NCBI GenBank assembly: GCA_030704615.1
Contig: CM060734.1
Location: 1,116,001 to 1,180,000, forward strand
Reading direction: 5' to 3'
DNA: 64,000 nt
Origin: Takakia lepidozioides
Taxonomy: Eukaryota; Plantae; Bryophyta
The notes under the pieces were generated by a model that saw only the letters and a program-made list of their open reading frames with translations, ran no database searches and was not told the origin of the DNA. Made by a program: the position numbers and the translations under genes. Positions 1 through 64,000 of this stretch are shown piece after piece; positions within the stretch are counted from its first letter, which is position 1; every line of letters starts with the position of its first letter.

Positions 1-1088
1 ATATCGAGAGGAAATTGCGAGCGAGGTTTCCCTGACATGATGGTATACCTTAATATGTCTGGAGGAAGCGCATTCGAGGTTTCCCTAGCCGCCAAAAAAC
101 TCACTAACTAAGCCCCAAACAAACAAAACCCTCAACCGGCCGCCGCCCTAAAAGATCCTACCTCATCCATCCTAAATTCATCCATGGATAACAAACATGC
201 TATGGAGCATGTAGCATGTAGCATGGGGCCTCGCATGGAGCATGGGGCGCTCATAGAGCATGGGGCATGGTGAGGAAAGGGCATGTGGCCCGATAGTGGG
301 GCTGGTTGACTGTGCAGAAGACTTTATTATAGCCATTAATGAGTGGCTTCCTGTAGGGACAAGCCTCTCTTGAGGCTACCTAGATTACGAATATCCAGAG
401 GCAACCTCCACCATGCTAACAATCTGACGTTTCTTTCATATGTAAGAGAAACGGGGCAATAGGGATCGTTTTAATGTGTAGGTTAAGTCCCCACCCGAGG
501 GTGTACCTCGGTGTGAGGGGAGTGGGCGCAGCCCGAGGTCACAACACGAATACCAAGGTACCTGCCCGAGGGTGCGGGACTTACACTGCATAAAGACATA
601 GGGTTTCTTTCCCGTTTCTTTTCGCTGTGGACGGCTCAGATTGTCAGAAAAGATGAGATTGTAAAGAAAAGATGGCGTGCATAATCTCCCACGGGACCTT
701 ACGCGTAATCTCCCACGGGACAATTACGCGTAAGATCCCCCGCTCACTGATTCCGCCAGGTAAGCTCCCTGAAAATACAAAGAGAAGAAACCGGTAGATT
801 TTTACGTAAGTGGGGCCTGCTGTCAGGTCCCTGTCCCCTCTGCACCGTGCGGCCTCATTACTACGAGGCCACACAAAATTGAGAGGCCAACAATTGCATG
901 GTCACGGCAGCTGGTCCCACGCTCTGCATTTGCAGCCACCAACTTGTCTGGACTTACACAAGATAGACGCCGGCGCGAAATCTAGGGAACTATTCCTCAA
1001 ACTCCTGATTAGAGACGCTGCCGCAAATCTTTAGTAGGCTATCTTTACTTCGGGGCGAAGACTCTGTAATGTCAGACTATTAGGGCTG

Positions 1089-1790
1089 TAGCCCGTTTAG
1101 GCGATAATTAATTCAAAATGAAAGTGCCGAATCAATTCTGTGAATTTTTCAGATTTTGGCCTAATTGTTAGGAAATTATGGGACCAAAGTGCCTAATGCC
1201 CAAAAATTCCACCAAAAAACTTGCAAGCCTCTTCTTATGTTGTTTGTAATAAGATCAAAATTTCTTTGAACAAAAAAAAAATACAAATATATGCGTGCGG
1301 AACTAACTAGCCTACCACAACTCAAGAGGACCATTATGTAAGAGGTTTCACCATGCAACAGCATACCAATATGGAAACCAGTGTACCCAATGACCAATGT
1401 ATCAAAGCCCTGAACCGGTGCCTACCCAATGACCAATGTACCAAAGCCTTGTACCAACGTGCCTACACTATGGACTATCAATATTGAACTCACCTAAAGT
1501 GAGAGCAAAGTGAGAGCTTGCCTGTACCAGCTTGAGCCTTGGAACACCGGGTACAACAAAGAGGGGCATTTATAGGGTTTCAAAGGAAATGAAAGGTAGC
1601 TGGAGCCTGGAAGGGCCGGTGTCGATTTTGTAATTTTATTCTTAAGAAAATAAATGTTTTCTCTTCTCATGTGCCTAATTCTAAAAAATTATAGCATGAA
1701 GATGCCTAATTTGAGAAATTGTTTTCAAAACATGCCTAATTTTCTGATTGATTGATGTTATTATTAGGCGCAAAAATGCCTAAACGGTTG
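1089..1790. mobile_element. Possible non-autonomous TIR element (MITE-like)
   Basis: CCGTTTAGGC near 1093 is inverted to GCCTAAACGG near 1778. GCCTAAT motifs cluster near both ends. No TSD found. Confidence 0.35.
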
Positions 1791-2370
1791 TCCATTGACG
1801 GTACACCCGTACGAAGACTGGACTACTGTACACGACTACACATTGCACGAAAGATAAGATTTTGGCATTACCAGGAGATCGTCCATGAGAGCCAGCAGAT
1901 CGACTGCTACACAGCGGACTACCAAACTTTGCATTCAGGATTTGCTTGGTTGTCTAAATGCTAAGGAGCAAAACCAAAGAAGATGATCACACACAAAGGA
2001 AGTACACAATAATGTCAAGAGAAAGAAGATCACAGGTAGACAATTTTTTTTTATTGAAACAAGATGGTGCTAGTATACAGAACTACTTATTTAATCCAAT
2101 CTTTAATCCCTGTATGCAATGGTGTCATTTCTCCACCAAAAATGGCAATATCTAAGACTGTATAGCGAGTATAATTCCACTCGCAGCACAGGTCAAGTGT
2201 ACATATGCTTCCCATGCTTCCCGTCATCTTATTACCCTCAGTACTACTCTCAGTACTCTACTGCACCAATCCCTCTCTTGGTTACCAGGAAAGGCTGTTT
2301 ACAGATGGGGGGGACAACAATTTCGGTGGCACTCACAAATGGTTAAGGATCGTAGAGGAAAATGTACTAC

Positions 2371-5300
2371 CTAACTTTCCACCGCAGCTACCCGTGTCTT
2401 AATAGGCTTAAGCTTTAATCCTAGGCTTTCAGGAGACAGAAGCTCTGGGGCGACGCAGGGAGGACTAAGAGGACTGGTAGGAGTCGAGGAGAGTGAGACT
2501 ATTGGGCGTTGGTAGAAAGAGTAACCCATTAGGAATAACTCAATTGGCACCAACATTGACTGCGGCTGTTCCTCTGTCACCAGGGAGCCACATGCTTGCA
2601 CCTGTATGGATACACATTACAGGCATTAGACATTAGCATTAACTGCTTACAAGACTCTCTCTCTTTTGATTCTCCACAGGTATTGATTTTCTAGGAGGTA
2701 CAAATCACATGCATTAAAGAAATCTGCTAGAAGACTGGTTCATGCAACTCTTCATCTTTCTGAGTTTAACTCGCAATCCACAGAAGTCCAATCCACAGAG
2801 GACAGCCAAGGATGGTCAGTGTGAGTCTTACCTCAATCAAAGCACTGTTGCGTCTATCCACCTCCAGACTAATGCAAAGAGCTTCATGGTGGAAGGGAGA
2901 GAGCTCGCCCACTATTATCAATGTTCGGCATTTCAATTTCCTTAGACTCTCACTCAAATCCACCCTCCTGCATTAATCAATCCACAACTGTGATGAGAAT
3001 CCACCATTTCTCCATGTAGCTCTTCATCCACCTACCTTGAGCCTGATTTTTCCTAGAGGGCACACTAAGGAATTCCAGTATATCCACATTCCCCCTAATG
3101 TGAACTCAGCTGAGAAACACTGACTGAACATTAGATGTCCCAACATTCATACAAAGCACAAGTTGGGAGAACCTACTGGTGGATAGCTTGCATATACCGC
3201 ATCACATTTTTGCTTTGCCTCTCATCCAATAACTGCACATATCAACATTGAAAGTACACATTAAAGACTGGAAACTAACATGCCATCACCAAACTCAAAC
3301 CAAGAACATTTGAAATTAGCCCATCATTCCAAAGGCAAATTGTGATCCCTCTTTCTATGGGCGATGCAAAGGATTTATTGAACTCACCCTGCGATAAGTT
3401 GAGACTACATCTGACCCTGTACTGGAAATGTTCCGAACATCCTGTCACATCCAAAAACCACAGTGCAGCAGCAGCTTCCTCAAAATTGGAAATTGAAAAA
3501 AGTGTTTCCTGCAGACTTCCCGACTGGGACATATCCTGAATGTGCAAAGTGATCAGTCTGGCATTAGCATAGCTATTAGAAGTTTGTCATTTCCACTTGG
3601 TACTCATCCTTGACCAGTTTCTTATGTACCAGATCAGAAGTGCAACAAAGTAGCAAAAGGCTGACGGATTGACTTACTTGACTGAAGTATCGTTGCAGAA
3701 GAGTCTCCTTCACAAAATTGGACATACCACAAAAATAGAGCAAGTTTATCATTGCCTGCAAATGCCCGAGTGGAAATCTCCATGAGACCTTGATGGGAAG
3801 AGGACTACATGGAAAGCAATCTCTCTACTCAAAACAGCTCCAAAGATACTGTAGCATACACAGCACTTCAAAACCATGGATTGGCAATAGGGTGTAACAG
3901 CATGTTTGGAGTGGGCATTTCACGGAGTAGATTCTGGATTTATTTCAAACCTTGTTGTATAGCCATTCTGTCCAGCAGGGCGTTTGGCACAGAGGAGAAA
4001 CCAAAATAAGGCCTAATGCACGGTCCCTGTACTTCAGCTGCAGGATAAGGTCCCAAACAATCAGATAGGTGCTACATATCTACTCAGACATAACTATTTT
4101 TAATGTGTCCTTAAAAAAAGAGTCCAACTCATGAAGAGGTTCCATGCTCATGTGTTTAATGCAGAAGAGAAACCTTTAAGCTGCCCTGGTTTGCTGACTG
4201 CACTCACGTGACAGTCTACAGAACATTAGGAGTGCTTCGAAACAAAAATTGAGATAAATAAATCCACTGGATCGAAACAGTACCGCAAAAAGAGTTAGGA
4301 TGTAAGCTCCTCCTGTCACACCCAAACCAATCACTTCCTGCAACCTGTTTCAACAATAGGAGGATTAGCACTGTGGCCACTCAAAAGCTAGGACAAATTG
4401 TGTTACATCACAATTCAACCAGAGCACACATGTTGAAGATTTGCACACAAAACCAGAAGAAATCACACAACTCATGTCAAAGGTTGAAAGCGAGCTGCAT
4501 AGCCCCCCCACCCTTTCCTATTGTTTGAAAAGTGACTCTGAAAGTTCTCTTTCCTTGCCAATTATTATGGCAACCCCCATTTAAAACAGTGATCCAGGCA
4601 GTATTTACAGCACACAAGCTTTGGAGCTGGTGCCTACTCACCTTGATGCACCCTCCTCACTCCTCAAAATTGGTTCAGAAAGAAACTCACCCGAAATAAT
4701 CTAGGACCTCTGCAACTTGGTCTGCCAAGTCATCCACAGAAGCAAGTGCTTGATTTGATGGAATAAGTGGTGCCCCAACCTGCCACAGATCATTACCTTT
4801 GGACTTAAGTTCTAATAACTTTAGAATCCTGCAGCCCTTCCTTAACAGATGTTCTGTCCTATGGTCACCGAAGCGTCACATCAAACAGTTACCTACACAC
4901 TTTCCAGGAACTCCATCAATTTGCCAAACCTTCAAGGCAGCCTCTAGTACCTCCAAAGTTTGAGAAATTGATACTAACCTCATGGCCAGGGGCGTCAATA
5001 TGGTAGATGCAGAAGTTGTGGAACAGAACGGATGAAGCCTCAGGGCATGAGAAGAGCCCTTCGAAGCAGCACAAATCTGGAAACCAACCCACCAGTCACA
5101 CATTTGAGCTGTCCTCCTCCGTTACCCTGGAGTATGCAGAGTTCACCCAAATTTACTGCCATAAACATAAACAGCAGATTTAATACATTACAGGTATCAC
5201 TGCAGCTCTCGCCCGACCACACCCTTGCTACGCCTTCGCCAAATTTCGCTGGAAATTCCAGCCGGAAAACCTGCTATTCAACCTTTGGCCACAACTTTCG

Positions 5301-5983
5301 GACCTCTTCTCAAAAGCTTCGATGCGATAAAAGATTATAGGTTGACGCTTGTCCTTGAGCAAAGTAGCGTTTAGGTTAAGGCTCAAAGGGGGAGTGCAGA
5401 ACTCACAATTAAGCCCCACATCTGGGTATGTCACGAGAGCGGGCTTGTCCTGGTCACCACAAACGAGCACCGAGATATGCCCAAATGAGGTGGGAACCAG
5501 AAATTCCTGATGACAGGATAACAGGTCGAAATTAGTACAGCCTTTGACAGCAAGACTTAATTGAGACCGACCAATGATGAGTCCAAACCAATATTGACAT
5601 CGAAATTCTCCAGGTATTGCTACTTGCTGTCACACGGCAAAAAAGGAGGCCAAGCATACACTCATCGCGGCGGAGTGTCCTGTACATTATATGACAGTTA
5701 ACAACAAGCACTTGCACCACGGACAAGTCATGCACAGCGCAGAACTCTGTAAGAGGACCATCAATTCAAACACTAAGCGTCTCTTTCTTTACCATTTCTC
5801 AGAGACTGTAGAACCCGCTAGATGACACATGGGAGAAACCTAGAAAATCACACGCAGTTGAATTTAACGAGGAATACAACGCGCTGCAGAAGGCAAGAAA
5901 TGTTCGTGCGGGATGTTGGGTACCTGGCCTCCCCATGGCACTGATTCCATGTCCAACGTGATCGCAAAACTCCCTTCCTCCAT
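2371..5983 (-). CDS. NDL: NDL / SF21 (N-MYC downregulated-like, NDRG family alpha/beta-hydrolase fold) protein, 11 exons, 349 aa, apparently intact
   Basis: Exons hand-assembled, all GT-AG: 5924-5983, 5407-5506, 4979-5076, 4691-4779, 4284-4344, 3951-4037, 3678-3755, 3388-3441, 3177-3232, 2832-2967, 2371-2601. Total 1050 nt, phases consistent, no internal stop. Family motifs: [93 protein letters not shown]. Confidence 0.95.
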
Positions 5984-8562
5984 AGCCCAAAACAGCGCAA
6001 CAGCGAGCACAGAAGAGGTTTAGGGGTAGAGTCACTCCTCGCTACAAAACTGTAGGCAATTTGGGCCTTGTGAGTTTCATTGTGCACACATTGTCGTCAT
6101 ACGCTGGGTTCGAGTGAGTGTGAACACCGGGCTCCAGAGGCCCAATAGACGAGTCCGAATTACAACTCAAATACTACAGATGTGCCAATGCGCCTCAGCA
6201 ATGCACGTAGCCCGAATTGCTCACATGCTGGAAAGAGTCCACTCAAAGTTTGCGTCCCGTAGGATGAATCTAGTAGAGTTAGCCTCTCTTGGTCAGTGCC
6301 CACTAATGCTTGGATCAGAGACCCGGACAGAACGCTTCCGAATCAGGACTAGGAAAACCAAAATCTCAAGAACCCACTCAGGTGTGTCAAGTCTCACTTC
6401 ATAAGCTGGAGACGCCCAATGAAATGCGACTCAAACCGGATACTAGAGAAGAAAATCAAGCTTAGTAGTAGTACAAGCATGCAGGTGCGAGGCGAGAGGC
6501 GGGTGGCCAAACTGCGCGCCACCTAAACCTACGAAGACGAGCAGATGAGTGAGCTTATAGCAGCAGGTAAGAAGAAGCGAGACGAAGAGCAGAGAATGGG
6601 GGCCCCACTCTAAAGCACACAAGAAACTGCACGAGAGAGAAGAGAGAGAGAGAGAGAGAATGCCTGCCTGGCAGTTGGGAGGCAAGCCCGCCTTCTTCTT
6701 ACTAATCCCCTTCACTAAGCTCACTAACTATTCCTAACCATTATTTGAATTTGTTTTATTTTCCAGTATCTACCATTTACTGATGCTGGACGATTCCAAC
6801 TGGTCCACACGTGCCCGATGAACCGCGCAGGCTGTGTGTCCTCCGCTGGCGGAGAGCTGCGCGGCCACTTTCCGACCGCGGGGTGACCGCGGGATGGCCG
6901 CGCGGTTTCCCGCGGCGCCCGCCGACCGTCTCCGCGTGGCCCTCGAGGGGAATATGTCGTCGGCGTCTGGCACGCGGCAGTTTGTGGTCACAAGTCACAA
7001 CTGGTACAGTAATTTTGGTGCTTCACGAAAACAGTAAAGAGCATGTGCGGATTGACTAACCCTACTAAACTCATCAAGATATTCTACTTGTGTTTGTCTT
7101 TGGATTGAAAATAATCGAATGGCCCACTCCAAGCGAATTCTTATTGTCGTTTCTGTCGTATGAACGGACGACGAACGAATCGGACAAGTCGGACCGGAAA
7201 TCATGTAAGAATTGCGTGTACCTATCCTGTACAGGACCGTACAGTATAGCAATGCGCCCCAGTCGGGTCATTGAATGAATGTCATCCATCCACATTCACA
7301 CAATGGAAAATGTGCCGCAGTTGAGGGGGTTATTGTGAGCATATCCACGGCGAGGCCCGTCAAACGTTACTGTTTACAAGGGGGACGGTACTTTTTACAA
7401 GGACGATTTGGTTGGCACTCCACTGTGGGAACGGTAGCAGACGCGGCATAGACAGCCCCAGGCACGCCCGCCGCCCTATCACAATCTTGGCGCGTTGATC
7501 AGCCCATATTTTTTAGGCGAAATAAAGCCAAAAAGCACTCGACCTTTGTACGCTGCGACACACGCCCTTGTAAAAAAACAGCGGGAAACCGAAAAAAAAG
7601 CCAAAATGTGCGCGTTCCCTGGTGGAGTGTCACCATAAAGCACCAAAGGAACTACCCCTTGGCACCTGGGAACCGGATCCCATGGCACCCGTCATCCAAC
7701 GGCCGGCGCCTGTTGGCGTGCATGGGGGATCTCGCCACGTGCTCCGCCCTGGGCCGTCCGTTCGCCAAGCGTTTTAGGGCCGGAGGGGGTGGCAGCGGCG
7801 GCTATCACTCTGAGTTCATCGCCTACTATGTTATGCCTTGAGTTCATGTGTGTCGACAGGTTCTTTAGTGTGCGCTTGTTTATTGGGAAGGACTTCAAAG
7901 ATGCAGGGAAGCTTCAATGCCCGGAGGCGGCTGCTGGATCGCATTAAGATCGTGGCCCCGTGGCCGTTATGGTGTCTCTGCTTAGATTTACAGAGTTCCT
8001 TTTGTGCTAGAGGGCAGATTCAAGAGCCCTTTTGTTTCCATTATCTCTGCGAGTGTAGTGAAATTATCGACGTTGACATTTGGTATTTGGGCAATTTTCA
8101 TTGGGGCATATGGCCTAGACAGTCTGTTTTGGACCTGGTAGCTTAGTATTAGTTCCCCCTTGCATGTTCAGATTGCAAGAGGCATTACTATTGTCTCTGG
8201 AGGTTCAGATTGAGTTTTTCACATCTTCAACTCGGTGCCTTTTGGGCCCAAGACGCAATATGTTTATTTAATTTGAGTACAAGGGCCTCCGTCCCCTTTT
8301 TATTAAAAGAAAACATTAAAAAAAATTCGTTGTTGACGTGTGTCCCATCCAAAGTGGGCTACAGTAGACCCTGGATAATGCTTTTTTGTTATGTTACCCT
8401 TAATGTTATGAAATCTTGGCTCTCTAAAAATTTACACTTGAAAACAACAATATAACATGAACATAAGATAAAGATAAAGTCTATTTAACATCCAGTGTAT
8501 TTACAGAGCTTACTGCTCAACACATAGGCCATCGAGGGCCCAATGGACGGTCTGAAGGCACA

Positions 8563-8637
8563 TGTTGAAGGATTGAACCCCAGGATCACCTAGGTTATGC
8601 ACAGGCAAGGCAGAAACACCCAACCACTGGGCTATCT
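8563..8637 (-). mobile_element. tRNA-derived SINE-like head (Pol III A and B boxes)
   Basis: Minus strand: A-box-like TAGCCCAGTGG (8624-8634) and B-box-like GGTTCAATCC (8570-8579). No convincing cloverleaf or acceptor stem. Confidence 0.4.
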
Positions 8638-8641
8638 GCTC

Positions 8642-8812
8642 AATGGTTTTGAGAATAGATATTACCTCAACAATTATTTTCGACCTTACTCAAAAACTAT
8701 TTTTGAGGTAATATCTTTAAAATTAAAAAAAAAATGGTTTTGAAAACAGATATTACCTCAACAATTGTTTTTTACCTCCATCAAAAACTATTGTTGAGGT
8801 CATTTCTTTAAA
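8642..8812. repeat. Tandem duplication (~91-bp period) of a palindromic AT-rich unit
   Basis: AGATATTACCTCAA (8657-8670) is the exact reverse complement of TTGAGGTAATATCT (8703-8716). The unit repeats from about 8733. Confidence 0.75.
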
Positions 8813-11011
8813 AAAAAAACATAATGGTTGATATGCGATAAAAAATAATAGATATGTTATAATTTTCTGCTCTATAGGAATAACATTTATCTAGGGTCGA
8901 CTGTATGGAGCCAGATTAATGACATTGGCCTTTTTATGGTAGCCACTTTGCTGCAATATAAGGGCCCTTGGAGCCAAGTTTATCTCCCTTGCTTTGACCA
9001 TGTGTCGCCCTTGCAATGTCTTCTTGGTCATATATGGTCGCCATATTGCGACAGTATGGTGCGTAGCTGTAGCCACGTACAATCCATGTGGAAAACAGCT
9101 GGTTCGCCACCTACGCACTCTACGCCACTAGTTTTCTGGCACATGGTTGCTGTATATGAAATGAAAAAAAATGGGCTGGTGTTGATTGAGGACATATCTC
9201 TTGACCTCACAAATTTAATGTAGTGGTTGGCGGGTCATTGTATGCTTGGCAGAAGTGCCCTGAGGGAGGCAGATTTAAAGCGGGGCCTGTAGCAATTCTA
9301 CTGGTCTGAGAGCATCCCCACTCTACGCCTCTATGGACCATTGCACCCGTATTTCTCCTACACAGGTTTGCCTCCAAACGTACCACACCCCTTGCCCCGC
9401 TACCGTATACGCCGTTAAGGGCGGACATTGAACCGCCTCTTTTTCACTGAATCCGTGCACAATATCCAGTGTCCTGAACCCGTCCCGCAACCGAGTCGTC
9501 CCGACCATGGATATGTCAGAGCGTGCCAGAAGCGTATGAGAAGCGTGTGAGAATCCTGTCAGAGCGTATGAGAATGGCACTGGGAACTCCAGCAAGGTAG
9601 GCACATAGGATACAGGAGCGTAACGAAGGGCAAGGGTGTGGCTACGAGCAGCCGACACCTTCACTCACTTTTCAAGAGTCCTGAACCAACTTCTTCAAAA
9701 TAAGCATAGAGGGGCCATTTCAGAGAGAAGGGTGGGGATGCTTTGAGGCAACCATGGAGCAACCTGCGCGGCCTTTCTAGGACCCCACCACGCTAGATTG
9801 CCGTTTTTGGGCAGGTACCATGACACCGTGGAAATGCTCTTGAGTTATTATGCATGAAGCTTAAACTCTATATTTTGGCGAACATCCAATGGATAGCCAA
9901 AAGTTAGGGTATTACCACTAGTGGTCGTGGGTTCTAAACCATATATGTGTGTTGCATGTCATGAGGTGTCCACCGTCCATCATAAGGATCAAGCCACACC
10001 ATAAATTAGAATTGCTTAGGCAAGAGTCCACATTTTTTCATATTTAGGTTGTTTTAGCTAGAAAACTTAGTTTGATAAACCTTGACTAATTCATTGACCA
10101 GATAATTGACCAATGAATATTTGACTAAACTGAATGGTTGACTGCAAACTATAAACGAATATGGCCCAGGCTGAGTTGGATAAACTTTATGTTGATACTA
10201 GTGTCTTGATAATGTTTGGGGAACATGGTTCTCATGCGTCCCGACAGACATCAGATGGGTATGTAGATGCCGAAGTTAGCTTAAATAAGAGCCTCTTCCG
10301 AGCCTCTTCCCCTCGCAGTACGTAGATGTTGACAAAATGTTATTAGGTGATGAGGGCCACCCCCGAGAGGGGGCAGTAGCCGTGAGGCGACGTGGCTCCT
10401 AGTTACACCGGCTTTGGCCGGAGTCTTCTCTCTCTCTCTCTTAGGTGATGACGAAATGTCAGTTAGTTGGTCGCAAGCTCACCCTTATCACTATAGTAAA
10501 CGTTGCTTGAATTATTTGTATTTTCGGTTGGCTTATATCTGTGAACCCTAACGGCCCGGGAGCAGTTACATTATGCGATGGAACGTAACCGAAATTTGCG
10601 GAGTGACGTTCCATCCCATAAGGTCACTCCTGCCACCATTTCCCCCATTTTTGCGTCTTTCCAGCATCTTTCCGAGATCAGACAAACCAAAGGAGCGGGC
10701 AGCAAAAGAAGATGTTGGGGGGGGGGGGGGGGGAAATCTGGGCGCCTAAAAGAAGGGACACGTGCCGGGGTTTTTTTTCAAGCAACTTTTGCACAGGGTA
10801 AAGGCCCCACTCGCGGGCCGTCACACGTTTGCGCCACTGGTCACTCGCGCTCCGCCCTCGTTCCCAGTGGCTTGAACGTGTGACAGCCCTTGCGTGAGGC
10901 CCTTCCCCTCCACATAACGATTTCTGTGACCCACACGATCATGTTGGATACATTGTATTCTTCAACTCAAAAAATTTGTGAGTTTGCGAATTCTGGTCGC
11001 GCAAACTAAAC

Positions 11012-11719
11012 TAGTGTTGGACCGGTATCATAAATATTTCATACCAGGAAGGGTTTGGTATTGTTGGTGAAGAGGCCTGGCAGGTAATGGTATCACAGTA
11101 GACATTAAACTTTTAATGTACCAGTCTGGTATGTACATTGTTTTTGCTTTGTCTGGTATGGTACGGTATCAATATTGCAAATTTCAAATCTTATACTGGG
11201 GGTATATCAATACTGGTATCAATACAGCTCTATGGTAGAAATTCTCCATGGCATAATTTGAACAGTTTATTTATTTAATTTTAAAGCTGATTGCCGCACT
11301 TCAGCTGCTGAAGTTCACCACTTTGGCCGTGAGTGCCCTTATTTAAAATAACAAGGAGCCAGATGTCACCTGAGGGTAATTTGAGGTAACTCTCCATTGT
11401 TGCACTGTAAACCCCTAATGCTCCACATATTGATACCTAGGGTGCAAGCGACGACCGAAGACAGAGTACTAGTATCGACAAAGTTGCATTCCTTGTGATA
11501 CCAAGCTGGTCTGGTAGGAGCCTATGTATTAGCGTTTTACTATATTGCCCCCAATATATGTTCTACCCGGGGTACTACTGCCAGGTTAGTATCTTTGTTC
11601 TTATAGAAACCTTTAATTGCACAGTCGTAACTGTGTTGGTCATTGTGTAGGTGGTCTGGTACCCTGCTGCGATACCCTGCTGAAACCCCGCCTCGCCCCC
11701 ATATACCTGTCCAACATTG
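11012..11719. mobile_element. Non-autonomous hAT element, older copy
   Basis: TIRs TAGTGTTGGACCGGTAT and (rc) CAATGTTGGACAGGTAT. Flanks AACTAAAC / GTCTAAAC match 6/8 (degenerate 8-bp TSD). Many subterminal GGTAT/ATACC motifs. Confidence 0.7.
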
Positions 11720-12621
11720 GTCTAAACCCACTTTTCCCCTGCATTTTTAGGATGTCTTCTCAAGACTGTATGTGGTATGTCACTTTGGGGTGCACACACA
11801 GAAAGCACAGGAACATTGTAGATGCACTTGCAGATGCAGGATGCGTGAGCAAACCCTAAGTTAGAAGAATCCGAGGCGACCAATCTCGTCTCTCTCACGC
11901 ACACACGACGTGTAGGGCGCCAACACTGTAGAGCGCCGAAGGCAGACTGTAGTGTAATCTTTGTGAATATTTGTGTGCCGCTCTGGCGCTCTGCATGCCT
12001 GCCACCCCGTGCGCTTCCTGCTGCACACACATCAGTGGGCAAAGCCTCCCTAGACTGCCTTTGTTGCTGTTCCTTTGATGGCTGAAAGCCTGGACTCAGT
12101 GCTCTCAAGACAGTCAGAGTGATGCAAGCAGCAACACCTGCATACAGCACTCCAACTTTCCAAGTAGCATGGCTGGCCGATAGCTGGGCCAGCTAAATGT
12201 GCATTCACAGCATCAATGAGCACCGATTGATGAGTTTTGTCATTTCATGGCCTCTCACAACCCAAGTTCAGCATCGGATCACCTCCATGTTATTTAATTT
12301 TGTCTGCGGCAACAACATCAACAGTAAAGCAGCTCATAGAAGTGCCAGAGTCTGTTCGGTGAGTGTGATAGTGCGCTAATGATAACTGGTGGATGGAACA
12401 GCATGTTCGAGATATTGTGGAGAGGTGAGATTGCGATTTACCCACAGGGTATCCTGATTCCTAAGATGAGGATGAGGGAGACTCGCAGCTACCTGAAGCA
12501 GAGCGTACCAAAAATGGGAATTCACTAAGATTCTCTTCTGATGATTCTGGGATAACTGAGTCCTGAGTTCATAAACGCGATAAGCCTTAAAAGGATGCAG
12601 GTTCCTCGCCTGCATACATAC

Positions 12622-13448
12622 CAGTGTTGGACTGGTATCGTATTTTGAGCACACCAGGCTGGTACTGGTATATAGGCTTTCGGCCAGTTGTGATACCAGG
12701 GAGGTACTGGTATTGGCAAAAATCTGAGATTTGGATACCATGGTGGTATCAATAATACCTGATTGGTGTGGTGTTTAACGGGCATCAATAGCAAGAGTTT
12801 TTAGAAATCGATACCAAGGTATTATCAATACTGGTCTGGTATAAGAAAAAACTCATGATATGTTAAATATTGAAAGGCCCACTTCTCATATAAATGTGTA
12901 CAAGCATGCTTCTCATTGATTTTATTCCTCTTTCACCCTTGAGTTGCTACGCCACCAAAGTGCTTTCTCCGGCCTCTTGGTTGGAGTTTCGGGGATGGTG
13001 TCCTGCGGTCGCGTTATTTATATGTCCAATTTCCTAATGTGGCAGGTAATACGCCTCGCGCTTGACCAAACCCAAGGAAACTCCGAATACTGGCCATGAT
13101 TTTGTACAGACAGACTTTGGAGAAGCAGATGAAAAAGAAACGCCAATTGGGATCAAGGAAAATAGCAAACTTATTACTAAAGTCGACCCAAAGGCCCGTC
13201 AAACTTTCGCAATCAGGACTGGGCCGCGAAACCACGACTGGGCGTACTGGTATGTATCAAGTACCAAATTGTCAACCACCTACCAGACTGGTAGGGTATC
13301 GTCCATGGTATTAGGAAGCAGATACCAGGCCAATACGGGTATATGCTAGGTAGTGGCCTGAGGTGATACTAGACTGGTCTGGTACTTCATACCAGTATAC
13401 ATACCAGTATTGATACCAGTTTCTTATCTGTATACGAGTCCAACACGG
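12622..13448. mobile_element. Non-autonomous hAT element with perfect 8-bp TSD
   Basis: TIR CAGTGTTGGACTGGTATC vs (rc) CCGTGTTGGACTCGTATA, 15/18 match. TSD ATACATAC at 12614-12621 and 13449-13456. Subterminal TGGTAT/ATACCA repeats. Confidence 0.9.
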
Positions 13449-15246
13449 ATACATACGTCACACTGCACAGCTAGCACAATGGATTTCCTTAAGAATTGAT
13501 AGCATATTTATGGTCATAATTTGTGCTTGATGCGAATGTTGAGAGTTTGAAAAGTGACAGCCCATGGTTATTAGTGGGTGCACTTCAGGGCCTGCCACCT
13601 GCTCAGCTGTAGGACAAGCGTACATCATCAGCCGTGCGATGACTCAACCGTGCAATAACTGCAGCCAGGAGTGAACGTCTGTGTGAGAACTCTGGGGGAC
13701 TTTTCACACAGCAAATCTCAGTTGGAACTTGGAACTCTTATTAAAAGAACTTCATTTGTGCACACTGCAGATACGAGGGAACTCCCCCCTCCGTCTTTCA
13801 CATCAATGCCATTAGTTACCCAGCTCTGTCAGACACCTGCCAGGAATCATCTATATCTAGTCTACCCAAGCTCTGGCAGCTCACGTTTTGCGTAGATTTC
13901 ATTTACTTGGAAGGATGTGGCGGGTACATGCAGTAGATCCTAGGCACGTGGTCTGCCAGGCAGCATTGGCCAACACTAGAATCAAACCGTTAACCAATCA
14001 CCTACACTAATCTAATCACACTTAGGACTATGACGCACGTGATACTAATCAATCCAATCTGCACTCTAAACACCTGCTCATCACAACAAAGAACTTGTAG
14101 TCTCTTGTACAAGAGATAGTTTACTATATTTCCAATCCGTGCCCTGTTGTTTCATCACGCTGGCAGAAGGTTGGTTAGCGTACAAGGGACAATCTAAACA
14201 CACATTTCCTCAGTAGGTAGAGAGCCTGATTGCGGCCGTTTACTTGGCTTCGAAGACGTAGGTAGTGAGAGAGAGAGAGACAGGTGTATATGGGCACAGA
14301 GCCTAAATTCGCTGGGGTCCACATTATATTTCACTTGACCACCTATGCGGGATTCCAGGTGAAGTGTATCCACATCAGAGCCTCCGGAGGTGGGAACTCA
14401 AGTAGAAAAAAGAGCGTTTTACTTACTTCCGGCAAATGATCTCATAAGCGTCCTGCTCTGCATTTAGTCGAATCCATTGTTCCTCCGGCAGAGTTTTCAC
14501 GGGAAACAAGGGAGACTTTGACACATGAAGGTAAACCGTCCATTATGCTTGCAAGCGTGGCCATGAAAATTCTCGATTGCCCTTCAAAAGCTATGGGACC
14601 GTGACTTCCCTCCTCAAAAGGAAGCTCTTTTCAGGAATTGTCCAGCTGCACAGAAGAATCCAAAGACACAAATGCTGTTGCCAGGCGAGAACTTAAGGGC
14701 CTGACGCGTGCCAGGCTTTGGCTGTGTGGCCGGCCCTGCAAGCCACCCAAGGGCCGCGTGGCCTGCAGGGAATCACCATTGTTCATCTCCCAATTAGCAA
14801 GTGCCACAGTCTTGACACTGTGTTGCGGGCGTTAACGTCTTTTGTGGCCATTGAGGAATCTGCGGACTTCCTCCTCCTCCCTTGTTGGAACAACTGCTAA
14901 ACTCGGAAGCAGCACAAAATGTGTGCGCCAGCAATGTACTTTCGCACCCCAAACTAGGGATCCAGTAAGCCAAAACTGGTCTCGTTTGACTGCACGGAAA
15001 GACTCGGAGCAAGTGCCGAAATTCTCCCATGGAACTAAGCTAGAGACTCTTATTACAGGAGCTCTGCATAGTGGACGATTTGAAAGTGTGCATAATCTCA
15101 GACTTTTGGACATGGACCCCTTCTTCTTTTGATGACTCAAGACTCAACCATGACCAGCTTAGGTCCTTTTGTCACTAAAAAGTCAGACTGATCTGGCGTT
15201 GCTTATTAGGTACGTAGTGACAAAACAGCTCTTGCGCAGGCACTAA

Positions 15247-15987
15247 GGACTGGTTTATACAAGGGCCCGGGCCCAAGACCAAGCTAGAAACAAGAAATCT
15301 TATTGGTCAAGAGCCTCAAATCGGGCCCTAGCAGTTTACACAAGGGTCCGGGCACAAGACCAAGAAAATGACATGGCACCAAACTCTTGGGCCCACCCCA
15401 ACAAAAGGAATGCTCCGGATTGAGACCCAACTCTTTCCCTTGGCCCAAGAAACCTACCATTAAGATATATTTTTTAAGCCTATCACAGCTGTAGTATTGA
15501 AACAGATCGTAGATGGGGTTGTACACAGGTAGAGATTAGAGACTCTCTACAGCCACCTAGCAGGCAAGCATTCAACTCAGGTTCTGCCCATACAATCATC
15601 AGCCCTCTCTATTCCATGATGAACACAAACATCATCAACAATCTAGCAAATTACTCGTTTATAAGTTTTATAAGTTGTTGCAATGTCAAAATGGTTGTAA
15701 TCATGCGCTTGAAGGCCATGAAGAGGACCAAGGCCATAAGAATATTATGCCTTCTTGCTTCCAAGAATTGGAGACAATGTGTAGCCGACACAAAATGGTG
15801 GAAAGGGGAAGAGTGGCTGATATTGGTGTAGGTTGGGCCTTAGGCTTGGGCCCAATAGGTTTACACGAAGAGGGCCCAATTCCTTGGAAATTATATTTTA
15901 ATCAGTTCATTCAGCCTGATTGTGGGCCCAAAAGCTCTAGTCTTGGCCCCATGATTTCCTGGGCCTGGCCCTGGTGTAAACCGGCCC
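15247..15987. mobile_element. PIF/Harbinger (Tourist-like) MITE
   Basis: TIR GGACTGGTTTATACAAGGGCC vs (rc) GGGCCGGTTTACACCAGGGCC. TAA TSD at 15244-15246 and 15988-15990. Subterminal GGGCCC motifs. Confidence 0.85.
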
Positions 15988-16461
15988 TAACTCAAGGCAG
16001 CTTGTTGTGTACTCACCTCCTAGTGATGAGTCCTGAGTCCTGACCATACCAACATCTGGATCTGGTTTTTCTTTCATTGGCCGAATTATTCTCTAGTAGA
16101 ATTGCGGATACCCAATTTACAATTTACCTAGTCTGTAATCACTGGACTCCGATTGGGTTAAGATCCGAAACTTGTCCGTGGTTGGCTACCATGTTATTCA
16201 GTCAGCTACTGCGAACAATAATTTGGGAATCTGCCAGGCCAAGGCTCTATGATGGGGCTGAAAGGTTCAATAATGGCACCAGGATTGAGGAGCATAATGA
16301 CTCATCCTTGTCCTTGATGTCGGGCTGGGCCCTTTCTACTTACCGTGTTCCCGTTACCTTTCCTCTTGATGCATTAATGGGCTCATAATAAGTTTCGGCT
16401 AATGTACCGGGTAGGTACTTTGACGGCCCTGTTTGTCTTCTTGTGTGATGATGCTCGTTAT

Positions 16462-17400
16462 TGCAACAAAATATTATGCATTATTTTGGCTAAGATAGTC
16501 AATGCGAACAGGACAGACTGGGATACAAAGCTATTGACAGCTTTGTGGTCATACATGACTTCATATAAAATCACCACCAATTATACACCATTCCAATTAG
16601 TTTATGGTATGGAAGTTTTACTTCCAGTGGAATTCTTATTACCTACCATGAGAACTGAATGGGGGAGGAGAATGGAATTAGAGGATTCAATTAAAGTAAG
16701 GAAACATGAACTATATCATGTGGAAGAAGTACGTGCTGATGCAGCAGATAACATGGCCAGAATTCAGATGAAGAGGAAGGATCAGTTTGATGAAGGTAAA
16801 TTGAAGACTTTTAAGACAGGTGATTTGGTACTGTGGTTGCAGAAGAAGGGGAAGATTAAAGCTTCTAAGCTTAAATCACCATGGAAATGACCTTATATCA
16901 TACAAAAGATGTATGATAACAACACAGTTATGTTACAAACCATTAACAAAGAGATGCTTGGTAGAGTCAATGCCAACAAATTGAAGGGATACAGTGGTAT
17001 CCATGATAGATCATTGCAGCATGATTTGCATCTTGAAACACAGATGTCGTCACAGACTACACCAGTAGCACCAGCGGAGCACAAAGCACTTGTCATAAAG
17101 CTGAGTGTGTATGGCCATAGTAGAGAACACAGGTGTTCACACAGCCATCACAACCCACCACAGTCTACTACAACATATCACAGCCTACCACAGTCTGTCA
17201 CATCCCAACACAAGCAACACAGCCCACACAGGTTGCACAGTCCATAGGGGCAGTGACAAGTGGACACAAGTTAACGTCAGTAAAGTGGCCGGACAGTTTG
17301 GAAGTCAAACTCGGAGAATGTGCCACGCGGATAGAAGGAGAGGGGAGAGTGTTTGAATTCAAATACGTGGCCTAAGGGGCAAATCACTCCGCATTGCATG
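16462..17400 (+). mobile_element. Ty3/Gypsy integrase C-terminal half, polypurine tract and start of a 3' LTR (inverted segment)
   Basis: NKIL..ILAKIVNANRTDWDTKL..ALWSY.T..K.TTNYTPFQLVYG, then FKTGDLVL and KL...WK*PY (GPY/F motif). PPT AGAAGGAGAGGGGAGAG at 17333-17349 is followed by TG at 17350. Confidence 0.8.
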
Positions 17401-17800
17401 TGCCTACCCATTGCCCTGTGGGTAATAGGTTGTACCCTTCCTGTGCACAATCATGAACTCCTTAGTCAACAGTTCAATGGTCTCATTAATGAAATGACTT
17501 CCCTGGTCACTGATAAATTCCAGGGGACAGCCAAATCTTGTGATAATGTTCTCATATAGGAACCTTGCTGTGGACTTAGCTGTGTTGTCCCTCAGAGCCT
17601 TAGCTTCCACCCATTTTGTGGTATAATCAATGGCTGTGATTATATACTTGTTCTGTGTATTCCTGGCTGATGGATTAATTGGTCCAACAAAGTCTAATCC
17701 CCATTTCTGGAATGGTTCAGTAGGCATCGTAGGATGCAAAGCCATCTTCCCAGATCTTTGCAAAGGTCCTAGCCTCGGGCACTCATCACAGCTCTTACAT
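17401..17800 (-). mobile_element. Ty3/Gypsy integrase catalytic core (rve) fragment
   Basis: PFQKWGLDFVGPI...YIITAIDYTTKWVEAKA...RFGCPLEFISDQGSHF...YYPQGNG. Confidence 0.9.
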
Positions 17801-20800
17801 GGACGTTGATCGGGGAAGGCCTCCTGAAATCAATGTATCAAAAACTTCATGTGATGTGCAGTTTCCACATTGGGTTTCATCTGAAAATGAGAGCAGCAAA
17901 TCCTTGGGAGGGTCACTCCCCGTATTTTCAAAACCACATGAGAACAAATATAGGGTGTGATTTATTTTCTTGAGGTAAATTTTAGAAAAGTTCTACTTAG
18001 AAAATATGGTAGGGAAATATCCTTTCACCAATTTTTTTAAAAAGAAGGGTCACCAAAAATTCAGAGTTTTACTTGAAAAAATAATATAATAAAGGCTTTT
18101 ATCTACAGTATAATGTATCCATCCTTGTGAAGTTTCTCATATTTCATCCAGCTTTAGTCCATCTGGATGAAATCAGGTAGAGGTCACTTGAAGTTCAAAT
18201 ATGATTCCAACGATACACAGTGGATTGATGTTGATACCATAATCTCAACAGTGACTATGACATTTGAACCATCTCAAAACTTGTACTCTTTAGATCTAAG
18301 TGATGCTACGGCTTTGAATAAGTTCGTGGCTAATGAAAATTAAACTTTTTCTTGGGTCCGGCATTTGACTTACGTTATATGGAACGTACTTGTTTGTGTA
18401 CATGCTTTGAAATTTTGAATTATTTAAAATGACAATTTAAAATAGGGTATAATTAATTGTTACAAAAGAAAATTATAAAGAAAAATATGGTTTAGAAAAC
18501 AAAGGGTTTTACAATATTACCTAAAGATAGGGTGAAAAAAAATGCAAAATTTTAAAAATATAGCCTAGTATAAATCTACCTTTGTACGTACATATAGTGA
18601 CCCCCCATGAGCAAATCTGGGCTGATCAGCGGCATGAGAGGGCCTGCAGCAGAGGGAGCAGGTCTTGATCAAGATCACTCATCGCAACCTCCTGGAGTAC
18701 AAGGGCTGAAGTGGCCACTTTGCAAAGAAGGTGGAGGTACCTATGCTCTGGTCATTATTGGTCAAACTGGGACAGCTCAAGCCACTCATTACTGGTGTGA
18801 GAAAAGAGAGGAAGAGTGGGTGCCTCATATCACTAGAGAAGTATCACAGATTCAGGGGACAGGTCAGCAAATCAGCACATACAAACTACCAATACCAAAA
18901 GTGAGTGGGGCGGAAGTTGCTCGAACGAGATCTGATATTTGTCATGTGAAAAACAAAAGGAAAAATGGTGAGGGACAACCCAGCAGCAAGTGTGCGCCAC
19001 ATGATGAGAACAAACATGTCACCAAGTTTGTGGCAAGCATGAGAGAGCGATATTGGCTGAATCAGACTGGAAGGGGGGCTGTTTTCATGACTAGGAGGAC
19101 AAGAGTGTCACACCTGAAGTGGGAGTCATTTGTGTGTGGGTCTCGTGGGTGTACTTTAGAAAACAGCTCTTCAGTCAACATTTCTCGGTGGAAGCTATTG
19201 CTGATCCAGGTGAGGGGCTGACCCAAAGATGCAGTCTTGTACCTTTGTATGACTCAGGCTTCAAGGATTGATGCAAATGAAGTATCTTGACAGTGATCAT
19301 GTGCGTAAGGCTGGTCCACGTGGTGACGAATGTGGATTCAACCCAACGGGTGATGACACCATCACTCTTCATCATGGTGAGAGGAATCCATCCAGGGACA
19401 AGCTGATGCAAGACAGGGTTATTGTGTTTTGGAAGCAACAGATCTTTATCATGTGGGACAAAGAGGGCTATCACAAACCGGGAAGATTAAGAGTACATCA
19501 GCTATGGTGGTTGTGATCACCAAGCTATGATTGAGAACGAGGGTCAGAAGGTGGCTGAATTAACAGTTGACGTCAAATTCAAAGGCTTCAATCATGGTAC
19601 ACGTGATGCAAGACCTGAGATGCCAGGGTGCAACATCAGAATTTGGGAAGTGTGGGATGTAAAGGAAGAGACCAGATCTGACCTGTTATTTGGTACGAGG
19701 CAAATTGACATCAAAACAGGTCTACACCAAATCACAACACCAACAACAAACCTGGTGTGTACAAAAAGAAGGCAAAGGGGGACAGTCAATGCTCGAGTTG
19801 AGAGAAGTGGACAGGTCAGACCTGAAATACACCCTGGGATCAGCTCAATCAGCATGAAGGAGAATCAGATCAAGCTTATGACAAAGCAAGTTTTGATCCA
19901 TGTTGGTGGGTGCAATCACACAGTCACACATGGTCTGATATGACAAGAAACTGCTCCTTTGAAATGGTAGGACCAGATGTGGGCATATCTGAGATCACAG
20001 AGCTGAAGCGAAGTCAGGACCAACCTGCCATGAATTATAAGAAAAGAAGGAAGACATGGTGTGCATGAGGTCGAGAGTCACAAGTCAGATTTGCTCTGAA
20101 CTTGGAAGAAGATGGTCTGCAAGGACGCAAACAACTTAAAAAGGGAGACACACTACATATGTAGTGTGATTTCAGCTGCAATCGGCATGCCAGAGGAGTT
20201 GGAATTAAAGAGCTTGAGTGTTTGCTAAGAGTCAGCTGAAGGACTTAACTGAATGTAAAGAGGAATAAACTTTTGAGCCAGGGATGAAAAAGTTAAACAA
20301 TGGATGAAAAAGTTCATCTTTCTTGTTCATGTAATCCTGGTCGATGAGAGAGCTGCTATAGCTCAACGAGCTATTGCCCGATTGAGGAGGCAGTTGCAGG
20401 TTGCCCATACGACATCAAGGAGAAGGGGGCGGTGGGTCTGACAGCCCCTTGGCAATCTGGCTTGATGAGAATCTGAATGAGAGACGGATGCGAATCTGCT
20501 TTGAGTTTAAGTTTTAGAAGGTAGATTCATCAGAGTAGGGAGGTGATAGCCTGGAAGTTATTAGGGTATGGAGCTTGGGGGGTTACCATTGGAGCAGCCC
20601 AAGCGGTGACGGTGGAGCTCAAGGGAGAGAGTAATGGAGGAGACAGCTCGACTGGAGGATGAGGTCAAGGCGGAAATATCTCAGCAAGGCAAATGACGGT
20701 CACTACTGCAAATAGGGGGGGTTAGCGACGCCAGCCGCGATTCCATGCCCGGCGCGGCGCTGAGCGTGCGACGCCCGCACATTTTTGCGACGCCACAACG

Positions 20801-21407
20801 TCGCACAACAGTGCCGCGGCAGCCCTTGCGACGCTGTAGCGTCGCACCACAGCGCCCAGGCGTCGCCCCCCTGCGCTGGGGCCAGCCGGCGACGCCGGGA
20901 CGTCGCAAGGTGGCATGAAGGGCAAGAGGCAGCCCTACTTTGCGACGCCTGATCGTCGCAAGGTGAGGAACCCCCCTTGCCATGCCCGGCCGTCGCATGA
21001 TGGTTTGAAGGGCGAAAAGGCCTCTGCGACGGCCGGGCGTCGCAATGGGGGGTGTTCCGACTGGGTTTTTTGGCTTACGACGGTGGGGGGTCGCCAGAGG
21101 GGGGGGGGGGGTCTCTGTTTTTATTTCTTTGCCCCCCCCCCCTCTCTCTCTCCCTCTCTCCCTCTCTCTCTCTTGGTTGTTAATAGATTTGTTTGCAAGA
21201 TGGCTGTCCCATCCAACGTTTTCAAGGACTTCCACTAATGGGAAGATGCGGACTAGTATTGTGAAGTAAGTGTTCAAGGTCAGCTCAAAAACACAAACAT
21301 CTCATTCCTCAAGGCACTAGTGAAGTGCAAATTGTGCCCAATCTTGAGAGCCCAGCTCCCGACTGTAAGGGTGCTCCCTTGCGCATTGAGGATTCCACAC
21401 TTTGCCA

Positions 21408-21485
21408 GTGGATGGCAACCACACCACCGATGAAGTTCTCATACTCCACATCTTCGAAGCCCGCATTGGCTACCATGGCTGCAAA
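21408..21485 (-). pseudogene. COQ5: Captured C-terminal fragment of a COQ5/UbiE-type methyltransferase inside the CACTA
   Basis: Translates FAAMVANAGFEDVEYENFIGGVVAIH, matching the C-terminal signature of plant COQ5 (F..M..AGF..V.YEN..GGVVAIHS). Confidence 0.75.
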
Positions 21486-21609
21486 CTACAGGTCATTGGG
21501 TGCGACAGAGAGTTAAATGTCGACTATGACACCTAGACATTATTATATGGGAGGAATTGACACCTCCAAAGGATTTTTTTCATTGATAAATCATAAAAAT
21601 AAGCTACTC

Positions 21610-21960
21610 AAGTTTGAGAGCATACTCCAACTTCTGTATACAAGGTACCGGCCTCTTCTCTTCAAGGGAAGGTGGTTCCAGCCACATCTTGTGGGGCCCT
21701 CAGCAACACTAGTGCAAGATGATTGTGGTTTCATGCGCGTCAATGCAGATAGGCTCAACCCTACACATCGTCCATCCGATGAGCCTTTTGCATCGCCTTC
21801 AGACATGGAGCAAGTTTTCTTCTCCAATGACAAAACAAGAGGGGGAAATTGGAAGGTGGTTGTGCATGCTCAGCCTGGAAGAAGACGTATCTATCATGGT
21901 CTCGGATCTTCATGGGGTGAGGCGATTGCGGCGGAGGGAGAGACTGGTCATAATGATGCT
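21610..21960 (+). pseudogene. CACTA transposase C-terminal DUF4216 domain, inverted relative to the rest of TnpD
   Basis: ILQLLYTRYRPLLFKGRWF...DDCGFMRVN...DEPFASPSDMEQVFFSND...WKVV. Confidence 0.8.
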
Positions 21961-24900
21961 GAGAGGGGCCCCTTGCAAGGTCTTGCACCATATCTGAAAC
22001 CACCTCACCTTGAGCAACGGCGTCATAAACTGAAGTCTTGAGCCACTGTTGGAATGAACTTAGAGGCTGCAATTCCACTACAACAGATCGTGGTAGTTAT
22101 GACTGCCAAACCGTGGTAGTCATGGTTTTCTTGACTTTGACCATGACTGCACCATGTTTTTATATGAAATTGACCTCCCGCAGTCGTTCATACGACTGTA
22201 GTCATATGAACGACTATCTAAGTAGTCGTCTGTATGATTACATGGCTCGGGAATAGGCGGAAGGCTGGTCAACGGCAATTGACCAGATTTAGCTCACCAT
22301 TCATAGTCATTTACATGGATGAGGTTACATAGTCATGATGACTACTGGGGATTTTGTAATTTGGTGTGTATAATACAATTAAAACACCATATGATCACAT
22401 GAATGACTAATGGGTGTATTGGTTAGTAGGTAATGAACCATAACTAGTAAAGAGGTTGTAGGTTCAAACTCCTCTAAGTACAATCAAATGGATAAGATGG
22501 CCCTAGGGTTAGTAGGCGAGCTAGGGATAGCACGTGGTACCCTAGATGGGTTGTCATGTGGTTTTTTCATTATTATAAAATGCATTATGCCACGTGGCAC
22601 AATGCGGTGCGACGATGCGTCTGACATAAGTTTTTATTTTATTTTTTATTTTATTTTAAATTTAATTTAATTTAATTTTTTTAATCAATTGCGCCTCGCC
22701 ATGTGGTGCGGCAGCGGCGACTGTAGTATGGTATATATGACTGCAGTGAGAGATATCACTTGATTCATCTGACTGTAATCATCCGGACCGTACCATCATG
22801 TACTCATTGTATTCACTTGGTTTGTACGACTTACAGTCATAGAAGTCATAGTTCTGCCTCCATGCAAGCGTCTCATCCTCTCGTTGCTGAACAAGGTTAT
22901 TGTATCTTGTCTCCCACTCATGTATGGATGGGTTGTTCTTCAGTATGAAGTCATGCGCTTGCTCAGTCACCATGATCGGCAATTTTACCCTCTTCGATTT
23001 TTTGGGCAAAACGATGTCATTGGTTCGTGCATCCTCCTCTTCCTTCCACATCCGAGGGCTTCCTCATCCACCCTTGTCATGTACTTCGTGCAATATAACA
23101 TAGCTTCTTGCAACGTATACCCCTCCGCCATGCTACCCTCCGGGTGCGTCATTTGTCTTACAAATGCTTTCAAAGTCTTCATGTAACGCTCAAGGAAATC
23201 CACCGAGAATGAACGGGGCCGGCAATCAAAGCCTCTTCCACTAAGTGCACTACCAAGTGCACTTGGATGTCAAAGAAGGAGGGATGAAGGTTCATCTCCA
23301 ACATACACATTACCTTCGCCGCCTCTTTCTTCATGCTTGGAAAATCCGCTTCCTCCAACTCTTTGGAGCAAATCCACTGGAACAAGCCTCCCAATCTATA
23401 GATTGTCTTGTGAACCTCGGGAGTCAATGTCCCACGAACTGCAATTGGCAAGATGTCTTGCAAAATATTGTGGTAGTCATGAAACTTCAAACCATGGACC
23501 CCGTCGTCTTCACTGAACTTCATACGGAGGGATGACCCATAACCAGTTGGTGTTTGGATAACACTTATGGTGGCTATCACTTTCTTGTATTCCTCCTTTG
23601 CCAAGGTGCGCACCTATACTTCCCCGTACAACACCCTTTGGGTCCACACCATTTTGTTCGATCCATAGACAGCGCATGCGACCCTGCTCCTCAAGCTCCT
23701 TTCTAACACCGAGAGAATCTCCTTTTGCAGCCACTCCCTTCTTTGCCGGCATGCCATGAAGAACCCGAAAAAAAGGACGATCAGACATTCTTCTCAATAT
23801 GCATGGGCTCTAGAAGATGGCGAATCTTCAGGTCCTACATATACCCCCACCCGCAAATACTTACACAAATATTTTGACATGAAAGTGACAATGTAACTCA
23901 TACAAAATGTGCAATATCACATGCATGCATAAGGATATTGATGGTGTTTTTGTGGAATATGTACCGTCCAATATGGCAACTCGTAGAAGATTGAAAGTTG
24001 CTTCATGTCAGGCACGTCCACTTCACCGACCGTGCCCGCATGGGCCTCCTTCCATTGGTCCTCCCAAAACTGCCCGGATGGTGTCACAGGGGAGGACATA
24101 CTTCCTCTTTGCCATTAAAAAATGTTTATTTCTTCTTCTCCAGCGATGGCTCATAGAAAGAAACTTGCGGTAGTTCGGATACACCATCTTGTGAAGATGG
24201 CGGGAGCTATGTGCATCAGGATCATCGCCACAATGCAAGCATGCATGGTACCCTTTGGTGCTTAGTCCCGAGCAAACCGTTAGTCCTGTACACATCCCGC
24301 CACATTAGCAAAGATAAAAAGTTATCATGTGCATGGCCCATAATGCCATCTACCCAACTAGGGTGCACAAGACTGTCGCCACTACTTCAATCAATCCCAA
24401 TCCTCGTCGATATTATCCGGCCTTGACAAGTGAATGTACGCGGGTTCTTCATGGGGAACATAATATACCTGGATAATCATGCATTGTCCAAAGCAAGATG
24501 CCTCTCATCTGAAAAGATTGTCCGGCCATAGGATCAAGTGAAGCATCCAATGCCGGGACCCCCCTCCTTAAGTTCATCAACTAGAGGTCGCAAGTACGTG
24601 TCCATGTTTTCCACTTGTTTTTTCCCTATGAGACATTCACATCATTGTTTCAATGCTCCACCAATATGCAAATTATACTACATAATGAATTATACGTCTT
24701 ATTCCATGATTATGTCACTCATCAATCTTGCATCCGAATTGCGCTAGAGATCAGAAGATTAATGTAAAGTCTAAGGGAATAATAAGCATGAAATGGGAAC
24801 ACTCACCTGGTACAATGGCAACCAACATGACATGGCCTTTTTTATTGAAAGATATGGAGGGATGTTGTAGTTCACCATGGTCACCGGCCAAGTGGAATGA

Positions 24901-25990
24901 CCACATGACTGGACAGAGTACGGGTTGACCCCATCCAAGGAGAAGCCGAGGTGGACATGTCGTGGGTCCTCCAAGAGAAAAAACCACATCTCTTCAGTAT
25001 GCCTCCATGCTTGTGAATCTTGTGGCCAGCCACCTTTCCCGGGGGCCTCCGATGCGAGGCGTGCCATCTGGGGCTTCGGTACTGTGCCTTCAATCGCGGG
25101 ATGATCGAAAAGTAATGCATTTTCTAGGATGAATTACCCCACGTCCCCCACATGTAATCATCCCATTAGCAACATAATACAACATATTTATGTCTTTCCC
25201 TTTATGCACCCTCTCCCTCATTAGGAAAATAATGATCAAAACCGAACGTCGCTAATATTACTCACTCCTTCCAAAGCCACTCTCTAAACCCTAAACTTTG
25301 TGGAATACACTTTACATGCATTGAGAAGATTAAAGAAAATAATTTCCATGTGAGGGGGAATGGCGCTTATACCTTGCGTGGTACTTTTTTCCCTTGGACA
25401 TCATCCCGATATCGGTCTTTCTTGCACTTTGGACACTTGGTCAGACGTGAATCATCTCCGTAGTATAGGGTTTTATCACATGGACATGCATGAAAAATCT
25501 TATAGCCCATCCCCACAGAGTCCAAGACTTCACGCACCTCTTTCCGCGATCGTGGCATCTTGGATTTCAAGTGTGGAGCAAGGATATAGTCCGCAATAGT
25601 TCACATTATGGCAAACATCCCAACATTACTTATGCCAAATCGAATTTGAAGATTGAGCAAAAGTAAGATTGTTGAAAGTCGACTCACTTTCGCCCCTTCG
25701 TATAAGGGAGTTCTCGCCTCCCTCTCCATGTCATGTGAGGGGGCCATATCCGGATCATCGATTGGCCGGGTTTCCTCTCCATCAGATGCATCAGCGCCCA
25801 CATGATGCATTAAGAGATCCTCCATGGCTTGCACATCCTCCTGGTTAATTCCATCCTCATTGTTGTTGTCACTGTCACTGTCACTGTCATCATCATCATC
25901 ATTCAGTACCGTGGGGGCAGCGTCTCGCCCACGGCTCCCACATGATGTACTTGGGTTGTTTTCGGATGGGGTGCCAAGAGAAAGGACCGG
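21961..25990 (-). pseudogene. CACTA TnpD/Tnp2 transposase (Transposase_21 + DUF4218), intron-containing, disrupted
   Basis: Motifs HACPCD..CPKC..RY, YFSIIPRLK, DSQAWRH, DPRHVHLGFSLDGVNPY..STWPV..YNIPP, GYHACLHC, KFHDYH, PSFFDIQVHLVVHLVEEA..GPVH, ERYMKTLK..PEGSMAEGY, LARGP. Frameshifts and stops present. Confidence 0.9.
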
Positions 25991-26992
25991 GAAGGGAGGG
26001 ACAAAAGCCTGATATGAACAAATGAACATACGGGCATATATTACAATGTGTCCTTGCAACCATACAATTTATTATAAGCGAAATGCAAACAACAACCTTC
26101 AATGTGTGCATGTATCAAATATGTCATTCAGTAATTACATATATGTGCGCAACGTCATGCATGCAAAGTTTAAAACCTCAAAAAAAATCATTTGCCCCCC
26201 CAAGGACGCGTTCACCCTATCAACCAATTTTGTTTATTAATGTGAAAGAAAATCCTCTCATGCCATTCACATGCCATTGCACCCATCAAACGGATGTCGC
26301 TCAAGCTTCATTTTTTTCCCACATGTGAATATGTGTGCAGCACCTGCGATTCAATAGAAAAAAAAAACATTTGCCTCCCCAACGACGCACTCACCCTTGA
26401 ACCAATTTTGAATTATCGAATTTAAAATAAATATTTGCATTTAGAAAATATAGGATTGCGGTCTTGAGGGGCGTAATGATTTTGTTTTTGCTCTATTTTG
26501 TTCTGTGACATCGGGGTTTGCACCACTACATCCATGCAAAAAATTGGACAAAAAATAAAAAATAAATAAAAAATGTGTTTCTAGGGTCATGTTTGCAGAA
26601 CTCTCTATGAAGAGTATATGAAGTTGAAAATAACTCAATTTTGGAGTGCAAATGAGAAAAGAAAATATGGTTCTGGGTCCAAATGACTTTTGTTTACTCC
26701 CAAATTTTGCACGCACATTGCATCTGTTGTCATTAAGCATATGGCTTTAGAATGGAATAAAAAAAAAATCATGTGCAGGCGAAATGCAATTTTCCGTCTC
26801 TACGACACGTAGCTGCGTTCAACACTTGAATGACCCATTTGAACTTGGTTCAAGCTCATATTTGGTCTACACGTGCATAAGTATGTTTAGATCACATATA
26901 CAAAGTCGCAACCCACACGAGCGACAATATTTACATCAATCGATTAATCGGATGTATACAAAGTACATCATGAGAATATCTACAATGCCCCT

Positions 26993-28300
26993 CTACTCGA
27001 TCCATATCTCAAAGTCCACCATGCTGTTGCTCCCATGAGGAACCACAATATCATTGACCGTGAATAAATCCTGACCCATAGCAGGGTCAGTAGCGGCTCT
27101 CACAACATACCGTCTACCCCAATACTCGAACTCCACATTCTCTCGGATGGGGGTAGGAGGGTCGAGATGATTCCCCCAGCAACGAGGCTGAACGGTCCTC
27201 AGTAACATAGTCCTATGCGCTTCCCATCGGGGGCGAGGATCCGGCTCAGGCCGCCCAAGCCGAAGGGGAGGAAACCTAGGGCGAAGCCGACCCCTCCTAG
27301 GGGTTCGGGGAGCACATGCGCGTCGAGGTGGAGGTGGTACTGGTGGAGGTGGTACTGCTGGCGGAGGAGATGAAAGTGGAGGTGGTTGAGGAGGTAATGC
27401 CAAAGGTACAGCCGAGGGTACAACGTCCGGATCAGGCAAAGAAACAGACGCGGGGGGGGGGGGCACAATCGGCCTACAAGCTGCTACTGCATGTACGGCA
27501 TAGAGAATCATCAGATGAGGACACTAGATCAGGGGGACTGCCTGAGGAAACTTTGGGGGGGGGGGGGGGGGGGGCCATAACGCTTGCGACACCTACGATA
27601 CCCCTCGACCCTACGCATCTCATCTACGTGGTGCTGGGGGAACCAACTGGTCACATCGGGCATAGGCTCCGGCACAAATTCTGCAAGCAGACCGGCGCGA
27701 AATGCCTCCCGTGCAATGTGATTGCGAGCTTGGGCATCAAGTCGTGGCTGCAATATGCGTAGTATACAACGCATCAATACTTATGTCGTAATTTGGTTTC
27801 ATGTATGAATACCAGTCATACTATATTATTACATATACCAAATGTACTATGAATGAGAGGGGTGGAAAAAGACTCACCTTTGCCGCATCCGCAATCAAGT
27901 TCTTCTTGTAATGCTCTTCGATAATATGCGGTCGTCGCCTCGGTGGTCTGGTGCCGCCCGGCGGTATCATTGCCCAACACTTAGTGCACCAACACTCAAC
28001 ACTTAGTGCACCAACACTCAATCCTCTCGGGGGGGGGGGGGGGGGTCAAAGGTGGACGTGCGTGGGCATTGTGCCTCTGGACTAGCAGGGCTCTCACCAC
28101 AGGGTGGTCCGCGAGGGGCAACCCGCGGCGTGCCCGACTGGATCCCGGAATGTCAACATCCTCCGCATCACCTGAAATTTGGGCCCGGTCCCTTCTACAA
28201 TTGTGTTCGCCATCCTCAGGTGCAACGGGTCACTCCTCGCCACAAAACACGGTTGGAATTGGGCCCCATTCCATCTGTGGTACCGCCTCCCCATCCTCAA
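26993..28300 (-). CDS. Uncharacterised CACTA-associated ORF(s), Pro-rich, upstream of TnpD
   Basis: Consecutive minus-strand ORFs 28094-28300, 27821-28021 (CWCTKC), 27529-27777 and 26993-27511, with splice-like junctions. No family recognised. Confidence 0.3.
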
Positions 28301-28699
28301 GGGAGACGGGCTGATGTTTCCTCACCATCGCATTCTAATTAACACACACAACCAGCACTTTCATTTCTCAAAATTCATTGGCAAAAAAAAGCCTATGTCC
28401 CTTTTCCACCCTATGACAGCAAGGGGTCGCTACGCCCCAACGCCGGGAGGCCGTAGTGCTCCAGAACCCAGTATCAAAAAAATACTATAAAGAAAAAAAG
28501 AAAATCCCAAAACGACCAGTCCCACATTGCCCAAGGGCCTGGGAAAAAAAACAAATGCATGCAATTCATTCATGCGGCTGAACCCTTTCCGTAGTCCTGC
28601 CTTGAGAAGGCAGGGCCAAAAAAAAAACAAAAAAAAACCTATGAACCCCAAAAGGCCCTAAACCCTAAACCCCAAAAAGTGACCCCCTGTTTGCCCAAC

Positions 28700-28967
28700 A
28701 TACAAGGGGGAGCCTGGGCATGCGACGCCCTGCCGTGCTTCATGCCACTACCCGGCGTCGCATCATGCGACGGGTTTTTTGACCTTGCCACGCCGAGGGG
28801 TCGCAAGCTGCGACGGCCGGGCGTGGCAATCTTCAAGGTAAATTCAAAGAAAAAAGGGCGGGGCGCCAACGTGCGATGGCCGGGCGTGGCAGATCGGCAC
28901 CGCGCCCTTTTTTTTTCTAAGTGCTTGAAGCACCTGCTCCCCCCCCCCCCCCCCGTTTTCATTACTG
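28700..28967. repeat. Internal CACTA subterminal repeat array ending in a degenerate TIR
   Basis: Same GCGACG/CGTCGC motifs as the element ends, then poly-C and (rc) CAGTAATGAAAACGGGG ending at 28967, resembling the terminal TIRs. Confidence 0.65.
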
Positions 28968-29196
28968 CTTTGGGAGAGAGAGGGCTGAGAGTGTAGGGGA
29001 GAGTGTGGAGGAGAAACTAACCTTGTCTTGAGCACGAGGTGGTTGCCACGCGGAGGGGCCCTAGCGCCGCTCCAACCCCGCTGGTAAGCTCCCTCCTTCT
29101 CTCACTTCCACTCTTCCTCTCCAAACCCTAAGATGGAGCTAACACCTCTGTCCCCTGGGTGGTAGGAAAGCCGCGCAGAGGCGGGACAACATCAGC

Positions 29197-29199
<3 letters not shown>

Positions 29200-29252
<53 letters not shown>
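29200..29252. repeat. (GA)n microsatellite
   Basis: Uninterrupted run of about 26 GA units. Confidence 0.95.
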
Positions 29253-29253
<1 letters not shown>

Positions 29254-29769
29254 GCGGCGGAGCGGGGGAGAGAGGCCTTGCAGTGGCGGGGGGACGCGCC
29301 GTAGGCAGTAGCGCCGGCGCCACAAAGGTAGGCGCTCTCCCTCTCCCTCTCTCTTTTGTTCCTTTTTGTGGGGAGTAACAAAAGAGAGGGAGAGAGAGGG
29401 ACAGGGACAGAGGGAGAGAGAAGAGAGAAATGAAATGAAATGAAATGGTGCGTTATAACGTCCGCGGGAAGCTCATAAAGCTTATGGGACAAAATGGAAA
29501 GAAAAACATGAGAGAGAGAGGGAGAGGGAGAGAGAGGGAGAGAGAGCCAGAGGAGGAAAAAAAACAAAGAAAAAAGGTTGGGGGGGGACTGACTGAGCAG
29601 CTGCTACTGCTCAGTCACTCCCCCCCCCCCCCACCTTCTTTTTTGTTTTTTCATGCACCCTCTCTCCCTCTCCCTCTCCCTCTCTCCTTCTCTCTCCCTC
29701 TGGAAACTGGGTTCATGGAATTGTTGTCCCAACTTCCATCATTGAAAAATTAAAATTTGGGTTACAGGG

Positions 29770-30215
29770 AATCTGGATGATTTTTCATCCAGAATACATG
29801 CTTCTCTCCTGGTGAGACTTTTTTTCATTAATACCTATGATGTTTTTTCATCCTAACCTACCCGGATATCATCCAAAATATACTGTGATTATAAAGTACC
29901 CGTCATTTTTCATCCAACCTGGATGAAAAAGGACTTTATCTGACAGGACCTAAATACCTATGGATGATTATGAAGTACCTATTTTTTTCATCCACACTGG
30001 ATGGGAAACGGTGCACGTCCGTTGGGTTCAAGACAGGTATAAATGAATAAAAAAGCCCCCAATTTTTCATCTAACTTGGATGAAAAATGGACCACATCCG
30101 TCGGATTCAAGGCAAAGGATGAACGCCCGATGTTTCTCATCTTCCTTGAATGGGAAACAGACAACGTCCGTCGGTATATAGTTCGGTGGATGTTTTTCAT
30201 CTTAGAAAGGGATGA
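29770..30215. repeat. GGATGAAAAA / TTTTTCATCC motif array (likely TIR-element subterminal relic)
   Basis: About ten copies in both orientations. The same motif recurs near 18120-18170 and 20281-20320. Confidence 0.5.
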
Positions 30216-33200
30216 ATGACGAGCTGGACAGGGTAAAGCCCTGCGCAACCCTAGTTTCTTTCTTTTGCGCTGCGAGAATGCGCGCGATGGCGGCTTGGAG
30301 GTGGCGATGGTGCTCGTGCTGCAGATCCCGTGAGTTGCCGATCCCTGGAGTGTTTAAGGCTCTTGTGAGCGCCGCCTTTGCGGGCTCTTTAAGGCGATGG
30401 TGGTGGCTTAGAGATGAGGGAAGAGTCACTGCCTCGTTTGTCTGTTTTTTTGTTGCACAATGGAACATAGGCAGTGATGGCGGAGGTACCGCCTGCCTGG
30501 TTGTGGAGTTTCCCTAGGAGCCCTCCCTCTGGATCTTTGATGAATGGCAGCGTCCGGGTAGGACAAGGAAGTCTCTCTCCCCCCCTTTATAAACCCTACC
30601 TTATGAGACAAAGCTCGTTTTGCTCTTGTGCTTGGCAAGGCTTTGCTTTGGTTAAGGTAACAATGTTGTGGTGTTGGCGGAGACCTCCCTGCACGGCTGG
30701 GTTTGTGGAGAGATGGTGACCATCCCCCAAACAGTAAAAAAGGTTCTTTTTTTCTGTTTGTTTTTCTTCCCTGCTTTCTTTGGCATTCTCTGTACTTAGA
30801 TTCAAGTGTATTGGACCTCGATAGCAAGTGTGGAAGCCTGTCATTCACCTTGTGCATCCTCACTAACTCACAATGTTTTATGGTTGTTTTTGGGACGGGC
30901 ACAGGTGATGACTTCCACTTAATATGCTGATGTCTAGGTGTTGCTGGATGCCAAGTGGGTTGCAGAGCTGTGGAAGGGGTTGCTGGCCATGGATTCATCT
31001 TAAAATGCTGAAATACTAAACTACTCTATGGTTTTTCTTGATCCTACCTCTTTCTTTTATCTATGAAGAACAAGTTTAGTGTTGTTTCGGGTGGGCTATC
31101 ACTTGGTTGATTTTTTTGTCTCCCCGGATGTTATTGTTGTTTTTCACCTCGGGGGTCGTGTTTTTGACTAATGTGGCCTTTTCTGGACAGTGGGCAATTT
31201 TGCTAAACCTCTATTTCTGTATCCTGATCTGAGATGCTGCCTCAGCTCCATGAATCCCACGTGCAGTAAAAGGGGAGGGAGTCATCTAGGTCAAGTTCAC
31301 CATCTCCTAGCCCAATGACTACTCAACCATGGTTTCTGTATTCTGGGATCATTCTAGTTTATAGAAGGTGCCAGAGTTCCAATCTCTTTGGTGCCCCGAA
31401 CTGGTAGGGAGGCACCTCAAAGAACTTTGCTTTCTCTCGTAGCTCAACCAGTTCTTTTGCTTCACGTGAGTCAGACATAGTGGAAATTGGCCCGATTCTA
31501 CTATTTGACCTGGAGAGCGACATTGTATGCAGTTTTGTTGCATTTCCCTTGGTTGCGAGTCTCCTGTTCTCACCCTTGTCTCGTTCTCTCAGCTTTCTTT
31601 CTGCAACAGAGAGTGCCTTTTCAGAAGCTGAGAGTTTCTCCACTTTCCCTTGAAGCTCATCCTCAAGGACCTGCACTTTCTTTCTACACTTCTCTTTCTC
31701 ATCTTCCAGCTCGGCTTCCAGCAAACATGAGGCACCCACTGCATCCACTTCTACCTGCAATTTGGAAAGACGCTCTTCTAGATTCCCTTTAGGCCTTTGC
31801 TTTATTGTGACAGCCGAGTTTACGATGGCTTGTGTGGGACACACATCAGTTTTTCGGGCCCTAGTTTGCTTTGCTTGCCTTATGGTAGTTGGAAACAAAA
31901 GGAGGGGCTGCAAGGAACTATTTGCTGCAGCTACTCGGGTACCCATGATGGTAAAATACGCCTGTTATGTTCCAACCCGGATGGCTTTGTTAGCTAGATG
32001 CTTAGGCCAGGGTATGATGAAGATTTTGCTTGTGGCCAATCGGCTGACAATGAAAAATGGCAGTGGTGACTGGTTTTTGAGGCAGTCAGGGTGGTTAAGT
32101 GGAAATACCCCCTGGACATGGTGTAATGACATGGTCAAATGTGGTATGATGTGAATAGGGTGTGCTGGCAGTGTCATATACTGTCATAGGGTGTGTATGC
32201 AGTGCTTTAAACTATCGTGATCTGAAATTATCGCAATTTGAAAATAAAGTCTTTAATGGTCAATAATAGACGGTTGAGATCGTAAATTGAAGCGAATCTA
32301 ATGGTTCGCCACATCCCCCTTTATGTACTTTTAGGGACTCATGATGTGTCTCATTTTGGTCCACCGTAGGTTGCACTATCGACATCGGGTCCAACCCAAA
32401 CCACCTTTTGGAGTTTCACAAGTTGGCAAATCCTTGAATCATTTCACCTTCCATTTGTTGAATGTGCATTAATGAGGTGGATTCGATGCAACGTATGTGT
32501 GTAATTCGCTTATTGTGTGGGGGGGGTATCGTGGGATACGCTTATTGCGGGAGAGAGAGATGCTCCATTGCTCTGATTTAACGGGTACATAGCATAGGTT
32601 TGACCAAGCATGAATCAAGGGTGAGGCCAGTGCGACACATGAATAAGAGGGAAAATGGAAAGATGAAAATATATGTATAGATGGAAATATATTTACAAGT
32701 AATGAGCTGAAATGCTTTGCTCACAAGGGTTCAGTAGGCTGACCCTGGGACCTACATGGACTACAACTAGTCATCCTCATCCTCAGAGGAGGACTCAGAG
32801 CTATCCGATGAGCCTGATGACTCCGCGCCCTTTGCCTGAGCATGTATAGCAAGCGGCGTTCCCTTAACTCTCACAGAGCTCTCATCCAATCCCTGGCCAT
32901 GACCCCCCACCCATTTTAGTGCCCTGTAGCGCACTCATCCCCTCCGTGTTGGCCATGTTCTTCATGAGGGCTTGCCAACCATGCTGCTTGGCATAGTCGT
33001 ACTCTATCGGAGATGGCTTCCTCTCAAACGCGGTTTCCTACACATGCCACAAATTAAAGTCAGTTCCTCACGATGATGGAGTGAGAAAGAAGACATAACA
33101 AAATACATATGGAAGTATGACTTACAGATCGCAAAATAAAACCCCTAGATCCGGCGGGGCCCCACTTGTGTGTGGATTCATGCTTCTGAAGGCGGACTCT

Positions 33201-33550
33201 TGTTGCTTCGTGTGCCTTCTCAAATTTGGCCTTGGGCTATAAGGTCTTCCAACACCCCAAAAACAAACTAAGAAAAAACCAAAAATCACCCCCAATTCAC
33301 CCCCCAAAATCAACCCCCCACCACGCGGAATGCCACGGCAGGGCGTCGCTTGCGACAGCGCCCTTGCGACGGGTATTTCTGGCTTGCCACAGGAGGGGGT
33401 CGCAAGATGCGACGGCTCGACGTCGCTACAACCCATTGCGTAGCAACGCTGGAACCCCCCCTGCGACTGGTTTTTCTTCCTTGGCGACCTTCGGGGGTCG
33501 CTAGTAGTGACGCCGTAGCGTCGCTGTTTGCACTCCCGCCCAGCCCCGCG

Positions 33551-33586
<36 letters not shown>

Positions 33587-34780
33587 ATATATATATATAT
33601 ATATATGTATTTAAAAATAATAATTTATTTATTTAAAATTAGAAAAATGCGACTCCCGGGAGTCGCTGAAACCCACGGCCGGACGTCGCAAAGCCCGACT
33701 CCCCTGCGGCGGGGTTTTTACGTATGCGACGTCCGGGGGTCGCATTTTTTTTAGTATGCGACACCCGGGCATAGGAAAAAAAACAACGTTGCGACGCCGG
33801 GACGTCGCCCCATCCAACGTCGTCGGCTGGAGAGAAGCGATGGTCGGCCGTCGCTAGCAGGAGGCCCCTGCCAGCGCCCTGGATCGCCAAATAGCGACGT
33901 CCGGGCGTCGCTGGAGGAGGATAGGGGCTTGCGACCCCCATCCGTCGCATGTTTGCGACGATATTCCAGCGACGCCCTGGCGACTGGAGTGCGACTCCAG
34001 GGCGTCGCAAAAATGGCCCCCCGCCTCAGCTTGAAAATGGTCGTCTAGCGATGCCGCGGCGTGGAAAACCCCCCCCACCCCCCCCCCCCCCCTTTTCCTG
34101 TAGTGGGTATTTAGGTGTTGCAATCAAAGTGATGATTCTTCTTTTGCTACGACTTAGAACCGAACATGTAAGTTGAGATGGAGATAGCTTGGCGATGGCC
34201 TTGGGGAGAAAAACTTGGGGAATTGGGGTTGTGAATGAAGCTGTGGCAGAGCGAGTTCTAACTAGATGGTTTCATGTGTCGAGAGAGTTGGTGTGTGCAT
34301 TCTTGATTTGTGACAAGTAGGATTGCTTGCTGGTAATGGTGTACATGTTGCATCCTTGTGACAATTAGATCTGCTGCTGCATTCTGGCTGCAGTCTGATT
34401 TACTTCAGTAGTGTTAAGTTAATTTGTTGTAGTCATGACCACAATGGAGGGGATGCTCTGGCTAGTTAAGGAGAAGGGATGCTGAGTAGTTAGGGTTTTA
34501 GGCTCAGTGCAGTTCACTAAGAATTGTGTTGGAATGCTGCAAAGTAGTTGTGTTTGTTTTAGTTTGCTGCAAAGTGGGGTGGTCATAATAGGAGGGCCAA
34601 TGGTTCCTATGATGATGTGCTGCTCACTGAAGACCAACAGGATGGGCTCAATTGCATTGCACAACATATAGGTTGTAGTAAACATGTGGAAGGTATCTTG
34701 TTTGGAAGCACAACTTGCTGCTGTGAGAAGAGAACAACAAAGGCTGGGTGAGAGACCTGAAAATGCATATCATTAGAACT

Positions 34781-35449
34781 CTATTCACCAACCTCAGTGG
34801 CGTCCATTTCTACTATGCCCATAACCTTGCGTTCTTCTGTCGTAAGTGGGCATGAAGCCTGTATCAATTGTGCAATGACAGGAGCAGCAACTATAATTGG
34901 TGCCTTCGCCTTCGTTGTCTGAAGCCGCACCATCTCGTCAATTAGTCCCTTCTTCATCATTTCAGCCCAATCTACTTCCTCACCCCTCAGTGCTTGGGCA
35001 ATCTCCTCCGCAAAGGACTTGCTGAGATACGTTTGATTTTGTTTTATATTAAACAAAACATTAAGCATCTGTCCTATCTCCCTGAGTCCTGGATACTCTA
35101 CCTTCAAGCAGTTGTATCCTTGAGTCTTGTGGAAGTTGCCCTCAGGAAAAAGATTCGTGACCTACAACTCTGTTCTATCCTCCTCTACTACCTATGCTCC
35201 TTTGGGCAAGTCAAATACTTCTCGCAAGTATTCTGGTGTAAGTTGCATGTCAACCCCCTTGACTTGTGTAATCTCCGTTCTTGGATCATAGTTTCCGATA
35301 AACTCTATCATGAGCTCCTTGTGATGCAAAGACCAATCTTTGGGTGTTAAGCCCTGGAATCTTAATTCCTCCAAGAGACGTATTGCCTGTGGAGTGACAA
35401 TACTCTTCTTTTGCAGCACTAGACTACTCTTCATCCTCATGTTGTCCAT
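34781..35449 (-). pseudogene. Antisense accessory ORF of an LTR retrotransposon (plant-transposon-protein / mobile-domain-like)
   Basis: One frame with two TAG stops: LMIEFIGNYDPRTEITQVKGVDMQLTPEYLREVFDLPKG...EEVDWAEMMKKGLIDEM. It lies upstream of a PPT/LTR edge at ~35780-35801 in antisense orientation. A minus-strand TATA-like CATATAA occurs near 35735. Confidence 0.6.
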
Positions 35450-35766
35450 GTCTCTCACTCTCTTCATACTTGGCAAACAAGGAGGCATTGTTTGAAACAA
35501 CTGCAAGAAACTCTGAAGTGCGTAAAGCATGAAAGTGTGGTTCGCACACAGAGGAACTGGCAGTTGCGTAAGGAGTAAGGCCATATCCCTGGATGAAAGA
35601 TTTGACAAAAATCTTTGATCAGAGTTGGCACGGTACACCAAGAGCAGGAACTCCAGTTTCCAGCCAACGAAGGAGAGGAGGATGAGGAAGAGCCTGCAGA
35701 GAGTTCAAACTCTCCAACACCAATTCAATTGAGTTATATGAGCGAAGAAGAAAGCCTAAAGTGAGC

Positions 35767-35919
35767 GAGGGTCTTGTGGAGGAGCAAAGGGGGACCGTTA
35801 TGTCCCGATGAGCAGCCGAAGCTCCGAGTTGGCCCGGCGGCCAGTTTGGGAGTTAGGCGCGCGCATCAAAGCGAGTAACTATGACATGAAGGGGAGCTTA
35901 CCGAAGTGAGGTGCGCGAC
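35767..35919 (+). mobile_element. PPT and 5' edge of an LTR (TG at 35801); same family as 48810-48961 (minus)
   Basis: GGAGGAGCAAAGGGGGACCGTTA|TGTCCCG. About 150 bp is near-identical to the reverse complement of 48810-48961. Confidence 0.7.
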
Positions 35920-36423
35920 AGGGAGGGGATAGAACACCACAAAGACCACGGAATGTGGGAGGTGGAGATGAAGACGGGGAGAGGGCACGAGGTGCTTCTG
36001 CCGGTGATTGACAAAGTTGAGGACGATGAGAGGGACCTTTCTGACCAGGATGACATCCTCCCGGAGATCCCCAAGCCCCAAACCCGGAGCATACAAGTTG
36101 GATTTGGTGGTCCCGGTGGGCTGCCGGAGAACCCCCCTGCAGCAGACGTCATGTCGGAGGCGGATATGAAGTTGGCCGCTGCCAAGTGGAGGCAACCCAC
36201 AGCAACATTGGCAGGGTCTTGGGGGGCATGGTGTACCCGGCAAAGCTTCAGATTCCTCTCTGCCGCTTGGTATCATTGCAGGTGATGAGACCTGCCCTCC
36301 CAGGCGATATCAACAAGCTGAAATTCTCTTTCCGGGAGGGATATTGAATGGGTCTACCGCGTTTTATGTTTCCATTGAGAACGACCATGCTTCTCGTGCC
36401 CACACTTCCGATGAGGTGGACAA

Positions 36424-37110
36424 ATGGGGTCCCCATTGGCAAAGGCGAACCAAGGCAATCCCAGAGGCAACTATCAGGGTAATCCAAGGGGGAATTACCA
36501 GTCAGAGAATCAAGACTATAGAAATAATCCCAGAATAGACCAGGAGCGAGGACCCAATGGTGAAGAAGTGTGTTACTATTGTAACCAACCAAGACATCGC
36601 AAAGCAGCTTGTCCCTTCTGGACAAGACATCAGGATGAGATGAGAATTCCTGCAAATGAAGGCCCAGTAGTGACAGCACACGTGGTAATGCCATGTTATG
36701 TACCAGAAGTGAGTACCATGATAGTTACCAGAAGTAAGGCTAAGTTATTGCCTCCTGTAGATGAAGATAAAGAGGATAATGAGGATGACAGTGATGTGCC
36801 TGAGGATGATGAGGCCTGGAGGGAAGAGAAGGAACTGCACAAGGAAGTGGCAGAAACTATAAGGGAAATGCAGAAAGAGACAGATATCCCTACAGCAGAG
36901 TCATGATCAGACTCTGAAGAAGAAGATGAAGAAGATGAAGAAGATGAAGATGAGGAAACATTGAAGCATGAGGCTTCACAGGTGCTGAATACTGAAGGAC
37001 CATTGGCTGAAGTAATATGCCAATCCAAAGCAGAGATTACAATTGGGCAACTATTGGCCGTAGCGTCCCACTGTAGACACAGGATATTTGATGGAATTCT
37101 TTGCTCACTG
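36424..37110 (+). mobile_element. Ty3/Gypsy gag C-terminal fragment (zinc knuckle) and gag-pol linker
   Basis: NYQGNPRG repeats, CYYCNQPRHRKAAC (CX2CX4HX4C), VTRSKAK, acidic linker, AEITIGQLLAVASHCR. Confidence 0.75.
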
Positions 37111-37649
37111 CCTGTAACTCAACATTGCAGAATGTGGGACACATATTTATAGTTTTGTCACAACATGTAGTTTCCATTGAGACCTCCTTCAGTGTGTACA
37201 CACGGTTCCTCAAGTTCGAGCCCACTGACTTCACGGATTTCATTGAATATCTCCAATCTTCGGAGCTATGGAAAAGACTGCACATAGGCTATGAATCGTG
37301 ATGAATGATGAGACCTCTCACAAAATGGAAAGACATGACATCAGCTGGTGAAGCTGTGCAAGTTGCTCCCAAAGCATGCAAACGAGTTTATCAATCGTGC
37401 CGATGCTGTTGCGGCTTCCAGTTGATCATCTACCCATGCAGGTTTCTTGTAGCTATCCTTCCAGAGGGAATCATAGGTGATCTGAAGCTTGAAATCCGGC
37501 CCTCTTGGATGAATCTGGACCCACACTCCATCCCTGCTCCTTTAGCTATCCATGCCTCTGCCCAAATCATGCATACATCCTTGCCTTGTTGCTAGCAACT
37601 GACAATGACAGCTAGAATTCATGCAGCAAATACGACACCACATCTCGTT

Positions 37650-40320
37650 TAGCCATACCACCCAAACCCATAATTAGGACGTTCAGCCATATTGTCGAAC
37701 ACTCCCTTTGCATCCTCCATGCACCCACATTTGGCATACATGTCCACCAGGGCAGTGTTCAGGATCACATCTGGTACAATTCCAGCTTTGACGATGTCGC
37801 CATGCACCTCTTTGCCCTTTCCAGGGCTGCCAGGCTTGCACATGCACTGCAAACGCACACAAACGTGATGTGGTCGGGCTTCACCCCGTCGCACATCATT
37901 TGCTCATAGGTCTCCAAAGCCTCTATCCATGTCCCTGCTGTGTATACCTTGCAAGCATCGCACTCCACGACACCACATCTCGTTAGTGTTGAACACTCCC
38001 TTTGCATCCTCGATGCACCCACATTTTGCAAACATGTCCATTAGGGTTTTGTTTAGAATGACATCTGGTACAATTCCAGCTCTGAAGATGTCGCCATGCA
38101 CCTCTTTTCCCTTTTCCAGAGCTGCCAGGGCAGTGTTCAGATTGACATTTGGTACAATTCCAGCTTTGATGATATCCCCATGCATCTCTTTGCCCTTCTC
38201 CAGGGCTGCCAGGCTTGCACAAGCATTGCAAATGCACACAAATATGATGTGCTTCCCCCATCATTTGCTCATAGGTCTCCAAAGCCTCCATCCCACATCC
38301 CTGCTTTGCATACCCTGCAAGCATTGCACTCCATGACACCACATCCTGTTCAGCCATAGTGTCAAACACTCCCTTTGCATCCTAGATGCACCCACATTTT
38401 GCAAACATGTCCACCAGGGTATTGTTCAGAATGACAACTGGTACAATTCCAGCTCTGAAGATGTCGCCATGGACCTCTTTGCCCTCAGGGCAGTGTTCAT
38501 AATGACATTTGGTACAAGTCCAGCTTTGACGATATCCCCATGCACCTCTTTGCCCTTCAGGGCTGCCAGGCTTGCACGACGCCACATCTTGTTTAGCCAT
38601 AGTGTTGAACACTCCCTTTGCATCCTAGATGCACCCACATTTTGCAAACATGTCCACTAGGGTATTGTTCAGAATGAAACTTGGTACAATTCCAGCTCTG
38701 GAGATGTCGCCATGGACCTCTTTCCCCTTTTTCAGAGCTACCAGGGCAGTGTTCAGAATGACGTTTGGTACAATTCTAGCTTTGATGATATCCCCATGCA
38801 CCTCTTTGCCCTTCTCCAGGGCTGCCAGGCTTGCACAAGCATTGCAAATGCACACAAACATGATGTGCTTCCCCCCATCATTTGCTCATAGGTCTCCAAA
38901 GCCTCCATCCCACGTCCCTACTGTGCATACCCTGCAAGCATCGCACTCCACGACACCACATCTCATAGGTCTCCAAAGCCTCCATCCCACGTCCTTGCTT
39001 TGCATACCCTGCAAGCATCGCACTCCACGACACCACATCTCGTTCAGCCATAGTGTCAAACACTCCCTTTGCATCCTCAATGCACCCACATTTTGCATAC
39101 ATGCCCACTAGGGCAGTGTTCGGAATGACATTTGCTACAATTCCAGCTCTGACGATGTCGCCATGGACCTCTTTGCCCTCTTCCAGAGTTGCCAAGGCAG
39201 TGTTCAGAATGACGTTTGGTACAATTCCAGCTTTGATGATGTCTCCATGCACCTCTTTGCCCTTTTCGAGCGCTGTCAGGCTTGCACAAGCATTGCAAAT
39301 GCACACAAACATGATGTGGTCGGGCTTCACCCCTTCCCCCATCATGTGATCATAGGTCTCCAAGCCTCCATAGCTGTTGTGCATACCCTGCAAGCATCAC
39401 GTTCCACGACACCACGTCTCGTTCAGCCATAGTGTTGAAAACTCCCTTTGCATCCTCAATGCACCCATATTTGACATACATGTCCACCAGGGCTGTGTTC
39501 ATAATGACATCTGGTACACTTCTAGCTTTGAAGATGTCACCATGGACCTCTTTCCCCTTTTCCAGGGCTCCCAGGCTTGCACACGCATTGCAAACACAAC
39601 CACAATCGTGATGTGGTTCGGCTTCACCCCTTCGTGCATCATTCGCTCATCCAAAGCATCGTACCACATACATATATGAATCTGCTGAAATGCTCCTTGG
39701 TTTAAAGTCTGTAGCGCCTTTTTCAGTCTGCCTACCTCACAAAGCATCTTTACATGCCCAGAAGAGCCAGAAGAGGCATTGTGGACTCCCTCTCTTGATC
39801 CTCTTTCAGAAGCCAACGAGCTAACTTACAGAATTCAGTATGCATCACAGGGCCGAGCCTTGATCCCGTGCCCAAGCTGTGCATATCATGCGATCATGGG
39901 GTTACAAGACACCACATCTCCTTCAGTCAGATTGTCGAACACTCCCTTTGCATCCTCGATGCACCCACAATTGGCATACATGTCCACGAGGGTATTGTTC
40001 AGAACAATATGTGGTTCAATTCCCGCTTTGATGATGTCACCATGGACCTCTCTGCCCTTTTCCAGGGCTGCTAGGCTTGCACATGCATTGAAGACACAAA
40101 TAAAGGTGATGTGGTTGGGCTTCACCCCTTCCACACCATTTGCTCATAGGTCTCCAAAGCCTCCATCCCGCTGCAATCATTCCGTTCCAAGACACCACAT
40201 TTCGTTCAGCCATTAGATCGAACACTCCCATTGCATCCTCAATGCACCCACATTTAGGATACATGTCCACCAGGGTATTATTTAGAATGACATCTGGTAA
40301 AATTCCAGCTTTGTCAGACT
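37650..40320 (-). pseudogene. Decayed tandem PLS-class pentatricopeptide-repeat (PPR) gene array
   Basis: Repeated near-identical motifs [64 protein letters not shown] and ERDVVSWSAMLAGYAKQG. N-terminal-like VKMLCEVGRLKKAL near 39720-39760. Numerous frameshifts and deletions. No E/DYW domain seen. Confidence 0.9.
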
Positions 40321-40990
40321 CTAGAGTCAAAATCTCAAGCACCTGAATCATTATTTTTTCTTGTACTCTAACCGTACAGGTTGTGACAGTAGATGATTCC
40401 AAAAACTGAGATTATAATTCATGGCATCCATGTTATGATGAAACATAGAGAAGTCTCAGTTTTATCATAGATCAAAGCTCCCACTACCGAGTTGTATCCT
40501 AAATTGATCTGCAACTACAAGTAATGGAGCTTGAACAATGTATAACCAGACTGTCTCTCTGGTTAACATTTTTCAAAAACTAGGTATTCATAAACACATA
40601 CCGAGCCTCTGAAAACAGGGATCTTTAAAGAAAAACTCCAGGTAAAAGTTGTTTCCAAACAAGTAGTATTACCAAGTGTGCCAATCCACTGTGTATTTCT
40701 GACCTGTGGAGCCAGGTAGCGTTATGCTACTGTTATGCATTCTACTTAGAACCAGCATGAAATCCAGGGCAGAGCACATTAGTTCATGCTTTTTGATTTC
40801 TGTCCCCTAGGCTATTAATCTTGGTTGGTTTCAACTCAGCTTCTCAGTGTAGTATGACCATCCATTGGCCTATGCAAAATGACATTAGAATCCACTCTAT
40901 GTAGTGTAGATTCAACTGTGTCTTGTCAAATCAATCCTACAGAGAAACTAGAAACAGCAGTCTCATAGAGTTCCCTGGCTCTTATGTGCA

Positions 40991-41600
40991 GGGAAAAAAA
41001 AATTGAAAACCTCCCCCCTCAAATGCCAAGCACCCTTGCCTCTTCCAGTTCGAACTCTCGGACTCAGGACGCGAAGCATCCAAAGTACCCTCAAGCTCGA
41101 GAACGGGGAGGCAAAGGTAAAAAAAATGGGAGGGAGGCCTGCCCTTTTATACTCCCCCCCCCGCCCATACCCCCAAACCCAACCCCCCCCCCCCCCCCCC
41201 ACCGCATCCTGCACACAGCGCCACGTGGTGGTCCCTCCGACGACCGCGCGTGGCGGTCGCCCAACCACCCACCCTGCCACGTGCTCGTATTGCAGCCGCG
41301 GCCCGCCAGGCGACCGGCACGTGGCGGTTGCCCTGTTCTCCCTCCCGGCGACGGCACGTGGCGGTCGCCCTCTTCTCCCGCCTGCGACCTGAACGTGGCG
41401 GTCGTCCCGCCTGCCCCTCCGGGCACCCCCCTGCCGCTTGACCGCCACCTCAACGGAGGCGACTGGCGCTTGATGATGCCCTGCCGCCAGCTCACTGGCT
41501 CCGAGGTGACCGCCACTTTGGCGTCACACCTGCCACCTCCTTGGGCTCGTCGGCAATTGTGCCAAATCCCGTCAGTGTCGCTGACGCCAACGTGACGTCA
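40991..41600. mobile_element. GC-rich probable Mutator-like TIR/subterminal region with repeated CACGTGG motifs
   Basis: Begins GGGAAAAAAAAATTGAAAACCTCCCCCCTC. Several GCCACGTG/CACGTGGCG copies. No partner TIR or TSD found. Confidence 0.35.
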
Positions 41601-42178
41601 CTGCAACTGGGCCGAGCCTAGGAAGAAGAGGGATAGTCTTCCTCTCCCAATGCCCCTCCTTCACCGGGTGTTTGAGTTCAAGTCACTCCTGATGGAAGGG
41701 CCAATGCTCCCTACCCCAGTGCCTAAATACTTTGTTTTAACAAAGGAGTGGCAAACACCTATCATAATCCAATAGGTTCACCCAAGTTCAATAAGGTGAC
41801 TCTAAGTCCCTTAAGTCAATAAGTTCAATCAGTTTAATAAACGCACCAAATGGTACAGGTAGAAAGGTGAGACATTCAACTGCACTGCCCGGCTCTTGCC
41901 TGGATGTTTCCTTTTCCACTAGCTTCAGTTGGCGCCCTCTCTCACTGTTCAATATTGAGATGTATGAGTTACCATCCTAGATACCACCTGCACTCTGGGC
42001 CTCACAGTAATGCACAACACATGCCACACCAGCGTGTAACAAACACTTTTGATTCGACAGATTTATAGCAGACAAATGCGTGAAACACTGGCACTAGACA
42101 TGGTTAAATGAAATACCAGCCAAAACCTAGTCAAGTAAGCGTTGTGAACAAACAGCCTTCCGTCCCAGTACCACTAAC

Positions 42179-42898
42179 CAAATCTTTGTAGAAAGGAGTT
42201 TGCTCAGGAAGCAGAGCTTTGTCTGCATCCAGACCCTTGCTTGCATACTGCTCCCCATAACATTTCGTGTCTAGCTGTCCAGCCCCATAGTCAGGTGGAC
42301 CTGACAGAAACGCAAACACGCGAGCTGCAATACAATCCCACAATTAGTCACAATCTGCGTAACTCCAGCAACTTGCTGGCAACAACGTATTCAGTCCACA
42401 TGCTTCAACTTTTGGCCCTGTCTGCACCTTGACTTCTTCGGTAGGAAGGAGTCAAAGGCCAAAGACATGCCATCCTCAACATAGTCAGTGCAGATTCAGC
42501 ACAAAATGATAAGAGCCGTCAAAAGACAGAACTAAGCTGATTGCAGTGGCGAAGTTTCGTGCAACATTCTCCAGATAAGTAAGAAGTACTGCTATGTTGA
42601 AACGGATGTATTTATCACTCACAGATTACTGAATAGCAAGCACAGAACTCTTTTTATATGAAGCACGGTAGTTAAAACCTGGGGCAAAGCACTGATACAA
42701 ACACTACACCAATTGACAGGCACATGAGTAACTGAGGCATTACGTATTCACCAATTTCTAAGTGTTTGGTAGGTGTTTGTTAGGCATTCCCACAACATAA
42801 CCCAAACTGCAAGCAGCCAATGATGAGGCATGTTTAGTACCCATAGCAAAAGTTATCCCATGTTCAGATCCCAAATACTTGACGAGGGCATCCATGGC
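42179..42898 (-). pseudogene. Orphan two-exon fragment of a plant Sec23/Sec24-family gene
   Basis: Partial exon 42841-42898 (AMDALVKYLGSEHGITFAM) and exon 42179-42324 (ARVFAFLSGPPDYGAGQLDTKCYGEQYASKGLDADKALLPEQTPFYKDL) join in frame across a GT-AG intron. Neighbouring exons were not found. Confidence 0.75.
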
Positions 42899-42899
42899 T

Positions 42900-43003
42900 C
42901 AACGGCGATTGTCTTAAGTTGTTCTTAACCTAATGATTAAGTGGGCAGAATTTAGGTTAAGTGGGAGGGGGTGTCAATCAGCTATTAATCAATTTTTAAC
43001 CCC
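42900..43003. mobile_element. Mutator-like TIR (single end)
   Basis: (rc) GGGGTTAAAAATTGATTAATAGCTGATTGACACCCCCTCCCACTTAACC... It abuts and truncates the Sec23/24 exon. Confidence 0.45.
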
Positions 43004-43303
43004 TAAAAAAAACAAAAAAAAACTTATAGAATGAATGAAGTAACTGTGAGTACAACAAGTCATTATGAGTGTACAAAGCGCCGCCGTTTGTCACGACCGA
43101 TAAATTGGGAGATGGTTAGTTATTTATGGTTGTAGGACAATCGTATCCGTATATGACAGCTGTTAGGTTAAGCCATCTTGTGCGATAGATAGGAGTGGGG
43201 CCTTTCTTGCCATTTTCACTGTCTGTCCATTGCTCTTGCAGCTCAGATAATTTGTCGTTGAAGTGTGAGTGCAGTGAGTGTAGAGAGAGTGTTTCTCCGA
43301 GAG

Positions 43304-45941
43304 ATGAAGAAAGTCATCAGGATGGTGAAAAAAGCTGTGCAGCAGGCTTTACCAGGAGCAGTTTCGATGATGGCAGGGGAGTTGCGAGGGGGAGATATTA
43401 ATTTGATTATGGGCGGTCGTGAGCGGAGAGCACAGTGGAGACAGTCCGGGATGTTAGAGTTCTTGTTATTGTCTGCAAAGAGTCTGCCAAAGGCCAGTAT
43501 GGCCACGGTCATGCAATTCTATAATTCTTATGATCCTGTTACTAGGACTGGAACAGTCAATAACATCGAGATACTAGTTGATGTGCGTACTGTCATGGAG
43601 GTCTTGCTACTGCCTCAGGCCAGTTTTGATGTCGAGGGTTTTAAGGACGAGTCTTTTGTTCCTGAGGATTACTTCAAGGGGGGTTCCACTGCATGTAATC
43701 AGACGGGAGGCTAGGCTGTTGCCAAGGCGCTTAAGCAAGAGTTAATGGAATGGATGAAGTTCGCAGTTAGTCGATTGGCATTGAAGAAAGTGTCCACTTA
43801 TGTAGCAATTGAATGCAGTGGTATCAACATTTCAAGGTTTTCAACTAAATTGGGCAAAGTTTGTTTGCGGGAAGATCCATGAGGAATTGATCTCCAAAAG
43901 GAAGAGTGGGAAGACAGACATATTGAACTGTGCAATCTATTTGTCTATGATTTTGCAGCATCGATTGAAGATACTGGCCCCAGCCGATGTGATTGCTACC
44001 ATGATTATTGACAAACCAGAGTCAAGCAAAGCGAATGAAAGGGTTTCAACACTGGCGGCAGTTAATACCAGTGTTGCAATGGTGGTGTCGGGAGGCAAAA
44101 ATGCAAGCAGCCAATCGTCTTTTGCGACGAAGCTCCGTGACTTAGCTGAGGGATTGCAAGTGGTAGCAGCAGAAGCCCTTGATCACGAGGACTTGCAAAA
44201 GGAATTGGCCGATTTGAGGGTTACGCACACTGCCACCCTATCGCGAAATCAACAATTACAGCTTGCGTGGGATGATGCGAAGAAGAGAATGGAAGCGGAT
44301 GCAAAGGAACTCCAGAAATTTCAGGAGCAGTGGAAGATGAAAGAGATTCAGTATCAGAAAATTGTTGTTGAGAATGATGTAGCGATTGCCATGCAGACAG
44401 AGTAGATAAAGTCGAAGGAGGCTCGTGTTAATGAATTGGAGAGACAATTGGCAGAGACTACCAAGCAAGTGGCGGAGATGGGGAAACAACCTTCAACCAT
44501 AGACACCCCTGAGGAACGATATATACCATTGCAGCAGGAGTTTGCTTCTTATCGCACTGAGCAGGAAGAGGAAATGAATGTGATGGAGGAGACCATGAAA
44601 GCACAAATGTCGGAATTGGACCAATTCCGAGAGACGATGAGACCCGCAGCAGTGGTTGGGCTCAGTGTTTTACAGGGATCTGGCATGATGTGTGTTATGC
44701 TCAGAGTCTCAGTCAAGGCTATTTGTATGACAGTGCTATTTTGAAATTGTTTTTCAATGGCGGAGAGGAGCCGATTGATTTGGAGGAGGATTGGGAGGAC
44801 CTGTGCACCTATTGCATGGAAAATTTGGCCGTGGAGATGGTGGTTAGGGGAGAATTGGTAGTAGCCCATCCCGAGCAGTTTTTGTTTGTTGTTGGTGATC
44901 CTGCCAGCCGTTGTTTTCTGTATTATAAGCAATTGGAGGATAGGCTGGAAGCATTTCGACAGTCACACCTCGAGGATAGGCGATGAAATCGAGTACATGC
45001 TTGTGGATTTCTCTCTACTATTCCGAAGCCAGATGACAAATTGTTGTCAAGGTTCCTGGAAATGGTAAAACATCTTGTGGCTCAAGTATTGGACGAGAAC
45101 CAGTTCCATACAATGTTGGAGAGAGCTCATCGCAGGTATAGACTGGTTTCGGAGTGTTTACACGGATCTGCTTATGTCTGGACGCAGACCGCGATAGCAG
45201 AGGGTAGGAAGATGGATGGAAGCAAAATCATGGCCGGAGTTATGACCGCCAAATGGATGGAGGATTTGTATATCAATCAACCCAGTGCCACTCAAGTTTC
45301 TCAAGTGGGGTTCGTGATTTTTGAACAATGTCATTTTCCTACTAACTGGGAGTACCACATTGCAACAGGCGAGTGGATTGCAAAGTTGGGCATCAGGCCA
45401 ACACCAATCAGTGGACCATGGCCGCGAAATATTACAGGTAGATTTGGGGTATGTGTTTGTTCACGTCGTGGTCAATGGCGAGAACGAGCATCTGACGTCA
45501 TTACCTTATAATTGGCCATTGATTCCTGGAGAGTTCAGCATTGCATAAAATTGTGAAACATCATACAAATCATTCCAGGGACTGCATGCGACTCATTATG
45601 ACTCTTTGTGTTTTATGGCATCGATCTTTTGCGGGGTATTGGCAAAGTGGTGTCATTTTTATCATGTTGTTGTTGATATTAACAGGCCAATGTTGGGAGG
45701 ACATGAGTTTGGGATGGTGGCCAAGTTATTGCATCATCCGGCCTAGGAAATGAGGGTGTTGGAATTGATGTGTTTGACATGATTTCTTTAGTGTGCGGAT
45801 CCTGCCGTGTATGATGATTGGGGGCCCTTGCGATACCATCCTTACATGGCATTCAAGCAGTTGCAGGAGGAGGGTGATGAGCGTGACCACCGTCGATCGC
45901 ATGAACCTGAAGAGAGACGGGAAAAGAGGCCTAAGAATTAG
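43304..45941 (+). pseudogene. Long (~850-codon) retroelement accessory ORF: plant-transposon-protein-like N-terminus, coiled coil, unknown C-terminus
   Basis: ORF-track pieces 43265-43714, 43809-44405, 44436-, 44690-, 45041- and 45321- chain via stops and frameshifts. The N-terminus (VMQFYNSYDP..V....VDVRTVMEVLLLP..G; LNWAKFVCGKIHEEL) parallels the 34781-35449 ORF. It ends in the basic tail REKRPKN*. Confidence 0.6.
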
Positions 45942-46520
45942 TTGCAGGCGACTTTGTGTTTGCGGGGGCGCTACACAATTAGGAGTGGGGCTATGTATAA
46001 TAATAGGAATTTCTGACTCAATTACAATTCTAAAAAATTTTAATGTTTTTTTCCATCGATATACTCTGCGATACCTTCGATATTGTTGCGATAGAGCAGT
46101 GTTCATCGATATCTTGTATGCAGCCGATAGTCTATCCTTGACTGGATGATAGAAGAAATGGATGAATGATTATAAAAGATGGATAGAAGAGGTTGAGCGA
46201 TTATTAAAGTTGTTGGAGCGTCTGCTATATATTGCATTCATGTGAAGCAGACGGTGTCAGTTGAGCCAGAGAGCTGTGACCAGGGAGAGTAGAGCAGAGT
46301 AGAGTAAAATGAGTGAGTAAGAGTTGGAAGATAGAATTATTCTTCAATGGTAGATTAAGTACTGCATTCTTGTGATGTTGTGTTCGTAAATGAATAGAAG
46401 AGAAGAAGAAGAAAAAAAAAGTTCAATTCACTTTGTGTTGTGTGAAGAATGGAATGATGGAATGAGAATTTGATTCTGAATGTAATGGTTGAAGAACTAT
46501 AATTATGTGAGATAGTGAGA

Positions 46521-46844
46521 ATGTGCACAAATGGAGAGGATAAAGATTCTGAGCGAGAATTAATTCCTAGCTTACCCAGAGAAATATTGATTCGGATATT
46601 TAAGAGTTTATCTTGTAATGAGGCAGAGTTAGTTTGAATAGAAAGTGTGAGTAAATCCTGGAGTAATGAATTATCAATTCTTTATAAACATCGTCAATTG
46701 GGACGTAAATGGATCAGTATGTGGTGTTGTCCGATAGATGGTTATCCAGAGTTCATGAAGGAGCAGATTAAGGAAATGAAGATAAAAAGTCTTCGATTGG
46801 ATTAACTGGAGGAGTATAACGGTGAAGTAAAATCATTTGCATAG
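46521..46844 (+). pseudogene. F-box mini-ORF 1 (two internal stops)
   Basis: MCTNGEDKDSERELIPSLPREILIRIFKSLSCNEAELV*IESVSKSWSNELSILY...; shows the F-box pattern L..LP.E.L..IF..L...V.K.W. Confidence 0.65.
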
Positions 46845-46849
46845 CAAAG

Positions 46850-47173
46850 AGCAATGATGAGGGAATAAAAGAAGTATCAGAGTTGATCACTGGATTACCA
46901 GATCATTTATCGATAATAATCTTTCAGAAGCTTTGTTGTAGCGATAAAGAAGTATTTTTATTACAATTAGTCAATAGAAGATGGTACAGAGAGATATCAA
47001 TTCTATACAGGAGTTGTTATTGGAAGCACAGTTGGTTGTAGACATGGTATAGACTGTTTGAAGACTATCCTGAACTTATGAGGGAGTGGAGTAATTCTTT
47101 TGGTGAGGGAAAATCCCTGGAGCAACTGAAGAAACAAGATTGGTGGTGAAGAGCAATCGATAGTGATGTGTGA
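46850..47173 (+). pseudogene. F-box mini-ORF 2 (internal stops, no in-frame ATG)
   Basis: SELITGLPDHLSIIIFQKLCCSDKEVFLLQLVNRRWYREISILYRSCYW...YPELM; paralogous to units 1 and 3. Confidence 0.65.
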
Positions 47174-47453
47174 AAAAAAACGGATAGTAGATCCTGTAGA
47201 ATTAATTACTGGACTACCTAATAGTCTGTCGTTAGATATCTTTAAAAGACTGCAATGTAGTGACAGAGAGATAATCAATTTATGGCTGGTGAATAAAGGA
47301 TGGTGTCGAGAGCTATTGACCTTGTATCAAGCAGATCACTGGAGGAGAGAATTAGATGAACAATGGTATTTGATCTCAGCCAATGGGATAGAGTTGATAG
47401 AGAATGGAGGGAATATCATTGAAACTGGTAGAGTCTTAGTTGCTATAGATTGA
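47166..47453 (+). CDS. F-box mini-ORF 3 (open, 95 aa)
   Basis: MCEKKRIVDPVELITGLPNSLSLDIFKRLQCSDREIINLWLVNKGWCRELLTLYQADHW...; F-box motif followed by only a short C-terminal tail. Confidence 0.65.
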   Translation: MCEKKRIVDPVELITGLPNSLSLDIFKRLQCSDREIINLWLVNKGWCRELLTLYQADHWRRELDEQWYLISANGIELIENGGNIIETGRVLVAID

Positions 47454-47637
47454 GACAAGTAATGGTAGAAAGCTCTTTGTGGAGAGAATGAAGGGAAATA
47501 GAGTAGCATGGCATCATTATGTTGTTGTCGTATAGTGCTTTCCCCAGCGAACGAACTCTAGACTAATTGATCCTTTCCTTAGGGTTGATTATAGTTTTAT
47601 TCTACAGGTAGGACTTAGATAGTGACCATAGCATCAT

Positions 47638-48927
47638 GTACGACCACGGACCCCTGCACTAACCGCAGTCAGGTAGGCGGTTCAGTGAGCCCAACCTACA
47701 CCGCAACTTACCACGGCCTGCCGTCACCCTGACCGCGTGCGCTCAGGGCTCGTCATATAAATGGTGCGTCTGCAAGAGGTAAGTGAATAGTCAGGACTCC
47801 TTGTATTCCGAATATAAGGAAGATTAGACGTTTGTCATTCTCCTCTGGGATCTTGTTTTTACCTTACGTTTTATGTTTTGACTCGGGCAGGAAAAGACTG
47901 AGTGAACAATTAGGTACATTTAGATAAATTTCTCGCATTTGAGTTAAGCACAGGGCTAACTACATGAAGAGTTTTGAGTGGCAGTATGGCTGCACCATTG
48001 GCGCTCCCTCGCCAGGAGCATTCCTTTGAGTACCGGGTGATCGGACTTTATCGCATCATTTCTAGCACCAGGACTGGAGACGTACCTGGCCCCGAGGTCA
48101 TAGTGATTTGCAGGCTGATGCGACGACGCATCTTGACCATTGCAGAGGAGTATCGGGAGTATTGGATCTCCGCACGAGTTGGACCCCGAGGCCCCGGAGC
48201 CCGGACGGCCCCCATTGCTCATTTTTTTCGGTTCAACACTCGTTGGCCAGGCTGTTGCCAGCCACCCTTTCTTGCTTATATTCATTTTGATTCGGCCCTT
48301 GAGGTCCATCTTGCGTGGGCACCATCACCAACACCGTGTTGTACACGTGCAGTAGGGTCGCTAGGCGGTCCGCTCCGTTGAGGGAGTGTGTGGGGCGCAC
48401 TATTTGCGGACATCGCCCCGCCTTCGTAGACTGGTTGATTGGAGTCGGCCCAGGAGAGGACGGAGTCGAGAGTGAGCGCCTCCCACACCCGAGGAGGGCC
48501 TGCTGACCATTCTTGCCTCCTCGGTACTATCACCGAGGAACCACGCCATCAGCTCTTACTCGTGAGTTGATTTCATTTGGTTCATTAACGCTGCTAGGCA
48601 CAATTAGAGATTGCCCGGTAGAGAGTTCTTTTGTTGCATCACCTGCTGTAGCTCGTAGGACACTACCCCCGGACCCAGTTCGGTCAGTAGTTTTTCCTTT
48701 TGGTCAGGGTCCCTTTGGCACAGTTGCCTTGTTTACCGCCCCAAGTGGTACAGACTTCATCGCCTGGTTGTTCGGAGACAACCAAGGCAGGGAAGTGATG
48801 GTACACCCGTCGCGCACCTCACTTCGGTAAGCTCCCCTTCAAGTCATAGTTACTCGCTTTGATGCGCGCGCCTAACTCCCAATCTGGCCGCCGGGCCTTC
48901 TTGGAGCTTCGGCTGCTCACCGGGACA
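47638..48927 (-). mobile_element. Putative ~1.3-kb LTR containing a plus-strand (antisense) ORF cassette
   Basis: The right edge (48927) with adjacent PPT matches the 35801 LTR edge. The left edge at TGTACGAC (47638) is tentative. Contains TATAAAT (~47756), donor GAG|GTAAGT (~47779), an acceptor near 47953, and ORFs 47986-48381 and 48513-48830. Confidence 0.5.
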
Positions 48928-49080
48928 TAACGGTCCCCCTTTATTCTTCCAAAAGACCCTCCACCAATTTGGGCCTAGTGGAAATTCCGTTTGGTAGATG
49001 GCAGTCCGGAATAGCTCCCCACTCCTTGGTCGCTTTCCGGCTTGCTCGCTTACTCACTAGTTTTTGGTCACCAACGGGCT

Positions 49081-51440
49081 TGCACCGTTCTCGGGGTTAC
49101 TACTCCCTACATATACTTCTGTGACTGTCTGCGGGGGTTTCACAAACAACCATGCCATTTTATGGCGAACCACCACGAAGACCCTCGACTCCCAGTGATG
49201 AGTCGCGGTGAGTCTTGGCCCACCCACCACGGCCCCATTGGACCGTGCTGAGTCCCAAGACTCCCCACGACTCCCACCACAAGGTCTCCGCCCCATGGTG
49301 AGTCCTATGCCACTCCCACTAAGTCTCGCTAAGCTACCACCACCCCTTGTGGAGCCACCCCCACCGCAACCCGGTGTGCGGGGCTCCACCTAGTGAGCGC
49401 CTCCGTCTCCTTGAGTGCCTTGGGCACTCAAGGGTGCTTCAACCCCAGTACCTATCGCTGCCACTGCCCCCACCACAGGGGCAACCCCTCCTGCGTCCCG
49501 ACCCCCTACCCTCAAGGCAAAGGGGCCGCGACACACACCCCTACCAACAGGGAGTCGATGTCCTCATCGACTTGTCCATTTTGTAGAAACGTACATCATA
49601 AAAGTTGTGGCGTCCCACATCAAGGAGTTTGTTTCCGTACCATGGCGTCCCATGGCAAAAGAACCAAACCCCACACTTGACTCTACTCTCCACTAGCTAG
49701 TTCGGCCGACTTCTTCCAAGTCGCGGCCAAGGGTGGAGCCTCTCAAGCCCCACCGAGTGCACTCTTCTTGGCCTACTTCAAGGCCAAGGAACGATGCTCC
49801 CCGAGGATCGAATCGCCTTACTGCAACAACATTGCTTGCGATCGCTCATGATGCCGCTTTTGGCATCACTTTGAGAAAGGGTTCACCTTGAACCCTTTTT
49901 TACTAGGAAGATAACCTTGAACCAACCGTGCGCCCCAATCACTACAATTGGGTCCGCCTTGGAATGCTGGCCTGAGGTACGGGAACACACTGAAGCCGCA
50001 CTACGACTTCGTCCCGAGGCTACACGATTATAGTATGTGAACGGAAGCACATAGCTTCCGCGTTAGCCCGCACTACAAGGCAACCCCCTCGGTAGCGCAG
50101 TTATAGTACGCGCACGCGCCAGGTGCGCACTAGCACGTGAACTCCCAAAGACGGCGCAAGTTTCCTTGCCCCTCTGATGGGAATCACCCGATTTCAGCAC
50201 TGCGCAAACACACAATTAATCCAATTTACCTCTCCCACTTTTGTAAGCTAGCATGCATTCTACACACTAGCCAACCATACCATGCATCACCATTCCAAAC
50301 AAAATAGGAGGCGCAACATTTGGCAACCATTTCATTTATAACAAAATTTGTACAACACAAGTTTTTGCAATCGGATTCCTGAGCTAGCTAAGCCGGGCTA
50401 AGCATGCATTTCCTCCCCCTCGATCCAAGGTTGATGTCCCCATCAACGCTTCTTCCGCTTTTGAGGTCGCCCTTCAAAAGCTGCAACCGCCTCGGATGCG
50501 TTTCCCATTTCTGAGGCACGCACCCAAGTTGCCTCCACATGATAATAGCCATTCCATTTCACGAGATACTCCGTTTCTTGATTCTTGAACCTCCTCGACT
50601 TAAGCACTGCCTCCACCTCGTACTCAGGTTCATTTTCATGATCCAACAGCACAGGTGGCGGACGCAACACTTGATGCCGATTCGGACGCGCTTCATTTTT
50701 GAAGTAAGGCTTCAAAAGGGAGACGTGGAATATCGGATGCACCTTGCTGTTTGCCGGCAGCTCCAATTCATACACATCCTCATTCATAACCTTCCAGATG
50801 CGAAAGGGTCCCACATACGGAGGTACGAACTTCGGACTCACTTCCAGAGGTAGTCGGAAATTCTTGATGTTCAACCAGACCTCCGTGCCTGCCTCAAACT
50901 TAACTTCCCTCCGCTTCCGATTCGCCTGCCTTTCATATCGTTTCCTAGCTTTGGCAATGTTGTATTTTGCGAGCTTCAACAAACGCTCGCGTTCTTCTAG
51001 CACCGCCGCTGCTGCCGGTTCCTCAACATCCTGGGCGGCCCAACTTGTCGGCCCAATACAAAAGGGGAAACTCCCGTTGCGGAGTGTTTTGTGTTATTAT
51101 AACAGAACTCTGCCGCGTCCAAGTGCTGCACCCAATCTGATTGGTCTGCCGACACGTAATTCCGCAAGATCTGCTTCACCACGGAATTCACTCTTTCCGT
51201 TTGGCCGTCCGTCGTAGGTCGGAAGGCGGTGCTCATCTTGAGCCTCGTCCCCATCTTTTTCCAAAGTGCCCTCCAAAATTTACTCGTAAACTTTGGATCG
51301 CGGTCCGAGACAATATCCTTCGGGAGTCCATGATGCTTGAAGACGTGGGCGAAGTAAAGTCGGCCCGTCTCCTGCGCCGTTGCCGTCTCCTTGGTGAGGA
51401 TGAAATGTTCCATTTTACTGAACCTATCCACCACCGCACC
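49081..51440 (-). mobile_element. Chromovirus (Ty3/Gypsy) 3' fragment, copy 1: partial integrase, chromodomain, PPT and 3' LTR
   Basis: IVSDRDPKFTSKFW..STAFRPTTDGQTER; YVGPF; HPIFHVSLLKPY; chromodomain EYEVEAVL..YLVKWNGY..ATW. PPT at 50409-50420. The LTR starts TGCA at 50408; its far end (TGCA at 49081) is tentative. Confidence 0.88.
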
Positions 51441-51899
51441 TAATGTACTTGACCCACAACTATTGGCAGACCAAAGCTTAAGGGATGTTGGAAGTCCAGT
51501 ATTGTCTCTCTCACCTTCTGTGGATGCAAGCCAAGATTCAGTTGCCTCTGACTTGCCCCTGGATGTTGTCGACGAAGGCGATGCCTTCATCAATGAGGAG
51601 ATTCCATATCCATTGCCTCGAGAAGCCACTTTTCTCAGCAATTGAGACCCAAATTATTCAGCTTCAAGCGGACATGGATTTTTCAAAGGCCCCAATCACT
51701 CTCCAAATGAAAATCATCTCAAGGCTATTTGGAGGGCAAGCTTGTGATGGCCCCACAGACTATGCCTCTATGGGACTGGGCCAACTACTTTCTATTGCAG
51801 GTTAACACTAGCAGTCCCCATCATGACACAAACCCTTATGCTTTTCACTGCCTACAAATTCATTTGTATTTTAAATTAACTATATCGGTTTCATTCCAA

Positions 51900-52550
51900 T
51901 GCAGGTGCTAACTCAGTTGAAGTCAATGCACCTACTTCTTGGCAACAACTATCCAAAACCTATGAAAAGCTTGGCATGCCCAAACCTGTTAGGTGGCGGG
52001 TATGCATAGGCAAGACAAACGAACCCCATGCCCCAGAGTCATTACTTCCAAGCTCAGAGGACGGTCCACATGTAGTTAAGTGTCGTTGTGGCAGGGGTGT
52101 CAAACGTAACTGTCCCATTTGTTGTGAAAACTGTTCAGTATGTGGAAACTTTCGAAAGGATACTCTGGGATTTGACTATCTATCCATTGCAGCTCAACTT
52201 GCAATGCAGTGCAAAAGCCCTACTCAAATTTTTGGAATTATGGCGTCATCGAGAAAACTAGCATCATAAAGCACGAGACTTCAAACCTGCCAACATTTCA
52301 CAGTTTTGGCATGGAGAAAAAATGAGAACCTGTCAGGCATTATGGGACCCATATAGCCAGTGGGAATTACCCGTCATATGCACTAATGATAATTGCAAGA
52401 TGGCGTTTCGTGCTTTTCCAGAGCCTTGCCCAGAGCTTGTACAAGGCTGGGATATTACATCACGTCAGTACAAATTCTATTGCCCTTCTTGTTCGACCCG
52501 TATTGTGTGTGCCAAACGAACTGAACAGGTACATCCAAATGCCTTGTAAC
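51900..52550 (+). pseudogene. Possible En/Spm-like transposase N-terminal fragment (Cys-rich)
   Basis: PTSWQQLSKTYEKLGMPKP..C...CPIC..C..C...FDYLSIAAQL resembles the P.S...CP.C...Y.SI..QL layout of CACTA-type transposases. Confidence 0.35.
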
Positions 52551-52576
52551 TATGTTCTCAAAACATAGGCACCATT

Positions 52577-52715
52577 TCTAAGTTGTTGTGCAAGCTTTTT
52601 GTTGTTCTTCATAATTACGAATAACTTTGTTTTTACTTTTGTAGGTCTAAGTTGTTTTGCAAGCTTTTTGTTGTTCTTCATGGTTACGAATAATTTTTTT
52701 TTTACTTTCGTAGGG
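52577..52715. repeat. Two-copy tandem repeat (~69-bp period)
   Basis: CTAAGTTGTT.TGCAAGCTTTTTGTTGTTCTTCAT..TTACGAATAA is duplicated. Confidence 0.8.
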
Positions 52716-54629
52716 GGACCTACGTAATTTTGCTCTTGCAGCACATTGGGATGTGTCAACTGGATTTTGATGCTAGTTAAATTAACTAGTTCACTAGTTA
52801 ATGTGAAACTAGTTAGTATGAAACTATTTAGTTTAAGATAGCTAGTGCGAAACTAGCTAGGAAATAACTAGTTGTTGTATTGACACTTGAGTTTGCCCAA
52901 GTGCCAATCCAGGGGCCAAAGTTAATAATGGGCCTTGGGAGGAGTTAAGCGTAAGACGCGGTGAGGCTCATCTCTTTCGAGTTGAGCCTCACCACATCTC
53001 GCAGCTTAGCTATGGCGTTGTGTACGGTTGATACCCCAGAGCCTTGGGGTGCAGTGGGCTTAACCAAGTATGATGATTTTTGTGTGTCATTATCACTCGA
53101 GAGAGATGGCTTGTGTCTTTTAGTGCGAGATATGAGTCTTAGTTAGCACTAGTGTTTTGTTTTTGTGTATGAAACTTCCTTAAGATGTCAGCTCAGTTGA
53201 GTGAGTGGAAAAAATTAGCAGTTGAAGGCATTACTCGTGTCGAGGAAACCTGTAGTTAAGAGAAAAATGAAATTTTGAGAAGAAAGATTGGTTTGTTTAC
53301 GTGCTTAGCTGCTGATTTCTCTGTGACGGAAGTGATGAAACTGAATACAGATGGCATGTGAGCAATATCGATGGAGTTTCAGCACCGTAACAAGTGAGCA
53401 AGTGACGAAGAGATGAGGCAGTCTGCAACTCCTAGGTTGGGAAAGTGCAGCCTGGAGGCATTAACTATTTTGTGCAGGCACGATATGTGTAGACAATGGC
53501 CACTTCATATTGACTAGTATCGGCTCGCGGACAGCTTTACTGTTGTATGATAAACCAGCGACGTATGATGAACCAGCGAGTTGCCGAAGAAGAGGAAGGC
53601 AGTATCGAGGGCAACAGCTCGCTCAATCACGAACGTCAGAATTTGATTCAACTGGAGGTGGTGAACGACTGAGTCAGGTTTGTGTATGATGTTCAAGTGC
53701 TAAGAAATGCCCAAAGGAGCAAACTGGAGAGGATCTGCTTATAGAATTCAGGCGGGCTGCTGGTGGAGATCCCAACTTGGCTATGTGTTTTACCTTAAGG
53801 CTTAGAGTCTTGATACTGGTTGGTCAATAACGGAATGACCTCTGGCACAAATCTGAAGCATGAAAAGGAAGGAAGCTGCTAGTAGATGTTTGTAGCAGTT
53901 GCACATGCTACCCTTTGAATACTATGGAGAAGAGATGAAACTGCCGCTAACGCTTCAGCGCAAAGACAAGCTGCAGGATCTTGTTCATGACATATATTCT
54001 CTAAATGCTTGTTTCTACAAGGTTGAAGGGACCTGATCTGAAAGGGGCATGATCTGCATTCGTGCCTACTTGCACATGAGTAATCATATGCCACTTCAAT
54101 GGTGAAATCGCACAATGATGAACAGATTTTGGGTGTTCAGGTGCCGTTGGTGTTAGGTGCAATAGGGCATTGAAAATGTAAGGGCTGGAACCAGATGACC
54201 AGCAACACCCTAGCAACGCTCCGAATGGTGTAGCCGTTGCTGCCAAGCCGTGTTGGAACCAGCTCATGACCTGCAACATCTAGCCTATAATATGCCAGGG
54301 ATAAGCCACACGGAAGAGTATCTGCAAGGGTTGATGTTAGCCGATCTTGTAAGCTAGGAAGCTGATAATAACACATGACGGGGCTGACCGCAACGTAGCC
54401 AGTTGGTTGGCGTCGATATGTTTACAAGGTACTTGCAGGCTGGTGCTTAAAAACCACAATGACAAGCAGAATATGGAGTGGCTTACTGGTAACTGAGTTA
54501 GCAAATACAATGAAAAGCCGCCACTCAAGTTGATGGCTGTTAAGAACAAGAAGAAGCAGGGAGCGGCAGTGTCTCGGTAGAGCAACCTGACGGTAGAGAT
54601 GTGAAGAGAAGTGGAGCACGGTGTGAGGC

Positions 54630-56137
54630 CTATGCAACTCCGACCACTACCCTATATCCATCTCCCTCCCACCGTCCCTCGTCCCTTTCCGACCCCTTCT
54701 GGATATACTCACCCCACCCCCACAGCCGCGGATCCTTTCACCTATACCACAGTGCAATATCACAGCCTTCCAAAAACACTTCCAACCTGCCTCCTATAAC
54801 TTCATACACAAAATATCCCCAAATGCTGTTAGATACCAACCTTCCCCCCACCGAAGCCTGGGCCATAACTGAAAACCTACTTACAGCCACTATGCAAGAA
54901 ATGACAAAAAGCATTCTGGCTACGTGATCCTCTCCCCCTGACCTCCCACAAACTACTCGATGGCTATCTCACCCACACCCAAAAACGCGAATGGACTCTA
55001 CACCTCAACATCTAATATCACTCCATTAGACGCGCCCTCTCCATCACTCCTACTCGCCCAACCCCCTCATATAACAATTGGCAAGTCGACCCACGTATTA
55101 CTGCCTTGAACACCCTACCAATATGCCAACCATTAATGCATCCCCCCACAAACCCGCTTGCTCTCCCCCAGTGGACTGCCTCTCTCTCCAAGATTGAAAG
55201 AGATGCCCAAAAAGCTGTATATGCCATCACAAAGCATAAAGCCACCGAAAACCACAAAAAATTCGTCACTTCCTTTGGAAAGCTACTACACGACCACCCC
55301 AAAAGAGCTCACAAAGCCATCTTCAACCCCGCAATCAACCCACCTATCGACTGCATCAAACACAGATTTGGCCATATGTTAACCCACCCTGAGGATATTA
55401 GACATGAAATTTGGCTACAAGCTTCTGACTCATACACACCTACGGTCAATAACTGCTTGCACCCTAACCTACACCAACACAACTGTTTATGTAAAGTAAA
55501 ACACTACCCATGACACGATCTTGATGGCTTCTCACTTGAAAAGCGAGGCCAACCCGAGGACCTATTCAACTCATGCCTAAAAGCTCTTTCTCAATCAAAA
55601 GCCCCGGGCCCGGATCTAATCCCCAACGCCATCCTACAAGCACTTGACCCCCCGTTCCATTCTCTCCTCTTTAATTTTTTTCAACTTTGCTACCTACTTC
55701 AACGTATCCCACTCTCGTGGAAACATAGCCGAACCATTCTATTATTCAAAAAAGATGACCCAACAGATCTAAGTAATTACAGACCAGTAGCCCTCGCCAA
55801 CACTATCTATAAATTATTCACCAGTACCCTAACAAGGATGTTGTCTAATTTCGGAACACCAGATTTTAAGTGACCCCCAAGAAGGGTTCCGGGCCACACG
55901 AAGCACAATCCGTCAGATACAATACGTTATCTCCGCCCTAGAAGACGCCAAGCTTACCAAACAAGACATCTACCTCCTCTATATCGACTTAAAAAATGCC
56001 TTCGGCTCTCTGGACCACCCTAGATTATTGGCCATCATGTCGGATCTAGGTTACCCCACCGACGCCATCCAACTCATCGGTAACATCTACACCAACAACA
56101 CCACAGAATATTCTGGTTCCTACTATGGCTCCAACCC

Positions 56138-56171
<34 letters not shown>

Positions 56172-58325
56172 TCCCATCCTAAGCGGCACCATCCAAGGGG
56201 ACACGTTGAGCCCCTATCTCTTCATTATCTTCCTTGAACCATTACTAAGATAGCTCGCCCGAGGCAACTTAGGATAACAATACAACACCTCTACGTCTAA
56301 CAAAATATCCGCAGCCGCTTACGCAGACGACCTCACTATCCTAGCACACAAGCCACAACATCTCAACCGCCAGGTCGATAAACTCTCCCGCTTTAACCAA
56401 TGGTCAGGCATGGAACTGAGTCTTCACAAATGTGCGGTCACTGCAGCCACACATAATAGCAAATTCACTAAATCTACGATCGCCTCCCACTGCAAGCTCC
56501 ACATCCGTTACCAACAAAAACATTTTCCCTTCTTAGGTCCAGATGAACCCTACACATACCTAGGCATCCAACTAGTCCCATCGCTTACCTAGAATATCCA
56601 AAAGCAAACAACCCTCTCTAAACTAACAAGAGCCTAGCCCTTCTCAAATCCCCCATTCGTCCCAAACTAGCTATCATCCAACAAGTCCTCCATCCACAAA
56701 TCCAATACGCCTTTCATGCAGCCCCCTTTTCCGTGCCTGACATTAGACAGCTGGACAAAAATATTATCCAACTCACCAAACGTATATGTGGCTTACCTAC
56801 CAGTACCCCCAACGTCCTCACTCAGCTCCCCCAAGACAATTATGGCATAGGATCCACTCCCCTTATTACCTCATATGCATGCACACTTGGTACACAACTC
56901 CTAGAAGCCCTCAACGACCCGGGTCGTCTAGGGCTCATTTTCCACCCACCGCCCGCACCCTCTTTCTCCTGTGCCAAATGAAAATAAGCATCCAAACTGA
57001 TCTTCCTGGCTATCCCACCTCCATATCACCACTTGAACGCGATTGGAACAATAGCCCCTCTTCATCACAATTTGAAATCTCACATCCTAAACAGAAAAAA
57101 CACATCCTCGCCTACTTCAAAGCTCGACATATCACTAACTTTGCCCAATTCACCACTACGGATGGACACCGGCTCCTAACCTCAAGTCAATTCACCTTAA
57201 AACACTCACAGGCCACGATTAAGACACGTCGCTATCTACTCCATCTGCGTCTCCTCTTTTGCCACCCATCTGCCTCCTGCACCTTACAATGTGATATGCC
57301 ATGCAAGCTCTACTCGCACAATATCCAAGACCTCCTCCCGGAATTCAAAACAGCGCCAGCCCCATCAACCCCCCAGTCTATACCCCCCCCCCCCCCCCCC
57401 CCCCCCCACCCCCTCACCGCACCTCCCTGTATGTCACCGACATCACCTAACAGACATCAACAATCACCCCCTATATCCCAATTGTCGCCCACTCCACCAC
57501 TGTACCCCCACCTACCAGACCCAGACCACCCCGAGGCCTTTGTCATTGAAGCTATCCTCGACATCAAAACCCAAACATCATTTGATGCCTTCGGAGCGAT
57601 ATGTGTTGATACATATTATTTATGTAAATGGGAGGGATTCCCAGCAGAAGATAACACATGGCAAATTGAAGACGACCTCTTTGGATCACATGACGACTGT
57701 GACCCGGTTCATAACCGCACTCTCCTCATCAGATTCCACAAAACCACAAACACCACCCATGTAAGGTACACCCACCAACATCATGTCTCGCAAACCCAAT
57801 CCACTGACACCCGCTACATCAGCCAACCACTAGCCACTCCTAATATACAAATACACATCACCGAATGCAACCCAGACAAAGATATTATACCCGGCCACCC
57901 ATTAATATGCCCCAGCACCTCACAATCCAACATTTACACAATCAGCGGTAGTTTTGCCGGATCAATTCCCAATGTCCGGCTTGCCTGGCTTTGGTATAAA
58001 TATTCCACCTCTGACACACATAATAGCCAGCTACAGCCTCCAAAATAAGACTTTGCCACAGAGATCAGCTGGCTTCTTAACCGATACCTTGGCAATACCC
58101 CCGCTAAGAAGCCCCGTAATCTCAACAAACTGGCGCAAGCCTACTCCCATACTACCCTCCCCCCAGACATCCTCAAACTCCTCATCGCCTCATTTCAGTT
58201 GGCTCACTCATATTACTCCAGCCCACTAACCTGCCCCATGGAGCTCTCCACATACAGCAACCCACATCCACGTGACCGTATATTCGGTGCTTTAGGAACC
58301 GCTACCCAGCACACATGGACAGGAG
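54630..58325 (+). mobile_element. 5'- and 3'-truncated non-LTR retrotransposon (Dualen/RandI-like LINE): APE tail, RT, chromodomain, MTase-like domain
   Basis: APE end SDHYPI at ~54639. RT motifs KAPGPD, YRPVALANTIYKLF, QEGFR, LEDAKLTKQDIYLLYIDLKNAFGS, GTIQGDTLSPYLF, AYADDL, YTYLG. Chromodomain at 57536-57680. MTase-like segment at 58145-58325. Stops and frameshifts present. Confidence 0.88.
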
Positions 58326-61300
58326 GAGCCTCACTCACCCGCTCGCAGGGCCACTTGCACGAGGCCCTGCTCCTCCCAGTGCACTCTTCTTGGCCCACTT
58401 CAAGGCCAAGGAACGATCCTCCCCGAGGATCGAATTGCCTTACTGCAACAACATTGTTTGCGACCACTCATGATGCCGCTTTCGGCATTACCTTGAGCAA
58501 GGGTTCACCTTGAATCCCTTTTTGACTAGGAAGATAACCTTGAACCAATCGTGCGCCCCAATCACTACAATTGGGTCCGCCTTGGAATGCTGGCTTGCGG
58601 TACGGGAACACGCCGAAGCCGCACTACGACTTTGTCCCGAGGCTACACGATTATAGTACCTGAATGGAAGCACGTAGCTTCCGCATTAGCCCGCACTACA
58701 AGGCAACCCCCTCGGTAGCGCAGTTATAGTACGCGCACGCGTCAGGTGCGCACTAGCACGTGAACTCCCAATGAAGGCGCAAGTTTCGTTACCCCTTGGA
58801 TGTGAGTCACTCGATTTTGGCACTGCGCAAACACACGATTAACCCAATTTACCTCTCCCACTTTTGTAAACTAGCATGCATTCTACACACTAGCCAATCA
58901 TACCATGCATCACCATTCCAAACAAAATAGAACGCACAACATTTGGAAACCATTTCATTTATAACAAAATTTGTACAATGCAAGTTTTTGCAATCGGATT
59001 CCTGAGCTAGCTAAGCCGAGCTAAACATGCATTTCCTCCCCCATGCTCCAAGGTTGATGTCCCCATCAATGCTTCTTCCGCTTATGAGGTCGCCCTTCGA
59101 AAGCTGCAACCGCCTCGGATGCGTTTCCCATTTCTGAGGCACGCACCCAAGATGCCTCCACATGATAATAGCCCTTCCATTTCACGAGATACTCCGTTTC
59201 TCGATTCTTGAACCTCCTCGACTTAAGCACTGCCTCCACCTCGTACTCAGGTTCATTTTCATGATCCAACAGCACAGGTGGCGGACGCAACACTTGATGC
59301 CGATTCGGACGCGCTTCATCTTTGAAGTAAGGCTTCAAAAGGGAGACGTGGAATATCGGATGCACCTTGCTGTTTGCCGGCAGCTCCAATTCATACACAT
59401 CCTCATTCATAACCTTCCGGATGCAAAAGGGTCCCGCATACGGAGGTACGAACTTCGGACTCACTTCCAGTGGTAGTCGAAAATTCTTGATGTTCAACCA
59501 GACCTCCGTGCCTGCCTCAAACATAACTTCCCTCCGCTTCCGATTTGCCTGCCGTTCATACCGTTTCCTAGCTTTGGCAATGTTGTACTTTGCGAGCTTC
59601 AACAGACGCTCGCGTTCTTCCAGCACCAGTGCTGCTGCCGGTTTCTCAACGTCTTGGGCGGCCCAACTTGTCGGCACCAGAGGCGCTTTTCCATAGACCA
59701 ATACGAAAGGGGAAACTCCCGTTGCGGAGTGTTTTGTGTTATTATAACAGAACTCTGCCGCATCCAAGTGCTCCACCCAGTCCGATTGGTCTGCCGACAC
59801 GTAATTCCGCAAATCTGCTTCACCACGGAATTCACCCTTTCCGTTTGGCCGTCCGTCGTAGGTCGGAAGGCGGTGCTCATCTTGAGCCTCGTCTCCATTT
59901 TCTTCCAAAGTGCCCTCCAAAACTTACTTGTAAACTTTGGATCGCGGTCCGAGACAATATCCTTCGAGAGTCCATGATGCTTGAAAACGTGGGCGAAGTA
60001 AAGTCGCATCGTCTCCTGCGCCGTTGCCGTCTCCTTGGTGGGGATGAAATGGCCCATTTTACTGAACCTATCCACCACTACCATGATTGCATCGAATCCT
60101 CTTGACAGCGGCATAGCAGTCATGAAATCCATCGAGACACTTTTCCAAGACCCCTCTAGAATCGGCAAGGGTTGTAACAGCCCCGCTTGCTTTTTGTACT
60201 CGCTCCGGTTTTGTTGGCATGTGGTGCATGTCTTGACATACTCCTCGGCCTCCTCCCTTAGTTTGGGCCAGAAATACTCTTTCTTCAGGAGTGTCGCGGT
60301 GCGTTTGGCTCTGCTGTGGCCCGCAAGCGTGTCATCATGGCATTCTCTCAAGAGACTATCTCTGATCCCTCCCATCGGCACGTAGAGACGCTTTTATTTG
60401 TACCGGAGCAGTCCATTTTGCAAGTGGAACTGCGATTTAACCTCCATCCTCAAGTCCTACATCACGGACTTTGTCATCTCGTCCTTTTGGTAAGCCTTCC
60501 GGATCTTCTTTTGGAGCGCCGTCTCGCCCCTATATACCAACATGAGCTGCTGCTTTCTACTTAGAGCATCGGCCACCACATTGTCCTGTCCCGGTTTATA
60601 TTGGATATCCACGTTGAACACCGCCAAAGTATCTTGCCACCTAAGTTGTTTTGGGGACAACTTAGGCTGTGTGGCAAAATACTTCACCATGACATTGTCC
60701 GTGAACACCTTCACCGGGTTGGAACCAACATAGTGGCGCCAAAGCTCATGACAATGCACCATCGCGTTCATTTCTTTCTCGTGCGTTGGCCACCGTCGCT
60801 CCACTTCATTCAGTTTCTTACTTTCGTAAGCCACTGGATGTCCATCGTGTATGAGTACACCTCCAATCGCGAAGTCCGACGCATCCGTATGAATCTCAAA
60901 TGGACGGTCGAACTCCGGAATTTTCAGGACTGGAGCTTCGGCCATCCGCTGCTTCAACTTGGCAAAAGCTTGGCCACAAAAGGTGTTCCATACACATACC
61001 TTGGATTTACACAGAAAGTCCGACAGTGGCCCCGTGATTTTGGCGAAAATTCTCATATACTTTCGGTAATAGGAGGCGAGTCTTAGGAAGGATCGCACTC
61101 CCGGGACCGAAGTCGGAGGCTCCCAGTCCAAGATCGCCCTCACATTCTGTCATCCATTTTTATCCCATCCTGTGTAATCACATGCCCTAGGAACTCTACT
61201 TTTGTGACCCCGAATTCGCACTTTTTAGCTTTGGCATACAGCTTTCATTCCCGCAATTTCTAGAACACCCTTTTGAGGTGCTCCAGATACTCTTTCTTTG

Positions 61301-61750
61301 TTTTCGAGTACACCAAGATGTCGTCGATGTACACGATTACAAAGTCATCCAACTACTCCTGGAAATGGCTGTTCATTAGCGTACTAAAGGTTGCGGGTGC
61401 GTTGAGTCGAAAAGGCATCACCAAGAACTCATACGAACCATATCTTGTCCTGCACGCAGTTTTCTTCTCATCTCCTTCCGCCACTCGGATTTGATGGTAG
61501 CTGGAGCGCAAATTGATCCGGCTGAAATACTTCGCTGCTGCCAACCGATCGAAGAGGTCGTCGATCCTTGACAAAGGGTATCGGTTCTTGATAGTCACCT
61601 TATTCAGAGCCCTATAATCGACACACATCCGCAGCGTCACATCCTTCTTGTCTGCGAATAGCACCGGGGCTCCGTATGGTGACTTACTCGGCCGGATGTA
61701 ACCCTTTGACATTAGATCCTTGAGCTAAGCCTTCAGCTCGACCAACTCTC
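58326..61750 (-). mobile_element. Chromovirus (Ty3/Gypsy) copy 2: RT, RNase H, integrase, chromodomain, PPT and truncated 3' LTR
   Basis: [62 protein letters not shown] region, SMDF, chromodomain. PPT at 59032-59042. LTR from 59031 is near-identical to copy 1. The 5' part is interrupted at ~61755 by another Ty3 element. Confidence 0.92.
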
Positions 61751-61755
61751 TGTGG

Positions 61756-62387
61756 TGTCACAGACATAGCCCAGAAGAACTTATCAAGAGTAAATACCAG
61801 AAGTTACCAAGTTATTATGGTACCAAAAATTACCATGACTTACCGTAATTTACCATGATCTATCATGATTTACCATTACTTACCAAGTTGCCGGGAGTTT
61901 ACCAAATTACCAAGAGTAACTTGGGAAACTACTCAGGAAGCTTCCTTTGGAGGAAACTTCTCCAACAAGATACCTCATTTGTTTAAGGAAGCTTCTCCAT
62001 CAAGAAACCTTTGTTTAATCTTGGAAACTTCTCCAGCAAGAAATCTCCATAGGAGAGGATTTTTGGGGAAGCTTCTTAGTAGTCAGTATATATAGGAGGC
62101 AAGACTGGACACTCTTCAGTCTCGCCACCACCAGTTCAAGCTACTCTTGTTTCCAGTTCCCAGTACTCTAGCCCAGTTTCTAGTATCTCGTACTCCAGTC
62201 CAGTTTCCAGCATTCTAGTATTCAAGTCGTGTTCCAATATCTTGTACTCTTGTTCATTGTTATAAAGATCGTCTTGATTCCTATTTACTCATCGTGCATT
62301 CGGCCACGCCGACCTTGACTTCTTGTCTAGCATTGTACCTCTAGTTTTATCTCTTGTTTGTGTTCAGTCATGTTCTCGACCTTGACA
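61756..62387 (+). mobile_element. 5' LTR (632 bp) of a nested Tcn1/Tf1-like Ty3 element
   Basis: TGTCA...TGACA termini. TATATATA at 62087-62094. Followed immediately by a PBS-position sequence and gag. Confidence 0.85.
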
Positions 62388-62400
62388 GTTTGACGAGACT
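62388..62400 (+). promoter_or_regulatory. Self-priming-type primer binding site
   Basis: TGACGAGACT (62391-62400) is complementary (9/10) to AGTCTCGCCA at 62118-62127, which lies 31 nt after the start of the TATA box. It lacks the TGG start of a tRNA PBS. Confidence 0.65.
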
Positions 62401-62425
62401 AAAGTTTGTTCTTTGGTTAGTTAAG

Positions 62426-64000
62426 ATGGAAGGCACATTTGCGGAAATGGTCACCACATTGCAGAGTCTTCAGCTCCAGATGCAAGAACTTCGTCATCTA
62501 CCGCCCAATTGTAAGCTGATCAGTCTCAAGATCTTGACAACGCTCTCCACAATTTGCAACAACAAATTTCAGAATTAAAGGAGTCGAACAATGGATCTTC
62601 ATTCATACGAGTCCCTACTGCAACAGCTCCTACTGCAACGGTTCATCTTCAACAGATTACGAGAGAACCAAAGATCAGCATGCCCGAGAAATTTGATGGG
62701 ACGAGATCAAGATTTCGCGGTTTTGTTCAACTAGTACGACTGTTCCTACGACTACCTCCACAACGCTACCCCGATGAAGGAATTCAAGTGGGATTCGTGG
62801 GCACCCTTCTTGGTTTGCACCGCTATTAGAAAAAAATTCGCATTTACTATATAATTTTGTAGCATTCATGTCCGAGTTCACTGCAACGTTTGGAGATAAT
62901 GATAGAGAGAGAGTTGCAGAAACAAAGATGCGAAATCTTCGACAAGGAGCACGTCCTGCTTCCGTTTATGCTGCCGAATTTTGACAACTTGCGTGCGACC
63001 TCGACTGGAATGAGAAGAGCCTCATTAGTCAGTTTCGATGTGGACTAAAAGATGATGTAAAAGATTTGTTGCTGACAATGCCAAATGTGAGCACACTAAG
63101 TGAATTCATCACCCAAGTCATTGCATGCGATAATCGTTTGTTCGAAAGACGTCAAGAGAAGCGATCTAGATGGTCGACGACGCATCATGTCACTGCTACT
63201 ACGACATCAAATACAACGATCCATCAGACATCCAGTAGTAATCCTATGCAGATTGATGTTGTCCGATTCAAACCATTGACGCCACAAGAAAAACAAAGAC
63301 GGCGCTCGAATGGATTATGCCTCTATTGCGGAGAAGAAGATCACATAACATTAAACTGCCCCAACAAAAGAAGATTCAAAGCTCGGGACATAACTCAAGT
63401 GTTCGATACGAGGAGGTCGGAAAACGACGATGTCCAGTCACAGTAGGGACCATGCGGCTGGACACCACAAATTCCTTACCGAAAAAAGGTTTCTTTCTAC
63501 CTCCAGACCCTGCACCTTGCTTCACAGTTCCGGTAAAAATCAGAGTGCAAAATCGAGATATCGTTGTAGAAGCACTTTTGGACTCAGGAGCTTCAGCTTG
63601 TTTTATGGACAAAAACTTTGCGAAGCAACACAATTTAACGCTCGTAAAGAAGAAACTCTCGGCCCCCGTTGAAGTCATCGATTGACGACCGTTAGCATCA
63701 GGAAATGTGGACCATGAAACTCGACCACTTGAAGTGAAGCTTAAATATCAAGCATCACATATTGTTTTCAATGTCATCCAGTCTCCAACGAATCATGTGA
63801 TCCTTGGACTTCCCTAGTTCGTACTTCACAATCCCGACATCGACTGGTGATCGCGAAAAATTTCTTCAAGACAAAAATGTAGAAATATCAAAGGTATTCA
63901 ACCCCTATTCTTTGGAGCTAGAGCTTTCATGAGAGCTACAAAAAAAACGGCGGCATTTGCACTTTATGCGACTCCGATCAAGACCACAACAGACAAAGGT
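62426..64000 (+). pseudogene. Ty3/Gypsy gag and protease (pol start in the -1 frame), disrupted; runs off the window
   Basis: EPKISMPEKFDGTRSRFRGF, LRQGARPASVYAAEF, CLYCGEEDHITLNCP zinc knuckle, protease ALLDSGASACFMD and ILGLP. Confidence 0.9.

Follow-up and report, generated by a model that had tools for sequence, protein, structure and literature searches.

Three F-box-like mini-genes in a decayed copy of a repeated, probably mobile-element-borne module, the likeliest carrier being a retrotransposon LTR

The window, i.e. the whole stretch of 64 000 nucleotides analysed in this study, is plant DNA dense in transposable elements (TEs). Its forward strand contains, at 46521-47453, three units of ~320 bp arranged head-to-tail, each composed of its own start, a 45-codon F-box-like core and a tail of ~50 codons. 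The array and its immediate surroundings comprise the following features.

45792..47918, forward strand: candidate limits of a solo LTR, with TGT...ACA ends and a 5-bp TTTAG direct repeat on both sides
46226..46520, forward strand: leader upstream of ORF1, C-poor and purine-rich, with TATA-like motifs at 46171 and 46226
46521..46805, forward strand: ORF1 (unit 1), with ATG at 46521, F-box-like core at 46557-46691, tail, and TAA at 46803; premature TGA at 46635
46854..47149, forward strand: ORF2 (unit 2), with ATG-ATG at 46854-46859 and F-box-like core at 46880-47014
47166..47453, forward strand: ORF3 (unit 3), intact, with F-box-like core at 47199-47333, helical tail and TGA at 47451

The ELI..LP cores begin at 46557 (unit 1), 46880 (unit 2) and 47199 (unit 3), exactly where an earlier note on this DNA had approximately placed three F-box-like units, and the pattern ELI..LP......IF..L.C...E......V...W..E....LY is common to all of them. 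Both ORF1 (ATG 46521) and ORF3 (ATG 47166) open with Met-Cys, the latter encoding 95 amino acids from its ATG or 96 if counted from the GTG at 47163. The ATG-ATG of ORF2 (46854) is, in this copy, one base out of frame with its own F-box, the frame of which is open over 46826-47038 and then meets a premature TAG (47039), a TGA (47147) and a next in-frame stop at 47171. This copy is therefore broken, with a premature stop in ORF1, a frameshift and a premature stop in ORF2, and only ORF3 open. A His codon within ORF3 (47337-47339) is private to this copy, Tyr being present in all of the other contigs aligned (16 of 16). Since the units occupy different frames, they represent three separate mini-genes rather than a polyprotein, and, as described earlier, they are intronless. 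The overlap that had been described between the last stop of unit 2 and the ATG of unit 3 does not exist, the stop at 47171 sitting 3 nt beyond the ORF3 ATG. No further unit was detected within the window when the units were searched against it by tblastn and blastn. The leader is repeated together with the array, one contig of the source genome spanning 46067-46452, and is a candidate promoter.

Protein searches were carried out with the open pieces of the ORFs as they stand, rather than with repaired or consensus versions. The Pfam F-box and F-box-like profiles were the best families for all three units, which matched them in the same register and from profile position 1-2. The single-unit scores were weak, near or below the gathering threshold (i.e. 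E = 2e-3 to F-box-like for the first piece of unit 1; E = 3e-3 to F-box/F-box-like for unit 3; and E = 3e-4 to F-box and 1.7e-4 to F-box-like for unit 2), with unit 2 just passing PF00646 (20.9 bits, cut-off 20.5). When the three units were combined into a profile and searched against the PDB, Cdc4 (3.5e-4) and Skp2 (0.01) were retrieved, followed by Dia2 and FBXL17, in alignments where the Leu-Pro start and the Trp line up and where a two-residue insertion follows helix 1. The same profile searched against 1.84 billion representative proteins yielded two matches at E <= 1e-3, one being the F-box-like domain of a 983-amino-acid protein and the other a low-complexity repeat artefact. Neighbours in the ESM Atlas included streptophyte F-box clusters. 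The AF2 model of ORF3 was of low confidence (mean pLDDT 59, rising to ~80 over residues 20-40); the helices that it places at residues 20-29, 34-43 and 45-80 fit a three-helix F-box, within the limits of such a low-confidence model, and a Foldseek search of this model (pLDDT 59) against the PDB returned nothing.

Other searches with ORF3 were negative: a word-index protein search found no homologue, an exact-protein look-up found no record, and a metagenome scan with the ORF3 protein gave 106 pattern matches, none of which was confirmed by tblastn. A further metagenome scan, with a back-translated ELITGLP...IF pattern, gave 85 loci, all at chance level by tblastn. The tails of ~50 residues matched no Pfam domain, and a C-terminal substrate-binding domain (LRR, WD40, kelch or FBA) is absent. 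Given the shared Pfam register, the profile matches in the PDB, the match to the 983-amino-acid protein and the ESM neighbours, we conclude from the sequence comparisons that the units are real but very diverged F-box domains without annotated close relatives, and the F-box identity assigned in the earlier note was thus upheld by the profile comparisons, both from the units to Pfam (three of three) and from their joint profile to known F-box proteins.

The three units are only distantly alike at the DNA level. No match between units was found by blastn, and nucleotide identity between them is 47-53% over 78 aligned codons, while tblastn aligned unit 3 with unit 2 at E = 6e-16 and with unit 1 at E = 4e-7, as expected from the earlier observation that the protein motifs were kept while the DNA diverged. 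The codon alignment is gapless over these 78 codons, with third positions being the least conserved, and since it runs this far the tails are homologous too, though far more diverged than the cores. Constraint between units was estimated as uncorrected pN/pS by the Nei-Gojobori method with bootstrap limits, the two alternative reading frames of this DNA serving as controls. Across the F-box core, pN/pS was 0.26-0.59, with bootstrap 95% upper limits below 1 for all three unit pairs, compared with 0.66-1.18 in the off-frame controls; the core pN values were 0.27-0.40 and pS was saturated, ranging from 0.64 to ~1.0. The evolution of the cores, for which a dN/dS comparison between copies had been proposed, is hence not neutral when measured between the three units. 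The tails gave pN/pS values of 0.65-0.90, significant for unit 2 against unit 3 only. From the saturated pS and the low core pN/pS we conclude that the units were triplicated long ago and that their F-box cores were held under protein-level constraint, although such constraint may go back to a time before capture, when the paralogues were host genes.

The module also stands out by its base composition. The plus strand of 46250-47500 contains ~10% C, against 26% G, 35% A and 29% T, and this C-poor block is sharply bounded and takes in both the coding and the non-coding parts of the module. The stops had been attributed to later C>T decay; such (RIP-like) decay was rejected as their source. Differences from the other genomic copies, counted over the whole 5.9-kb stretch compared and not over the array alone, were symmetric (C>T 118 vs T>C 113; G>A 146 vs A>G 136), and the codons found in the paralogues at the positions of the premature stops (TTA/AAT and AGT/GAA) contain no C. 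Because there is no C>T excess relative to the other copies, C-poverty seems to be a property of the family.

Contigs from two DNA runs of the source organism were placed on 44500-50400 at a likeness of at least 80%. While single contigs had a depth of ~50-77, the array (45879-47651) reached a summed depth of 2700-5300, with 13-23 distinct contigs per site, corresponding to ~45-90 copy equivalents of the array family in the source genome. The summed depth of both flanks was below that of the array (~260-1400 on the left and ~770-2080 on the right). A joint 46846>47104 seen in contigs indicates that two-unit variants occur elsewhere in the genome. Since the block is repeated and such variants exist, we regard the array as mobile-element cargo and not as an ordinary gene cluster. 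Contigs from two RNA-type runs covered the high-copy LTR to the right (48809-49659) and parts of the left flank; none fell on the array, which does not prove silence but lends expression no support either. Just after the array, the segment 47652-47848 had a summed depth of ~24500, far above that of the array, and contains a TATA-like motif at 47756; it may be a promoter core shared among several repeat families.

For the block that carries the array, the probable identity is a retrotransposon LTR, present here in solo or detached form. The candidate limits at 45792 and 47918 are to be read against shifted controls, of which 8 out of 81 contained an equally good TG...CA/repeat combination (chance expectation ~10%). 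Depth steps occur at ~45880 and ~47850, and 45783 is the end point of a contig derived from a related copy of the left flank. On its sense strand, the array has a G>C skew similar to that of the window's gypsy copies, and MULE- or CACTA-type carriers are disfavoured because no terminal inverted repeats were found in 41500-48810. The proposal that the array is borne by a retroelement was borne out as regards repeated DNA of mobile-element type, where its depth places it, but not as regards a retroelement, since the window holds no second LTR, no primer-binding site (PBS) and no pol linked to it. More precisely, neither the block nor the units recur elsewhere in the window, the gypsy copies of which have other LTRs; no PBS of tRNA-iMet type was found near the block within 2 mismatches; and no gag-pol is linked to the array in the window. 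A 21-nt purine run at 45909-45929 adjoins no clear end, and no adjacent polypurine tract (PPT) was seen. A search of the window for tRNA and Rfam families was negative.

The surroundings of the module contain the following further features.

~37600-40400, reverse strand: PPR-repeat gene
43262..45508, forward strand: left flank, with open frames of 150, 199, 112 and 174 amino acids in a chain, frame changes and a coiled-coil part
48809..50442, reverse strand: 3' LTR of a very high-copy Ty3/gypsy chromovirus, given as context outside the module; contains no F-box unit
50443-51641, reverse strand: integrase and chromodomain of the chromovirus, which is a fragment
55016-58500, forward strand: LINE, a chain of reverse-transcriptase frames followed by a 420-amino-acid ORF with a chromodomain (Pfam E = 1.6e-7)
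58369-61724: second copy of the chromovirus gypsy family

The left flank is present in ~10-20 copy equivalents and shares its G>C skew with the array. None of its frames matched Pfam, two of the ORFs were blank in the word-index search, and the ORF compared with the ESM Atlas gave no usable match. The chain looks like an orphan element protein, and the left flank may be either the 3' interior of the element to which the array belongs or an older element into which the module inserted. The LTR of the chromovirus reached a summed depth of 1e5 to 2e6, compared with ~60 for single contigs, and the loose contig ends located before 48809 contain, in other copies, the reverse complement of a PBS of tRNA-iMet type. 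A 169-nt piece of the end of this LTR was also found, inverted, at 35754-35922. The sense strand of the LINE (55016-58500) has a strong C>G skew.

The internal repeats of the PPR gene dominate the direct-repeat families of the window; its open frames are short, and it may be a pseudogene or contain frameshifts. Between this gene and the left flank lies a GC-rich, Pro/Gly-coding stretch of low complexity (40960-41600), open in several frames on both strands, which includes a C18 run (41183-41200) and a 37-bp tandem repeat (41309-41404). At 8642-8823, two tandem units of 91 bp are 84% alike, each apparently containing an internal inverted repeat when inspected by eye, and look like a MITE or hairpin.

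We consider it probable that this locus holds a mobile-element module, moderately repeated in the genome and decayed in this copy, which is likeliest a retrotransposon LTR and has three ancient paralogous F-box mini-genes as its cargo. In the protein of each mini-gene, an F-box would stand between a short leader at the N-terminus and a helical tail of ~50 residues, so that intact copies are predicted to produce F-box-only proteins of ~95-105 amino acids that could dock on SKP1 through the F-box. As they lack an LRR, WD40 or kelch domain, such proteins might either use the short tail to deliver a target to the SCF ligase or take up SKP1 in competition with the F-box proteins of the host, and docking on SKP1 would presumably profit the element. 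If the ORFs lie in the U3 of an LTR, they would occupy the 3'-terminal part of the full-length RNA, and their expression would need a subgenomic RNA, splicing or an internal promoter, for which the TATA-like motifs at 46171 and 46226 are the candidates. A fuller version of this reading, in which a bryophyte-type retrotransposon lineage keeps an intra-LTR cassette of three F-box-only genes whose SKP1-docked products degrade or titrate a host factor restraining the element, is one that we put forward only tentatively.

The same array could also have arisen as passive cargo, three small host F-box genes having been captured and amplified by a mobile element to which they are useless, with the constraint dating from the host phase and decay setting in after capture. 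In plants, F-box genes undergo tandem duplication and loss at a high rate, this copy retains one open ORF out of three, the RNA-type contigs are absent from the array, and the telomeric elements of Drosophila offer a precedent for TEs with F-box gene fragments (PMC13534243). Against this stand the retention of the three-unit layout with separate starts and the search results, as neither the 1.84e9 proteins nor the word search contained a host-type relative of the units or of the tails, and we judge passive capture unlikely. If the units were instead tandem repeats without coding function from the regulatory region of an LTR, their likeness to the F-box being accidental, this would account for the ~320 bp periodicity located between two TATA-like motifs, in what is probably a U3-like region. 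Such an origin is close to refuted and extremely improbable, since the units are too diverged for blastn and yet their proteins align down to E 6e-16, third codon positions are the least conserved, and all three units match one protein family in the same register.

As to what the mini-proteins might do, they could be SKP1 decoys or, like P0, adaptors through which RNA-silencing factors are degraded. This more specific mechanism draws on the F-box homology and the mobile-element context only, and on the analogy with P0, Clink and HIV Vpu/Vif; the role of substrate selector would fall to the tails, which are short and show weak constraint only (pN/pS 0.65-0.90), and we regard the mechanism as quite unlikely.

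The F-box domain is the plug that joins proteins to the protein-destruction machinery of the cell. Transposons carry accessory genes, and viruses hijack cullin-RING ligases by means of F-box mimics. The earlier note knew of no description of this arrangement; our literature search likewise found none, nor one of a plant retroelement with conserved F-box genes of its own. Should the proteins of intact copies bind SKP1, they would establish a new class of counter-defence, or of host manipulation, by transposons, a retrotransposon counterpart of the viral F-box suppressors and of ligase hijacking of the Vpu/Vif type, and would provide ready-made minimal F-box proteins to study. What the locus itself contributes is the three-unit anatomy, an ancient and constrained triplication, a rough copy number for the family and the absence of annotated relatives.

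Compared with canonical F-box proteins (Cdc4, Skp2 and FBXL17; PF00646 and PF12937), the units of the array have the same 45-residue motif, with its Leu-Pro start, hydrophobic helix pattern and Trp, but differ in having a tail of ~50 residues instead of a substrate-binding domain and a two-residue insertion between helices 1 and 2. Several F-box mimics of genetic parasites, namely polerovirus P0, nanovirus Clink, the poxvirus Ank/PRANC proteins and Agrobacterium VirF, have demonstrated SKP1 binding and known targets. Like these, the array encodes a small F-box(-like) module of a genetic parasite, of the type used to redirect a host SCF ligase; unlike them, it is located in an endogenous repeat, comprises three diverged paralogues and is known here from its sequence, which shares no kinship with the mimics beyond the generic F-box. 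Accessory genes are also found in the LTRs of animal retroviruses, where MMTV sag lies in U3 and HIV/SIV nef overlaps the 3' U3, both being expressed from their own or spliced RNA. The array, for which placement in U3 is a candidate, would resemble them as an accessory gene set in the U3 of an LTR, at the 3' end of the genomic RNA, whereas its proteins are unrelated to those of sag and nef.

Closer in the type of sequence carried are the telomeric retrotransposons of Drosophila, which captured F-box gene fragments (PMC13534243) and would thus share with the array the combination of a retroelement and sequence derived from F-box genes; these elements are, however, non-LTR, and contain fragments of an identifiable host gene without conserved stand-alone ORFs (PMC13534243). 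A survey of fusions between TEs and F-boxes concerns host genes of nematodes (PMC12062965). The additional ORFs (aORFs) of plant LTR retrotransposons lie either in the interval from pol to the 3' LTR or ahead of gag, and are env-like or antisense (PMC7264820); the review of these aORFs names neither ubiquitin nor the F-box nor intra-LTR ORFs (PMC7264820). The array would resemble the aORFs in consisting of extra ORFs beside the gag-pol of a plant retroelement that are kept across copies and are mostly of unknown function (PMC7264820), and differs from them in its cargo, three F-box mini-ORFs.
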